Source: Amphiscolops sp. MND2022
Taxonomy: Eukaryota
Assembly (NCBI GenBank): GCA_964187785.1
Contig: OZ076409.1
Span: forward strand, 53,508,001 to 53,572,000
Direction of reading: 5' to 3'
Length of the DNA stretch: 64,000 nt
The position numbers were made by a program, and so were the translations under genes. The notes under the pieces are model-generated. The model saw only the letters and a program-made list of their open reading frames with translations, was not told where the DNA came from and searched no databases. Shown piece by piece: positions 1 to 64,000 of the stretch. The stretch's first letter is position 1. Each line of letters opens with the position of its first letter.

Positions 1-596
1 ACGATCAGATTAGTACAACTCTCTTGTTGGCTAGTGTCCTAGCACCTACTCACCCTCAAGGTCTATTCCCTGAGTTCCCTTTTTGTAGTAACCCTACTTG
101 TGCTCTCCTCATAAAGGGCAGTGCGAGTGACATAGAGTGCGCTCACAGAATAAAGTGCGGAGATTTCTTGAATAAATCTCCATAAAGCTCTGTTAGCGTG
201 CCAAAATCTTTCTGTTCATTCCAACCGCATAGCCTGTGGCTGGATAAAGCGTAGTTTAGTGTGAGTAACCTCTAATAGTACTTCAAAAAAAAAAACAAAA
301 AAAAAACTTAAAAGACTCATCTTTAACTTTTCGTAGGATAACTATCTCCAGTTAGTGGGGTAGCAAACCTTTCTGTTCTGATTAGTGGTGACTAGCACCA
401 GTGCATGTAATCTGAAGATTGTAGTTTGCAGGCCAACTTCATTCTACGTAGAACCTAGTAGGCAATTGCGAGCTGCAAGCTCAAGAACGTAGTGGTCCCA
501 TAGTTTAGTTTAAACCATAGTGAGGAAGCACATTAAAAACTTCCTATTTTTATTTGTCTTGCGCTTGACTTTGCACAAAGAAGGATAGGGTGAGTA

Positions 597-3500
597 ATGA
601 AAAAAGCCAAAGCCCTGTTCAAAAGCTGGGTTACCAGAGGAAACAGTAGTCAGAGCAGTCCATCGAGCATGAAATCAGGCGAGATTGAGTATCTGAAGTC
701 TTTGAATGAGTCGAACAGGCAGTCTAGTGGCTTCCACGCTACGAATCCATTTGCAAGCGATGTGGAGGAGTTATCTAGGCTTAGTGCACGTGCTGAGATA
801 GCAGCGGATGACATGATTGCAAACATGTTTTTATACGACGTCATGTCGGATAATGTGTCCATCGCTGATCAAAACTCGCAAATGGCATACTTCAGCCAAC
901 TAAACCACTCTCGGGCATCTTCCGATAGCGCTAACTTTGTAAATGGCACTGCCATGAACTGTGGTAACGTCTGGCCTCCCATGAACAACTCTGCGATTGA
1001 TTGGGGAGATTGGCCAAATTCGAATGGAGAACAAGCTAAAAGCTCGGACATCAGTAAATGGGTAGAGAACATGAATGCAGGCACGGCCTTCGGAGAGATT
1101 ACACCACAAATGAGTCTGGATGTGGACCCGCTGGGTTCCGGAGTTCCTGTGTTTGCTGCTAGTAGAAACGCCGTTGCTAACAAGACGGAAGGGTACATCA
1201 ATCAGGACAAAACGGAAACCTCAATCACATCAGTCAAGAGTTTAACTGAAAAGCTCATATCGGAAATGACTGCGATAATGGCGCAAAGAGATCAACAAGC
1301 CGATGAACGACTGACGCTCATTTCCGAAACTATGCATCGCAGAGACTTAGATGTCGACAAGCGCATGGTGGACCTCATGACTACAGTTCAAGAGTTGACC
1401 CTAGGGGTAAAAGCTGTAGTGGCGACGATACCAAGTCGTCCTTCACCTGTGCCGGTGGCACTAAATCCTGCGAACGCACCATCTGATAATGCATCTTCAA
1501 TTCAGCAACCCACCAATAGAGAAATAGTTCAGCGCCAGAGCAGGACGAAGCTCGACCAAAGAAACTTGAATCCAGAGACAGTAGAAGAGGCTGCAAAAGG
1601 CAATACACCGAACACAATACATGGGCAAATGTTAGCCGAAGCGATAACAACCGCGATGTCCAAAGGTTTGGAACCATTGCTAGCAGCAAAAGAAGCCAAA
1701 AATACACCAACCAAATACCGCGGTACGCGCGACGGGATAATAGATGGTTGGCTAATGCTCATGAAACGTTATCTGGAAAAAGCCCACTCAAAGGATACTT
1801 CGCTGGACAGAGCATGGACCATCGTGGAATTCTTAGAGAATGAGGCACAAGACTACATCATGAACAAATCCGAGGCTGAGCGCGACACGGATGAAAAAGT
1901 CTTTGCGCTACTAGCGCGTCGATTTGGAACCGGATCTAGTAAGTTCCAAATACAACAGCAGTTCCGTACACGCAATCAGTCCGACAACGAAGACTATATG
2001 CAATATCTTGACGCTCTTGAAGGTTTGCGCAGCCAAGGTTTTCCTAACGAGGACGTTACTGTAAGGCGTTACGAAATCATGCAGAGGTTCATTGAAGGGG
2101 TACGCAGCTTTGAGTTGAAGCGAAATCTCGCACTCATGTACGCACAAGAACAGTACGTGGATACACCTCCAACAGTGGAAGCACTACGGTTCACGGTACA
2201 ACAATACTTGCATATGCGCGGCCCCATCCGCTCTGAGAATTATCCAGCGCCTCAGCAACACCAAGAGCCGTTACTTGCTAGCCACCAAAACCCGATACCG
2301 GCAGCGGCTCCTCAAGCGCCTAATGGGCAGCTACCTCCACAGCCAGTGGCTGTTCGACAGCAACCACCGAAGCCATCTAGAGCGTGTGTCAATTCTGGCG
2401 ACCCGTCACATTTTGTTGTCAATTGCACTTTGAAAGATCGCGCACGCAAACCAATGCCTCAACTAGTTACCTCATGTCGAACAAACCCAGCTGGTGAATG
2501 GTCTTGTCCTTCTAACTCTCAGGGCATCAATAACGACGTTGTGCCTGCGGCACTACCAGCACAAGCACCGCCCACACTACGCGTCACTTTTGATTGCACG
2601 GGCAACACTGCATCCGACTGCATGGTGCCTGGAAATGCAGCAACAGAAGAACAAGTGAAAGCGGCGTGGTACGCCCCTGTCGCGAATTCCGCGGACATTA
2701 TTGATACTGATGATCAAATACGGGTGATCTCAATTTCAGAAGAAGGAGGCCCCTCACGTCCTGTGGTTGTGACTTGCGGTGAAAAACAAATCTTGACGAC
2801 GCTTGAAGCCCCAGCACCTGATTGTACTGAGACTTTAATTTCTATCCACTTGCTATTATCAGCAGAACAAAAAGCACGTCCAAACCTCACGTTGGCACAA
2901 CTAAAAGAGGAACTTTGCCGCAATACCAGTCTCACGATAGCTTCGAGACCCTTACCGCATTTTACTAGAGATGACGATACCAAGCTAGCCCAAATACACA
3001 AGGTTAAAACAATCGCGCCGGTCCCCATTGCTATCACGATTGATGGTGTCGACATGAAATTCGACGCGATTGTTGTCCTGGAAGGACACTTTCCGCAGGG
3101 ACTGTACTTGGGCAGGCAAGAACTGCGCTGTTATAACATCGGAGTGCAGGATGCACATGGAGAGGCCCAGATTGATGAGCGAGCCTCGCTAGTTGTTGCA
3201 TTCGGAACTCCTTTGCAAAAGCCGATACCACTCTTCGGCATGATAGACACCGGTTCGGGAGTCTCCATCCTCTCATTGAGCGCGTACAAGAAAATTGCAC
3301 CCCAGCATGAACTGAACCTGTCACCGTACGATCTTGAACTCTTCGCTGCCAATGGCAAGACCATCACCACCGTTGGAATAGCCGAAGACGTAAGCTTTCA
3401 GCTTGGCGGACATACTCTGAAGACCAACTTTGTAGTCATAGCCGATCACATTGGTTCAGAGGATTTTCTCCTGGGTCGGAACTTCTTGCGCACATACAAC

Positions 3501-6500
3501 GTGTTGGTGGACCTGGCTGCCATGAAAGTAACCATCCGAAACCCGAAAACGCCTAGGATCTTCAAAGCAGTTCATGAAGTCAGTGACCAAGAGCCATCGT
3601 TTGTTGTTTCTGCCGAAGAGGTTACTTTAGGGCCTTTCGAACGAAAAGTTGTGCGCGCGAAGATCATAACGCAGCAGCCCAACGAGTTTCATTTTCGTAA
3701 CGTAATGGTGCACCCATGTAGCATTAGGTCCAACTCATTGTTTGATTCAGAAGATACACTTACTTCCGTGGGAGAAGACGGTGTGGTTTTCTTAGCCCTA
3801 AGAAACCAAACTGCTAAAGAAGGGGTAAGAATCAAGGAACAAACCGTAATTGGGAAAGCGGTGCTCACCAATTTTGTGTTCAACTCCGTTCCCATTCAAG
3901 ACAGTCGTGAAGCTTCGAAGCTTTCAGCCGAATTTGTGAATCAAGTGCACAGAGACTTAGATTTGGACACGAGTTCAGAGTTTAGTTCCTTTGCACAGAA
4001 CTTTTTGTCTTCAACTGAGCCATCAGAGATGGGCCTATCGGAAAATGAAAAACGCAAAAGGACAGATCCACTATTGCTGAAGCCGATCCCAGGCCCCGAC
4101 CTCTCTTCCGTCCTTTCTTCTTGGGGGGAAGGGGCGAGAGACAAATTAGCGAGCGTTTTGAGTGAATACGATGACCTGTTCATGAAAAATAAATCCGACA
4201 TAGGACGATGCAAAATTGCGAAACATTGCATAGAGCTAGAGCCGGAGGCTATACCACACAGAGAAGGGGCAAGGCGCATGTCTCCCGACAAAGCAGCCAA
4301 AGCGAACCAAGAAGTGCAGAATTTGTTAGCTCTAGGTTTGATTCAACCCTCTTACTCGCCGTGGGCTAGTGGGATTGTCATGGTGAAAAAGAAATCAGGC
4401 GAGCTTCGCTTTTGCTGTGACTTCCGCCCGCTGAACGATATAACAGTGAAAGACGCGTTCCCACTGCCCAGGATTGATGAAAGTCTTTCAAGGATCGCGA
4501 ATGCAAAAATCTTTACGAGCATCGACTTAGCGTGGGCCTTTTGGCAGATTCCACTGAAGAAACGTGACCGCAGAAAGACCGCGTTCGCGTGCGAGCTTGG
4601 ACTGTTCGAATGGCGACGAATGCCCTTTGGGCTTTGCAATGCATCGGCCACATTTCAGCGGTCGATCACGAGAGCTCTTCAGAAGATTCAACAACGCCAT
4701 GGAAGTGTTGTCATGGCATACATTGACGACATAGTAATTGCCACCGAAACAATTGAAGATCATTTGGAGAGGATCAGAGAAGTGTTCGAGTGTCTCAGAG
4801 AGGCAGGTTTCAAGATGCGAGCCGAGAAGTGTGATTTCATGCGCACTGAAACCAAATACCTCGGACGGGTAGTCTCAGCCGAAGGCATAAAACCAGACCC
4901 GGCAGCTGTTAGCAAAATCCAAGAATGGATGCCTCCGAGAAATAAAGAAGAACTTCAAAGCTTCCTCGGATTTGCGAACTACTACCGGGACTTCATTCCT
5001 TTTCACGCTGCTAAGGTGCAACCTATGCAGGAGTTGTTAAGGAAGAACCAACACTTCTACTGGAAAGAAAAACATCAAGAAGCGTTTGACTCAGTGAAAC
5101 AGGCATTAGCCGATGCCACAGCTTTGGCAGCGCCAAACGAAGAAGGACGTTTTGTTTTGGACACAGATGCCAGTGCAGTTGCTATAGCCGGCATACTGCA
5201 CCAAGAACAACAATACAATGGGAAAACCATTCTTCGTCCCATCGTTTATGGCAGCAAGTCACTGACTCGAACACAAATGAATTATGGCGCCCCGAAGCTG
5301 GAAATGTATGCAGTATTCTATTTTATCGAGAAGTTTCATTCCTACCTTGCAGGTCGGGAATTCACGCTGCGCGTGGACAACCAGGCTCTCTCATGGCTGA
5401 AGACATATTCAATGGATCAGGCCATGATTGGACGCTGGATTGCGCGCCTCGACCAATATCACTTCAAGACGATCCACAGACCACGCACGCAACACAGAAA
5501 TGCAGACGGTCTTAGCAAAAGGACCAATGACTACGTGCATCGGGAGAAGATTGTGGAAGCTCTACCAGAAGTGAGCAAGGGATTCAGCTTCATGTCCCAG
5601 AAAGACTACGAAGAACTCCCCACTGTGCCATATATTGACAAACATGGAAAATTCATTCCAAACCATCCGGAGCTTCCACCCGAAGCTCGAGCACAACTCC
5701 CCGTGCTGTACATTTTGAAAAAGCCACCAAAGGAGGATCTAACCTCAGATCCGTCTTTGAGTTCCATACCATGGTACCCACAGGTGCAATGGGAAACGAC
5801 TCCGACATCAACTGAAAACGACAGACCAAATTGTATCCTTAGCGTAACAACCAAAGTGCCAGCGGCACGTCTCGACACCACCAAACGTGACCCAGCGTTG
5901 CGTAGATTGCCGACGCAGTGTCAAGAACAAGCTGACGTCCTTAGGCTAGTTGGGACTGAGCTGCACGAGCATCAGTCGACAATGCGCGGATTGAAGGATC
6001 TACATTTAGCTCAAAACAGAGATGTACACCTTCTAGCGCTGAAGAAACTCATGAAGAACGAGCCATTGGATGACACCTTGTTCCCCGAGGACGTGCAGGA
6101 CTTTGCCAAGCGATACTATCATCAGAAAAAAGACCTACTGTTCTTGAACCAAAATGACATTTTATGTGTCAATTACATTCCGCAGCAACGCGCGATGCAC
6201 GTACGACCGTGTATGATCGTCATGCCCCAGTTGTATCAACATGAAATCTTGTACAGAGCGCATGATGAGTCAGGACACCAAGGCGTAGGCAAAGTGTTAG
6301 CAAGAATACAAGAGCGCCACACTTGGCCAGGCATCAAGCGTGATGTAGTCAACCACATTAAGCATTGCTTAACATGCCAACAGACGAAGCATCCCGCTGG
6401 GAACCCTTGTTATCCGTTGCAGAGTATCAACAGCAGCAATTTTAATGACCTGGTGCAATTTGACCATTTGAAATTGTGCAAGACAACGTCAGGAAATAAT

Positions 6501-9500
6501 GGATTGCTAGTCATCATCGACCATTTCACCAAATTTGCAGAGGCAATCCCATGTGCACATGATGAATACGACGCCCAGACGACTGCAAAGATTATCCTGA
6601 ACAAATGGTTTGCGAGACATGGCACTCCTGCCAGGATGCAGTCAGATAATGCCACCAACTTCACTGCCGAAATTGCTCAAGAATTGATGAAAGCTTCGCA
6701 AGTAACCAAGGTAACGTCCACTCCAGCTCATCCTAGAGGCAACGGTTTAGTAGAACGCCAGAACCGAACATTGCTCACCTTGCTCCGAGTCTATACGTCA
6801 CGCAGGATGCTTGACTGGGATGAGCACATAGACGGAGTCTTAGGTGCCTACAATTCGACCAGACATGCGACAACCGGATTTTCCCCGTACATGCTCCAAC
6901 ATGGCGCAGAAAAATCCATTCCGCTCTCGTTCATATACCCAGAATTCGCAGCGCGAGAGTTTGAATCCAAAGAAGAATTTGTAGAGCACCTGCTTGCTAG
7001 ACAACAAGAAATCCACGAGCTTGTCCGCCGAAATACTCATCAAGCGCAGGTACGACAAAAACAGAAGTTCGACAGGCATTTGAAGGCAAAAGCTCATGCC
7101 GTGGGTGATGCCGTTTGGGTTTTCTGCCACATAATTCCCAAGGGTGGTACCCGCAAACTTCTTCGCGCCTGGCGTGGACCTCACAAGGTCACAGATGTGT
7201 TACAAGACGGAAGACTATATGTTTTGGATACAGGTCAAAAAGTCCATTTCGAGCGCCTGAAGAAGCATGTGCCAGCACCGTGGGATTGGGCAGCACATCA
7301 ACCCTTCGGGTTAGACCAAAATGTAGCCATCATTGCAGATCCATATGTGGAAGAAAGTAATGAGGAAATAACATCAGACATCTCGCGAGACTCCTTTCTT
7401 CCAGAACAACTGCCGGAGGCATCGTTCGAAATGGAACCAACCGCGCCTGTCCCGCCACGCACAATTCAGACACGTACTCAGTCTGCATTGGAACAAGGAA
7501 TCCCACGTAGACGCTTCAGTCACTTTGGATATCCATCTGAGTCCGAATCTGACCAAGAACCAGTAGAGCAACCCATTGAAGAAACCCAGCAACCAATGGT
7601 TTGTCCTGAGATTGACGACCTCGAACCACTGTACTCCGATCAAGAGGAAGTCTTGCCTGAACCAGCACCAAGTCTGGTACCCTCGCCATCAGGAACTTCA
7701 GCACCATTGCTTTCCAACCCGGCTTTAACCGATACATTGAGTAATTTTCCACTGTTCAGTTCTCGAGCTGGTAGCTCGGTAGAACTAGAACTTGCCGAGG
7801 AAGCCGAACCCCAAGAAGGAACTGGTGGAGAAACTCAAGAACCCGGTCAAAGCATGGAAACATTACCCTCATCAGGGAGAACTGCAACTAAAAGAGGCAG
7901 ACCAAGAGGCAGACCTCCAGGTCGTAGAAGAGGAAGTACCACTTCATCAAGCAGAGCACTCACAAGGGCACACAGACCATACACTAGATCAAGAGGCCGA
8001 GTAAGAACCAGAGCTCAATCTCAAACTTTGGAACGTGCAATGACACTACCCAACATAGCGGAAAGCATATCTCCAGAGCAACGAGAAGCTGAGCAACCAA
8101 CCCCTTCACAAGCCCCACCTTATCAGCTACGACGCAATAGAGCACCACGATACAGGTGTGGAACCTGCGGTTCCCGTAACTGTAGTTGCCTCAACCTAAT
8201 CAGGAGAAGACCACCGGACAAGCGATTGGCCCGGGGAGTGGACGCTCCTGCCACAGACTCAGCTGACACCGAAGCAATTGAAGACCACATGCAACACACA
8301 ATCCGGTCCATACAGGCTAAGGACCAGGATATACCACAAGTACATCATATCGTCATAACAACAGAGAAAACCTACTCGAGCATTGGACCAGGTGTGGTTC
8401 CACCCTTGGAAACCACACTAAGAGCCATGCAAGAAACATCGTCCTCAGACTGTCCCACCTACCGATTTAAGGAGTGGACGTGGCAAGAAAAGAGTGGATT
8501 GGAATTCACACTGGCTGCCATCATACCCCCACTCCCACCATCGATGGTGTTTGGAAAACTAGAGCCAGAAGACACGAAAGTAGCAATGGTACGCTGTATC
8601 ACCGCGCAGAAGCTATGGCAACAATATGGTGTGACTTCCCCCCCTGGAGATGTGTATCACCCAACGGCTGGTTGGTGGCTATTAGTCACCTCCTTGGACG
8701 AAACATCACCAGTGAATCCAGGAACTCTATTGATTTGCTTGGAGAACTTGCGTACACTTGTAGAGTTCGAGGACACACTTTGTTTTCATCTAGCAGATAT
8801 CTATCGCGGGAAATTCCTTAGTCAACATTGGTTACAGCTACTAGCTATCACTTTCTGTCGGCAAACTAAAATACGCCTGTTGGACAAATACACGTATGCG
8901 TTCGAGAACCCAGTGACCGTGCTAGAAGCACTCTCCGTAGTTCATGATTGGTCTTGCACAAATTTGGGAGACCGACCTTTACGCAGAACAGTGTGGCAAG
9001 ACCATAAAGCTATACTGGATCATCTCACACCAAATCAAGACAATCAAAGCACCGTCACGGGAAAACTGTTGACAACACACCCGAAGGTCAAACCGAATTA
9101 TCTGTCATGGATTTCCTACGAGGAAACTGACATTCTGCAAGCCCGGGATACCGTGGCAATATGTTGTCCGGCTGACCTGCTGTCATACTCAGCAATGGCG
9201 CGTTATGTCATTCGGGAATATGGCCAGGAAGAGATCTTCCGGCTACGTCCAGCCGTGGGAAAGGCCGTACATCTCACCAGATCACCATCAGCGCCGTGGA
9301 ACAACGAGATGTTTTTGTTAGTCACCAGAGCCTCTAGTAAACACCCTATTTTACATGATGTGCTACATCTGTGCCTGACAGACCTGGTGCAGAAGCTCGA
9401 GCGAGCACAAATCACCCGAATACATCTGCCTATTTATGACCCCGAAAGGTCTATCAACATGCTACCAGCTTGGTATTCAATGTTGAGAGATCATTTCATT

Positions 9501-9593
9501 GATTCCAGCGTCGACATAGTTCTGCATGATCGGGTATATGTGTCGATAGCACTGGTCAGAAAACACCTCAATCAACTGAAGCCCAAAGCTTGA
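597..9593 (+). CDS. Ty3/Gypsy gag-pol polyprotein (Gag, protease, RT, RNase H, integrase, long C-terminal extension with macrodomain-like region)
   Basis: Uninterrupted 2998-aa ORF. Protease IDTGS (nt ~3246) ending in FLLGRNFL. RT motifs SPWASGIVMV, RFCCDFRPLN, MPFGL and YIDD (~4719). RNase H TDAS (~5160). Integrase H-x4-H...CxxC (~6260-6380) and SDNA. Domain order PR-RT-RH-IN is Gypsy-type. Confidence 0.97.
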   Translation: MKKAKALFKSWVTRGNSSQSSPSSMKSGEIEYLKSLNESNRQSSGFHATNPFASDVEELSRLSARAEIAADDMIANMFLYDVMSDNVSIADQNSQMAYFSQLNHSRASSDSANFVNGTAMNCGNVWPPMNNSAIDWGDWPNSNGEQAKSSDISKWVENMNAGTAFGEITPQMSLDVDPLGSGVPVFAASRNAVANKTEGYINQDKTETSITSVKSLTEKLISEMTAIMAQRDQQADERLTLISETMHRRDLDVDKRMVDLMTTVQELTLGVKAVVATIPSRPSPVPVALNPANAPSDNASSIQQPTNREIVQRQSRTKLDQRNLNPETVEEAAKGNTPNTIHGQMLAEAITTAMSKGLEPLLAAKEAKNTPTKYRGTRDGIIDGWLMLMKRYLEKAHSKDTSLDRAWTIVEFLENEAQDYIMNKSEAERDTDEKVFALLARRFGTGSSKFQIQQQFRTRNQSDNEDYMQYLDALEGLRSQGFPNEDVTVRRYEIMQRFIEGVRSFELKRNLALMYAQEQYVDTPPTVEALRFTVQQYLHMRGPIRSENYPAPQQHQEPLLASHQNPIPAAAPQAPNGQLPPQPVAVRQQPPKPSRACVNSGDPSHFVVNCTLKDRARKPMPQLVTSCRTNPAGEWSCPSNSQGINNDVVPAALPAQAPPTLRVTFDCTGNTASDCMVPGNAATEEQVKAAWYAPVANSADIIDTDDQIRVISISEEGGPSRPVVVTCGEKQILTTLEAPAPDCTETLISIHLLLSAEQKARPNLTLAQLKEELCRNTSLTIASRPLPHFTRDDDTKLAQIHKVKTIAPVPIAITIDGVDMKFDAIVVLEGHFPQGLYLGRQELRCYNIGVQDAHGEAQIDERASLVVAFGTPLQKPIPLFGMIDTGSGVSILSLSAYKKIAPQHELNLSPYDLELFAANGKTITTVGIAEDVSFQLGGHTLKTNFVVIADHIGSEDFLLGRNFLRTYNVLVDLAAMKVTIRNPKTPRIFKAVHEVSDQEPSFVVSAEEVTLGPFERKVVRAKIITQQPNEFHFRNVMVHPCSIRSNSLFDSEDTLTSVGEDGVVFLALRNQTAKEGVRIKEQTVIGKAVLTNFVFNSVPIQDSREASKLSAEFVNQVHRDLDLDTSSEFSSFAQNFLSSTEPSEMGLSENEKRKRTDPLLLKPIPGPDLSSVLSSWGEGARDKLASVLSEYDDLFMKNKSDIGRCKIAKHCIELEPEAIPHREGARRMSPDKAAKANQEVQNLLALGLIQPSYSPWASGIVMVKKKSGELRFCCDFRPLNDITVKDAFPLPRIDESLSRIANAKIFTSIDLAWAFWQIPLKKRDRRKTAFACELGLFEWRRMPFGLCNASATFQRSITRALQKIQQRHGSVVMAYIDDIVIATETIEDHLERIREVFECLREAGFKMRAEKCDFMRTETKYLGRVVSAEGIKPDPAAVSKIQEWMPPRNKEELQSFLGFANYYRDFIPFHAAKVQPMQELLRKNQHFYWKEKHQEAFDSVKQALADATALAAPNEEGRFVLDTDASAVAIAGILHQEQQYNGKTILRPIVYGSKSLTRTQMNYGAPKLEMYAVFYFIEKFHSYLAGREFTLRVDNQALSWLKTYSMDQAMIGRWIARLDQYHFKTIHRPRTQHRNADGLSKRTNDYVHREKIVEALPEVSKGFSFMSQKDYEELPTVPYIDKHGKFIPNHPELPPEARAQLPVLYILKKPPKEDLTSDPSLSSIPWYPQVQWETTPTSTENDRPNCILSVTTKVPAARLDTTKRDPALRRLPTQCQEQADVLRLVGTELHEHQSTMRGLKDLHLAQNRDVHLLALKKLMKNEPLDDTLFPEDVQDFAKRYYHQKKDLLFLNQNDILCVNYIPQQRAMHVRPCMIVMPQLYQHEILYRAHDESGHQGVGKVLARIQERHTWPGIKRDVVNHIKHCLTCQQTKHPAGNPCYPLQSINSSNFNDLVQFDHLKLCKTTSGNNGLLVIIDHFTKFAEAIPCAHDEYDAQTTAKIILNKWFARHGTPARMQSDNATNFTAEIAQELMKASQVTKVTSTPAHPRGNGLVERQNRTLLTLLRVYTSRRMLDWDEHIDGVLGAYNSTRHATTGFSPYMLQHGAEKSIPLSFIYPEFAAREFESKEEFVEHLLARQQEIHELVRRNTHQAQVRQKQKFDRHLKAKAHAVGDAVWVFCHIIPKGGTRKLLRAWRGPHKVTDVLQDGRLYVLDTGQKVHFERLKKHVPAPWDWAAHQPFGLDQNVAIIADPYVEESNEEITSDISRDSFLPEQLPEASFEMEPTAPVPPRTIQTRTQSALEQGIPRRRFSHFGYPSESESDQEPVEQPIEETQQPMVCPEIDDLEPLYSDQEEVLPEPAPSLVPSPSGTSAPLLSNPALTDTLSNFPLFSSRAGSSVELELAEEAEPQEGTGGETQEPGQSMETLPSSGRTATKRGRPRGRPPGRRRGSTTSSSRALTRAHRPYTRSRGRVRTRAQSQTLERAMTLPNIAESISPEQREAEQPTPSQAPPYQLRRNRAPRYRCGTCGSRNCSCLNLIRRRPPDKRLARGVDAPATDSADTEAIEDHMQHTIRSIQAKDQDIPQVHHIVITTEKTYSSIGPGVVPPLETTLRAMQETSSSDCPTYRFKEWTWQEKSGLEFTLAAIIPPLPPSMVFGKLEPEDTKVAMVRCITAQKLWQQYGVTSPPGDVYHPTAGWWLLVTSLDETSPVNPGTLLICLENLRTLVEFEDTLCFHLADIYRGKFLSQHWLQLLAITFCRQTKIRLLDKYTYAFENPVTVLEALSVVHDWSCTNLGDRPLRRTVWQDHKAILDHLTPNQDNQSTVTGKLLTTHPKVKPNYLSWISYEETDILQARDTVAICCPADLLSYSAMARYVIREYGQEEIFRLRPAVGKAVHLTRSPSAPWNNEMFLLVTRASSKHPILHDVLHLCLTDLVQKLERAQITRIHLPIYDPERSINMLPAWYSMLRDHFIDSSVDIVLHDRVYVSIALVRKHLNQLKPKA

Positions 9594-10877
9594 CTGAGTC
9601 CCTGTGGCACTATGGAACAGCCATTCGAAAGGCCACTCGCCTTCTTTTAAGCCTATGTGTCGTTTTAACCAATTGATAGATGTTTCTTAATGCGGATTGT
9701 GAATATTGTTTTATTAGTTGTCCCCTCAACGTTTGAGTATATTGTTCGCGTTCATTCAAAAAATGTTTTAAATCTACGACTGCTCCCCGTCTTTCAATTA
9801 TGTCCTATTTCGCTATACTTCCGCGGTATCAGATCATCATCCCAATTACATCCTCGCAACATCCTCAGATTGTACCCCAGGTGCTAAATGCTAACGCAGT
9901 ATGCTATTGTTTCTTGTTTGTACACAGTGCAATAATCTTTCACTTGGTTGAGAGAGCTACCATGCAGCATCCCGAGCAATGTGGATCCAACTGACAACGA
10001 CAAGAAACTGATATAGTAGTCCTCAGATCACCGTCGACCAACTGCTGTTATCAACTATGGAATGGTGAAGCCGTACATGACAGAAGACGAATATAAAGTC
10101 AAATTTAGTGGTGTTCGAACCACCAGATTCCAAACGATTGATTCAGTCTGTGATTGGTACGAAGCACCCAATACGGAACCGGTTCCAGAAACTATCACGT
10201 ATTTGTAATCTGAATAGCGTTATATGTCCCAGCCACATGGTTGTTGGCTTCAGAAATGTTGGTTCTGCACTTCATACACTTGAGTAGATGATGAGTGAAC
10301 TCCTAGAATTCAAGATGGGCGCAGTACCTGAAATGGATCCCAAACAAGCACCAGAACACAATGGACTGAATGGACTCTCGATGATTTTCTTTGATGTGTT
10401 ATATGCTGTGTTTCTATATTGGAGCTGTTCATTTGGCAATGTAACGCTTTGATTACACCCGATTCAAGTGCTATTATGCATTTTGTAGTACCCTACCTGG
10501 TAGGTGGGTCCCAACTTGGTGCCTCCCCGCCCGAAATAAAAGAAAAACTGCAATCGGAATTCTTGCAACCATGCTTTCTTGCAAATTTTTGGAATGCCGC
10601 GTACATTACCACCCCTTAGAAGAAGTTTTAAACTAGCTTGGAACGAATAGAAAGAGTTTTTAGAAAAATTGATTTTTATCTTCTGGAATGTTAAGAAATA
10701 AGTGCTACAAAAACAGTGCAGGAGACTTTTGCAAAAACAAAATATTTCGAAAATAGTGTAAAAATTTTGTGTAGTAAGATCCAACGTAAAGAATTGAAAC
10801 AATGTTGCTAAGGACCCGCTGGGTATGTATCATTCTCTCTCGTTTGCCGAGGACGACAAACTACGGCCCGGGGAGGA

Positions 10878-11599
10878 TGTAACGTCCAGCAAAAGTCGTT
10901 ATATCAATTTTTGAAAATTTCGTTCAAATTCAAAAAGTGTGCGATATCAAATAAGAGCATTCAAAATGGCTGACCTAGCAGGTCCCCAAAAAAAGGACAA
11001 AAAAGAGCCGAAAAAAGCCCGAGAACCCCGAAAAAACCTTGAAATCCCAGAGGACAGTGCCAGAGACCCCAGAAGAACTGAGAACTGCCACAAAAACGCG
11101 GTTTTGTGCCATCTATCCCAGAAAATGACCCAGAAGAAAGAAGTATCTTTTCGAAGGTTGCCCAAAGAACCCTGAAGACTGGATACAAACCCCGAATGTG
11201 ATAAATTCAGTTTATTTAGATGTTTTTGATGTTGTTTAGCAGATTTGCGATGATAGTGGATCTACTAGATCCCTATTTTGGTGGATTTAGAACTTATTCC
11301 CCCAATAAAATGTGTTTCAGCTAGACCCTGTTTTTGGACCTCGGAGGTATGTAGGAACACGCAGGAACATTAGGAATTGTTTTTACAGGCTTGTGGGACG
11401 TGTCCGGACTTGGAGTGTGCCGGCACGTCGCCACGGAGCTCTAATATGAGGAGTCTCCACGGCGTTTTGGAAAAGTCCCTACTGAGACCATTTTGGGACT
11501 AAAAACTGATGTTTAGGTTGTAGTAAGGCACTGGTCTCTTGTTCAAGCAACCTGGGCATTGTCCCAGTTCTAGAATGTAGCTGTTAGCTTGACGTTACA
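10878..11599 (+). repeat. 3' LTR (722 bp)
   Basis: Starts TGTAACGTC directly after the PPT and ends GACGTTACA, a perfect 9-bp terminal inverted repeat. Confidence 0.85.
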
Positions 11600-13170
11600 A
11601 AATGTCACAATCAAAGAAAATAAAAGAGTGAAACCATACTGCCATATGCTGCAAACTTAGTACAGCAGATAAGTTAGATGCCAAATTTGTACGCACTAAT
11701 GCTTCGTGAGGGTCTTGGATAACTTATTCATTTGATGGAATTTCGTGTAATGTGGTACTATGTATCAATTACATCAATCACTTGTAGTGTACAATGAATA
11801 TTATGTAAATCAGCATCATCCAACAAGCATCATTAATAGTAACAATAGAAGAACTTCAATTTTGCTGGTATTCAAAAGTTATACATGAATTTACGTGAAA
11901 CAAGTCGTATGGAGTAATGAGTTTCTGAGTAGCTTTTCTGTACTTGGGTGAGACATTTGCCATCATCGCTGCACCGCGGACCCAACGCAAGCTTAAGGCT
12001 GCGACACTTGACACCTAATTTGTAACTTCTGTTTATTTGGCAGGTGCTTCTTCTTTTCCATAAAGATAATCGACATTATATAATTTTTGAAAGGGGTTTT
12101 CTTTTATTTCATTTCATTTACTATCTTAATACGTGAGACAAGGCTATTTTTCGCAAAGATTGGGGATTATGTATTCGGTATTAGATCTTTCACCAACAAA
12201 ATTAATATCAGGAGAATCTGCTAATTAGAGCGATTGTACCCGTCATCTTAATCATTCAATTTGTCTTTCCAATCCCTTAAATTCATGCGTAAAGTAGAGA
12301 AAGAAAAAAATCATCATATAAAATGCTAGCATTGTATACATACAGTCCAAATTATTTTTTACAAATAAAAATTCAGTTCTTTTCTTACACTATTGTATAT
12401 CACATCATCTATAAGAGTAGTTATTGGCAAAAATTTGAGGAAAAGATGAAAATTAGAAAATAAAAATAAAAAAATTCCGGTGCTAAAACAGATTTTTTGT
12501 TTCTAAATAAAACAGAAACTAGAAAACATTCATTGACTGTGATGCGTTGTTTTCCACCCTCCATGTGAGACGGTAGTAGTTTCGACAGCCCCTCTCCCTC
12601 CCGAAAAAAGTTTTTGTAATTTGGTACGTAAGATTGGGATAATTCACCTTATCGACCACTTTTTTGGAATCGAGATATGAAGTGAATATATCCCCATCCA
12701 GGTTGACCCCAATACTCAGAAATGATATGTCAGTATGATCATGGTGAAAAATGATTATCATAATATGGTCATAGTATGGTCATAGTGTGGTCATATTTTC
12801 ACTAGCATGGTAACAAACATGGTCTGGTCATGGTATGAGTGACCATGTTTGAAAATTGTGTTCTAGCGGAGAAAATTGACATAGAAAACACATCAATAGG
12901 TAACACATTTGCTTTTTCTTTGGTTTCTAGGCTTACATCAATGGCCCGGGTAGCATCAAGGAAGCTCTTCGGCATCGCGTTTCCTGAAGCCGCTAGTTAG
13001 ATACGATTTTGGGTTTCTAGGTACTGTTACAAAATTTTGTGATTTTTATATTATTCGTGTAATTTCTTTATTTCTGTATCAATTGTCTGATAAGATTTAT
13101 ATTTTACTTACATCATCTGTACAAACAGTTTTTTTCGGTTTCGAGATACATGTTCTGTTGCAAAGCTTAT

Positions 13171-13699
13171 TTTTAGTTGGCGCTTTTGGAGAAAAGTGCC
13201 CGACTCGTACTGTGGGTAGTTTTTTTAAACGCGTAAGTTCCACTTTTTTGTTCATTTGTTCAACAAGAACAACTTGAGCTACAGACGTTCAAAAACACTC
13301 GAAACGTCAGAACCTCGTCCAAAACAATAAAACTGACGTCCAGAACCTAGAATTCATACTAAAGACCCCCTTTGGCTATCTTGGTGTTTTTCACTTGGAT
13401 TTTTTGGCACTGTGAGACTTTTTTCGAAAACTATGGGATTGCACGAAAGGGTCCCCCCATCACTTCTGTAACAGAATGGATGCATAATAATTCCAAAGGG
13501 TCTTTGTTTTTTACATTTGTCGGCACTGTGACACTGTTCAAGATTCTCAATTTTTGTTTATTTTCAAAGCGTTTTTAATGTCTCTTGTGCAACAACTTGG
13601 AGTTTCAAAAAGCCCAAAGACTCCCCTTTTACAACTTTAAAAACGTTGCGCATTTTGAGTCTCGGATGTAGCGCCGACTTAGGCTGTTCTTGGCTTGTT
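13171..13699 (+). mobile_element. Helentron-associated non-autonomous element (HINE/DINE-like)
   Basis: T-run then AGTTGGCGC at the 5' end; GCGCCGACT sub-TIR plus short stem and CTTGTT at the 3' end. Same architecture as 31248-31768. Confidence 0.65.
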
Positions 13700-13856
13700 G
13701 CATTTTCATTCAGTTTTCATGTTACACTTGTTAGTTGTAGATAGTTTTTGATAAAAAGCTCATTTTTAGATGTTATTATTGTAATTTGTGTATCACAAAT
13801 GAATTAATTTTTGATTCTCGAGACGGTTTTCTCAGTTTCTAGGTAAAAATGCGGAG

Positions 13857-14374
13857 TTTTTAGTTGGCGCTTTTTGTAGAAAAACGCAGACTATAGTAGT
13901 GACTTTTCTTTTTTTTCTTTTTTTTTTCAAGACGAACGAAGTGACAGATTTTATGAGCTTTCTAAGTTGGCTTCCTTTAACTGCCACACTAATCTAAGTT
14001 GTGAATAGAGGCTAATTAGAATTTTTTAGGTCTGCCAAGCAGAAGGACGTGGGTTCGAGTGTCGCCCTTGACCAAAATTTTTTGTGCATGATATTTCGTC
14101 TTTCTGAGACCTTTTTTCAGCAAATGTTTTTAATGTCCCCAAAAGGTCGCCCCTTCGATTTTTTTTATTTTGCAAGAGAATGGATGTTCAAAAAACCCCT
14201 TTTACATTTTTTGGCACTATGCAACTTACCGGAGACTTCAAAAAAATTTTAAGAAAACATTTAGGATTTTTTTTCCTCATGCGGGTACTGTAGAAGAGAA
14301 TAGTTGACACTTTGAAGTCCTTTTGCTATTTTTGCTTAGATATGGCGCCGACTTGGGCCGTTCCCAGCTTGTTT
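13857..14374 (+). mobile_element. Helentron-associated non-autonomous element
   Basis: TTTTTAGTTGGCGC...GGCGCCGACTTGGGCCGTTCCCAGCTTGTT, with an internal GGGTTCGAGT B-box-like segment. Confidence 0.7.
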
Positions 14375-15122
14375 ATAAATTAAAAAATCATTTTGAGTCC
14401 CGATGGAGGCCTCGTCCTTGTCAAGTGTGATACAATGTATCTCACGAACTGAGTGCCTCCTTAAAATACAGAATCCGGCCTGGGCAACCAATTTCTATTT
14501 AATTTGTTCACAGCTGGTTGCCATATCCGACATGTTTCTCGATTTTTTTCTACATAACATGGTTTTCATAACATTTTCATGAAACATGAGGGGTCACAGT
14601 ATGATCATACTATGGTCAGTGTGACAAGGTCTTGGGATGATCATTATCATGGAACGACCATGATCATAGTATGATTTGTATGATCATACTATGATGAGCA
14701 TGCTTGGTCAACCTGGGCATTGCTGTCAATAGATTCATAAAACAAATTCAGTTGAACTGAAGGCGTCTGACAGCTGGTTCTTTTTGAGAAAAACAGACTG
14801 AGTTTTGCGATATTAAGCTGAATCAGCAAGGCAAGAAAAACAAAATATGTGGTGTTCACGTGCTAATTAAACACTTCTTATCAAAAATTTTGTCAAGGGT
14901 GTCATTTATCTGAATGCCACACTACATCAAAACATCGATCCGCTACAGATTTGTATTTGTTTATATTCATTCGTACATTACAAGCAGATTGCCAAATTAT
15001 CACTCAACGACAATCAAGCAACGATTCATGATTCAACACGGCATTTAAAAACGTAATGGTTTGTATAAATGCAAAGAAAAAGAGAGATACGTAAGTTTCC
15101 TTACTACAAAGTACTGACACAG

Positions 15123-15870
15123 CACCCAGGTTTTCGATCTGTGTGAATCTGTGCAGATCTGCAGAATTTTTCTGCAGGGTTCTGCAAAGATCGTTGCACT
15201 GAATCTTGCAGATCCATACAGAACTGCAGGATCTTTACAGAAGCGTGCAGATTTTCTTTGAAGATTTCTGCGGAAACAACATACTGCATTTTCTTTAATT
15301 ACTTTATCAACTATTTTAGCTGACCAAGGCTCAGTCAGTTGATACTCTCGATCACTCAAAACTGTTGAGAAAGACAATTTGTCCCCATCACAGTAATTTT
15401 GGTGACTGGAGAATGCGCCGCAGTGGTTATACACCGAAATATTTCGATTTCACTTGAACTTTCCAGAAGTCGTTGTTGAACTTTGAGAGGCTCGTTTGCC
15501 ATATTGACATCGTTTTGACGGATGAAATTTGACATGTTGTGGGTAGATGTGTTGATAAAGTGTTGTTGTTGTAATATTTCGGGAACATGATTTGTTGGAG
15601 TAATTTTAGTAATTCTGTTAACTCAGAATACGTTATAGTAATTTGTCGGTCATTGTTTGGATCTGTAAAGATTTGTAACGATCTGTAATCTCTACAGATC
15701 TGTACAGATTGCTGCAGAAAAATGTTTCGTCATTTTGACACAATTTTCTAATTTTCTGAGTAGGTCTTTTTCTTCGAATCTGCAGATATCTGCAAAGATC
15801 TGCAAAAATCCTGCAGATTTTCACATATCTGCAAAGATCTGCAAAAATCCTGCAATGATCTTGCGATTTA
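15123..15870. repeat. Truncated CACTA-like MITE with AGATCT/TGCAG subterminal repeats
   Basis: Starts near CCCAGG; clusters of GATCTGCA-like repeats at 15130-15270 and 15660-15865; no right-hand TIR found. Confidence 0.45.
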
Positions 15871-15938
15871 TCTTTCATTATGATGACCGTCTGATACCAT
15901 ATTTTGTAAGAAAATTCTATGTAGACATTTCTATTTTT

Positions 15939-16202
15939 TTACAGTATACGATAGCTCATCAAACAATAGATGTTTAATTCTCCTACAATCCGAATCATGT
16001 CATGAGTCAGTTTTAATTTCAGGTTCATCTGCAAGAAAAGATTAGTAGAACCATAGAAATATTCAATTGTAAAACCACTATACATACGTGATGTATCTAT
16101 ACAGGGGTATCTGTTATTCTCAACAATAATGGTGTCTGCAGTTTGACTCCAAGATCCAAAAGCCAGATGACATGCTTGTTCGTCAAATGGAAAATGTCTC
16201 AT
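15939..16202 (-). CDS. Cys-loop receptor LBD exon 4 (end of the Cys-loop and loop B), terminating in a stop
   Basis: Acceptor TTTTAG|ATG at 16202; MRHFPFDEQACHLAFGSWS. Joined to the previous exon this gives C-LLEMRHFPFDEQA-C (C-x13-C). A 59-nt intron (16087-16029, GTATGT...CTAAT...TTGCAG) is possible, so the 3' boundary is uncertain. Confidence 0.85.
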   Translation of the reverse strand: MRHFPFDEQACHLAFGSWSQTADTIIVENNRYPCIDTSRMYSGFTIEYFYGSTNLFLQMNLKLKLTHDMIRIVGELNIYCLMSYRIL

Positions 16203-16289
16203 CTAAAACGTGGGCAAAGCTCTCTAGAAAGCTTCCTAGTTCAAGGTTTTCTCTTTATGATACCACTAGAACGTAAAGAGCAAAATTAA

Positions 16290-16582
16290 TATATTCGTTC
16301 CTTGCATCAAGAATCCTTCAAGATCTTGCAAGACAATGCAATTTACTTTAATTCCTTGAAAGAAACTTGCGAGATCCTTGCTTAAGATGCATTCTTTGGA
16401 AGATCCTGGCAAGCAATGCATTCCTTACAAAAGTGTTTCCTTGAAAGGTCTCACAAGAAGTATATTTCCTTGCATGATGCTTGCAAAGGAATACTATTAC
16501 TTGCAAGATCTTTCAAGTAATTTACTTAAAGCAATGATCTTACAAGATCTTGTAAAGACTGTATTTTTGTCTCAACAAGGGG
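16290..16582. repeat. MITE fragment with CTTGCAAG repeats
   Basis: Dense CTTGCAAG/AGATCTT repeats ending in CAACAAGGGG; only one end is visible. Confidence 0.4.
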
Positions 16583-19228
16583 ATTTATTCTAGCCGACTG
16601 ATTTCCATAATTGAAATTGTTTACAAAAACAGTGGCTTGAGTCTCGTAAGTCTAAAAGTGTCAAATTATTTATCAGAAAAAATGATATGGCAGTATAGAT
16701 CGATTACAAAGAGAAAACATGGCGTCGGCTTGGTTCAAACTCTCGGCCTTCTACCTTTAAACTTCGCGGTGTAAGCATACCGCCGTTCTGCAAAAAAGTT
16801 TCACTTTTAGCCAGAATCGACACCATCAAAATCTGCCTATAAAGATTGTCCTCTAAGGCAGCTGTAGGATCTTTTACCTTTTCGTTGATGTTATGTTGTT
16901 TATTTAAATTTTGTACCTTCAGCAAAGTAGATTATTCGGATGTGATATGTATGAAAATAAAGAAAACAGGAAGTACTTCAAGTAACTCGACTTATTGTTT
17001 GTCACTAATAGAGTGTTTTGTCCCGTTGACAACCAACAACCTTTGCTGCTATGAAGCGACCGCGCAACGTATTAAAGCTATAAAGCCGCCGCCACCTCCT
17101 AAAATTATGTATGAAATATTTTAATCGGAAAGAAATTTTAACATCGAATTTCTCGGCAACTATTGCATACATAAGGAAAATTAAAACAAATAAATGTTCC
17201 TATTCGACTTGACTACGTGTTAAATAAACGTTACAGTATTTCTGAAAAACGAATTTCCACAGAAAAGAACTAGAAGCAACTTTTAACTATGAACAGAATT
17301 TTTGTCAAATTGCAATGTTAATACATGTGTTTGAGAGTGGAAGTGTCACAGTGAGCGGTATAAGCAAAGAATGCAACTCACAAAGGCTTGTTAGAAAGCG
17401 AGAGGAAGAAATTTAGAACGCGCCGTGAGTGGCTGCACGCACAGCTAAGAAGAGAACGGCCGCTGCACACTTTGCAATTTCCCCACATCTTAATACAAAT
17501 TGAAAATCAAAAAGCAATTTCTCAAACAGAAAAAAATGATATCATCGAAGGGTTTCCAGCATTTGACAGCCCAACCAAAAGAGGCTTCAAGTTGATAAAT
17601 TGAGCTTCGAGCAACAACGAGAACTTGACCGGGGTAGGCTTTGAAAATAAGTTCTTTTAAAATTTTGACCAATTTCCGAAAATGACTTAAAAAATTTCTT
17701 GTGATCACTACAGTTGTCAAAAATGGTCTGAATATAGCCTAAAGTAAAGATGAATAAATTGTCTGACTTGTGTTTGTTGGAAAATAAATAATATCCTGTA
17801 GTTTTTAGATCGGAGCAAGCAAATGTTAAAAAAGCCCAAAAATGGCAAAAACACCCGTTTTTTGAGTGTTATTGCCTAGTACTCAACGTATAAAAGATCA
17901 ATAGCCTCACCTTTGCAGCGTCTTCGCGAATTGACGTGGATGCGTGAATGGAGTAGACAATAGAGCGCTGCGAAAAAACGACAAGAAATGAAATTTGTGA
18001 TTTCTTTCTGATAATAGTAAGATCGACCTACGAAATGTTACCCCCCCCCCCGCACGTTTCGGGCGATATCGAGATACAACTTTCAGGGTAAACGCACAAG
18101 AATAAGGCGCACAGCGTTTAGAGAGAGCGTTTTCCGAAAAAAGACCTGGTTTTGAGATATTGCCCTCTAAAGTGGGAGGCCAGTTCACCGAATTTTGAAA
18201 AATGACTGTTTCCAGAAAAAGTGCCAACAAGTTTTGTTGAGAAAAGATAAAGACCTCATCTAAAGTGCAAAATACACCTAATAGCTTGGACTAGCGCTGT
18301 TTATAGTCACCGACGCTTTACCTTTCAAATAGAAGTAGTACGAGCCCTCCAAAATTGAGACTTTGCAAATGTCGATACATGATTCTTGACTACTTTACTT
18401 CAAGGGCGTTTTTCACCGTGAACGAGTCAGAATAGAATGATAACATCAGCCAGAACTTTTGTAGCCCTTAGTCTGCTCGTTTAGATGGTGTACCTAGTTT
18501 TAGCGCCTGGTGGTCCGAACACCTGGTCTTTGCCCGAAAATATGTAACTCGAAAATCGACAGTTTGGGATGTGAAACAAAATCGCCTTTCAGGTCGATAT
18601 AAACTGTTGAGAATTATTTCCTTCGGCAATATTTTGCTAAACCGAATTGTAGGGAGTTGTTTGGGAAACGAGGACTTAACAAAAATCAGCGGATGAGAAA
18701 GTCGTGTTTGCAAAAGTGGGAGAAATTGAGTCAGGGATACCTCCCCTCCAATTCTAAAGTAAAACGAAGTAAAACCACTAGTCTTGACTGACAAGAAGGT
18801 GGAACTAGGACCGACTAACGATGAGAAAATGTACTTCTGATGAACCTTAAGTAACGAAGTGGGAAGAACTGTTTTACCCAATACTTAGTCAGGCCCCCAA
18901 AAAAGAATGATGACAAAATACGAATATTTAAATGACTAAACTGCCGAAAAAGAAATTTTGGCTGAATTGTGCATCTTTACGAACGCACACAAATCAGTTG
19001 AAATCTAGAGAACGGTTTGCTGCTTTGCGTCCGATAGCATCCCGGATCAGGCTCTGGATTATCGAAATTACAGATTTATTTAGCTTGGCCGTGGAGCCCG
19101 TGCCTTCAACCTCTAACAAAGATTCGAAGATGCCATATCTATTGCTGCACCGTCATCCCTTCTTACGATTCTCGACCCGGCAGCAAAGTTGACAGCTGGT
19201 CTATCGTATCTCAAATATCACATGTAAT

Positions 19229-19490
19229 ACGGGTTAAGTGGCCCAAGAATACACGAAACGGGATAAGTGGCCCTAGAATACACGGAACGGGTTAATTGGC
19301 CCTAGAATACACGGAACGGGTTAAGTGGCCCTAGAATACACGAAACGGGATAAATGGATCTAGAATACACGGAACGGGTTAATTGGCCCCAGAATACACG
19401 GAACTGGTTGAGTGGCCCTAGAATACACGAAACGGGTTAGATGGCAAAATAAAACACCCAACAGGTTAAGTGGCCCAAGAATACACGGAA
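19229..19490. repeat. 29-bp minisatellite, about 9 copies
   Basis: Unit ACGGGTTAAGTGGCCC(T/A)AGAATACACG(G/A)A repeated head to tail. Confidence 0.92.
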
Positions 19491-20797
19491 ATTGTTAGAG
19501 AAAGACTGTTAGAGAAAATTTGTGAGGAGTTGATTCATTAGTATCTTGCAGATATTACACCCTATCCTCTCGGATAACCAAACTCAAACCTTGCTGAAAC
19601 CCTTGTTTCTTGTATTCTTCTGTTACATGCTTTTTAATATGATTCGTACTATTCTCCGCTATTATCGATGTTATCATTCCATTATTCGTGGTTGTGATGC
19701 GTATCGCCTTTTTTATTTGACGCGTAATAATTGATGTTCCAGCTGATTTGCTCTTTTCATTCTTGACAGGACACTATAAAAAACAGCTAAAGAGTAGCGA
19801 GACAAGCCCTGGAGAAGGGACAGATCACAGAATAGTAAAAGCTGGTGATTTTCTTGTCACACGTACCCCCACCCTCTTCGATTTAGTTGGATCTTCTTTT
19901 CTTTCCAAGTTAATAAAACTTTAAGTAGATACTCAGCCAGTTCTTGTCTCGTGCATGTTGCCTACAGGTTTGATTGAATTGCAGTGGAGCTAATCTCAAC
20001 AAATAGTTAAAGCTACTGAAAACCAAAAATCTTACAGCAGCTGATCTTTGATTAATATCTGAAAAAACGTACAATTTGTTTTGACTATTCCTGTGTAATC
20101 AAATTTGTCAAGACCATCGCATTTTTGAACAAATATATACTGGAAAGAAGGCAGCACTCTCTAATTGAAAACATCAAAACCCAAAGCGAAAAAAAGGAAT
20201 AAAAAAGTGACACAAAGCCGAAAAAAATCTGAAAGCGATGATATTTGGTTTCATATTTTTTCGTACAACGTACAACATGAAAAGATGTGAAAGTCTGAAT
20301 AGGACATTTTGGACCGTTTGCGCGCGCTTCAAATCACCGGAGTAACTTGTACTGTACGTTTTTGTCAATCGATTACTGTCATTTCGACCGGCTTAACAAA
20401 AACGAAAAAACGCGACAAAAGGCCTCAAAAGTTGCTATTTTTCACCAAGTGGCGACTAAAACATAAAACGCGACGTGGTCTAATCGTACCAAAAAACACC
20501 GCGGAATTAGATGACAACTGATTACATGAAATAAAGTTTTAAAATCTTTATTGCCGTGGAAAGTGAAGCTCAGTGTGAAATTTCTTGGAAATCTGGCTAA
20601 GATTGCTCTTGAAAAACGAGGTTAACTCGGGCAATGTATGTTCAGTGTTCAGCGAATCATAGGGCCCATTTTGATGGACAAAAACGGGAAAACAGCAATT
20701 TTGACGCACTTAAATATGATGATTTTGCACGTGAAGGCGGGCGGCTGTGAAAGTTTTGCAGATAAAATCTAATATTTAGCAAAAAAATCGCACTTAC

Positions 20798-20914
20798 CTC
20801 GAGCAGGCAAAAAATGTCGAGAAGCTGAGGAGTGTCAACGATAACTTCTCCATTGCTGGTTAGTTTAACTGGGATTATGTTTTCTCTCATAAAATAATTT
20901 CCTGTCTCAGTCAA
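20798..20914 (-). CDS. Cys-loop receptor LBD exon 3
   Basis: TTTTGTTTCAG|TTG...GAG|GTAAGT; 117 bp, phase 0/0; LTETGNYFMRENIIPVKLTSNGEVIVDTPQLLDIFCLLE, which includes the first Cys-loop cysteine. Confidence 0.88.
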
Positions 20915-21830
20915 CTGAAACAAAAAAAACGAACAAGTTCTTTGATTACCTGATTACTAAATTTTATTTTTTAGTTTTGCGAATTTCACTCCTACTTAAA
21001 CTTGTTTTTAAAACAAATTTAGATGTTGTTTGCCCCAAGCTATGTGGAAAAAATCTCAAGCATATACAATTTCACAAGAGCGGGAAAAACACTCAAGTCG
21101 TTATATTAAAAGTTTTTGGGGGATTGTTCTATTTTGACGTGGTAATAAAATGATATTGTTACTAGTAATGTCTTTTCTGCTCTTTTGCTATAAAAGGATT
21201 GCGTACACAAATGTTTTTTAATCAATCTAACTTAACATGAGACTGTTAGTAAACAATAATTCAAATAGCAGGTTGAGTTCTATTAGTTTTCGCAGTTGAC
21301 CGATTCCGAATAAGTTGGTTTTGGGATGACACCGTATAACAGGAATAACGTCTAAAACTCAATGTATTAGGACTTGGCATTAGCATGAAATCGTTTGATG
21401 CGTTATTCCTGCGTTATTAGAATATGATTCATTAGCTTCCTTTGTCATGCCAGCATGATGGAAATATAATCTCTTAATATATGTAATGTAAATGTTATGT
21501 CTTATGTACTTAGATATGGGCAATATGAAGTCATATAATAAGAGCCATGGTTGTGAGCAACCCTACGTTACTTGTACATAATCCCCATTCCCCCATGAGT
21601 TTGAGTTATATATATTTACTTAATACTGAGCGCTCTAGTTCCGGTGTCCGCATAAATGATCTTGCCAATGGCCTTGAATGTGCTATATTTCAAAATATTG
21701 GTTTGTCACGACATGGGAGAGAAGTTTTCCGGTCAGACTGGACCGAGAGATATTGAAAAAATGATGAAATGTGTAACTTCTACTAGCTCCCCGCTTCAGG
21801 GCTTGTAGTCGTGACGACGTTTTCACAAAG

Positions 21831-22617
21831 TTCATCGCTAATCCATCGGCGGATTTAGTAGTGAGCTAGATTCAGTTAGAGATTTACCTGAGTCCATCAG
21901 CGGATTCATCCGGTGCTTTTATGAGAAAGTTCATCGCAATTTCATCCCCAAAATTGCGAGCGAACAAAGTATGGGACTTTATACTTTATTTTTTATCACA
22001 AATCCATCAGCGGATTTCATGGGACTAGACTTAGTTATTTCATCTTAAATTCATCGCCGTATTTCATTTAGTAACTCCAAAATGTGCTTCTCATTTCTTA
22101 GAGACGATAACTCGTCTCTATTTCATCGCATGGACAGTAAACAGAAAGAAATGAGAAAGTACATCTCTAATTCATCCTAGAAAGAGTGAATGTGCTGGAT
22201 TATCTGTTTTGTTGAGTAAGTTCATCTAAATCCCATCCTGATTTTGACTCGTGCTAGACTTTGCTGAATTATTAGGAGTTCATCCCAAACTCATCGCTGA
22301 TTTGATTTTACAGTAGAGTTAGCTATTTCATTGGACTTATTGAGTGAATTCATCCTGAATTCATCTTCATTTTATTTGTGCTGGAAATTGACAAATTTCG
22401 AGGAAGTTCATCCTTTGATCATCGTCACTTTGAATGGTGTTGATTTTCAAGTGAGAAAGACTACATTTCATCGCATTTCCATCCAGAACGAAACTAGACT
22501 TGAAAATCAGCAAATATTCTCATTGTGTTCATCACATATCCATCCCTAATTGCAAAAACACCGATTTTAGTGCTAGAATCAGCTGGAAAACATCGTTTAC
22601 ACATCTCGGAATGCATC
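21831..22617 (+). repeat. Array of CATC-N7-CATC units with non-repeating spacers
   Basis: CATC pairs exactly 11 bp apart starting at 21833, 21932, 22041, 22162, 22223, 22281, 22351, 22409, 22469, 22530 and 22591, with single-mismatch variants at 21994 and 22113. Confidence 0.8.
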
Positions 22618-22800
22618 CTACTTTAATTCGACTTGAAATTAGTGTGATATCGAATACTTTGAACTCATTTCCTGTGCTATAGAAACCATTGTGATATGTG
22701 CAGGCAATTGCGACACTGTAAAGTGATGATTAACCACCATTTACACGTATGTAGACTCATCATGATGTGTGGCCACCCTGCGGCAGTTCACAACACCGGT

Positions 22801-22892
22801 CACGTGACTTATCAATTAACACCAACCGGCAGTAGCCAATGAGAAGAGGCTGGTAAGAGATTTAGCGTCTTACCAGCCTGAAAAGACACGTG
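22801..22892 (+). promoter_or_regulatory. Candidate LTR promoter module: E-box, CCAAT, 12-bp hairpin, E-box
   Basis: CACGTG at 22801 and 22887, CCAAT at ~22836, and a perfect stem AGGCTGGTAAGA/TCTTACCAGCCT (22847-22879). The function is inferred. Confidence 0.4.
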
Positions 22893-23268
22893 AACTGCTG
22901 TAGTTTAAGCCGCCATTAAAGATTACTCAGACCGAAATTGCGACTTACCACTTTCCAGTTGGATACCTTACTTCAAAATTCAGCAGAGAACACATCCACA
23001 ATTCATCTCGAATAACGAAAATCTAACTCTCTGAGTAATTTCTGATTGGACCTACATAACGATGGGATTTAGATGAACTTCCACATTTTGCTTCTTGATC
23101 CACGCTTATCGTCAAACGCCCAATTCCTTGCTAAACTTCATCTCTAAATCATCTCAATTCAAGATTAGTGAATTCGAGATATTTTATTTAGCGACAAGAT
23201 AACAAAATACATCTGTGAAACATCTCAGAAATTCAGTCTTCACTCATATATCATTTTCACTTGATTAT

Positions 23269-23595
23269 ATGAGTCAAAACCAAGGGACAGTACTCAGAAG
23301 CGGCAGAATTATTGATTCCTCATCAGAAATAGACTCTCCCGTGGATTTGAACATGGCTCAAGCAAACTCTAACGATTCTGATACCAACGATAATTCTGAC
23401 ATCTCTTCCCAGTTGTCTGAAATAAAAGAAAGTTACGAACGAAGGATTAGTGAGTTAAATCATGAATTTAGTCAACTGAAGGACTTAATGATGGCGATTG
23501 TAAACAAAAATAATGGCGAAGCACAGCCATCCAGTTCGAAAGGTCCTTCAAAGCCGCCCCAACAGCAGGGGCTCGACATCCTTTCACAAAGCTGA
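23269..23595 (+). pseudogene. Gag N-terminal-like ORF inside the solo LTR, open across the LTR end
   Basis: MSQNQGTVLRSGR..., then a coiled-coil-like stretch LSEIKESYERRISELNHEFSQLKDLMMAIV. The stop codon comes from flanking host DNA. Confidence 0.55.
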
Positions 23596-23750
23596 GAACA
23601 AAAATGCTCCAAGCTCACGAGTCTGATCTCAGTCCAAATTTTAAAATCTCAATTAAATTTCATCATAAATGCTTTTAAAATCTTAATTAAATTTCATCAT
23701 AAATGCTTTGAAAACATTGTCTCTGTCAAATTATCATTGCAAAAACTAAC

Positions 23751-24050
23751 TTGATCAAAAACGATGACATCAGGAATCCAGAGACCCTCCCTGTTGACAA
23801 CGATCGACGTAATATTTCCGTACCTTTCGGGATCCCAAGTCAGGTATTGGTCAACCCAGACTGTATACTCGTGAAGAAGAAGCTTCAATGTCTGTGTTCT
23901 TGAATCCAAAGCAAGAATGTTCTTCAATAAAAGTGAATGCTGAACTTTCAGAATGTCTTTGTAGTCCAAAACTGGGCGAACATTGGGGTCATATTCCGAT
24001 AAAAGATCTTTGGTGAGGTTGTGGATAATTGTGGGCTGATATAAAATACC
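23751..24050 (-). CDS. Cys-loop receptor LBD exon 2
   Basis: TTAG|GGT...CAA|GTTAGT; 300 bp; DLLSEYDPNVRPV...WVDQYLTWDPERYGNI...LWIPDVIVFDQ, hallmark nAChR/5-HT3-family motifs. The acceptor position is less certain than the donor. Confidence 0.92.
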
Positions 24051-24386
24051 CTAATTTTTTTGAAATTTGGACAGGTAATTTTGAGCAATATCCAATTGAC
24101 TAAATGGAGACTATAAAATAGTATCTTGCTCTTTACTTGAAAAACGGTTTAATCATTGCAAGATTTTAGTACTACTAGTAACCCTCAAAGGTCTTGCTAT
24201 ATAATCTCTTGTATACAATATCTTGATCAGAGCTCCTGAGTTTTCGAAAGTTTTGAAAATTCGAGGTTTTTCCAGAGTGCAGAACTGAGCTTACTCTAAA
24301 GTTTCTGTTTCAGTCGTTTAAAGTCGTATCCACGTTCCGATATCTTTCATTAAAAAAAAATAAAAACTTCAAATTCAGAAATTCAC

Positions 24387-24473
24387 ACCTATCCAAATTT
24401 CACCAACCAATGCAAAATCTTTTACACATGAGATGAATAAAACACCAAAAATCAAGGTATTTAAAGGTTTCAT
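24387..24473 (-). CDS. Probable signal-peptide exon 1 of the Cys-loop receptor-like gene
   Basis: MKPLNTLIFGVLFISCVKDFALVGEIWIG followed by a phase-0 GTGAAT donor compatible with exon 2. Confidence 0.5.
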
Positions 24474-25281
24474 ATCAAAACAAGTATCCGATAAATGAAA
24501 AAAATATATATTTGCGCTACATTGCTGCAAAACTGAATGCTCAAAATCAGCGTTCAGGAATAATAACATAAGCTGGCGAAATTGGTTTGAAAATGACTGA
24601 AGTGTAATACATTTGACTATGAAAATATGAATAAATAATCATTTGATCATACAGGTGCAGGTTTTGATAAGGTCGGTAAATAGTTGAAGTTTCGGTTAAG
24701 TAGAATAAGTAGTTTTGGTTCTGGTGATATTCGAATACTTCATAACAACTCGATCCATGAAGCAGGTAATTATGTTGATAATAGTTAAGGGTAGGGTTAA
24801 CCTTGATAATAGAGTAATTACCAAAATTTGGTTTGAGCCAATAAACGTAACAGCAAGCTACTATTCGATATTAGTGATATGTCAGCAGTGTCAAAACCTT
24901 AAATAATTTTCAAAATTAAAACTCATGTGTAATGTTTTCCAATGTAAAAAACTGATTAAGATAAATTTAAAACCGCTGAATGTCTAACTGAGGAAACGTA
25001 GAATGTCAATAAATGTACACACCAAACAATTCCTAGTTTTTTCTCGAATAAAAAATTCAAAGCAATTAGATTATGGTTCAAAGTTGACAGGTATTATTTT
25101 GCTTGCTTCAACTTCGCTTGAACAGAATAGATTTGAATTTGAAATTGTTAGTTTTTTTGTGAAAACTATCAAATTGGAACGTGTCCCTCAATTCTCCTTT
25201 TGAAATAGAAAACGCTTTTGCTATAGAATATCTCACGCTTTGTCGTTTCAACCACTCAACTATGCATTATATGAGCTACTA

Positions 25282-25999
25282 CCCAGTGTAAAATATCTTG
25301 AAACTCTTGGCAAGATCTTGGATTTTCCCGCAAATTCCCGTTACCTCTTGAAACCCTTGATAAGATCTTGTTTATTCTTGCTTGACACAAAACTCTTGAA
25401 ATTCTTGATAGGAATCTTGGTAAGAGTCTTATCAAGAGTGTCAAGAAAATAAATTGTAAATCAAACAGTAATTTTGTTTACAAATACTTCGCTGTTGTTC
25501 GCGCTACCAGCTACACAATCATTCTATGAAGTATTGGATATAGGACAACACAAAGTAGTGAAATTCAGAACGTGATAGCTTGGTTGGTAGCGCGAACAGC
25601 CGTGGTAGAATAGGTACGCTGATCAAGCCGAAGTTGGCGTGGGTTTTTGTTTGTTTTCATTCAAGCTTTTGTTAGCTTTTCTCTTGAAACTCTTGGCAAG
25701 ATTCTTGGCATTTCTTGCATTTTCCCGGATTCTTGGCAAGATTCTTGGCGTTTCTTGGATTTTCTTGGATTTCTTGACAAGATTCTTGGTTTTTCCTGGA
25801 AGGTTTTTTGTACTAAAAACACTTTTGCTGCGTTTTTTCAGTCGAAAAAAATAGGCATTTTTCTTGAAGTTCTTGGCAAGATCTTGCAAGATCGTACATA
25901 TTCTTGGCGCTCTTGGTAAGAATCTTGCCAAGATTCTTACCAAGGGTTTCAAGAATATGCAAGATTCTTGGCAAGAGTTTCAAGATATTTTACACTAGG
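25282..25999. mobile_element. CACTA/EnSpm-like MITE
   Basis: TIRs CCCAGTGTAAAATATCTTG...CAAGATATTTTACACTAGG, 2-bp TSD TA, CTTG/CAAG subterminal repeats; homologous to 29567-30107 in inverted orientation. Confidence 0.88.
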
Positions 26000-27369
26000 T
26001 AATAGAACATCGGCCCACAATTTCTTTGAGTTACTCATTGATTATAAAAGTTCGCAAAAACGTTCGCAGAGATTTCAGACGCATTTCCTATGGTCGTTTT
26101 TATTCGGTGCTATACGAAATAGAAAAATACTGATAAATTGGCTTTTCGTTGACTCCTTATTCGAAAATTTACTCGAAATTGCCATAAAGCGTTCCCCTTT
26201 TTGAATATGCTTGAACTTTTTACATGTACTTTAATGTTGCCAGCAACTTTTATTATGATAATCTAAATATCTTACGGAAACTTTAATGCGTTAAAATTTC
26301 CCTGTTGTCGCCAACTTTTATCAAGCTGCTTTAAAGAATCATCAAAGTTTTGGCGGCAATTTCAAGCCGTGAAGTTCTGCAGGTTTCAATATGCATCAGT
26401 TCTAATTTTAAATGCAGATGAGACCTCAACAATTTTGCCGCCATTTTAACGCAAGTTAATTTCATTCACAATGTAAACAGCAAACTAGCGTCATCTTCAG
26501 CGTCCTACTTGAGACGCGGTGATTAAATCCGATGAGTATTTGAGAAATCAATGTGTGAATACAACGTGATCGTGTCCGTAAAAGAAGCGTGAAATATTTT
26601 CAAATTTGATTGCAGTAGTGGAAAATGCAGTGTAACTCTACAAGATTTACCACCGGAACCTTACTGAATTTTCTAGGTTTTATGAAAAATTACGCTGCAT
26701 GCAGGCCTGCAGCATGTAAAAAGTTCCAGCAGTCTCAACTAGGGTCCGCAAAGTTTTACAATTTCGCCCAAGATCTAAAAAAATCGAAGCGGCCAAAGAT
26801 CCTCTTTGAAAAGGATTAATCTTTAGTTAATCTAAAAACTGTATGAGACAAAAATATTCCTTTGGAATTTTTCGACGCTTTCCCACGTTTTCAAAAAATT
26901 TTCTCTCACCAAAACCGATCCGGGTTTGCTTAAAAGGTTTAAAATGTACGCACTAAATATGGTAAAATATATATCTTTACACACATTCCATTGAACTTTT
27001 TGCTCGGATGTTTATGACAAGTGGAACAGTTTTATATCAAAATTAGTAGTTTGATAACTGAAGTGGAAACTGGAATTGCGGTTCAAAGGCGCACATATGT
27101 TGATTGTGAGAAATATTTGCAAACTGTTGGCAGTCTGTCTAAAAAAAATCAGTGAAATTAGTCACGATGGTTTTCCTCAAGGCCACCGGAGTGTCAGCAA
27201 ACAAACAAAAAACTAAGAACAATTTAGTGCTTCCGACATCAGGAGCCCCTCAAAAAGAGACTTCAACAAAAGGGGCTCCGAAACCAGAAATCTTGTTTGA
27301 ATGGAATCATTATGCTATTTTTCTCTGAAAATTCAAAGTTCAAAATCAGATAAGTTAGTATTTCAGTAC

Positions 27370-27685
27370 CTTTCCGTTACACTAACTTCGTTTTTGTAGA
27401 AATTTCAATTGAAATCAAAAATCCAATTTAACAAAGTATTTGATCGTTTCGGATAGAACACTATCCAAGTTGGCCCTTACAACACTACTATGACACTTTT
27501 TTTCTAAAATTGTAGGATATTGGTAAATACCAATATCCTACAATTTTAGAAAAAAAAAGTGTCATAGTAGTGTTGTAAGGGCCAACTTGGATAGTGTTCT
27601 ATCCGAAACGATCAAATACTTTGTTAAATTGGATTTTTGATTTCAATTGAAATTTCTACAAAAACGAAGTTAGTGTAACGGAAAG
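27370..27685. repeat. Near-perfect palindrome, 156/158-bp arms and a 2-nt spacer
   Basis: 27370-27525 is the reverse complement of 27528-27685; the only difference seen is T7 versus A9. Confidence 0.97.
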
Positions 27686-29566
27686 TGTTAACAATCATCA
27701 GCCTCCACAGGTTTAAACAGTTAGTTTTTGTAGGTTGTCCAGCAATTTTATTATGACTTTATAAAACTCGCACGGAAAACTGCATTAAAATATCCATGTT
27801 AATATTGAGTTCTGTTAAGATACCTAAAAGATTCATCCGAAATTTGGCGGCAATTCGGATTTCTTGTTATTTAACTTTTCTTGTTGGATTGAAATTGTAG
27901 ACGCTGCATTGTAATCTGGCAAAAATTTTCCATTCAAGCTTTCGAAATTTTCAGTAAGCTTCTAGTAGTAAATCTTGTAGGATTACACAGCAGTTTACAC
28001 TACTGTCATTAAAATAAAAACCGTTTTCCATTTCGCTACCGACACATTCACGTTGTATTCAATTTAATTTCTCAACTACAGTTCTGTGATCAAAGAATGG
28101 GCCCCTAAGTGATAATAATGTTTGGAACATATAATTTTCTGCCCGATTCTGAGAGATTTTTGATATTCAAGAGAAAAAATTTTGATAAAAGTTTCTTGAA
28201 CTTTAATCTAGTTTACACTCGTGTGTTTAAAACTTTTGACAAATTTTGGGGAAATTAGCACTCATCACCTCTCTATGTAATACTTGGTTTGCAAACAAAG
28301 TTTTCTATTTTTGTCTATTTTACAAACATTTTATTTTGATTAGTCTTTGTTATCAGTCGGTTCATCGCTGTCCCCTGATTGCACTGTTAAACTTTGGGGC
28401 ACACGTCTGAAGGAAATCGATAATCTCTATTGGATTAATCTCGGTACATGTATCAAGATTGGGTATAGATTTAGGACCTATAGATTTGTGATTATCTTTT
28501 TACATGTACACTCTCGGGTACTAAAAATTTTCGAGTATTATTAAAGAATGACGGGCACCTTGAACAATATGGCAAAGTAAATAATGACCAGCTTCTGCTC
28601 CTAATTTCGAATCTGCCATTGAATTCCAAAGTTTTTCATGTGAAAAATAACTTTGCAAATTTGTCTTATAGTAGTTTCAAAGTTTTCAAAACTAGAGGTA
28701 TGTAAACTAGGCAAAATTCCAAAACAAATGTTTCTGTGAATTTTTGGAAAACTTTTCGCAACTCATTAGACGTTTTAAATTTAATCGCCAAACAGGGGTT
28801 CCATTCTTTTGTCACGGGACTGTGGTCATCTGATGTAATCACTTCTCAATTACCACGCTGAGGATGACGCCAGTTTGCAGTTTACAGCGTGACTGAAGTT
28901 ACTCAACATTGAAGTGGCGTTGAACTTTAAGGTTGCAACCAAGCAGCTTGACAAAATTTGAATACGACAAAGGAACTATTCTCGCATGAAGGTTTCCGTA
29001 ACAGAAAATTAAAAACGTTTCGGGCAACTTTGAAGAATATGTAAAAAGTTCGTCCAATTTCAACAAGGATAATGCTTCATTATTGGCTTGCGGTGATTTA
29101 TATGCGGAAAAATCGTTGTTGAGTTCTAAATATGGCTTCTCCATGAATCCGTTTTTCAGATCACATGCTATAAACGCTATTTTATTTCCCTACAATTAAT
29201 TATTTTCCAAATACCCAAATAGATCTACTTTCAGCTGTTCAAATACATTCGATGTAGTTTTGTTAATTTCTAAAATCCCCCCAAATCTTTCCGAGATCAT
29301 CTTGGATGTTATTCGTTCGGATTCTATTCATAGTTCCTTTTATTCCAGCGGATGAGCGGAACTTACACGAACAAAAGCGATTTCATGAGCTACCATTACC
29401 AAACCAGATGTAACACGTTGTTTTTCGCAAAAGTGTATTCGAATGATTTTCAGTGGATGAAGCTGAATGAAACCGTTCAAACTCTTGAATCGTTTTCAGC
29501 TACATCTAATCGAAAACTAGAAGATGAAATGACCAATTTTGAAATCTCGAATTACTTTGCTGCATG

Positions 29567-30107
29567 CCCAGTGTAAAAATTCTTGCAACTCTTGATAAGA
29601 ATCTTGGATATTCCTGATTTTCTTGGTAAGAATCTTGCCAAGATTCTTACCAAAAAATCCACGATTTTGCAAGATCTTGCAAGATCGTGCCAAGAAATTC
29701 AAGAGATGAACTGACAAAAGTGAATGAAAACAAACAAAAACCGACGCCAACTGCAGCTTGATCAGCGTACCTATTATGCCGCAGCCTTTCGCGCTACCAA
29801 CCAAGCTATCACGTTCTGAATTTCCCTACTTTGTGTTGTCCTATGTTTAATACTTCAAAGAATGATAGTGTAGCTGGTAGTGCGAACAACAGCAAAAAAC
29901 TTGTAAACAAAATTAATGTTTGTTTTACAACTTTATTCATTCTCTTGACACTCTTGATAAGACTCTTACCAAGAAAACTATCAAGAAATTCAAGAGGTTT
30001 GTGTGAAGCAAGAATAAACAAGATCTTATCAAGAGTTTCAAGAGTAAACGGGAATATGTAAGAATATGCAAGATCTTGGCAAGAGTTCCAAGATTTTTTA
30101 CACTGGG
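29567..30107. mobile_element. CACTA/EnSpm-like MITE inserted after the duplication
   Basis: CCCAGTGTAAAAA...TTTTTACACTGGG. The empty site in copy B (GCATGATGACG, ~36601) shows a 2-bp TSD of TG. Confidence 0.92.
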
Positions 30108-30801
30108 TGATGACGCACAGTAAAAGTGAACTCAGCCATTCCAGTTTAGTAGACTCTAGCTTTCAAAATGGCCTTTCGCGTGCATCTTTAGAGCAAAATT
30201 CCCCGTGAAATAGGGTTGGTGACAGAATTCCAATGCTTGCAGCGAAATCTATTGAAACGTGCAGCGGAATCAAAGGCTAGTTTGAAAGATTTGTAGGAAG
30301 ACTTCGCGGCATCCGCTAAAACTGTGACAGCAGCGAAGTCCGCCGAAAACTCTAAAAAACACACATTGCCACAGAAAAAGCGAAAGATTTCTTGAATGCA
30401 TTTTGACGGGCTATTGTTGTCATCAAAGGTATGCCCAAATTTGTTATTCAGGTTTGTCAAAGATTAGATTTACACTGGCGAAAGTGAGGCACTCTCAAAA
30501 AATTCCAGCGTGGCAAAATCACTGGTATTTCCAATTTTTGCATTGACGCGGCAGCAAGCAGCAAAACAGTAGTGATCTTCTGTTAGTTTTCTGCAAAAGT
30601 TATTCTGTTTGTGATAACGTTCGTTCCAATGGTTTCGGAATAATGTAATACCAAAAATAGGCCGTTGCGGGCAATTGTATTATTTCTGCGTTTAGGCTTT
30701 CTTCCTAAATCGGTGTTTTGGGATCTGCTGAGCTCTCCCTTATGTGGCGATCTCGGTTACTCTGATTTGAAATCAGTCTGTGGCAATTTTACCGTGTTTT
30801 A

Positions 30802-31120
30802 CTACTTCAGGGCGCCTGTGTAGCCCACTGGACCGCATGTCCATTTAACATTAAACCTGTTTTCATGCGTCCCATGACAATTTTGATGCGTCGGATGATC
30901 TTTCTCGGCTCTTTCTAAGTTTATAGCTTGTAAAACTTGAGAATTCAGATCCAATTTGATATCACCAAGATTTTTTGACATTTGACTTGCAATTTCGCAA
31001 TTTATCCTTCTCGAAGTCTCTACAGTGATTTCACTTATTTCCCTGCTATTAGTGTTAAACAAAGCTAAAAAACCTTCAACTATGGGATATACAATTTGCT
31101 CTAGCTCATCGGACTCAAGG
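30802..31120 (-). pseudogene. Degenerate coding remnant, possibly a retroelement gag N-terminus (second copy at 37294-37617)
   Basis: Amphipathic helical peptide EISEITVETSRRINCEIASQMSKNLGDIKSDLNSQVLQAIN in both duplicate copies; no diagnostic motif. Confidence 0.3.
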
Positions 31121-31247
31121 TCCTTATCTCCTTTTCTTTCGTTCTGGGGTTTAAATATTCAATCAGTTTCCTAACATTACATCCAGATTCTCTAAATCGA
31201 ACATAGCGTCCGATTGCACAGGGTGCTTTTCCTTCGCTCTCTCCTTT

Positions 31248-31768
31248 TTAGTCGGCGCCTTTTCCCTTAAGGAAAAAAGCCCGACTCTTACAGTGAGTAG
31301 TTTTTTTTTCAGTTGACAATCTCACTCTGAGTGGTCCACTTTTCTTACAATTTGTTCATCTTTCATATTTGTTCATCTTCCATCTTCGACCCAGCCGGAG
31401 TGCGTGGGTTCGATTCTCGCACTAAACCATAAATTTTTTAATGCTTCCAAAAGTACAGGTGAGACCAAAGGGCCCCCCCTTTGGGTTTTTTTCGGCACTA
31501 TGTGACTTTTTTCGAAAATTTTTGAAATTTATCAAAGGGTACCCCCTTGCATTTTTTTTGAAATTTTCGGTTTGTAGAAAACGTTGAATGAGCCTGAATG
31601 GCCTTTTTTGAGTTTTTCGGCATTTTGCGACTTAAAAAATACTTTTTTTCGAAAAAAATTTCAAAAATAATTTTTTTGAAAAATTTTTTTTCCAAATTTT
31701 TACAATAGTTGTTCCTTGAATATTTTTGAGCCTAAGATATGGCGCCGACTTGGGACGTTCCCGTCTTG
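31248..31768 (+). mobile_element. Helentron-associated element inserted after the duplication
   Basis: Perfect sub-TIRs AGTCGGCGCC (31250) and GGCGCCGACT (31741), a 3' stem-loop, and insertion into a T-run without TSD. Copy B has the empty site CTCCTTTTTTGTTG (~37733). Confidence 0.88.
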
Positions 31769-32896
31769 TTTGTTGAAAGCATTTGATGATTTTAGTGCAC
31801 CTTCGAGAATAAATTGATGAGCAGTATTAAGTCACAAACGTTAGCAGAGGCCTTATAACTGAGAAAGAGAGAGGAATGAGTGTGAAACGCATTAGTATTA
31901 AGTAGGAAGGTGTCTCCTCTTTCTGAGGGACCCACTGTATATACAAAAATATAAATGACTCGCAAAATTCAAAATTTCAGCTTGTCATAAAGGCGGTGAA
32001 AAAACATTCCTGAAGGGATAAAGTCACTATTACGTTACCCTGAATTCAAGCTAAAAATAGCACCCTGAAAGCAAATCAAAGGAAGTATGAAGAGACAAGA
32101 GAGGGGAAAGGCGGCATATTTTTTAAGTTCTATTTATTATTTACGCACGTGGCAACGCGTGTAGTAGAATCTACGAATTGGTAGTACAAATGGCCACATC
32201 ATCTAGCGATTTGGTTGGCTGTTAACAACATTGAAGGACCGCGCGTCTTTCAGCTAGAGTAAAACCTTACTTGTACGCGTTTTCATTAAAGTTATTTGCT
32301 TGCTATGGCTTATTGCTATTACTGCGCTTTGCATGTTTCAACAAGTAAAAATTACTGGTTCATATGCCCATCATTTTATTACATTTAAATGAATGACTAA
32401 CTTATTATAAAGCAACAGAAAACTACTCTTGAATGTAAAAAGATCAAATAACAATGATATATCAGGGAGAATGTTTCGTGCATTGACCTTGGGTTTTTAT
32501 TAGTTCCTAGCGGCAATACTCCTAGTGGCAATATGAATAAAAACCACCCGTTAGCTTCATCTGAATGACTCGGCGTACCAGAGCAAAAGTAAAACTGAAT
32601 TGTCGCCGGCAGCTCGAGATACTCACGTTGAAACTCACTGCTGCATCAAATATGTGTATGTTTTCGAGAAAAATTCGAATCATGAAGCAAATCGGCTGCC
32701 AAAATCTTGTCAGTCCGGTTTCTATCTTCTTCCTGTTTCCACAGAAATGATTGATTCTTTAATTTTTCTGAGTTTTAGGTTATCATTATTTCCGTTTGTG
32801 TTTCCATATGATTTTTCCAATTTCCTGGTTGAAATTCACAATGGATAGTGAAAAATGTTTTTACAAGTTTGAATATAGTAGACAAACAAAATGACA

Positions 32897-33165
32897 AACA
32901 AGACGCCCGCTCAGCACCAGGGTACTTTTCGCCAATAACGCATCAGCCCGGGTTCGAACCCACGACCTCGTGTCTGCCAGTTCAAGTAACTAAAATAGTC
33001 AAAAACTAAATAAAATAGTCAAGTAGTGGGAGATTGTTGGGAGTCATGGAGATGAGCAAACTAGGTTGGGAGTCATGGAGAGCGCGGAGATTTTGCAGAA
33101 TTTGCAAAAAGCGCAACACAGATCATGATTTTCCTCCCCCATTTTATGTGGGCGGAAACTAAAAA
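32897..33165 (-). mobile_element. Helentron-associated element, second family, containing a tRNA 3'-half-like segment (also at 38700-38971)
   Basis: Minus strand reads TTTTTAGTTTCCGCC...GTGGGTTCGAACCCGG...GGCGAAAAGT...GTCTTGTT. Confidence 0.6.
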
Positions 33166-34981
33166 TTTCTGTATAAAGGGTTAATCGAATTCTACTAATC
33201 GCGTTCCAACAAATATCACGATGCCCATAATTTTTTTTTGGTGTACTCTAGTTATTACATTTTGGCTAGGTTTTGGTTCTTATTGTCCATATTTTTAAAT
33301 AGGAAAAAACTACTAAATGGGACTCGTTTTTGTTCAAAAATCACCACGTTATATTGTCATGACCAAGTTGAAGGGGTTCTCTCATAGAATTAATTTGACA
33401 TAAATTTTGTTAGGTGTATATGTATTGTTACAGCTTTTTGAACTCTTTTGGTTCAATCCAAAACGGCTCCAAAATAATATTCCTAAGTACCCCCAAAGTC
33501 AAAAATTTCCATAAATCTAAATTTTCATGCGTTTTCAAAATTTCATGCGTTTTTTGAATAGCTTTTGAATATTTCCGTTGATGGAAAATCCCGAACAATT
33601 CAACACGATTTAACCCACCATCCAAGACTTTAAAGACTCTTTTGATTTTTTTACTACAAGTTTTAGTCAGGTTTCAATCATTTTCATGGGCTAGAATATC
33701 CAAAGTGTTCCAATATGAAACAAGCATCTGTCTAAGATGAATGTGAAAAGTTCCCTTGAAAAACTGCCTCAAAATGATCACTAATTATCTAAAAAGTCAC
33801 AAAACTGTGCAATTTTTAACATTTTAAAGCAAAGTCATGTTGTGGTTACCTTAGGCACATTCTGTGAATTTTTCGAACGTTTTGAAAAATTCAAACACCC
33901 ACAGATGGTAACGACGAAGCAAAAAGTCATCTCGCACTCTTTCGCGACGAGTCATTTGCAATTTATGCATAATTAAGTGCCTCAAATTGACACCAAAAAA
34001 GAACGTTTATAAACAATTCACAAACTTTTCACTATCGAGTAGCTTTTTTGTACTGTCATTGAATGATTTTGAGGAAAACATCCAAAGAGTCCAACAATGA
34101 CACAGTAATCTATCCAACTCGAGTTTTAAAAAACAAATTTGATGTTCTCAGTTCAAGGTTTGACTGTTTCGAAATTTTACGTTGAATTTGCACATGAATA
34201 TCTCTAGATTTTGAAACATTCATTGCTTTTGGAGACCATTTTTTGAAATCAGGTGTTTGTTATCTGAACTTTAAGATGCTCAACAAAAGAAATTTGGTTC
34301 CAAATATTCCGACACTGTGAAAACGTTCAGAGGTGATGTGATTGTCTACAGTAGCGGAAAATAGTTTTGAAAATTATTGGCCAAATCATAGAGATCCAAA
34401 ATCAGAAACTCATCGTTGTACATCTATCTATACCCCAATTACTGGTTTGTATCTGTTAAGATCGCCAGATATAAAATTATAACGATAAAGCATACGGATT
34501 TTTTATTCAATCATAACGTATGTGATTCTCAAATGTAATGCATTACGATACATATGGCGCAAAAGTGGAATTTATCATCAAAAGAAAAATGTATTTTCCG
34601 TAAAACGGGAACGAACCGTATTCTAGTCAAACAGTGCAATGTGTTCATCGTGAATTTTGATGCACAGTGTAATCAGAAATTGCGGAGTTTGGTCATTGAG
34701 CGTAATTAGAGAAAAGTGGAAACCAGTCAAGAATTTCAACCTACAATTGGCTCAATTCCATATTCATCTAGGGTGGTAATACGAAACTCATGTGTTTTAC
34801 AGTTCAACCAACTGCGAGGTTGAAATTATTGAAATGCGGAAAAACACAAAACTGTCTTCTGTTTCGGGTAATATCACTAAGTAAACCAAGAGCAGTTCAG
34901 TTGACTGTACCGAAGTTGAGACTGATAGAACTTTTCACATGCTGCATGGCTGTATGCTGGGGTTACTTTTTGTGAAGCCTA

Positions 34982-37900
34982 GAAATTTCAGTAAGTTTCT
35001 AGTAGTAAATCTTGTAGGATTACACAGCAGTTTACACTACTGTCATTAAAATAAAAACCGTTTTCCTTTTCGCTACCGACACATTCACGTTGTATTCTCA
35101 ATTTAATTTCTCAACTACAGTTCTGTGATCAAAGAATGGGCCCCTAAGTGATAATAATGTTTGGAACATATAATTTTCTGCCCAATTCTGAGAGATTTTT
35201 GATATTCAAGAGAAAAGATTTTGATAAAAGTTTCTTGAACTTCAATCTAGTTTACACTCGTGTGTTTTAAACTTTTGACAAATTTTGGGGAAATTAGCAC
35301 TCATCACCTCTCTATGTAATACTTGGTTTGCAAACAAAGTTTTCTATTTTTGTCTATTTTACAAACAATTTATTTTGATTAGTCTTTGTTATCAGTCGGT
35401 TCATCGCTGTCCCCTGATTGCACTGTTAAACTTTGAGGCACACGTCTGAAAGAAATCGATAATCTCTATTGAATTAATCTCGGTACATGTATCAAGATTG
35501 GGTATAGATTTAGGACCTATAGATTTGTGATTATCTTTTTACATGTACACTCTCGGGTACTAAAAATTTTCGAGTGTAATTAAAGAATGACGGGCACCTT
35601 GAACAATATGGCAAAGTAAATAATGACCAGCTTCTGCTCCTAATTTTGAATCTGCCATTGAATTCCAAAGTCTTTCATGTGAAAAGTAACTTTGCAAATT
35701 TGTCTTATAGTAGTTTCAAAGTTTTCAAAACTAGAGGTATGTAAACTAGGCAAAATTCCAAAACAAATGTTTCTGTTAAATTTTGGAAAACTTTTCGCAA
35801 CTCATTAGACGTTTTATATTTATTCGCCAAACAGGGGTTCCATTCTTTTGTCACAGGACTGTGGTCATCTGATGTAATCACTTCTCAATTACCACGCTGA
35901 GGATGACGCCAGTTTGCAGTTTACAGCGTGACTGAAGTTACTCAACATTGAAGTGGCGTTGAACTTTAAGGTTGCAACCAAGCAGCTTGACAAAATTTGA
36001 ATACAACAAAGGAACAATTCTCGCATGAAGGATTCCGTAACAGAAAATTAAAAACGTTTCCGGCAACTTTGAAGAATATGTAAAAAGTTCGTCCAATTTC
36101 AACAAGGATAATGCTTCATTATTGGCTTGCGGTGATTTATATGCGGAAAAATTGTTGTTGAGTTCTAAATATGGCTTCTCCATGAATCCGTTTTTCAGAT
36201 CACTTGTTATAAACGCTATTTTATTTCCCTACGATTAATTATTTTCCAAATACCCAAATAGATCTACTTTCAGCTGTTCAAATACATTCGATGTAGATTT
36301 GTTAATTTCTAAAACCCCCCCAAATCTTTCCGAGATCATCTTGGATGTTATTCGTTCGGATTCTATTCATAGTTCCTTTTATTCCAGCGGATGAGCGGAA
36401 CTTACACGAACAAAAGCAATGTCATGAGCTACCATTACCAAACCAGATGTAACACGTTGTTTTTCGCTAAAATGTATTCGAATGATTTTCAGTGGATGAA
36501 GCTGAATGAAACCGTTCAAACTCTTGAATCGTTTTCAGCTACATCTAATCGAAAACTAGAAGATGAAATGACCAATTTTGAAATCGCGAATTACTTTGCT
36601 GCATGATGACGCACAGTAAAAGTGAACTCAGCCATTCCAGTTTAGTAGACTCTAGCTTTCAAAAGTTGCCTTTCGCGTGCATCTTTAGGGCAAAACTCCC
36701 CATGAAATAGGGTTGGTGACAGAATTCCAATGCTTGCAGCAAAATCTATTGAAACGTGCAGCGGAATCAAATGCTAGTTTGAAAGATTTGTAGGTAGACT
36801 TGGCGGCATCCGCTAAAACTGTGACAGCAGCGAAGTCCACCGAAAACCCTAAAAAACACACATTGCCACAGAAAAAGCGAAAGATTTCTTGAATGCGCGA
36901 TAGACATTTTGACGGGCTATTGTTGTCATCAAAGATATGCCCAAATATGTTATTCAGGTTTGTCAAAGATTAGATTTACACTGGCGAAATTGAGGCACTC
37001 TCAAAAAATTCCAGCATGGCAAAATCACTGGTATTTCCAATTTTTGCATTGACGCGGCAGCAAGCAGCAAAACAGTAGTGATCTTCAAGTTATTCTCTTT
37101 GTGATAACGTTCGTTCCAATGGTTTCGGAATGATGTAATACCTAACTTAGGCCGTTGCGGGGAATTGTATTATTTCTGCTTTTAGGCTTTCATCCTAAAT
37201 CGGTGTTTTGGGATCTGCTGAGCTCTCCCTTATGGGAGACGATTTCGGTTACTCTGATTTGAAATCATTCTGTGCCAATTTTACCGTGTTTTACTACTTC
37301 AGGGCTCCTGTGTAGCCCACTGGACCGCATGTCCATTTACCATTAAACCTGTTTTCCTGCGTCCCAAGACAATTTTGATGCGTCGGATGATCTTTCTCGG
37401 CTATTTCTAAGTTTATAGCTTGTAAAACTTGAGAATTCAGATCCGATTTGATATCACCAAGATTTTTTGACATTTGACTTGCAATTTCGCAATTTATCCT
37501 TCTCGAAGTCTCTACAGTGATTTCACTTATTTCCCTGCAATTAGTGTTAAACAAAGCTAAAAAACCTTCAACTATGGGATATACAATTTGCTCTAGCTCA
37601 TCGGACTCAAGGTCCATATCTCCTTTTCTTTCGTTCTGGGGTTTAAATATTCAATCAGTTTCCTAACATTACATCCAGATTCTCTAAATCGAACATAGCG
37701 TCCGATTGCACAGAGTGCTTTTCCTTCGCTCTCTCCTTTTTTGTTGAAAGCATTTGATGAATTTAGTGCACCTTCGAGAATAAATTGATGAGCAGTATCA
37801 AATCACAAACGTTAGCAGAGGCCTTATAACTGAGAAAGAGAGAGGTATGAGTGTGAAACGCATTAGTGTTAAGTAGGAAGGTGTCTCCTCTTTCTGAGGG

Positions 37901-40491
37901 ACCGACTGTATATACAAAAAATTAAATGACTCGCAAAATTCAAAATTTCAGCTTGGCAACTGCGTACAAATGAATTGGTAGTACAAATGGCCACATCATC
38001 TAGCGATTTGGTTGGCTGTTAACAACATTGAAGGACCGCGCGTCCTTCAGCTAGAGTAGAACCTTACTTGTACGCGTTTTCATTAAAGTTATTAGCTTGC
38101 TATGGCTTATTGCTATTACTGCACTTTGCATGTTTCAACAAGTAAAAATTACTGGTTCATATGCCCATCATTTTATTACATTTAAATGAAAGACTAACTT
38201 ATTATAAAGGAACAGAAAACTACTCTTGAACGTAAAACGATCAAATAACAATGTTATATCAGGGAGAATGTTTCGTGTGGCTGCATTGACCTTGGGTTTT
38301 TATTCGTTCCTAGCGGCAATACTCCTAGTGGCAAAATGAATAAAAACCACCCGTTAGCTTCATCTGAATGACTCGGCGTACCAGAGCAAAAGTAAAACTG
38401 AATTGTCGCCGGCAGCTTGAGATACTCACGTTGAAACTCACTGCCGCATCAAATATGTGAATATTTCCGAGAAAAATTCGAATCATGAAGCGAATCGGCT
38501 GCCAAAATCTTGTCAGTCCGGTTTCTATATTCTTCCTGTTTCCACAGAAATGATTGATTCTTCAGACTTTCTGAGTTTTAGGTTATCATTATTTCCGTTT
38601 GTGTTTCCAAATGATTTTTCCAATTTCCTGGTTGAAATTCACAATGGATAGTGAAAAATGTTTATACAAGTTTGAATATAGTAGACAAACAAAATGACAA
38701 ACAAGAAGCCCGCTCAGCACCGGGGTACTTTTCGCCAATAACGCATCAGCCCGGGTTCGAACCCACGACCTCGAGTCTGCCAGTTCAAGGAACTAAAATT
38801 GTCAAAAACTAAATAAAATAGTCAAGTAGTGGGAGATTGTTGGGAGTCATGGAGATGAGCAAACTGGGTTGGGAGTCATGGAGAGCGTGGAGATTTTGCA
38901 GAATTTGCAAAAAAAAACGCAACACAGATCATGATTTTCCTCCCCGATTTTATGTGGGCGGAAACTAAAAATTTCTGAATAAACGGTAAATCGAATTCTA
39001 CTAATCGCGTTCCAATAAATATCACGATGCCCATCATTTTTATATTGGTGTACTCTAGTTATTACATTTTGGCTAGGTTTTGGTTCTTATGGTCCATATT
39101 TTTAAATAGGAAAAAACTACTAAATGAGACTCGTTTTTGTTCAAAAATCACCACGTTATATTGTCATGACCAAGTTGAAGGGGTTCTCTCATAGAATTAA
39201 TTTGACATAAATTTTGTTAGGTGTATATGTATTGTTACAGCTTTTTGAACTCTTTTGGTTCAATCCAAAACGGCTCCAAAATAATATTCCCAAGTACCCC
39301 CAAAGTCAAAAATTTCCATAAATCTAAATTTTCATGCGTTTTTAAAATTTCATGCGTTTTTTGGATAGCTTTTGAATATTTTCGTTGATGGAAAATCCCG
39401 AACAATTCAACACGATTTAACCCACCATCCAAGACTTTAAGGACTCTTTTGATTATTTACTACAAGTTTTAGTCAGGTTTCAATCATTTTCATGGGCTAG
39501 AATGTCCAAAGTGTTCCAATATGAAGCAAGCATTTGTCTAAGATAAATGTGAAAAGTTCCCTTGAAAAACTGCCTCAAAATGATCATTAATTATCTAAAA
39601 AGTCACAAAATTGTGCAATTTTTAACATTTTAAAGCAAATTTTGAAACAGTTTGTACGTTTTGAACTTTAGACACCCAGAGATATCAACATCGCACTACT
39701 ATCACATACACTGTTCTGAAGAGCAATCGATTCATTGATATTTTTTTCGAAAAGTGCCTCAGAATTACTTCAAAAAGCTAGAAAGTCATGTTGTGGTTAC
39801 CTTAGGCACATTCTGTGAATTTTTCGAACGTTTTGAAAAATTCAAACACCCACAGATGGTAACGACGAAGCAAAAAGTCATCTCGCACTATTTCACGACG
39901 AGTCACTTGCAGTTTATGCATGATTGAGTGCCTTAAATTGACACCAAAAAAGAACGTTTATAAACAATTCACAAATTTTTCACTATCGAGTAGCTTTTTT
40001 GTACTGTCGTCGAATGATTTTGAGGAAAACATCCAAAGAGTCCAACAATGACACAGTAATCTATCCAACTCGAGTTTTAAAAAACAAATTTGATGCTCTG
40101 AGTTCAAATTTGACTGTTTCGAAATTTTACGTTGAATTTGCGTATGAGTATCTCTAGATTTTAAAACTTTCATTGGTTTTGGAGACCATTTTTTGAAATC
40201 AGGTGTTTGTTATCTGAACTTAAAGATGCACAACAATAAAAATTTGACTCTAAATATTCTGACACTGTGAAAACGTTCAGAGCTGATGTGATTGTCAACA
40301 GTAGCGGAAAATAATTTGATAATATTTGGCCATATCATAGAGATCCAAAATCAGAGAAACTCATCGTTGTACATCTATCTATACCCCAATTACTGGTTTG
40401 TATCTGTTAAGATCGCCAAATATAAAGATAAAACGATAAAGCATACGGATCTTTTATTCAACCATAACGTACGTGATTCTCAAATGTAATG
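34982..40491 (+). repeat. Tandem segmental duplication, copy B
   Basis: See copy A. Copy B lacks ~170 bp present at ~31985-32160 and has ~145 bp extra at ~39640-39782. Confidence 0.95.
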
Positions 40492-43400
40492 ATATACAAC
40501 AAAACATTAACTTAAATAGGTAAGTATGGTGATTACAGCTTAATTGTAATTAGTACTAGACAACTCTAAAACTGTGACAGTTTTTCAATTGGGGATTGGC
40601 AGAGTCTGACCTTTGCATCTCACAATTCCCCCTCCGGATGCATTCAATTATATGCGGCTGTTCTGTATTGTAGATCCGTATTTCACTGTTCACGTGGTGT
40701 TTCTTCAGTACTGTCCGCATATTACGGTTGATCGTTTCCTCGCTACTGTTTGCTTGCGGCTGGTTGTTCTGGCATTCCTGTAAAGCACAGTGGGTACTCA
40801 ATTTCTTTTTATTATTTTCAATATGGTATGGTATACCCCTAAGTTTTCGGTTTGTTTAGCAGAAGTTAGTCTTTGTGATGTTCGCACCTTTTAGTGTGGT
40901 TCGGTAACAGCTTTTTTCTATTTCCATGCCTGTCTCCGTGGTTAGTGTTGTCTCTTTGGGCAGGAGTTGTAATGCGTCCTCGATGTTAGTATGGACCGGT
41001 TTTCGTTCGGCTGTGTTGTAGCATTGAAAATCGTCGTCTTGAGATACCATGCGGAGGTCGAGGTCCATAGGCTTCCCTGCCGAAAGGTCGGGACTGGTGA
41101 ACTGTCATTTCTCATTTCTCTGTTGTTCCTTTCGTTTCTGATTTCTTTTCGGCCTCATTGGAGCATCGGCTGGTGAAAGCAATACGATTCATGTCGCCGT
41201 TGGTTTGTTTCTGCCACAGTACTATTCCGAGGCCAGTTTTGCAAGCATACGTTCTGACTAAATTTTCTTTGTTGCTGTTGTAGTGTGCTAGACACTATTG
41301 AGTCGTGAGTTGTTTCTTTAGAGTATTGAAATCTGTGTTTCGTTCTTCCGTCCATTCCCATTTTGTCCCTTCCGTCAATAAGTGTCTCATGTTGTCCGTA
41401 TTTTCAGATACGTTTGAGAAGAGGTTTTCGCAGAATTTGGATTTCTCTGAGAAAGGATTTCAGTGTTTAGGTGTTTGGTGGTGGTTTTAAGTTGTTGATT
41501 CCTTCCGTCTTTTCTTTGTTCGATCTGATGCCGTCTTTTGAAAGCGTGTGTCCCAACCATACTGTTTCTTTTTGATAGAACTTTGACTGCTTTTTGCTGG
41601 CTCTGAAACTTTCGTTTCCTAGTTTTGCTAGGACTGACTCTAGTTTCTGGGTGTCTTGCTCCTTCGTTCCACGTGTTACGACTATTATGTCGTCTAACCA
41701 AACTGGTGTTTGGTGGCCGAGTGTTCGGTCTTTTTCTCTTGGAATATGGTTGGTATGACAGCTGGTCTGTAAAAGTTTTTTAAAAACCAACAGTATCCGT
41801 TGATATTTCTCTCCCATGATTGCAAAGTTGCAATGTTTTGTTTACTGGTTTCTCGTGCTATTTCCATTTGACCGTAAGCATAGTCTAGATCTATCACCGA
41901 CATCCAAATTGGGTCTAGATCGCTTTTGACAGTTCGGAAGTAATTTGGTTTAGTAATTTGTCCATTATGGGCATGTGTGGTCTCTTTGTTTGTAGCTGTC
42001 GTTCAGTTTTTGGGAGTGTAGAGCGATTTTGACTGATTTGTCTTTATTAACCGTAAATACTACGAGGAAAATGAAACAGTGTTTTTCGATTGTTTACAGT
42101 CTCTCTAAGTGTCTGGATTCGACCAGTCGGTCTAGTTCATTTTTACATCATCTTGTAGGTGATATGGTATTGGTCGTGCTTTTTGATGTATAGAGTAAGA
42201 CCCGGGGGTTTATTTGTATTTTCACTTCGGTGTTGTTTATGGTGTGATTGGTCCCAAAAATTTTCTTAAATTTTGTGTGGATTGTTTCAGTGAAATTTTG
42301 TTTTTGGTGAAGGGTAGTTGTTTTACTCAGCTTGCTCCGAGGAGGGAAGACATCATTTCATTTGTGATTTGTAGGTGGAGTTTGATTTTTATGTCGTTGT
42401 GCTCCACGTCCACCCAAATTTTCCCCAGGAATTTGATTTCGTTTTTGTTCACATCTTGTTATCGTTCTTTCATTGGTTTGATATTTTCTGTTTTATATAC
42501 AATGTTGGGTTATTCGGCATGATGATGACCGGAGAGCCGTTATCGATGAAGATGTTTTGTTTCTTCCTGTGTCTTTTCGTTTCGATTCCATAGTGATCGT
42601 TGTTATCCGGTAGTATTTTGTTGATTTGTGTTATCCGGCAGATGTTTTCGGGTTCACGCTCTTCTTCGTCTTCTTCTGAGTTCATGTCTTGTAAATAATT
42701 TTTTCATATTATTGTTTGGTTTTCGCGGCATTCCCGTGCAAAGTGGCCAGTTTTCTGGCAGTTGTTGAACTTTACTCTTTTTGCTGGACAGTTGTGTTGG
42801 GGAGTCCAGTTCTGTTCTCCGCGGAACCCGCAGTCCTTTTCTTCGATGTATTCCATTGTTCCCGGTGTTGTCTTGTTTGGATTTTTTGGATTGGTTACTG
42901 TTTTCTTTCTGTGGCTTTTGCCAATGCGGGTGGTATGGTTGATTGTTTTATCGCCGGTCGCAGATGTTTTGGGTGGTGAGTTCTGCGGTTGTTTTCAAAA
43001 TTGAGGTTTATGCGCGGATTAGTTTCTCTCGAAGTTTTTTGTTGATAATCCTGTGATAAATTTCGATATAAGTAGGTTTTCCTGCTTTATATCTTTGATG
43101 TGGCAGTTTTTTTCTAAGGTTTTTAGTTTTTTCCAATGTTCCTCTTTTGTCTCATCGTCTTCTTGTTTTGCCTAAACGAAATCTACACGGCAATAGTAGG
43201 TCTTCCGTTTGGGCATATAGTATTCCCGGATACCTGTATTAGTTTGTCGGTTTTGATAGTATCTGAATCCGTGTTGAATTCTCCTTGGGATTATTTCGTT
43301 GCTGATGGTCCCGCGCCCCAAATAAAGTCTTGTCTGATCTATGGTTTTTTCGTGTCCATGGAATCACCGGTTGGTGCCGTATCATCCGTCAGTATCTGTT

Positions 43401-44254
43401 TGATATCCACACCATAGATTTTTTTGTGTAATGCCGAAATCTTTCGGTCCATTCTTTGGGTGTGTATAATTTCTTTCTGTCGAGCCCGGCATCTTTTAGG
43501 TAGGGTAGTTGGATAATTTTAGTGATCATTGGTGGTTGGTTTTATTGATGGAAAGGTTTCGCACTTTTGGAAAAAGGAATGTAAATCTTGCTAACTGCGC
43601 CTTGCTAAGATCACTAAATCCAAAATTAAAACGATATAGCAAACGGATAGATCTTGTATTCAAGCAAAATGTATGTGATTCTCAAATGTAATGATATACA
43701 ACAACACATTAACATAACCTCGACAGTGCTTTTGTCCAAATGAGGACAGCAATTTTTTCACAATCAATAAAATATTACGAAACGCAAAAAGCATATAGGA
43801 TAACGAAATTTTGTTTTTCTAATCAACAATCTACTGGACTACCTGGGGCGAGTTGTTATTTGTGTCAAAATAGTTTGCTTTCCGAACCACCGGCAAAAAG
43901 GTAACTAGAAAAAAGGAAAATTCGCAAAAAAAAACTTTTGAGATAATTAACTTTTTCTCAATAACACAGCAACTGTTTGCTAAGTTTCTGTCACACTCTA
44001 GTAACACAGTTTGCCACCATTGAAACCGCACATAGAAGTTTTTCTTAATGAAGCTTCAGCGAAAAGGTCGAGTAGCATTTGAAATTTTCTTAGTTTTTGC
44101 CACTTTTTCAACTTCTCGGTGTACTGTCGAGGATAAATAGGTCAGAGCTGAGTAGGGAAATTAGAGTTTGTTTGTAACTAGTACTAGACAACTCTCCAAC
44201 TGTCTGACCCCTGAACTCTCAAACTGATTGGCAGTCTGACCTCTGCATCTCACA
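40421..44254 (-). mobile_element. Decayed Gypsy LTR retrotransposon
   Basis: Two divergent LTRs of ~205 bp starting TGTGAGATGC on the minus strand (at 44254 and 40624). PPT GGAGGGGAA next to 40624. Fragmented protease (IDNGSP), RT (DLDYAYGQ, WLDDII) and a knuckle-like GH..C segment; many frameshifts; no integrase core seen. Confidence 0.85.
43718..44132. mobile_element. piggyBac-like MITE inserted in an LTR
   Basis: TIRs CCTCGACAGT...ACTGTCGAGG and a 4-bp TSD ATAA; the sister LTR has TTAA at this position (~40512). Confidence 0.75.
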
Positions 44255-45620
44255 GTATCAATTGTAAAATGGACAGCGACCAATTTATAGATATTTGAGG
44301 AGATTCCATGGCTCCAAACTTGCAAGAGTCGTTATTGTTTTAGCAACATAATGCTCCGTGTCACACATCAAAAGTGACTACGAAAGTCATGGAAAAGTTG
44401 GGAATAGCGTTCTTTCCAGGGTGGCAACCAAATTCTCGAGATCATGTGACAGAAGCTCAAAAGTAATCTGGGCCAGCATAATTTTCAAGATGTGGAAAAA
44501 AATTGGAACAGCAGTGCAAAGTTTTTTGCTTTTACTTACTAGTAGGTGGAGGAATTGTTTTTAATCGGTTCCCAAGAGGTTGAGACAGGTTATTGAAGCA
44601 CGTGATTCTTCCATAAAATGATGAATGTTCTTTTTTGTTTTACTGTATTTTTTGTAACAATTTTTGGTTGGAATTCAAAATTTTTTGAAAGTGTCGGAAT
44701 CTTTTAGCAGGTACTGTATGTATCATACCCATTCGGGTAGACCGTGATTTGCAAATGGTTCTCTGAATGGACTCAAATTAACAAAAAAAGCCATAAATTA
44801 CAGTGGTTGCAAGTTTTTGTGAGTATGAATATCCATGGAGTTCAATAGCAAGAATTTTGGCTACCAAGCATACTTTATTCGAGGAACAACTCATTCAGTG
44901 TTTCACAAAGCAAGACCTCAAATGAACTAAAAGGTGCAAAAGTTGTCAAGCAAATGTCGTACTTAATTTAATTCGGGGTGGAAAATATCCCGCGGCTCAG
45001 CGGACTTCTTGTTAATTCGTCTTGAAAATAATATTCCTTTGCCCGATCGTACCACATATCACGTGATTATTTTCGATTAAAATATCATATAATCACGTGA
45101 CATGATGTTGAAAACAGACCCGAGAATCTTCACGGAGCTGAAAACCTTGAAGACATTCCAGTGCATGATTTTCACATGATTCCTGTCCAAATTTTTGCTA
45201 AAAAACCAGCCGCTTATTCACAAAATACGCCGAATAAAATATGAATGATATTACTGAAGCATGCTGGGGAACTAGATTCGATCAAACATTTGTTCTGAAT
45301 ATCACTTTCTAATCAACCCAAATTGAAAACTTTTCAAATTGAAGAAGTTGTGTTACCGTCGCATCTCAAATTTTTTTGTTTTCAAACTTTCAGGCAAAAT
45401 ATGACTTGTCCGAAAGATACTTCACATAAAAGAGTTCGGAATAGGTATCACTATTTTGTAGCTGAAAATATTTAAACATTGAAAGATTTTTGTTAAAAGT
45501 CACTTCGAGCAGTTATTATGAGGTTTCGACGTGAGAATATTCGTTAGTTTTCACAAAAAAATGTTGTGGTAGCAAAAAATGAAAAAGACGACCATGAGAA
45601 AATTGCATATCAATTGATTA

Positions 45621-47152
45621 CCCCAGTCGAACTCCCATACATTTCTTGCAAGAATCTTGCAAAAGTGGTACATATCAGACACTATCTGAAAGAATCTTGC
45701 AAGAATCTTGGATTTCAAACAAACCTGTCAGATTCTTGCAGATCAGTCATTTCTGGCAGATTCAGACGTTTCTTGCAAGATTCTTGCAGGTCAAGACATT
45801 ACTTTCAAGATTTTGGACGGATCTTGCAAGACAATGTCTGAAACTTGAAAGATATTCTGCAAAAAGTGTCTGGAATGTAGAGGAAACGTCAAGGCTATTT
45901 TTCCAATTTTAAACCAAGAATATGTTCAAATTGAATGTAAATGTCTCGTATATGTAGTCGAGCGGACTTAAATGTGACCAAGAACTTTGAACCAAGCAAA
46001 AATTTTGAACCAAGAACCAAGCAATCTTGGAAGAAGTTATGCGACGCGTGCCGTTAACTACCCTCAAGCGCGCTGTTATTTACCCTCTTGAGTCGAGTCA
46101 ACTTGTTGACAACATCTCGAGAGTCTTTCACACGTCTCTTAGAGTGAGTGGCGATGAAGAATGAACAAGCCATTTTCAAAGGAAGCCGACGACTAATGGA
46201 ATTCCATTCAGGAAAGTTTACGCCAACTTAGGACAATTAACCAGGGTTTTAGCCGCTAAATTGATGTAAATGTCTCGTATATGGAGTCGCACGGACTTAA
46301 CTGTGACTGAAGATGTTGAAATATGATTTGTTTATTTTAGAACTACCGCTTTTGGGACCTGTTCGTTTGCCACGATGGTGACCTAGGTAGGACCTAGCTA
46401 GAACAGTCGCTTGGGCCGTGTCCTAACTTGCGAGGATCTTGATGAAGGAACTACTCAAGTGTACATGTACCGGAGCTAAAACATACGTATACGTCAGTTC
46501 ATCCAGAAAAACACAGGTGTAAACAATTTTTGCTACTGCTTGCTATCCAATAGGTGCAGCCCAGAAGGTAGTCTTATTCTCATGAAGACGAAAGCAGCAG
46601 ACTACCTCCAGAATGATTCGTCGAAGTTTGGACATTCGGTCCACTTGACAGCAACAACAAACTTGAATCACATATGTCAAACGAACTCTTAATCTTGTAC
46701 ATATTTATGTTTATCTTCATCTATGTTGGTTTTGCTGATGCTGTAAAAATCTTTCAATTGGACTCTTTTTTTATTTACTTTCAAGGTTCAAGCATTTTCT
46801 TCCAAGTAACTCTCAAGGTTCAGGCATTTTCTTCCAAGTTACTTTCAAGATCAGGCATTCTCTTCCAAGATACTTCCAAGATCAGACATTTTCTTCCAAG
46901 TTACTTCCAAGATCAGGCAATTTCTTCCAAGTTACTTCCAAGATCAGATTTTTTCTTGCAAGGTCTTGAAAGACCAGACATTTTCTTGCAAGATCTTGCA
47001 AGACCAGACATTTTCTTGCAAGATCTTGCAAGACCAGACATTTTCTTCCAAGATCTTCCAAGATACCTGCAAGAATAATGCATTGTCTTCCAAGATCTTG
47101 GGAGTGAAATCTGACAGATTCTTGCAGAAAATGTGTGGAAGTTCGAATGGGG
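45621..47152. mobile_element. Non-autonomous CACTA-like TIR element
   Basis: TIRs CCCCAGTCGAACTCCCATACATTT...AAATGTGTGGAAGTTCGAATGGGG, TSD TA, and 29-30-bp subterminal tandem repeats (~46780-47090). Confidence 0.85.
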
Positions 47153-47519
47153 TAACTGATTAATCATTGTCTAAGACGTTTTCGTTTTCCACACAAGCTA
47201 TTAATGGAAACTGTGGTTCAATAGTGAAAAATTTGTCGTTTGTGGTGATGTCATCGTCACTTGTTGCTATTCGGTAAATATCTACCGTTCGTTACCGAAG
47301 AAGCTATTTCAATTCATTGGTTCCGAGGTTCGGTTATATATCACCGAAGAATAGAAAATTTCAATATGCGTTACCGATGACCAGTGAAAGAACTCAAGTA
47401 AACTCTCACATATATATATATATATATATATAAATTATAGGATACAATGCCTCTATTTGCAGGCCATGATTATACAAATATATAAAATTTACAAATGATC
47501 ATGATTTCTTTGCTTCAGG

Positions 47520-50500
47520 TGAGTTTTAGTTTTCACAAATTACAGAAACGGGACGATTTTTTGATAAAGTCCAACTGGTTAATCATATCACTATGGCTTT
47601 TTTTTCTTACTAGTTCTTCAAATGACCCAAAGTTTATGTGCTCCTTTCTCAAGTTATTGTAAAAACTGCAGTAAAAGATAAAATGCGTAGACGTCTTCTC
47701 GTGGTTGCAGATACAGAGTGGTGACGATGTTCTTGATAATTGGTATTGAAAGTCTCGTAGATTGCATTAATTTGTGAGCTTTTCAATTATCAATTTGTTA
47801 GCATGTTTGCTGAAAGATCTTGATATCAAAGGTTTTGTCGATTCTATTTGGGGGAACTCTGGTAATATATTTCTCAATCGGCGATTCCATAATTCGATTC
47901 TATAGTGTGTTCACAGATTCGTTTTGAGTAATTTCCACCCGGTGCGATACTTGAAAAACTTGCAAAACCTCGGAGGCTGGATTGTAGTGACCTCGATACT
48001 TTGCTATCGGAGTCTGATAAGGCTCTTGGACACTGGTCAGAGTCAAAACCGTTTTTTGAGCAAATTTGGCTTGTGATAATTGAATCTCAAGATCAATTGG
48101 AAATTGACTACATATGTATTCCATTTTGGTGAGCTCGTGTTTGTATTTGGTATTTGAAGATTTCGATAATATCTTGTACCATGAGCTGCTTGTTATGAAT
48201 GCAGTGGGATTGGCCCAAATATGACTCAGGTATGTCCACACGGGGATCACCACGCAATTCATAAGTTTCAAAAAGGTGGAAGGCGTGATGAATTGATTCT
48301 GTACAAGAAGTTCCAAAACTCCCATGGCTTTTTCTGCTTTTCTTGAACAATTCTCGAGTTTTGCTCGAAAATTCAATTTGTTATCGATTGTGATACCGAG
48401 CGCTGTTGACTCTGTCGCGAACTTTATTGTGTTTCCTTGCAACACTATATTCTTTGTAGATTCTCGGATTATTTCACGAATACTTGAAAAGATGACAACT
48501 TCTGTTTTCGGCCCCAAGATTTTAAGACGTCACTTTCCAATCCACTTTGTAATTTCTTCGCAATCTTTTTCAAGATGCGAAAGAGCTTCTTCTATCGAGT
48601 CACCTGCTGAAACATGTGTGGCGTCATCAGCGTACTTTTCAGTTTTACCTTTGCATTCTTGGAACAATTCTGCAATGTAAAAGAGAAATAAGATTGGCGA
48701 GAGAATGCTTCCTTGAGGGAGGCCAAATTCTGGCTTGAAGCTTTCTGATCGGTTCTCGCCTAATTCGATGTAAACGTTTCTGTTTCGGAGATAATGGTCA
48801 ATGATGTTCAAAATGTAGCTGTTTATTCCTGCTTCACGGAGTTTGTACACGAGACCGTCAATCCAAATCGAGTCGAATGCTTTCTCGAGGTCGATAAAAA
48901 GGGCAGCCGCAACATTTCCTTGCTCAATAATATTTTGAATATTGTCTAAGAGTTTATAAATGCATCTACCAGTGCCTCTCCGCTTTCTGAATCCTTCTTG
49001 GCTGTCATCGATCAGCCCTTTCGCCTTCAAGTCATTTCTCAATCGTCTCTCTATTATGCGTTCAAACAGCTTTCCGACGTAGGAAGTGAGTGTAATTTGT
49101 CTGTAACTGTTTGCGATATTATAGTCTTCTTTGTGAGGTTTTCGGAGGAAAATGACTTTACCTAAATTCCAAATGTAGGTGCCTGCATGTAGGCAGAGGT
49201 TAAAAAGCTTGAGGCAGGCAATTTTGAAGAAAATTCCGGTGTGACGAAGCATGAGTGGATGTATGCTATCTGGATCGGAGGACTTCTTGCTTTTTTGAGA
49301 TTCCTTCAGAGCGTTGTCAAGCTCTTCTTCTCTTATCTGTATGTTCGGTGGTTGCAAATAATCCGGATGGAGATTTGCCGTGAGTTTGACTTCGACATTT
49401 CTCAGCCAAGATTCGTCAAACCTATTTCCGTGAAGGTGACTGTCGGAGAAAAACGTAGAGCGAAGATGTTCAAACTTATCAGCGTCACTATCTAGAACTT
49501 TGCCATTTGAAATAAGACATCCCATTGGTATTGTGTCTCTGGTACGAGTAAACAATTTTTTGGCTTTCCAGAAATCTGAGCCCTTGTTGGCGTTCAAGGT
49601 TTCTGCACAAGTTTTATAATGCTCAGCTTTGGACTTCATCAAGGTAGTCTGAAATTGTCGTTTGAGTGTTTCATTATTGAAGGTGTTTATGGGGTCCGAT
49701 CTGAGTTTCATTTTTTTCCTGGCTTTTCGGAGTTGAATGGAAAGCATTTTCAACTCTTCATTAAAGTTTGGCTTTGAGTGTGAAGTGATTTGCTTGAGAG
49801 GTATAATAGGATTGGCTGCTTCGCTGATACATTGCAGCATGATGCCCCATAAACATGTAGCATCATAGCTTTCGTCAATTTCAGGCCATCGTGATTGAAT
49901 GCAATTTTCTAGGGTTTCCCTCCATTGTTCCCAGTCGGTTTTCTTGAGGTCTTTTACATGAGTAGATTTGCTGTTTCCTGCGATGTCGAATCTGGCAATA
50001 ACTGGGTAATGGCCTCTGTTTGGGGCGCCAGTGTACATTTCAGTGTAATAGTCTATTGCGAGGCCGCAAAAAAATCTGTGTAGATTGGCGTTGCATAAAC
50101 CTAAGTCGATTACACTTTTTCCTTTTGTGCATGTGAATGTGGGCTTCCCATCATTAAGAGCTATGAGTTCAACTTGTTGTAGGAAATCGTTCAAAATTTC
50201 CCTTTGAGCATTGCCTTTGTTGCCCCAGCTTGGATGCCTTGCATTGAAGTCGCCAAGGAGAAGAAAATTGGACACGCCCAAATCTTTTCCTTTTTTTATT
50301 GCTGATCTAATTTCATAGAGAACTCTTTTCGTTTCTTCTGCACTATTTGGACGGCAGTAAACTCCCCCTACTAAAATGCTTTTCCTCGAGACGTTACAAA
50401 TTGCCCAAGTAGAATGCTGGATTTCGATTTCAAGTTTAAAAACGCTCGGCTTGATGTTGACATCGAGAGCTAAAAGAACTCCTTCTGATTGACCAGGGTT

Positions 50501-50713
50501 TGAAGAGGAATTGTTTGGTATGGTTAAATATCCAGGAAAGTCGGGCACTTTTGTATTTTGTTTCTTCGTCTCCGTGACGCAGGAGATCTGCACGCTGTTT
50601 GTTACCATATATTGGTGGACGATTTCATAGGAATGCTTTGAAAGTCCATTTATGTTGACCGTCATCGCTTTTAAGGATTTGTGATGTGTTGAGAGTGTTC
50701 GGTGGTCCGTCAT
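47520..50713 (-). pseudogene. LINE ORF2 (AP endonuclease and RT), disrupted
   Basis: Endonuclease motifs NINGL, VTET, GDFNARH, IDL and GHYPV; RT motifs DLEKAFD, GLPQGSILSP and YADD. In-frame TGA at 48530, a further frameshift near 48000, and a C-terminal PLCIC...HFIFYC motif. Confidence 0.92.
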
Positions 50714-51897
50714 TTTGATCGTTTTTTTTGAGTTTGGCCAACCAGCTTGGAATCGGGTATTGTTTTCGAGAGCACAATTCTTCTAGTTTCTCTTGCTTGA
50801 CTGGGCAGTACCTGGAAACTGCAGCGCGACTTCCGTTACAATTTTTACACTTTTCGTTCTCCATATTGATACAGTTCTTGTGATTATGGCCTTCTTGCGA
50901 ACAAATGCTACAGTATTCGTGCTTCGATTTGCAGCAAGCTGAAATATGCCCAAATTTGAGGCATTTGAAACATTGTACAACCTCGGGTGGGCGGTATTCA
51001 ATCTCTGGTTGAATCCAGAGACTACCAATGCACACCCCAGACTTGAGCACACCTTCCACTTGTTCTTCATTTTCGAGTGTTATTTTCAGCAGTTTCAATG
51101 GGGTATTGTCTTGTCTTTTCACGCGCGTTACGATATTTCCTGGGACTTGTTTTGAAATTTCCTCCTGTAAATCTTCTTCATCAACACCCATGTCTTGTAC
51201 GTGATCTGGTAATGGTACACCTTTGAGGATGAGGTTAAGTGGCCTCTTGACTTTCGTTTCTATGCACCCTGAGCCTCTAAAAAGGTTTTCTGGCCAATTT
51301 TGACTTGTTTCTTTGACAGTGTTTCCATTTTCTGTTTCTACTATTATACGTCCATCCGCCGTTTTCATGGTGTGCAGGAATTTACTTCGCGGAAAGTAGT
51401 GATTGAGGGCGGTTTTAATGCTGCTCGAGTCTCGTGCGTCATTGAAAGTCCTGATTTTATTTACAACAAAGGAGTTTTTGGCGTCCCATGTGTTTTGTTG
51501 ACGGGGCTGACTTGTGCTTGACAGATTGGGCGCTTGTTTGACACGTTCAGCGTAAGTGGCGTTCGTATTCACTGTATTCTCTAACTTCTGCATTTTTTCC
51601 TGCATGAAAACTAATCTGGGTGCTATTGATTTTGAAAGATCGTCCGTCGACACTGCTTTTGAGCTCTGATAAAGTGTTCTTCACATTCTTGTGCGAGATG
51701 CAGTCATCACATCGGTAGATTAAATTTGGACTTTTCAGGATGCTGATTGTGAGGCCAGGAAAGATACATTTGGCATGGGCCCAATCTTCACAGCCATCAC
51801 AGCATACGCCTTCAGAGACTTCATTTTCGCATATATTGCAAGGAACAGATATTGTTTGATTTTCGGATTGTTATTTCGTTCTTTTTTGTTAGGCCAT
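50625..51897 (-). pseudogene. LINE ORF1 with an N-terminal PHD finger and CCHC knuckles, frameshifted near 51650
   Basis: CNIC...CCDGCEDWAHAKC...CDDC (C4HC3) at ~51690-51840; knuckles CFKCLKFGHISACC, CSICSQEGHNHKNC and CKNCNGS. Confidence 0.85.
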
Positions 51898-52479
51898 ATT
51901 TGGATTGACCGGGCTTGCAAGTAAGACTACTCCAGACAAAAACGAAAAGGCACACGACTCGTGACACCTATGGTCTGGAGAAGACTAAGGGCTTCATTGT
52001 CTCTTGTCAGTTTTCGGGCAAACTTGCTCGTCCACTTTCTGCCTCTCTCTAAAATCCCTGACGGGCTACCCAAACAGAAGTCTTTGAATAAGAGGCAACC
52101 AACACCAACAACAAACAATAGCTGAAACAGATAGGCCGGGGGACAGTCTCCGACCTATTTAATAAGTTTATCACAACAATTAGGCTCTTACAAAAAAACT
52201 TTTACACAATAGACTTGTAGTTTAACTGGTGTCGACTATTAGTTTGAGTATTTTCTTACTGTATTGTACGGACCAGAATGAAATTAGACGAAAACCTGAA
52301 TTGAACTGATTAGAGAATAAAATCTTTTCAAACCACTTTACGACAAATGGTGTCCAGACCACCGAAATTCCTTTAAATTTGAAAATTGATTGCAAAAGAA
52401 ACAGAAGATATCTTACCGTTATTTCATTTCAACCGAAAAGGAGAAGAATATATTCAATTCGTTCGGTGGACTTATCAAA

Positions 52480-55400
52480 ATGCAAGCATTAGAGACAAAA
52501 AATCAACTTAATCTGCACGAACCCGAAGCTGCTCTAGCGAGGATAGATGCATTCAAAGCATGTCGGGCGGAAAAGAAAGCAGATGTACCGGCAGCTGACA
52601 CAACACCGATCGATTTACAAGTAACGGACCAATTTCTATTCCCGTATGGAAAGTCTTATGAAAGTCAAATCGCTTGTTGCACCGACAAACGTGGAAACAA
52701 TGGCTTTCAATGAAATTGAAACGGTACTGGAAAATTACCTGCAGCCGAAAAAAAGACTTGTTATTGCCGAACAAACGAAATTCGTGGCTATTACCCAGAG
52801 GAATGGAGAATCATCGGGAGATTTTCTGGTACGTCTGTAGGAAGCAGCAGGATATTGTGAGTTCGATAATTTGAAAACTATCGCTGATCCGGAAGCTTAC
52901 ATGATACGGTTACGCTTTATTGCTGGATTACAAAATTCCGATCACAAATTAAAAGTGTTGGAACATCTTCAACAAAACCCGGACGCTATACTAGACGAAC
53001 CTTTGTTGTTAATTCAGCAGCGTGAGCAAACCTAACAATTTGTGAACAAACAGAACGAAACGAATGAAACAGTTTTCTTTGCGATGAACGATCAATTACG
53101 AATAAAGACAATCGGAAATGGCAAAAGTTCAACCGGCATCCACAACAAAGCCAAGGATCGCCCGAAATGCGGAAAGAAGCATGAACCAAGGAGTTGTCCG
53201 GCCTTCAGCAAAACATGCAACACCTACAAGAAGCCGAACCATTTCGCAAAAATGTCTCGGATGAAGAAACAAACGAATTTTTTTTGTTGGTGAAAAAACC
53301 AATATCGAAGAAACCCGTGGCAGTACCTCCGAATATTCGTATTTTTTTGGGCATACCGACTATATCAAAAATGGTACAATGGAGAAAATCAAAGTGAGTG
53401 GTAAAAAAATACCAATGATGAAAGACACTGGAGCATCACTGACGCTGATTTCAAAGAAGCTGTGGAAGCAGATTGGACAACCGAAACTTGAAGAAAAGAA
53501 CACGAGAATTGAAACATATGACAAGCATAAAATGAAATATCTTGGTGCTTTCTTCTTAACAGTGTTTTATAATAACAAACAGCTTAATGTAAACATTGCT
53601 GTTGTTGATGCTGATAGAAACTTTGGTTTATTGGGACGTGATATATTAAATAAAAGCAAGGATTCCATTGACCGGTGCTTCAAAGCAGAAGCATCCGAAA
53701 AGCTACCAACAGTGAAAGGTGCTAAAGCTTCCATTAAATCGAAACCCGATGCTAAACCTATGTTTTGCGCGGCACGGAAGGTACCGTTGCCACTTGAACG
53801 GAAAGTCAACAAATCCATTGATGAATTACTGTTGTTGGGAATTCTTAAACCGGTTGAAGCCGGGGTGAGATAATTGCTCCTCGGTTGTGTGGGTGAAAAA
53901 AGGTGATAAACTACGAATGTGTGCTGACTATAAAGTACATGTAATTGATAAAATTAGTACCGAAGCCTATCCCCTCCCTCATATTGAAACTTTTTTCTCA
54001 AAAGTGTCAAGCGCTAAATTCTTTGCGAAATTGATATATCTAATGCTTGTTGGCAAATTCCACTTGATGAAAAATCGCAAAATGTGTGTACAGTAAATAC
54101 AACCCGAGGCCTATTTCGAGTCACCCGGTTACAACAAGGATTGAAAACTGCAGCGGCGGTTTTCCAGCAAGGTATCGAAGAAGTGCTCAAAGGACTGGAT
54201 GGTTGCGTCGCATATCAAAACGATATCTTGTTGTTCGGTGTAACCGAGGCTGAACTCCGGAAAAGATACAATGCGGTCAAAGAACGGCTGGCAGCAAAGA
54301 ACTTCACTGTGAATGAAGACAAGTGCGTATCATTCTCGACAACGTTATCCTTTTTGGGCTATGAAATTTCATCGGAAGGAGTAAAGCCGGAACAGAAGCA
54401 CCTTCAAAAACTTCTTCAACTGCAGCCACCGAAGGATGTCAAAGAATTTGAAGCTTTTATCGGACTTATCAACTACTTTGGGCGAATGATTCCAAACTAT
54501 GCGGCCAAGACGCGGTGTATCAATGAACTCCGGCAAAAAGATAAACCTTTCAAGTGTACCGATGAATGTCAAAGCGCATTCCAGTCACTGGTAGATGAGC
54601 TTACAAGTGAACCATTGGTACAACCGTACTCATTGGATAAAGAAGTGACTCTCACAACGGATGCATCAGAAAAAACCATTGGTGCTGTTTTAACACAGAA
54701 TGATTACCCGGTGATGTACATATCTCGAAACTTGACATCAGCAGAACAGAAATACAGCAACATTGAACGGGAAGCGCTTGCTGTAGTTTTCGCAGTGACA
54801 CGACTTCGACAATTTCTACTGGGAAGGAAGTTCACTTTGAGAACAGATCACAGGCCCCTACAATATATCTTCAATCCGAGCAACCGGATACCGAAAGTTG
54901 TATCAGCGAGACTATAACCCTGTTGTAACAGCAATAACCCTGATGGCCTATGACTATGATGTACAATACACACCCGGTCAAGATAATATTGGTCATGCCG
55001 ATGCAATGTCACGCTTACTGTTCAAAGACGATGAAGACGACTTAGTTGCGGTAGCAATGACTACATTTGAGAAACCCGTGATTGATGCCGAGAAGTTACG
55101 AAAAGAGATGCAATCGAATGTGTTGACAAAACGGATGATTAACCGAATCCGAACCGGTAATTGGAAAACTGTACCAAAATGGAGAAATCTTTTATGAATG
55201 TTTCAAATTTATTAACAATACAAAATGACTTGATATATAATGGATCGAGAGTGTTTATACCAATTACACGCTGGAAACAAGTGATTGAAAATTTTCACGA
55301 CGTCCATCAAGGAATCAATGCTTCAAAATACTTGGTGAAAAATACTGCGTGGTGGCCGTTTATGGATAACGATATCGAACAATTTGTCAAAAACTGTCCC

Positions 55401-56268
55401 GAATGCAGCAAAAACTGACCGAGAGTGACTGATTCTACTGACAAAAGGGAAGAATGCGCTCCATGGGAAAGACTGCATATGGACTGGCTTTATGAAGCAG
55501 AACACGGTGACATTCTGATCATTGCTGATGCTGGGTCCGGTTGGCTGGAAGCTTTCCCGTGCACGGACCGATCAACGCGGAACGTGGTCGGATGTCTCCG
55601 AACAATCTTTTCTCGGTTTGAAGTACCATATACGGTTGTGTCCGATAACGGAAAGGAGTTTGTATCCGAAGACCTGAAAGACTGGTTGGCAGCACAAGGA
55701 TGCAAAAAGATTGACACTACTTTGTATTCGCCGAGAAGCAATGGACTGGCCGAGAGAGCTGTTCAAACATTGAAAGAAGCCTGAAATTTTACAATAAAGA
55801 CATTGGTTGTTCCTTGACTACTTAAATTGATAAAGTTTTGTTCAGTCATCGAAATTCTTCAAATGCTAGAGGTGACACTCCCGCCAAATTACTACTTAAA
55901 AAAACTTGCGAAACCCTGTTGTTGGTTTTTATGAAGTTGGTGAGAAAGTGATGTACAAACATGAGCCGAAAGAACTGACCTACAATATACGGAAAGGACG
56001 AAACACGGCCTGGCTTCATGACAACAACCGAACAAGTTTGGCTAGTGACGGACAAATCGCACCGCTACCATCATCAAGATCAAGCATAGTGAAAGCGGAG
56101 CCTCAGCCGAACATTGGATATGATGCTATTTAAGATCCAGTCACCCCGAAGACTAATAACGCTGATAACTTGAGTCCGTTGTTGACCGAAGAACATACCG
56201 CAGTAACCAATGATAGACCGAAACGATTACGAACCCAAACCGAGAAGTATCAAGCAAGATTCGCATGA
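52480..56268 (+). pseudogene. Degenerate gag-pol of the Mag-like Gypsy element
   Basis: Fragments in order: Gag knuckle KCGKKH...CPA, protease DTGAS and LLGRD, RT CADYK and YQND, RNase H TDAS and YSNIEREALA, integrase H..HQG...CPEC, SDNG and SPRSNGLAER. Many stops and frameshifts. Confidence 0.9.
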
Positions 56269-57269
56269 GGCAACTAAATGAGGGGATGTGGTGACGTCAT
56301 CGTCACTTGTTGTTATTCGGTAAACATCTACCGTTCGTTACCGAAGAAGCTACTTCAATTTCATTGGTTTCGAGGTTCGGTTATATAACACCGAAGAATA
56401 GAAACTTTCAATATGCGTTAAAGATGACCAGTGAAAGAACTCAAGTAAACTCTTACATAATAGACTTGTATTTTAACTGGTGTCGACTATTATTTTGAAT
56501 ATTATCTTACTGTATTGTACGGACCATAATGAAATAAGACTAAAACCTGAAATGAACTGATTAGAGAATGAAACCTTTTCAAACCACTTTACGACATTGT
56601 TCAACTGGGTCCAACCTCGAGCATGCACAAAAATTCGATCAAATATTTGTGGCTATCATGAGCGATTTCAGAAACGTTTTATAGAGGAGGACTAGATAGT
56701 CTAACTAAGAGTTATAAGATGACATCTTCCGCAATGACAAACTGAGGAAATTACGTAGATTATGAAATACATGAGAAAAGAGAATTATATCAAAACGTAC
56801 CCGAATCGTAGATGTTGAGCGATACTATCAGCAGGAGATGGAATGTAACTAATCTCCAGCAAGTTAGCAATAAGAATTCTTAAATCTAAATGTAATCAAT
56901 AACCGATAATTGTGTTTTTATATAATTCAGTTTAAGAGCATTTAATATGCGTTCACGACAATTATATCATTACACAAGTAGGAGATGCAAGAGTTGTATT
57001 AGTTTGCTTTGCAATGTTCAACAACTGAAAAAAAGGCTTCAGATAACCAACATCAAAAAAATTCAGCCGGTCTTCTAATTGAAATTTTCGAGTTTTCTTG
57101 TAGATTACCCGACTTGTCTGATTGATGTTCAAAAGCCGCCACGCCGGTTAAAAATTATAAGTTCCATTTTTCTGGCACATTCACTTAAGTGTAATTCTTC
57201 ATTGCATATTGCAAGAAATTATCATCTTGATTCATATACGATACTTTACCTTGACCAAAACGTCTGTAC

Positions 57270-57632
57270 GGTAGGAGCTTTTTGTGAGAATATGCCTCAA
57301 TCTTACAGAAGCGATTTTTTTGAAGGTCACAGACCTCACAGTGCACAGTGAAAGGAGGCCGGATGGTATTCTCTTCATATTTACTGTATCCTCGAAAATA
57401 TATATTTTTTATTTTTTCGGCTTCGTGCGATTTTTCATTAAGAAATTCAGTATAATTTCCCCTATAATAAATATTTAGTAATTTTAGTTAGACAAAAGCA
57501 TTTCTAAGCATGAAAGGCTCCCTCTGGGTATTTTCGGCACCCTTATTTTGTAAGATTTTGCCTTAAAAATCTGAACATACTGCTTTCTGAGCCTTCAGAG
57601 GGGCGCCGACTTGAAACGTTCTCACCTTTTTT
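57270..57632 (+). mobile_element. Degenerate Helentron-associated element
   Basis: 3' end GGGCGCCGACTTGAAACGTTCTCACC and internal TTTTCGGCAC motifs like the copies at 13-14 kb and 31 kb. Confidence 0.5.
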
Positions 57633-58039
57633 GTATTTGCAAACATGTAGAATTTTTTCTGATGAATTTCATTGTGTTGAATTTTCCGCAGCCCCAACCT
57701 AATCATAATCTTCGTAGCATTTTTTGTAATTTTGATATCTCGTGTGAATATGCGCATACTATTCGTGTTCGAAACCCTCTATGACTTTAGACAGAACAAT
57801 TTCGTTTACACTTTCATGATCGCAAACGATTGGTGTCTTCTCGAACCTCGCATAGAGAGCTTGTTTCAATTTCTCTACGCTGACTTGATTTAAAGGCGGA
57901 CGACCACGTTCGCCTGGTGCAGGTTCCATCATGTGGCGGATCAGAGTTTCATCATCGAACATGAAACAAATTGTCTTGTAGAGCATTTTTCATCAACTTA
58001 TTTCATTTTCAAAGCAGTATTGACGTCTTATTAATTTTT

Positions 58040-58272
58040 GGACAAATCCTGGAGTTTCTGTCAGGATCTGTACAGATCTGTACAGATTCGCACAGGAACT
58101 TTTTTTTCCAAAACTTCAGTTAGGTGTCGTGTTTACCTTTTGTAGCACTTTTTAACAGCTAATTTCAATTTCAAAACTGTTTTCACGACTATCTAATTTT
58201 CGATGATTCCTGGAATATCTGTCAGGATCTTTACAGATCTGTACAGATTCGCAGGAAGGGCTCAACATGGGG
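58040..58272. repeat. MITE end with duplicated GATCTGTACAGAT repeats
   Basis: A ~45-bp block occurs at ~58047 and ~58208; the region ends CAACATGGGG. Confidence 0.4.
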
Positions 58273-60488
58273 CTTTACTGATTTACAATACGGAAAGTTC
58301 GTTGTTTATTTTCTTGCAAGATGATTATTGAGGTCCAGGTGCCAATATTATTCCAAAAATCGTAAGTTTCTGAGGATTTTGAGCTAGTATGTGCCAACTC
58401 AGATGAATAGCGGTAAATGAATAAATTGTTTGCTGTAAAAGCAGCTTCAACTAATGATGAAAAAATTTGGCGTTTCAATTACATATGATTTGCAAGATTT
58501 TTTCCCGTTTTGACCTTTTAGTCTAATGCTTTTCTACATATGTCTATGACAGTGCACTTAATGGGCATACCACTTTATGACAACCTCAGCATATGGCTAT
58601 CATATCAGCTTTTACTTTTATATTATCAGCTTTTATTCTTATATGTAATTCTCAAAGCATCGCTCTTTTTTATCCGATTGTCCACAAAAACATTGGAAAG
58701 TGATTAATGGAATGATTTAATTGAACCGCCGCTGGTTGAAACCATGGACTTTACGAAGTTTATTCAGTTTTTTCAACGACTGTCGAAAAATTAATAACAA
58801 CTGAAAACTATCGCTGGGTTGATAAGTTCAGATTTATCATTTTCTGCTGTTTGTAATTCAGTCAAAATCATGATGGCAATCACATGTTGGTCTGCCCGCG
58901 GGTATAAATTGTATAAATTAGATGTAACATAAGCGGTTCATATTTTCCATCCATAAGTCCATAACGGAAAAAATTATTGATTGAACTGCGTTTTTCCGAA
59001 TTTTGTTGAAATTTCAAACACAAATGGTAGTTAATTAAGGGCGCGAATAACGTTTAAGGAATAATATCTCAAACTGTTTCGAAAATAACTTCTAATGGAA
59101 TCACGTCCAATGCATCAAGATCGGAATGTACTTGACTAGCCTTTAGACGTTATTTCTGCTCGCGGAACATCCGGAAATTTGACGACGTTCCTTATTTTCG
59201 AATTTTTTTGATGATTATTTATTTTCGAACTTTTGATTTTTCGATTTTAATTTTTTTCATTTTCTACCAAGAATTGAAACGAGAATGCTCGTAACAGACA
59301 CTAATTTTTTTTCAGCTTTTGAGGCTTTGTTTCGAGTTTCAGCGTGGAGGAAACCTGAAATTTTCAACCAATCAAAATTCCTGAACTTATTGTTCGGCTT
59401 TTGCAGTAGTCCAGAAAAAAACCTTGAAGAACTTCATTGTCGACTAATTTGCCCAACACGGGATGTGAAAAATATTGCGTTTTTAAACAGTTTGCAATAA
59501 ATATCACCTTGCTGTGTCTGCACTTAAAAAATTTAGGTTTTCCTGAAAACCTGGAGAATTTTAAGGGAGTTTTGTCTTTAATTTCCTTGATGTTGCTCTG
59601 AAAACCCGCCAAATTGTATGAAAACCCTAATAAAGACTTGAAGAAATAGCATAGCAACAGGCCAATATTTAGCCAGAATGGATTATTATAGAACTCCCAA
59701 AATCATACTAAAAGTGCTTGGCAACAACCTTAATGAACTTGTAAAAATTACCAGTTGATTCAACTAAGGAGAAGTTTTTCCACATAAATCAGGAAGGACA
59801 AAAGTAAGTTTGTAGAGTACGTAATTCGTATACATATTGGATGCTTCTGTGGATCTAAATGTCCACTGAGATCAGGAAAAAAAACAATTAATATTCCAGC
59901 AAACTTTTGTAAAAGGAAATCTGTTTTTAAAGACAGTCTAAAAAATCAAAAAGAATCAGAGCTTTTCAGTTGTCTTGAAGTTTAGTTCAATTTAAGTTAA
60001 CCCAATGAATTTCGTTAGTCTCTGCCACATGTTACCGCCTGTGACGGGAATTTCCATCAAATTCCCTAAGAACAGGCGGAGACCAACCCTCCTCCAGCGT
60101 GGAGTTCTCCCTATTTGAACCGTAGAGACTAGTAGTACATACAGCTACAAATAAATTAGCTTTTAATTGTTGCCGTTTTATATTTAAACCGTGCGTACTA
60201 ATAGTCCGTGCGGCCACAGTAAAATTACTGCTCTTACTCGTGAAACTACATTTTGTCGGATAATATTCAATTCTGTGCCTGATTTATTCTTGAAATGATG
60301 CTGTTAGATAATGAACTGATTTATAGTTATTGTAAACGTAAAAGTTTGCTAAATTGATAACTTGCTGTGCAGAAGAGGATAGGCGTTCAAATGATGTTAT
60401 GCTATAGATAATTGTACGCGCCGTCCTTAATAGAATTGACCAATCAGAGATCAGCGCTAAGTTACTTTCTCTGGCCGGTCGGACGTTA

Positions 60489-61202
60489 TGTAACGGCAAC
60501 TGCCCATGTCAAAATTTTCGAAGCAAAAATTCGTTCAAATCTGACGTGGCACTCAAACATGCTCCCGACGAAAGACCTGTCAAAAAAGCAGATCAGAAAT
60601 CAGAAATTGCCCCCGCGAGAGACGACAAAAAGAGAAGACGTAGAAAACAGTCCCTAGAACACGGTGAAGTGCCCATCTTTGGCGTTTGCACTACATAGGT
60701 AACAGAAACCGGTGTTCCAGATGCTCGCCTGAAGATCCTGCGGCGTCCTGTGCGGTGACGAGCGCTAGCGCTGGGAAGCCATGGTCAATTCGCTCCTGCT
60801 AAATAACTCAAACTTCTGATATTGTTATGCTTATTGTGCTTTCCTTGTTGTAGTAGATTGATATGCTCGAGAGCTGCCCATTTACATCTATGGTTACCCC
60901 TTTTTGATGTCGACTTTATCAGATTCTCCAATACTATGGCTCAACATCCCCCTGTTTTCAGTCCTCTTTTTAAAGGCTAATTGAGCAGTGGTCTTGAGAC
61001 ATGCAAGATGCCCGTTACTTTTAGCAGTTACAGACTAGGACCAGGCCAGAGAGTTTCCAACAAGACGGTTCCCCCACCTTGGGACTGGCTCCTTCGGAGG
61101 GAAAATGAGCTAGGGCCGCGGAGATCTAAGTCCCGGATTACATTCGCTGTTCTAGTTCCTCCACTCTACGTTGCGGTTCAAGCGCCAGCGCTTATCGTTA
61201 CA
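60489..61202 (+). repeat. 5' LTR (714 bp) of an LTR retrotransposon that continues past the window
   Basis: TGTAACG...CGTTACA inverted termini, no flanking TSD, followed by a PBS-like sequence and GC-richer internal DNA. Confidence 0.75.
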
Positions 61203-61217
61203 TAGAACCTCATTTTT

Positions 61218-61234
61218 TGGCGACCACAGAGGGA
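61218..61234 (+). promoter_or_regulatory. Primer-binding site, tRNA-Arg-like
   Basis: TGGCGACCACAGAGGGA resembles the complement of the 3' end of animal tRNA-Arg(UCG) as recalled, not searched. Confidence 0.6.
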
Positions 61235-62415
61235 TCGTCTTGGGAAGCTTTCCCTAGCGGTTTTTAAAAGATCTGGCCCCCTGGTAATCAGCGCCAAGCC
61301 CGTTTCGACTCTGAAGAAGGAGAGAGAAGGAGAGTTTTGCCCTTTTTTAGTCGTGTGACATTCTACTGGAACTGGGAGAGGCGTTGAACCAGAGGAAACC
61401 CGAAAAAATCACGTTTTCAGGTGCGAAAATGGTATTTTTAGGTGTTTTGGAAGGAAATCGATATTTTTGTGTGATGTGTTGTGTGCCCATCAGCGGGTAT
61501 CTTTTTGCAGGTGCTGAAGACCGTAGCACGTGGCTACGGGTGTTTAACAGGTTTTGCAAGCTATTTTCAGCCATTTTATGCCATGCAAGAGGGTGACTGG
61601 TGGATGGCTGACCATGAACCAGCGAGGCGAAGGGGGAGTCAAATTGTGTGTTGCCTACTTCCTACTCCCATTTCTCGTGGAGACGTCCTAGAGGTATGGT
61701 TTTTGGTGGACAGCAAGTGCAATTGCAGACGATGCCAATGGTCTAAACCGCGTGTCTCTATCTGGTCTGGATGTGGAGAAAAAGCGTGGTGAAGGTGCAC
61801 CCCATGTGACCGGACGCGTCGCTCAAATGGCTCATGGTCGGTGAAATTTTTGAAAATGCACCTTTTTCGACGGGGAATCGTTGGTGCAGGTCAGTAATGT
61901 TTTATTGTAGATGTAACGACACCCTACGAAGTGCTTTTCTGTAAAAAAGATAGCACTTGCGTGAAAAAACCCTGATTTTGCGTTTTTTTCGTGTTTTTCG
62001 TGGTTTTGAGCACTTGTGCTCAGCGGAGCCAGGAAAACTTCGTGAAAAGTGTTGTAAAAAGCAGCTGCAAGGCTCGAGAAAGCTAGTACGAGGCACAGAA
62101 GGCCGTAATTTTGCCTTTGGTTGTGATAAAAGTGCCGATCTAGCACCAGAAAATTGCAAAAAAGTGGAATTTTGACCAAAATGGCACCCAGAAACACAGG
62201 CGTACACTGGTGTAGAAGTATGAAAAAGCAGTGTACGGTGTTTTGTCAAGCGTAGTAAACCCACAGGACACTAACTGTAACTTTTACAGCGGATTCAGGC
62301 AGCCTGGGGCTGACACGGTGCAAAAAACCGGTAATTTAAGGTGTTTTTAGGCATAGAAAGTGCATTGTCTGAAAGTCTTGAGGGTGAAGCTTAGTGGACC
62401 AGAGCGAGTTTGAAC

Positions 62416-62689
62416 GCTCTTGTTTTCTGTTCTAGCAATAAAAATAGCGCATTGTGGTGAAAACCGCGTGCAAAAACTCCTTTTCAGTGTTGAGAAAAGT
62501 GGAAAAACCTTGATTTTTAGTCAGTTTCAGGAGTGTCTGAGTACACAATTAAAACCCCTTGGGCACTCTGTCTTTTTGTTAGCTAGGAGCTTCCGCGCTC
62601 TCATTTTCTGTTTTTATAATAAAAATAACGCATTGTGGTGAAAACCGCGTGCAAAAACTCCCATTCAGTGCTGAGAAAAGTGGAAAAAC
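62416..62689 (+). repeat. Two ~95-bp direct repeats, 180 bp apart
   Basis: GCATTGTGGTGAAAACCGCGTGCAAAAACTCC..TTCAGTG.TGAGAAAAGTGGAAAAAC occurs twice. Confidence 0.85.
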
Positions 62690-64000
62690 GCACTGGATTT
62701 GATCAATTTTCCACAAAACCGGACTGTCTCTGAGTTAGGGTCGGGTCATCGATTCCTGAACCCTAGCCAAAAAGTGGTTGCATTTTCGTAATCACCACAA
62801 AATTTAACGTTAGTGCCGAAAATTTGGTGGGCGTATCGTTGCCCAAAGTTGAGAAAAGCTCTCTGACGTTTTAACTCCAGAGAAGCTGAAAAAGCCGAAA
62901 AAATCCAAAACTGCAGGACTGTCAGTGCCTTATATCCAACGGGCACAACCAATTGAGGGTTTGTCCCAGTGCTACAGATAGTGGGGCAACACGTTGGTCC
63001 CATTTTGTCCGCCGTATCACTTTCTGAGGTGATCCTATTCGTCGATTTGTGAAAAAAGTCGTCAAAAACAGTGTTTTTTCGTGTACAACGTACATAGTGG
63101 GTCGGAACTTCAAATAAGCGCTTGCGCTTCAATTCGACCATATCAGCGGCATTGTAGGTGCCCTTTGGCATAAACTACCAAGTTTGGTGCCGATCTGTGC
63201 GATACTTGTCGAGAAAATAGGAAAAACGCGGCGCCCAAAAAGGTGTGCAAAAAGGCAGTTTTTTCTTAAATTTTCCGAGTAACCCGGGCACCTTAGCCAA
63301 CGGGTGGGGCCATATTGTAGCCCACCATCGTAACCTGTGCTAGTTCCTACGTCGTTGCAGAGAATTTGAGCTTGCTAGCTTTTTTCAGTGGACCGCAATC
63401 TTGAAAAAGACGTGAAAAACAGTGTATCCCGGTACATAGTGGTACCGCACGTCTGCACTTAGGTGAAACTGTGTAGAAGGGGTGCAGCTCAATTCTGTGT
63501 TTATTTTCGTAAACCTACACGTACCTAAGATCTGCTGGTCAATTTTGGGCTTGATACAGCGCCTCCAGCGCACACACGAGCCTCTTGAGTGTTGTAGTGC
63601 AAATTTTGGAAAATCCAAAAAATCTTTGAAATTCTTCCTGTGAGTGACCGGAGACGTTTTGCCCTGAACCAGGTTGATTTTCTGGCCCAGTGTGCTTGTG
63701 GAAAAGCGCTGTGCAAATTTGAACAGCCTACGAGCCTTAAAACGTATTTCGAGAAATTTGGGACGTTGCGAAACAGTCAAATTTCTTAAGTCCACACCGA
63801 GACGAGCCTAGAGCTAACAGCGACTCGACAAATCCCGCGTTCTTCGAGGCTTCTTTAAAGGCTACGTCCGAATCGTTGACACCTGCTCTGCCATTGGCAT
63901 CGTGTGTAATGGTCCTACCAGGCCTGGAAAAGCTTGACATGAGTTCGCAGTCATGGGTGACCATAGGATCCACAATGGACGGTTCGCATTTTTCAGACGA

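Follow-up and report, generated by a model that had tools for sequence, protein, structure and literature searches.

A Ty3/Gypsy retrotransposon of Amphiscolops sp. with tandem TARG1-like macrodomains behind its integrase and a predicted blocked ADP-ribose pocket

Results

The DNA analysed here, a 64,000-nucleotide stretch of the Amphiscolops sp. MND2022 genome that we call the window, holds on its plus strand an LTR retrotransposon with a single gag-pol open reading frame at 594..9593 (2,999 aa from stop to stop, with its first ATG at 597). Pfam matches place an aspartic protease at 3177..3542 (RVP_2/Asp_protease_2, aa 862-983, below the curated cut-offs), a reverse transcriptase (RT) at 4383..4865 (PF00078, E 2e-36), an RNase H at 5061..5459 (PF17919/PF17917) and an integrase at 6225..7193 (H2C2 and core, PF17921 and PF00665), in which a motif at 7170 is one that we take to be GPY/F-like. 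This domain order is that of Ty3/Gypsy LTR retrotransposons, and direct LTRs bounded by TG...CA, a polypurine tract and a target-site duplication are present as well. The polypurine tract (10870..10877) directly adjoins the 722-bp 3' LTR (10878..11599); its 5' counterpart lies upstream of the window (G000:C1:53504824-53505545) and is identical to it. Since the LTRs are identical, the element is young; it is a recently active Gypsy element and intact, as the earlier note on this DNA had supposed from the sequence. Between the gag-pol stop and the 3' LTR the plus strand holds no further open reading frame of 90 aa or more.

The family has at least 150 close copies in the genome. A 3-bp target duplication flanks the window copy and 16 of 19 further copies, and also four of six copies of a sister family; usual Gypsy duplications, at 4-6 bp, are longer. 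In this respect both families resemble the Troyka group of Repbase, whose Gypsy elements make target duplications of 3 bp; the term Troyka was not found in the literature examined for it.

Fused in frame to the integrase is a tail that has no Pfam match at E≤1. It contains a low-complexity linker of about 300 aa, which includes a patch of basic residues (net +17 across 51 aa) with two overlapping GRP motifs (7890..7922) that we assume to be AT-hook-like and that have no Pfam match. The pattern GRP[RKP] is confined to the linker, where all 10 tandem elements have it, and is absent from the Gypsy family L038. A CxxCx4CxC motif at 8157..8189, present in 9/10 tandem elements, is a possible zinc site and may bind metal. 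The model described below predicts an ordered strand, helix and hairpin at 8337..8516 (residues 80-142), ahead of a shortened macrodomain, M1 (8517..8894), and of a TARG1-like macrodomain with a conserved C-terminal extension, M2 (9099..9545). No Pfam chromodomain match was found at the integrase C-terminus at E≤1; the ordered tail is macrodomain.

Structure and sequence comparisons agree on M2. In an AlphaFold2 model of 8100-9590 (alignment of 49 rows, mean pLDDT 73), Foldseek ranks 1 to 8 are all TARG1 (E 1e-8 to 3e-7). VIA-align matches M2 to TARG1 with Z 16.9 in a wide search and to entry 4j5r with Z 18.1 (137 residues aligned at rmsd 2.0), and a profile built from 19 family members finds human TARG1 at E 1.2e-14, at a sequence identity of about 17%. 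Judged by the model, M2 is a minimal macrodomain fold, nearest to TARG1/DarG/Poa1. Other searches gave less: the 20 members of set A2 have no Pfam macro match, one of the 19 members of set A4 matches Pfam Macro at E 0.3, a single-sequence search of the PDB returned nothing relevant, narrow profiles found no match or TARG1 at just E about 1, and ESM Atlas gave a weak macro lead for the tail (0.85). The macrodomain ending that the earlier note had read from motifs, all of them present in the 2,999-aa frame, is thus borne out, including by the AlphaFold and Foldseek check that it had proposed.

The same note had also suspected a second, more eroded domain upstream, and M1 fits that description. 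A profile of the M2 columns alone, with the window row left out, scores M1 in register in 10/10 tandem polyproteins (9.5-18.5 bits; the polyproteins are related and the tests therefore not independent), and elsewhere exceeds 3 bits only on M2 itself and on the L038 macrodomain. The 12.4 bits of the window M1 are reached by none of 100 column-shuffled profiles (maximum 1.1). Structural comparison is weaker. Folded alone, M1 yields a low-confidence model (pLDDT 46); all seven chains at Z≥5 among 48,161 are macrodomain folds, topped by DarG, Q8A8B0, Poa1p and TARG1 (Z 6.6-7.0), with Z values within the background range of the tool, and Foldseek reaches only E 0.5-0.9. With hhalign, M1 against M2 alone is marginal (score 22.2; at least one of 40 shuffles as high) and M1 against an intact L034-type domain is not significant. 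The weak structure search agrees with the stronger profile cross-match and its shuffle control, from which we conclude that M1 is homologous to M2. An unrooted tree separates M1 and M2 from 10 other TARG1-like domains borne by transposable elements at 100/100. An ESM Atlas lead of zf-RVT for M1 was dropped, as recognition was low (1812) and the fold and profile results disagree with it.

The catalytic Lys and Asp and the loop glycines of TARG1 are replaced. M1 lacks the diphosphate-binding loop and the helix that follows it. In the window M2, Tyr and Ala stand at the positions of G41 and G43, while K84 is replaced by Arg (nt 9327), G123 by Glu (nt 9444) and D125 by Ser (nt 9450); the loss of the glycine loops noticed earlier thus holds for both domains. 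Of 306 matches to M2, 177 rows had a coverage of at least 70%, and the 81 non-redundant homologues among these were compared in the register of the profile-TARG1 alignment. K84 corresponds to Arg in 77/81 and to Lys in one, and none has Asp at D125 among the residues listed, so that both catalytic residues are lost clade-wide. Position G123 is Glu in 61/81 and Gly in 5/81. Distant members retain the Gly there, which counts against a dead pocket. Asp occupies G121 in 70/81, Ala occupies G43 in 67/81 with Gly in a single one, and Gly is not among the residues listed for G41. Asp is retained in 65/81 at each of D20 and D37, which points the same way as the Gly of the distant members.

Both macrodomains are under purifying selection. 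Against 20 copies picked for long frames, a choice that biases dN/dS downward, dN/dS is 0.05-0.14 for M1 in 18 copies (the other two are nearly identical in M1) and, for M2, 0.06-0.10 in 18 and 0.18 in two, with dS reaching 0.95; the protease gives 0.05-0.09 in diverged copies. Sister copies therefore keep domains that are not evolving neutrally. M2 alone has been swapped in two of the 20 copies. Sister families retain both domains, and between families the macrodomains are 39-49% identical, compared with 68% for integrase and 82% for RT; they stay in frame in several families with saturated synonymous sites. The distant homologues P0272, P0339 and P0313 were not found in the genome at strict thresholds, and a metagenome scan for P0285 gave no context.

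TARG1-like domains are not confined to this clade. The Gypsy families L038, L100, L101 and L103 of the same genome also carry a TARG1-type domain inside the polyprotein, but a single one; L035 matches human TARG1 at E 5e-24, and the RT of L038 is just 22% identical to that of the window element. The single-domain families mostly keep K84 and the GxG loop, and often D125. Their domain may lie after the integrase, between RNase H and integrase, before the RT or in an upstream ORF. The position after the integrase, which the earlier note had likened to that of the chromovirus chromodomain, is indeed occupied here but is not special, since several of the many Gypsy families with TARG1-like domains share it.

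Across 41 insertion flanks GC is an ordinary 0.36 and no common target sequence was found, so that no sequence targeting is visible in support of the integration targeting that had been suggested for the module. The charge of M2 is close to neutral (-1 to -3), whereas 18 of 21 other macrodomains of transposable elements carry +4 to +15; this does not favour direct nucleic-acid binding by M2.

Discussion

What can the pocket of these domains still do? In human TARG1, G123E is reported to abolish ADP-ribose binding and catalysis while RNA binding is kept, G43E also abolishes binding (PMC5928194), and K84A is inactive (PMC8501950). SCO6735 is a hydrolase that does without the Lys/acid pair (PMC7050489), so motif loss is no proof of inactivity. 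Given that K84 and D125 are lost, that Glu stands at G123 and that the M1 loop is deleted, M1 and M2 are likely pseudo-enzymes rather than ADP-ribose erasers, and the pocket is predicted, from alignment register rather than model coordinates, to be blocked and not to bind ADP-ribose. Of the two options that the earlier note had offered, a pseudo-enzymatic or an ADP-ribose-binding module, these observations support the former and weaken the latter, and with it a hydrolase-type role against host PARPs.

M2 shares its minimal fold and detectable sequence homology with TARG1 (OARD1/C6orf130; PDB 4J5R, 4J5S, 2LGR), of the ALC1-like class with DarG, Poa1p and SCO6735, from which it differs in the replaced K84, D125 and loop glycines, the Glu at G123, the tandem arrangement and the fusion to integrase. 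In coronavirus nsp3's SARS-unique domain (SUD), SUD-N and SUD-M likewise lie in tandem within the polyprotein of a virus, and these macrodomains bind other ligands but not ADP-ribose (PMC2674928), whereas here the absence of binding is predicted. The likeness is an analogy only: SUD belongs to an RNA virus, is not TARG1-derived by our searches (Z 4.7-7.3) and has basic, G-quadruplex-binding surfaces, unlike the near-neutral M2. Fish epsilon-like endogenous retroviruses also bear macrodomains, there in additional ORFs (Basta et al. 2009, as cited in PMC4977317). Chromoviruses similarly have an accessory domain at the integrase end, in their case a chromodomain, and the chromovirus MAGGY targets H3K9me regions (bioRxiv 10.1101/2021.11.30.470311). 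Our literature search returned no paper that describes Gypsy elements with TARG1-like or tandem macrodomains, and the tandem, pocket-blocked form was not found in the literature searched; such domains may already be annotated in Repbase, GyDB or CDD.

The missing catalytic residues and the lack of a Pfam match could suggest a decaying, functionless relic of an old capture. This is very improbable, as dN/dS stays at 0.05-0.18 at dS up to 0.95, the domains persist in frame in families with saturated synonymous sites and the substitutions are fixed clade-wide; the relic reading is already largely refuted, though the long-frame copies bias dN/dS downward. M2 might instead still read or remove ADP-ribose by an altered mechanism, and thereby counter host ADP-ribosylation or home to ADP-ribosylated chromatin, as the full TARG1 geometry, the Asp at D20 and D37, the nearly invariant basic residue at K84, the mechanistic diversity of the class (DarG, SCO6735) and the intact-looking domains of other Gypsy families here would allow. 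We consider this unlikely in view of the prevalent Glu at G123, the near absence of Gly at G43 and G41, an M1 without its loop and the effect of G43E and G123E on TARG1 (PMC5928194).

Rather doubtful, in our view, is a tail that is cleaved off by the protease of the element and acts apart from integration, like SUD, as a non-catalytic adaptor or decoy that binds the RNA of the element, its particle, or a host factor of defence or translation. The long low-complexity linker, the RNA binding kept by pocket-dead TARG1 (PMC5928194) and the precedent of SUD, whose complex with Paip1 is among the fold matches, are all consistent with it. So are the faster divergence of the macrodomains than of integrase or RT and the exchange of M2 alone in two copies. 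Against it, dN/dS is low throughout and gives no hint of an arms race at the level of the domains, no site of cleavage was found, and the AT-hook-like motifs, if aptly so called, point to DNA.

The reading we tentatively prefer, at somewhat less than an even chance, is that the two TARG1-derived, pocket-dead macrodomains act as an integrase tail that tethers to chromatin or a host partner. A TARG1-type domain would have been captured by a Gypsy clade and duplicated within it, its pocket blocked and its catalytic residues lost while the domains were conserved. Remaining attached to the integrase, the tail may bind DNA, chromatin or protein jointly with the AT-hook-like and four-Cys motifs, and the integration complex would thereby be held on chromatin or the host partner. 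The absence of visible sequence targeting counts against such a tether, as does the possibility that the protease could cut the linker and release the tail from integrase. In a bolder and doubtful form of the tether reading, the clade captured a host TARG1, duplicated it and plugged its pocket, creating an integrase-attached chromatin reader that is a counterpart of the chromodomain and a convergent twin of SUD; a chromatin-reader tail may go with the unusual 3-bp integration geometry of the clade.

In one genome, retrotransposon TARG1 domains thus range from intact-looking through partly eroded to a pocket-blocked tandem, a graded series suggesting that mobile elements have repeatedly made use of ADP-ribose machinery. 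The series forms a natural set in which to ask whether hosts use ADP-ribosylation against mobile elements, and which tasks a macrodomain takes on after it has ceased to handle ADP-ribose. Should the tail prove to be a tether, integrases would have a new kind of accessory module, borne here by a family of at least 150 close copies, and pull-down could reveal the host partner.

Results

The window element has a single 2,999-aa frame (594-9593) in which protease, RT, RNase H and integrase follow in Gypsy order, and the macrodomain finding lies at its end. The element's 3' LTR (10878-11599; 722 bp, TG...CA) has a 100% identical 5' counterpart of the same length and termini, located outside the window at ~3.2 kb upstream. 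When the frame's final 167 aa serve as query, all 150 candidates scored, out of 3,491 in the genome, match at 86% identity or more, 41 of them in frames of at least 2,990 aa (manual count); the family is young and abundant. Target sites are duplicated over 3 bp at the window copy, at 16/19 family copies with both ends found (one has 6 bp, two have none; the survey took in 20 copies, one lacking its 5' end) and at 4/6 sister-family copies with intact ends among 8 examined (loci L111-L150 and L152-L174 for the two families together). This length presumably recalls the Troyka group of Gypsy elements in Repbase, and the insertion flanks share no common sequence. The ~3-kb 5' leader (host contig, G000:C1:53505546-53508593) holds no long ORFs, and a putative primer-binding site lies ~16 nt past the LTR end in both families. 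Also present in the window are a broken LINE with endonuclease and RT (47900-51680, minus strand), fragments of another Gypsy element (53265-54917, plus strand), and, at 25271-30108 and 28059-40491, long inverted repeats ~4 kb apart and a ~6-kb direct duplication.

The second macrodomain, M2 (~9099-9545), is missed by Pfam and by single-sequence searches. An AlphaFold2 model of the tail from a 49-row alignment contains two ordered domains, and for M2 Foldseek ranks 1-8 are all human TARG1 (E 1e-8 to 3e-7). VIA-align places TARG1, DarG, Q8A8B0 and Poa1p on top; human TARG1 (4j5r) superposes at Z 18.1, with an rmsd of 2.0 across 137 residues. A search of 1.84 billion proteins gave 233 matches at E<=0.001, and a 19-row profile with such distant homologues added reaches human TARG1 at E 1.2e-14. 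M2 is thus a TARG1-like macrodomain, as the earlier note had read from the sequence. A C-terminal extension past the fold (9525-9560, where model confidence is low) and a motif immediately upstream of M2 are conserved even in distant members, and both are possible docking strands.

The suspicion of another macrodomain upstream likewise held for M1 (~8517-8894). Folded alone from a 37-row, less diverse alignment, M1 gives a poor model (pLDDT 46), with which Foldseek finds TARG1 at E 0.5-0.9 only; every one of the 7 chains that a wide structure search places at Z>=5 is a macro fold, Z 7 being within background, and direct hhalign of M1 against M2 is marginal. The deciding test was a profile from M2 columns alone, with the window row left out, run across 11 polyproteins. 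It scores M1 in register in 10/10 tandem elements (related polyproteins carrying M1 and M2, the window's included) at 9.5-18.5 bits, together with M2 itself and the intact-looking single domain of the Gypsy family L038; everything else stays at or below 3 bits. The 100 shuffled profiles all fall well short of the real score, their best being 1.1 bits for the window protein and 5.0 bits overall. By this profile evidence M1 is a second, shortened macrodomain copy, missing ~9 residues from the diphosphate loop and a further ~15 beyond it. An unrooted 26-row tree with long branches gives 100/100 support to the split between M1 plus M2 and 10 other TE macrodomains, a split that agrees with duplication inside the clade.

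Pocket positions were read from the alignment of the 19-row family profile with human TARG1. Among 81 non-redundant M2 homologues, Arg stands at the K84 position in 77, Glu at G123 in 61, Asp at G121 in 70 and Ala at G43 in 67; none has Asp at D125, while Asp is kept in 65 at D37 and in 65 at a position that we take to be D20. The register agrees with the numbering of G43, I44 and G123 in the accessible text of PMC5928194 and of K84 and D125 in that of PMC9967889.

Both domains evolve under low pairwise dN/dS, as a survey of family copies proposed earlier has now found: 0.05-0.14 for M1 (18 informative copies), and for M2 0.06-0.10 in 18 copies and 0.18 in 2. These estimates, from the window against 20 related copies chosen for long frames, are not independent; they resemble those of the protease and exceed those of RT and integrase (mostly 0.01-0.03). 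Identity to the sister families is 82% in RT, 67-68% in integrase, 44-49% in M1 and 39-43% in M2. Two family copies, L040 and L041, are near-identical to the window copy save in M2 (dS 0.27), which suggests that recombination swapped M2 alone.

The sister family (L151) has a 3,292-aa frame and at least 150 near-identical copies. After its macrodomains stands a 1,281-aa second ORF (L151:1-3844, minus strand), esterase-like by eye, with no Pfam match and no meaningful PDB match; the window element has no counterpart. Many other families in the genome carry one TARG1-like domain (Pfam Macro search and follow-up). In 20 further loci (L091-L110) it ranges from intact-looking to eroded and takes four positions: downstream of integrase, between it and RNase H (L100), ahead of RT (L101), or in a ~835-aa ORF without RT or integrase matches (L103, L110). 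K84 and D125 were lost in L091 and L097 independently of the window clade. That clade branches separately in the macrodomain tree and in the RT tree alike (one incomplete row left out; long branches). Near its 5' end the L038 family has a 329-aa antisense ORF, JmjC-like by eye (L038:3-989, minus strand). Host macrodomain exons occur at L031-L033, one adjoining an H2A-like exon (macroH2A-like), as would fit an animal host.

Discussion

The tandem macrodomain observation is real. Macro-domain ORFs are already in print for fish endogenous retroviruses (PMC4977317, accessible text), and LTR elements are known to capture accessory ORFs (PMC5408684, likewise). We found no account of a tandem pair with blocked pockets in the openly accessible papers searched, Repbase, GyDB and supplements aside.

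What might the two domains do? Judging from the pocket residues, canonical ADP-ribose binding or hydrolysis is probably gone. According to the accessible parts of the sources, human TARG1 G123E and G43E lose ADP-ribose binding and catalysis and retain RNA binding (PMC5928194), and K84A is inactive (PMC8501950). Against inactivity count SCO6735, which is described as hydrolysing without either catalytic residue (PMC7050489, in part), and the few distant M2 members that retain G123; that the macrodomains keep a non-canonical ADP-ribose function nevertheless seems unlikely. Somewhat less doubtful is a released adaptor or decoy, for which coronavirus SUD offers a precedent (PMC2674928, accessible text). 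Sister families diverged to saturation at synonymous sites retain both M1 and M2, and every complete or near-complete M2 match among 30 longer additional proteins also carries M1; that the two domains are a relic is highly improbable.

Between integrase and M1, a basic patch with GRP motifs, which we take to be AT-hook-like, is present in 10/10 tandem elements and absent from L038, and a CxxCx4CxC motif, possibly a zinc site, in 9/10. M2 carries little net charge, in contrast to most other TE macrodomains. Our best reading, tentative and predicted only, is that the M1-M2 tail would serve as a non-catalytic tether on the integrase.
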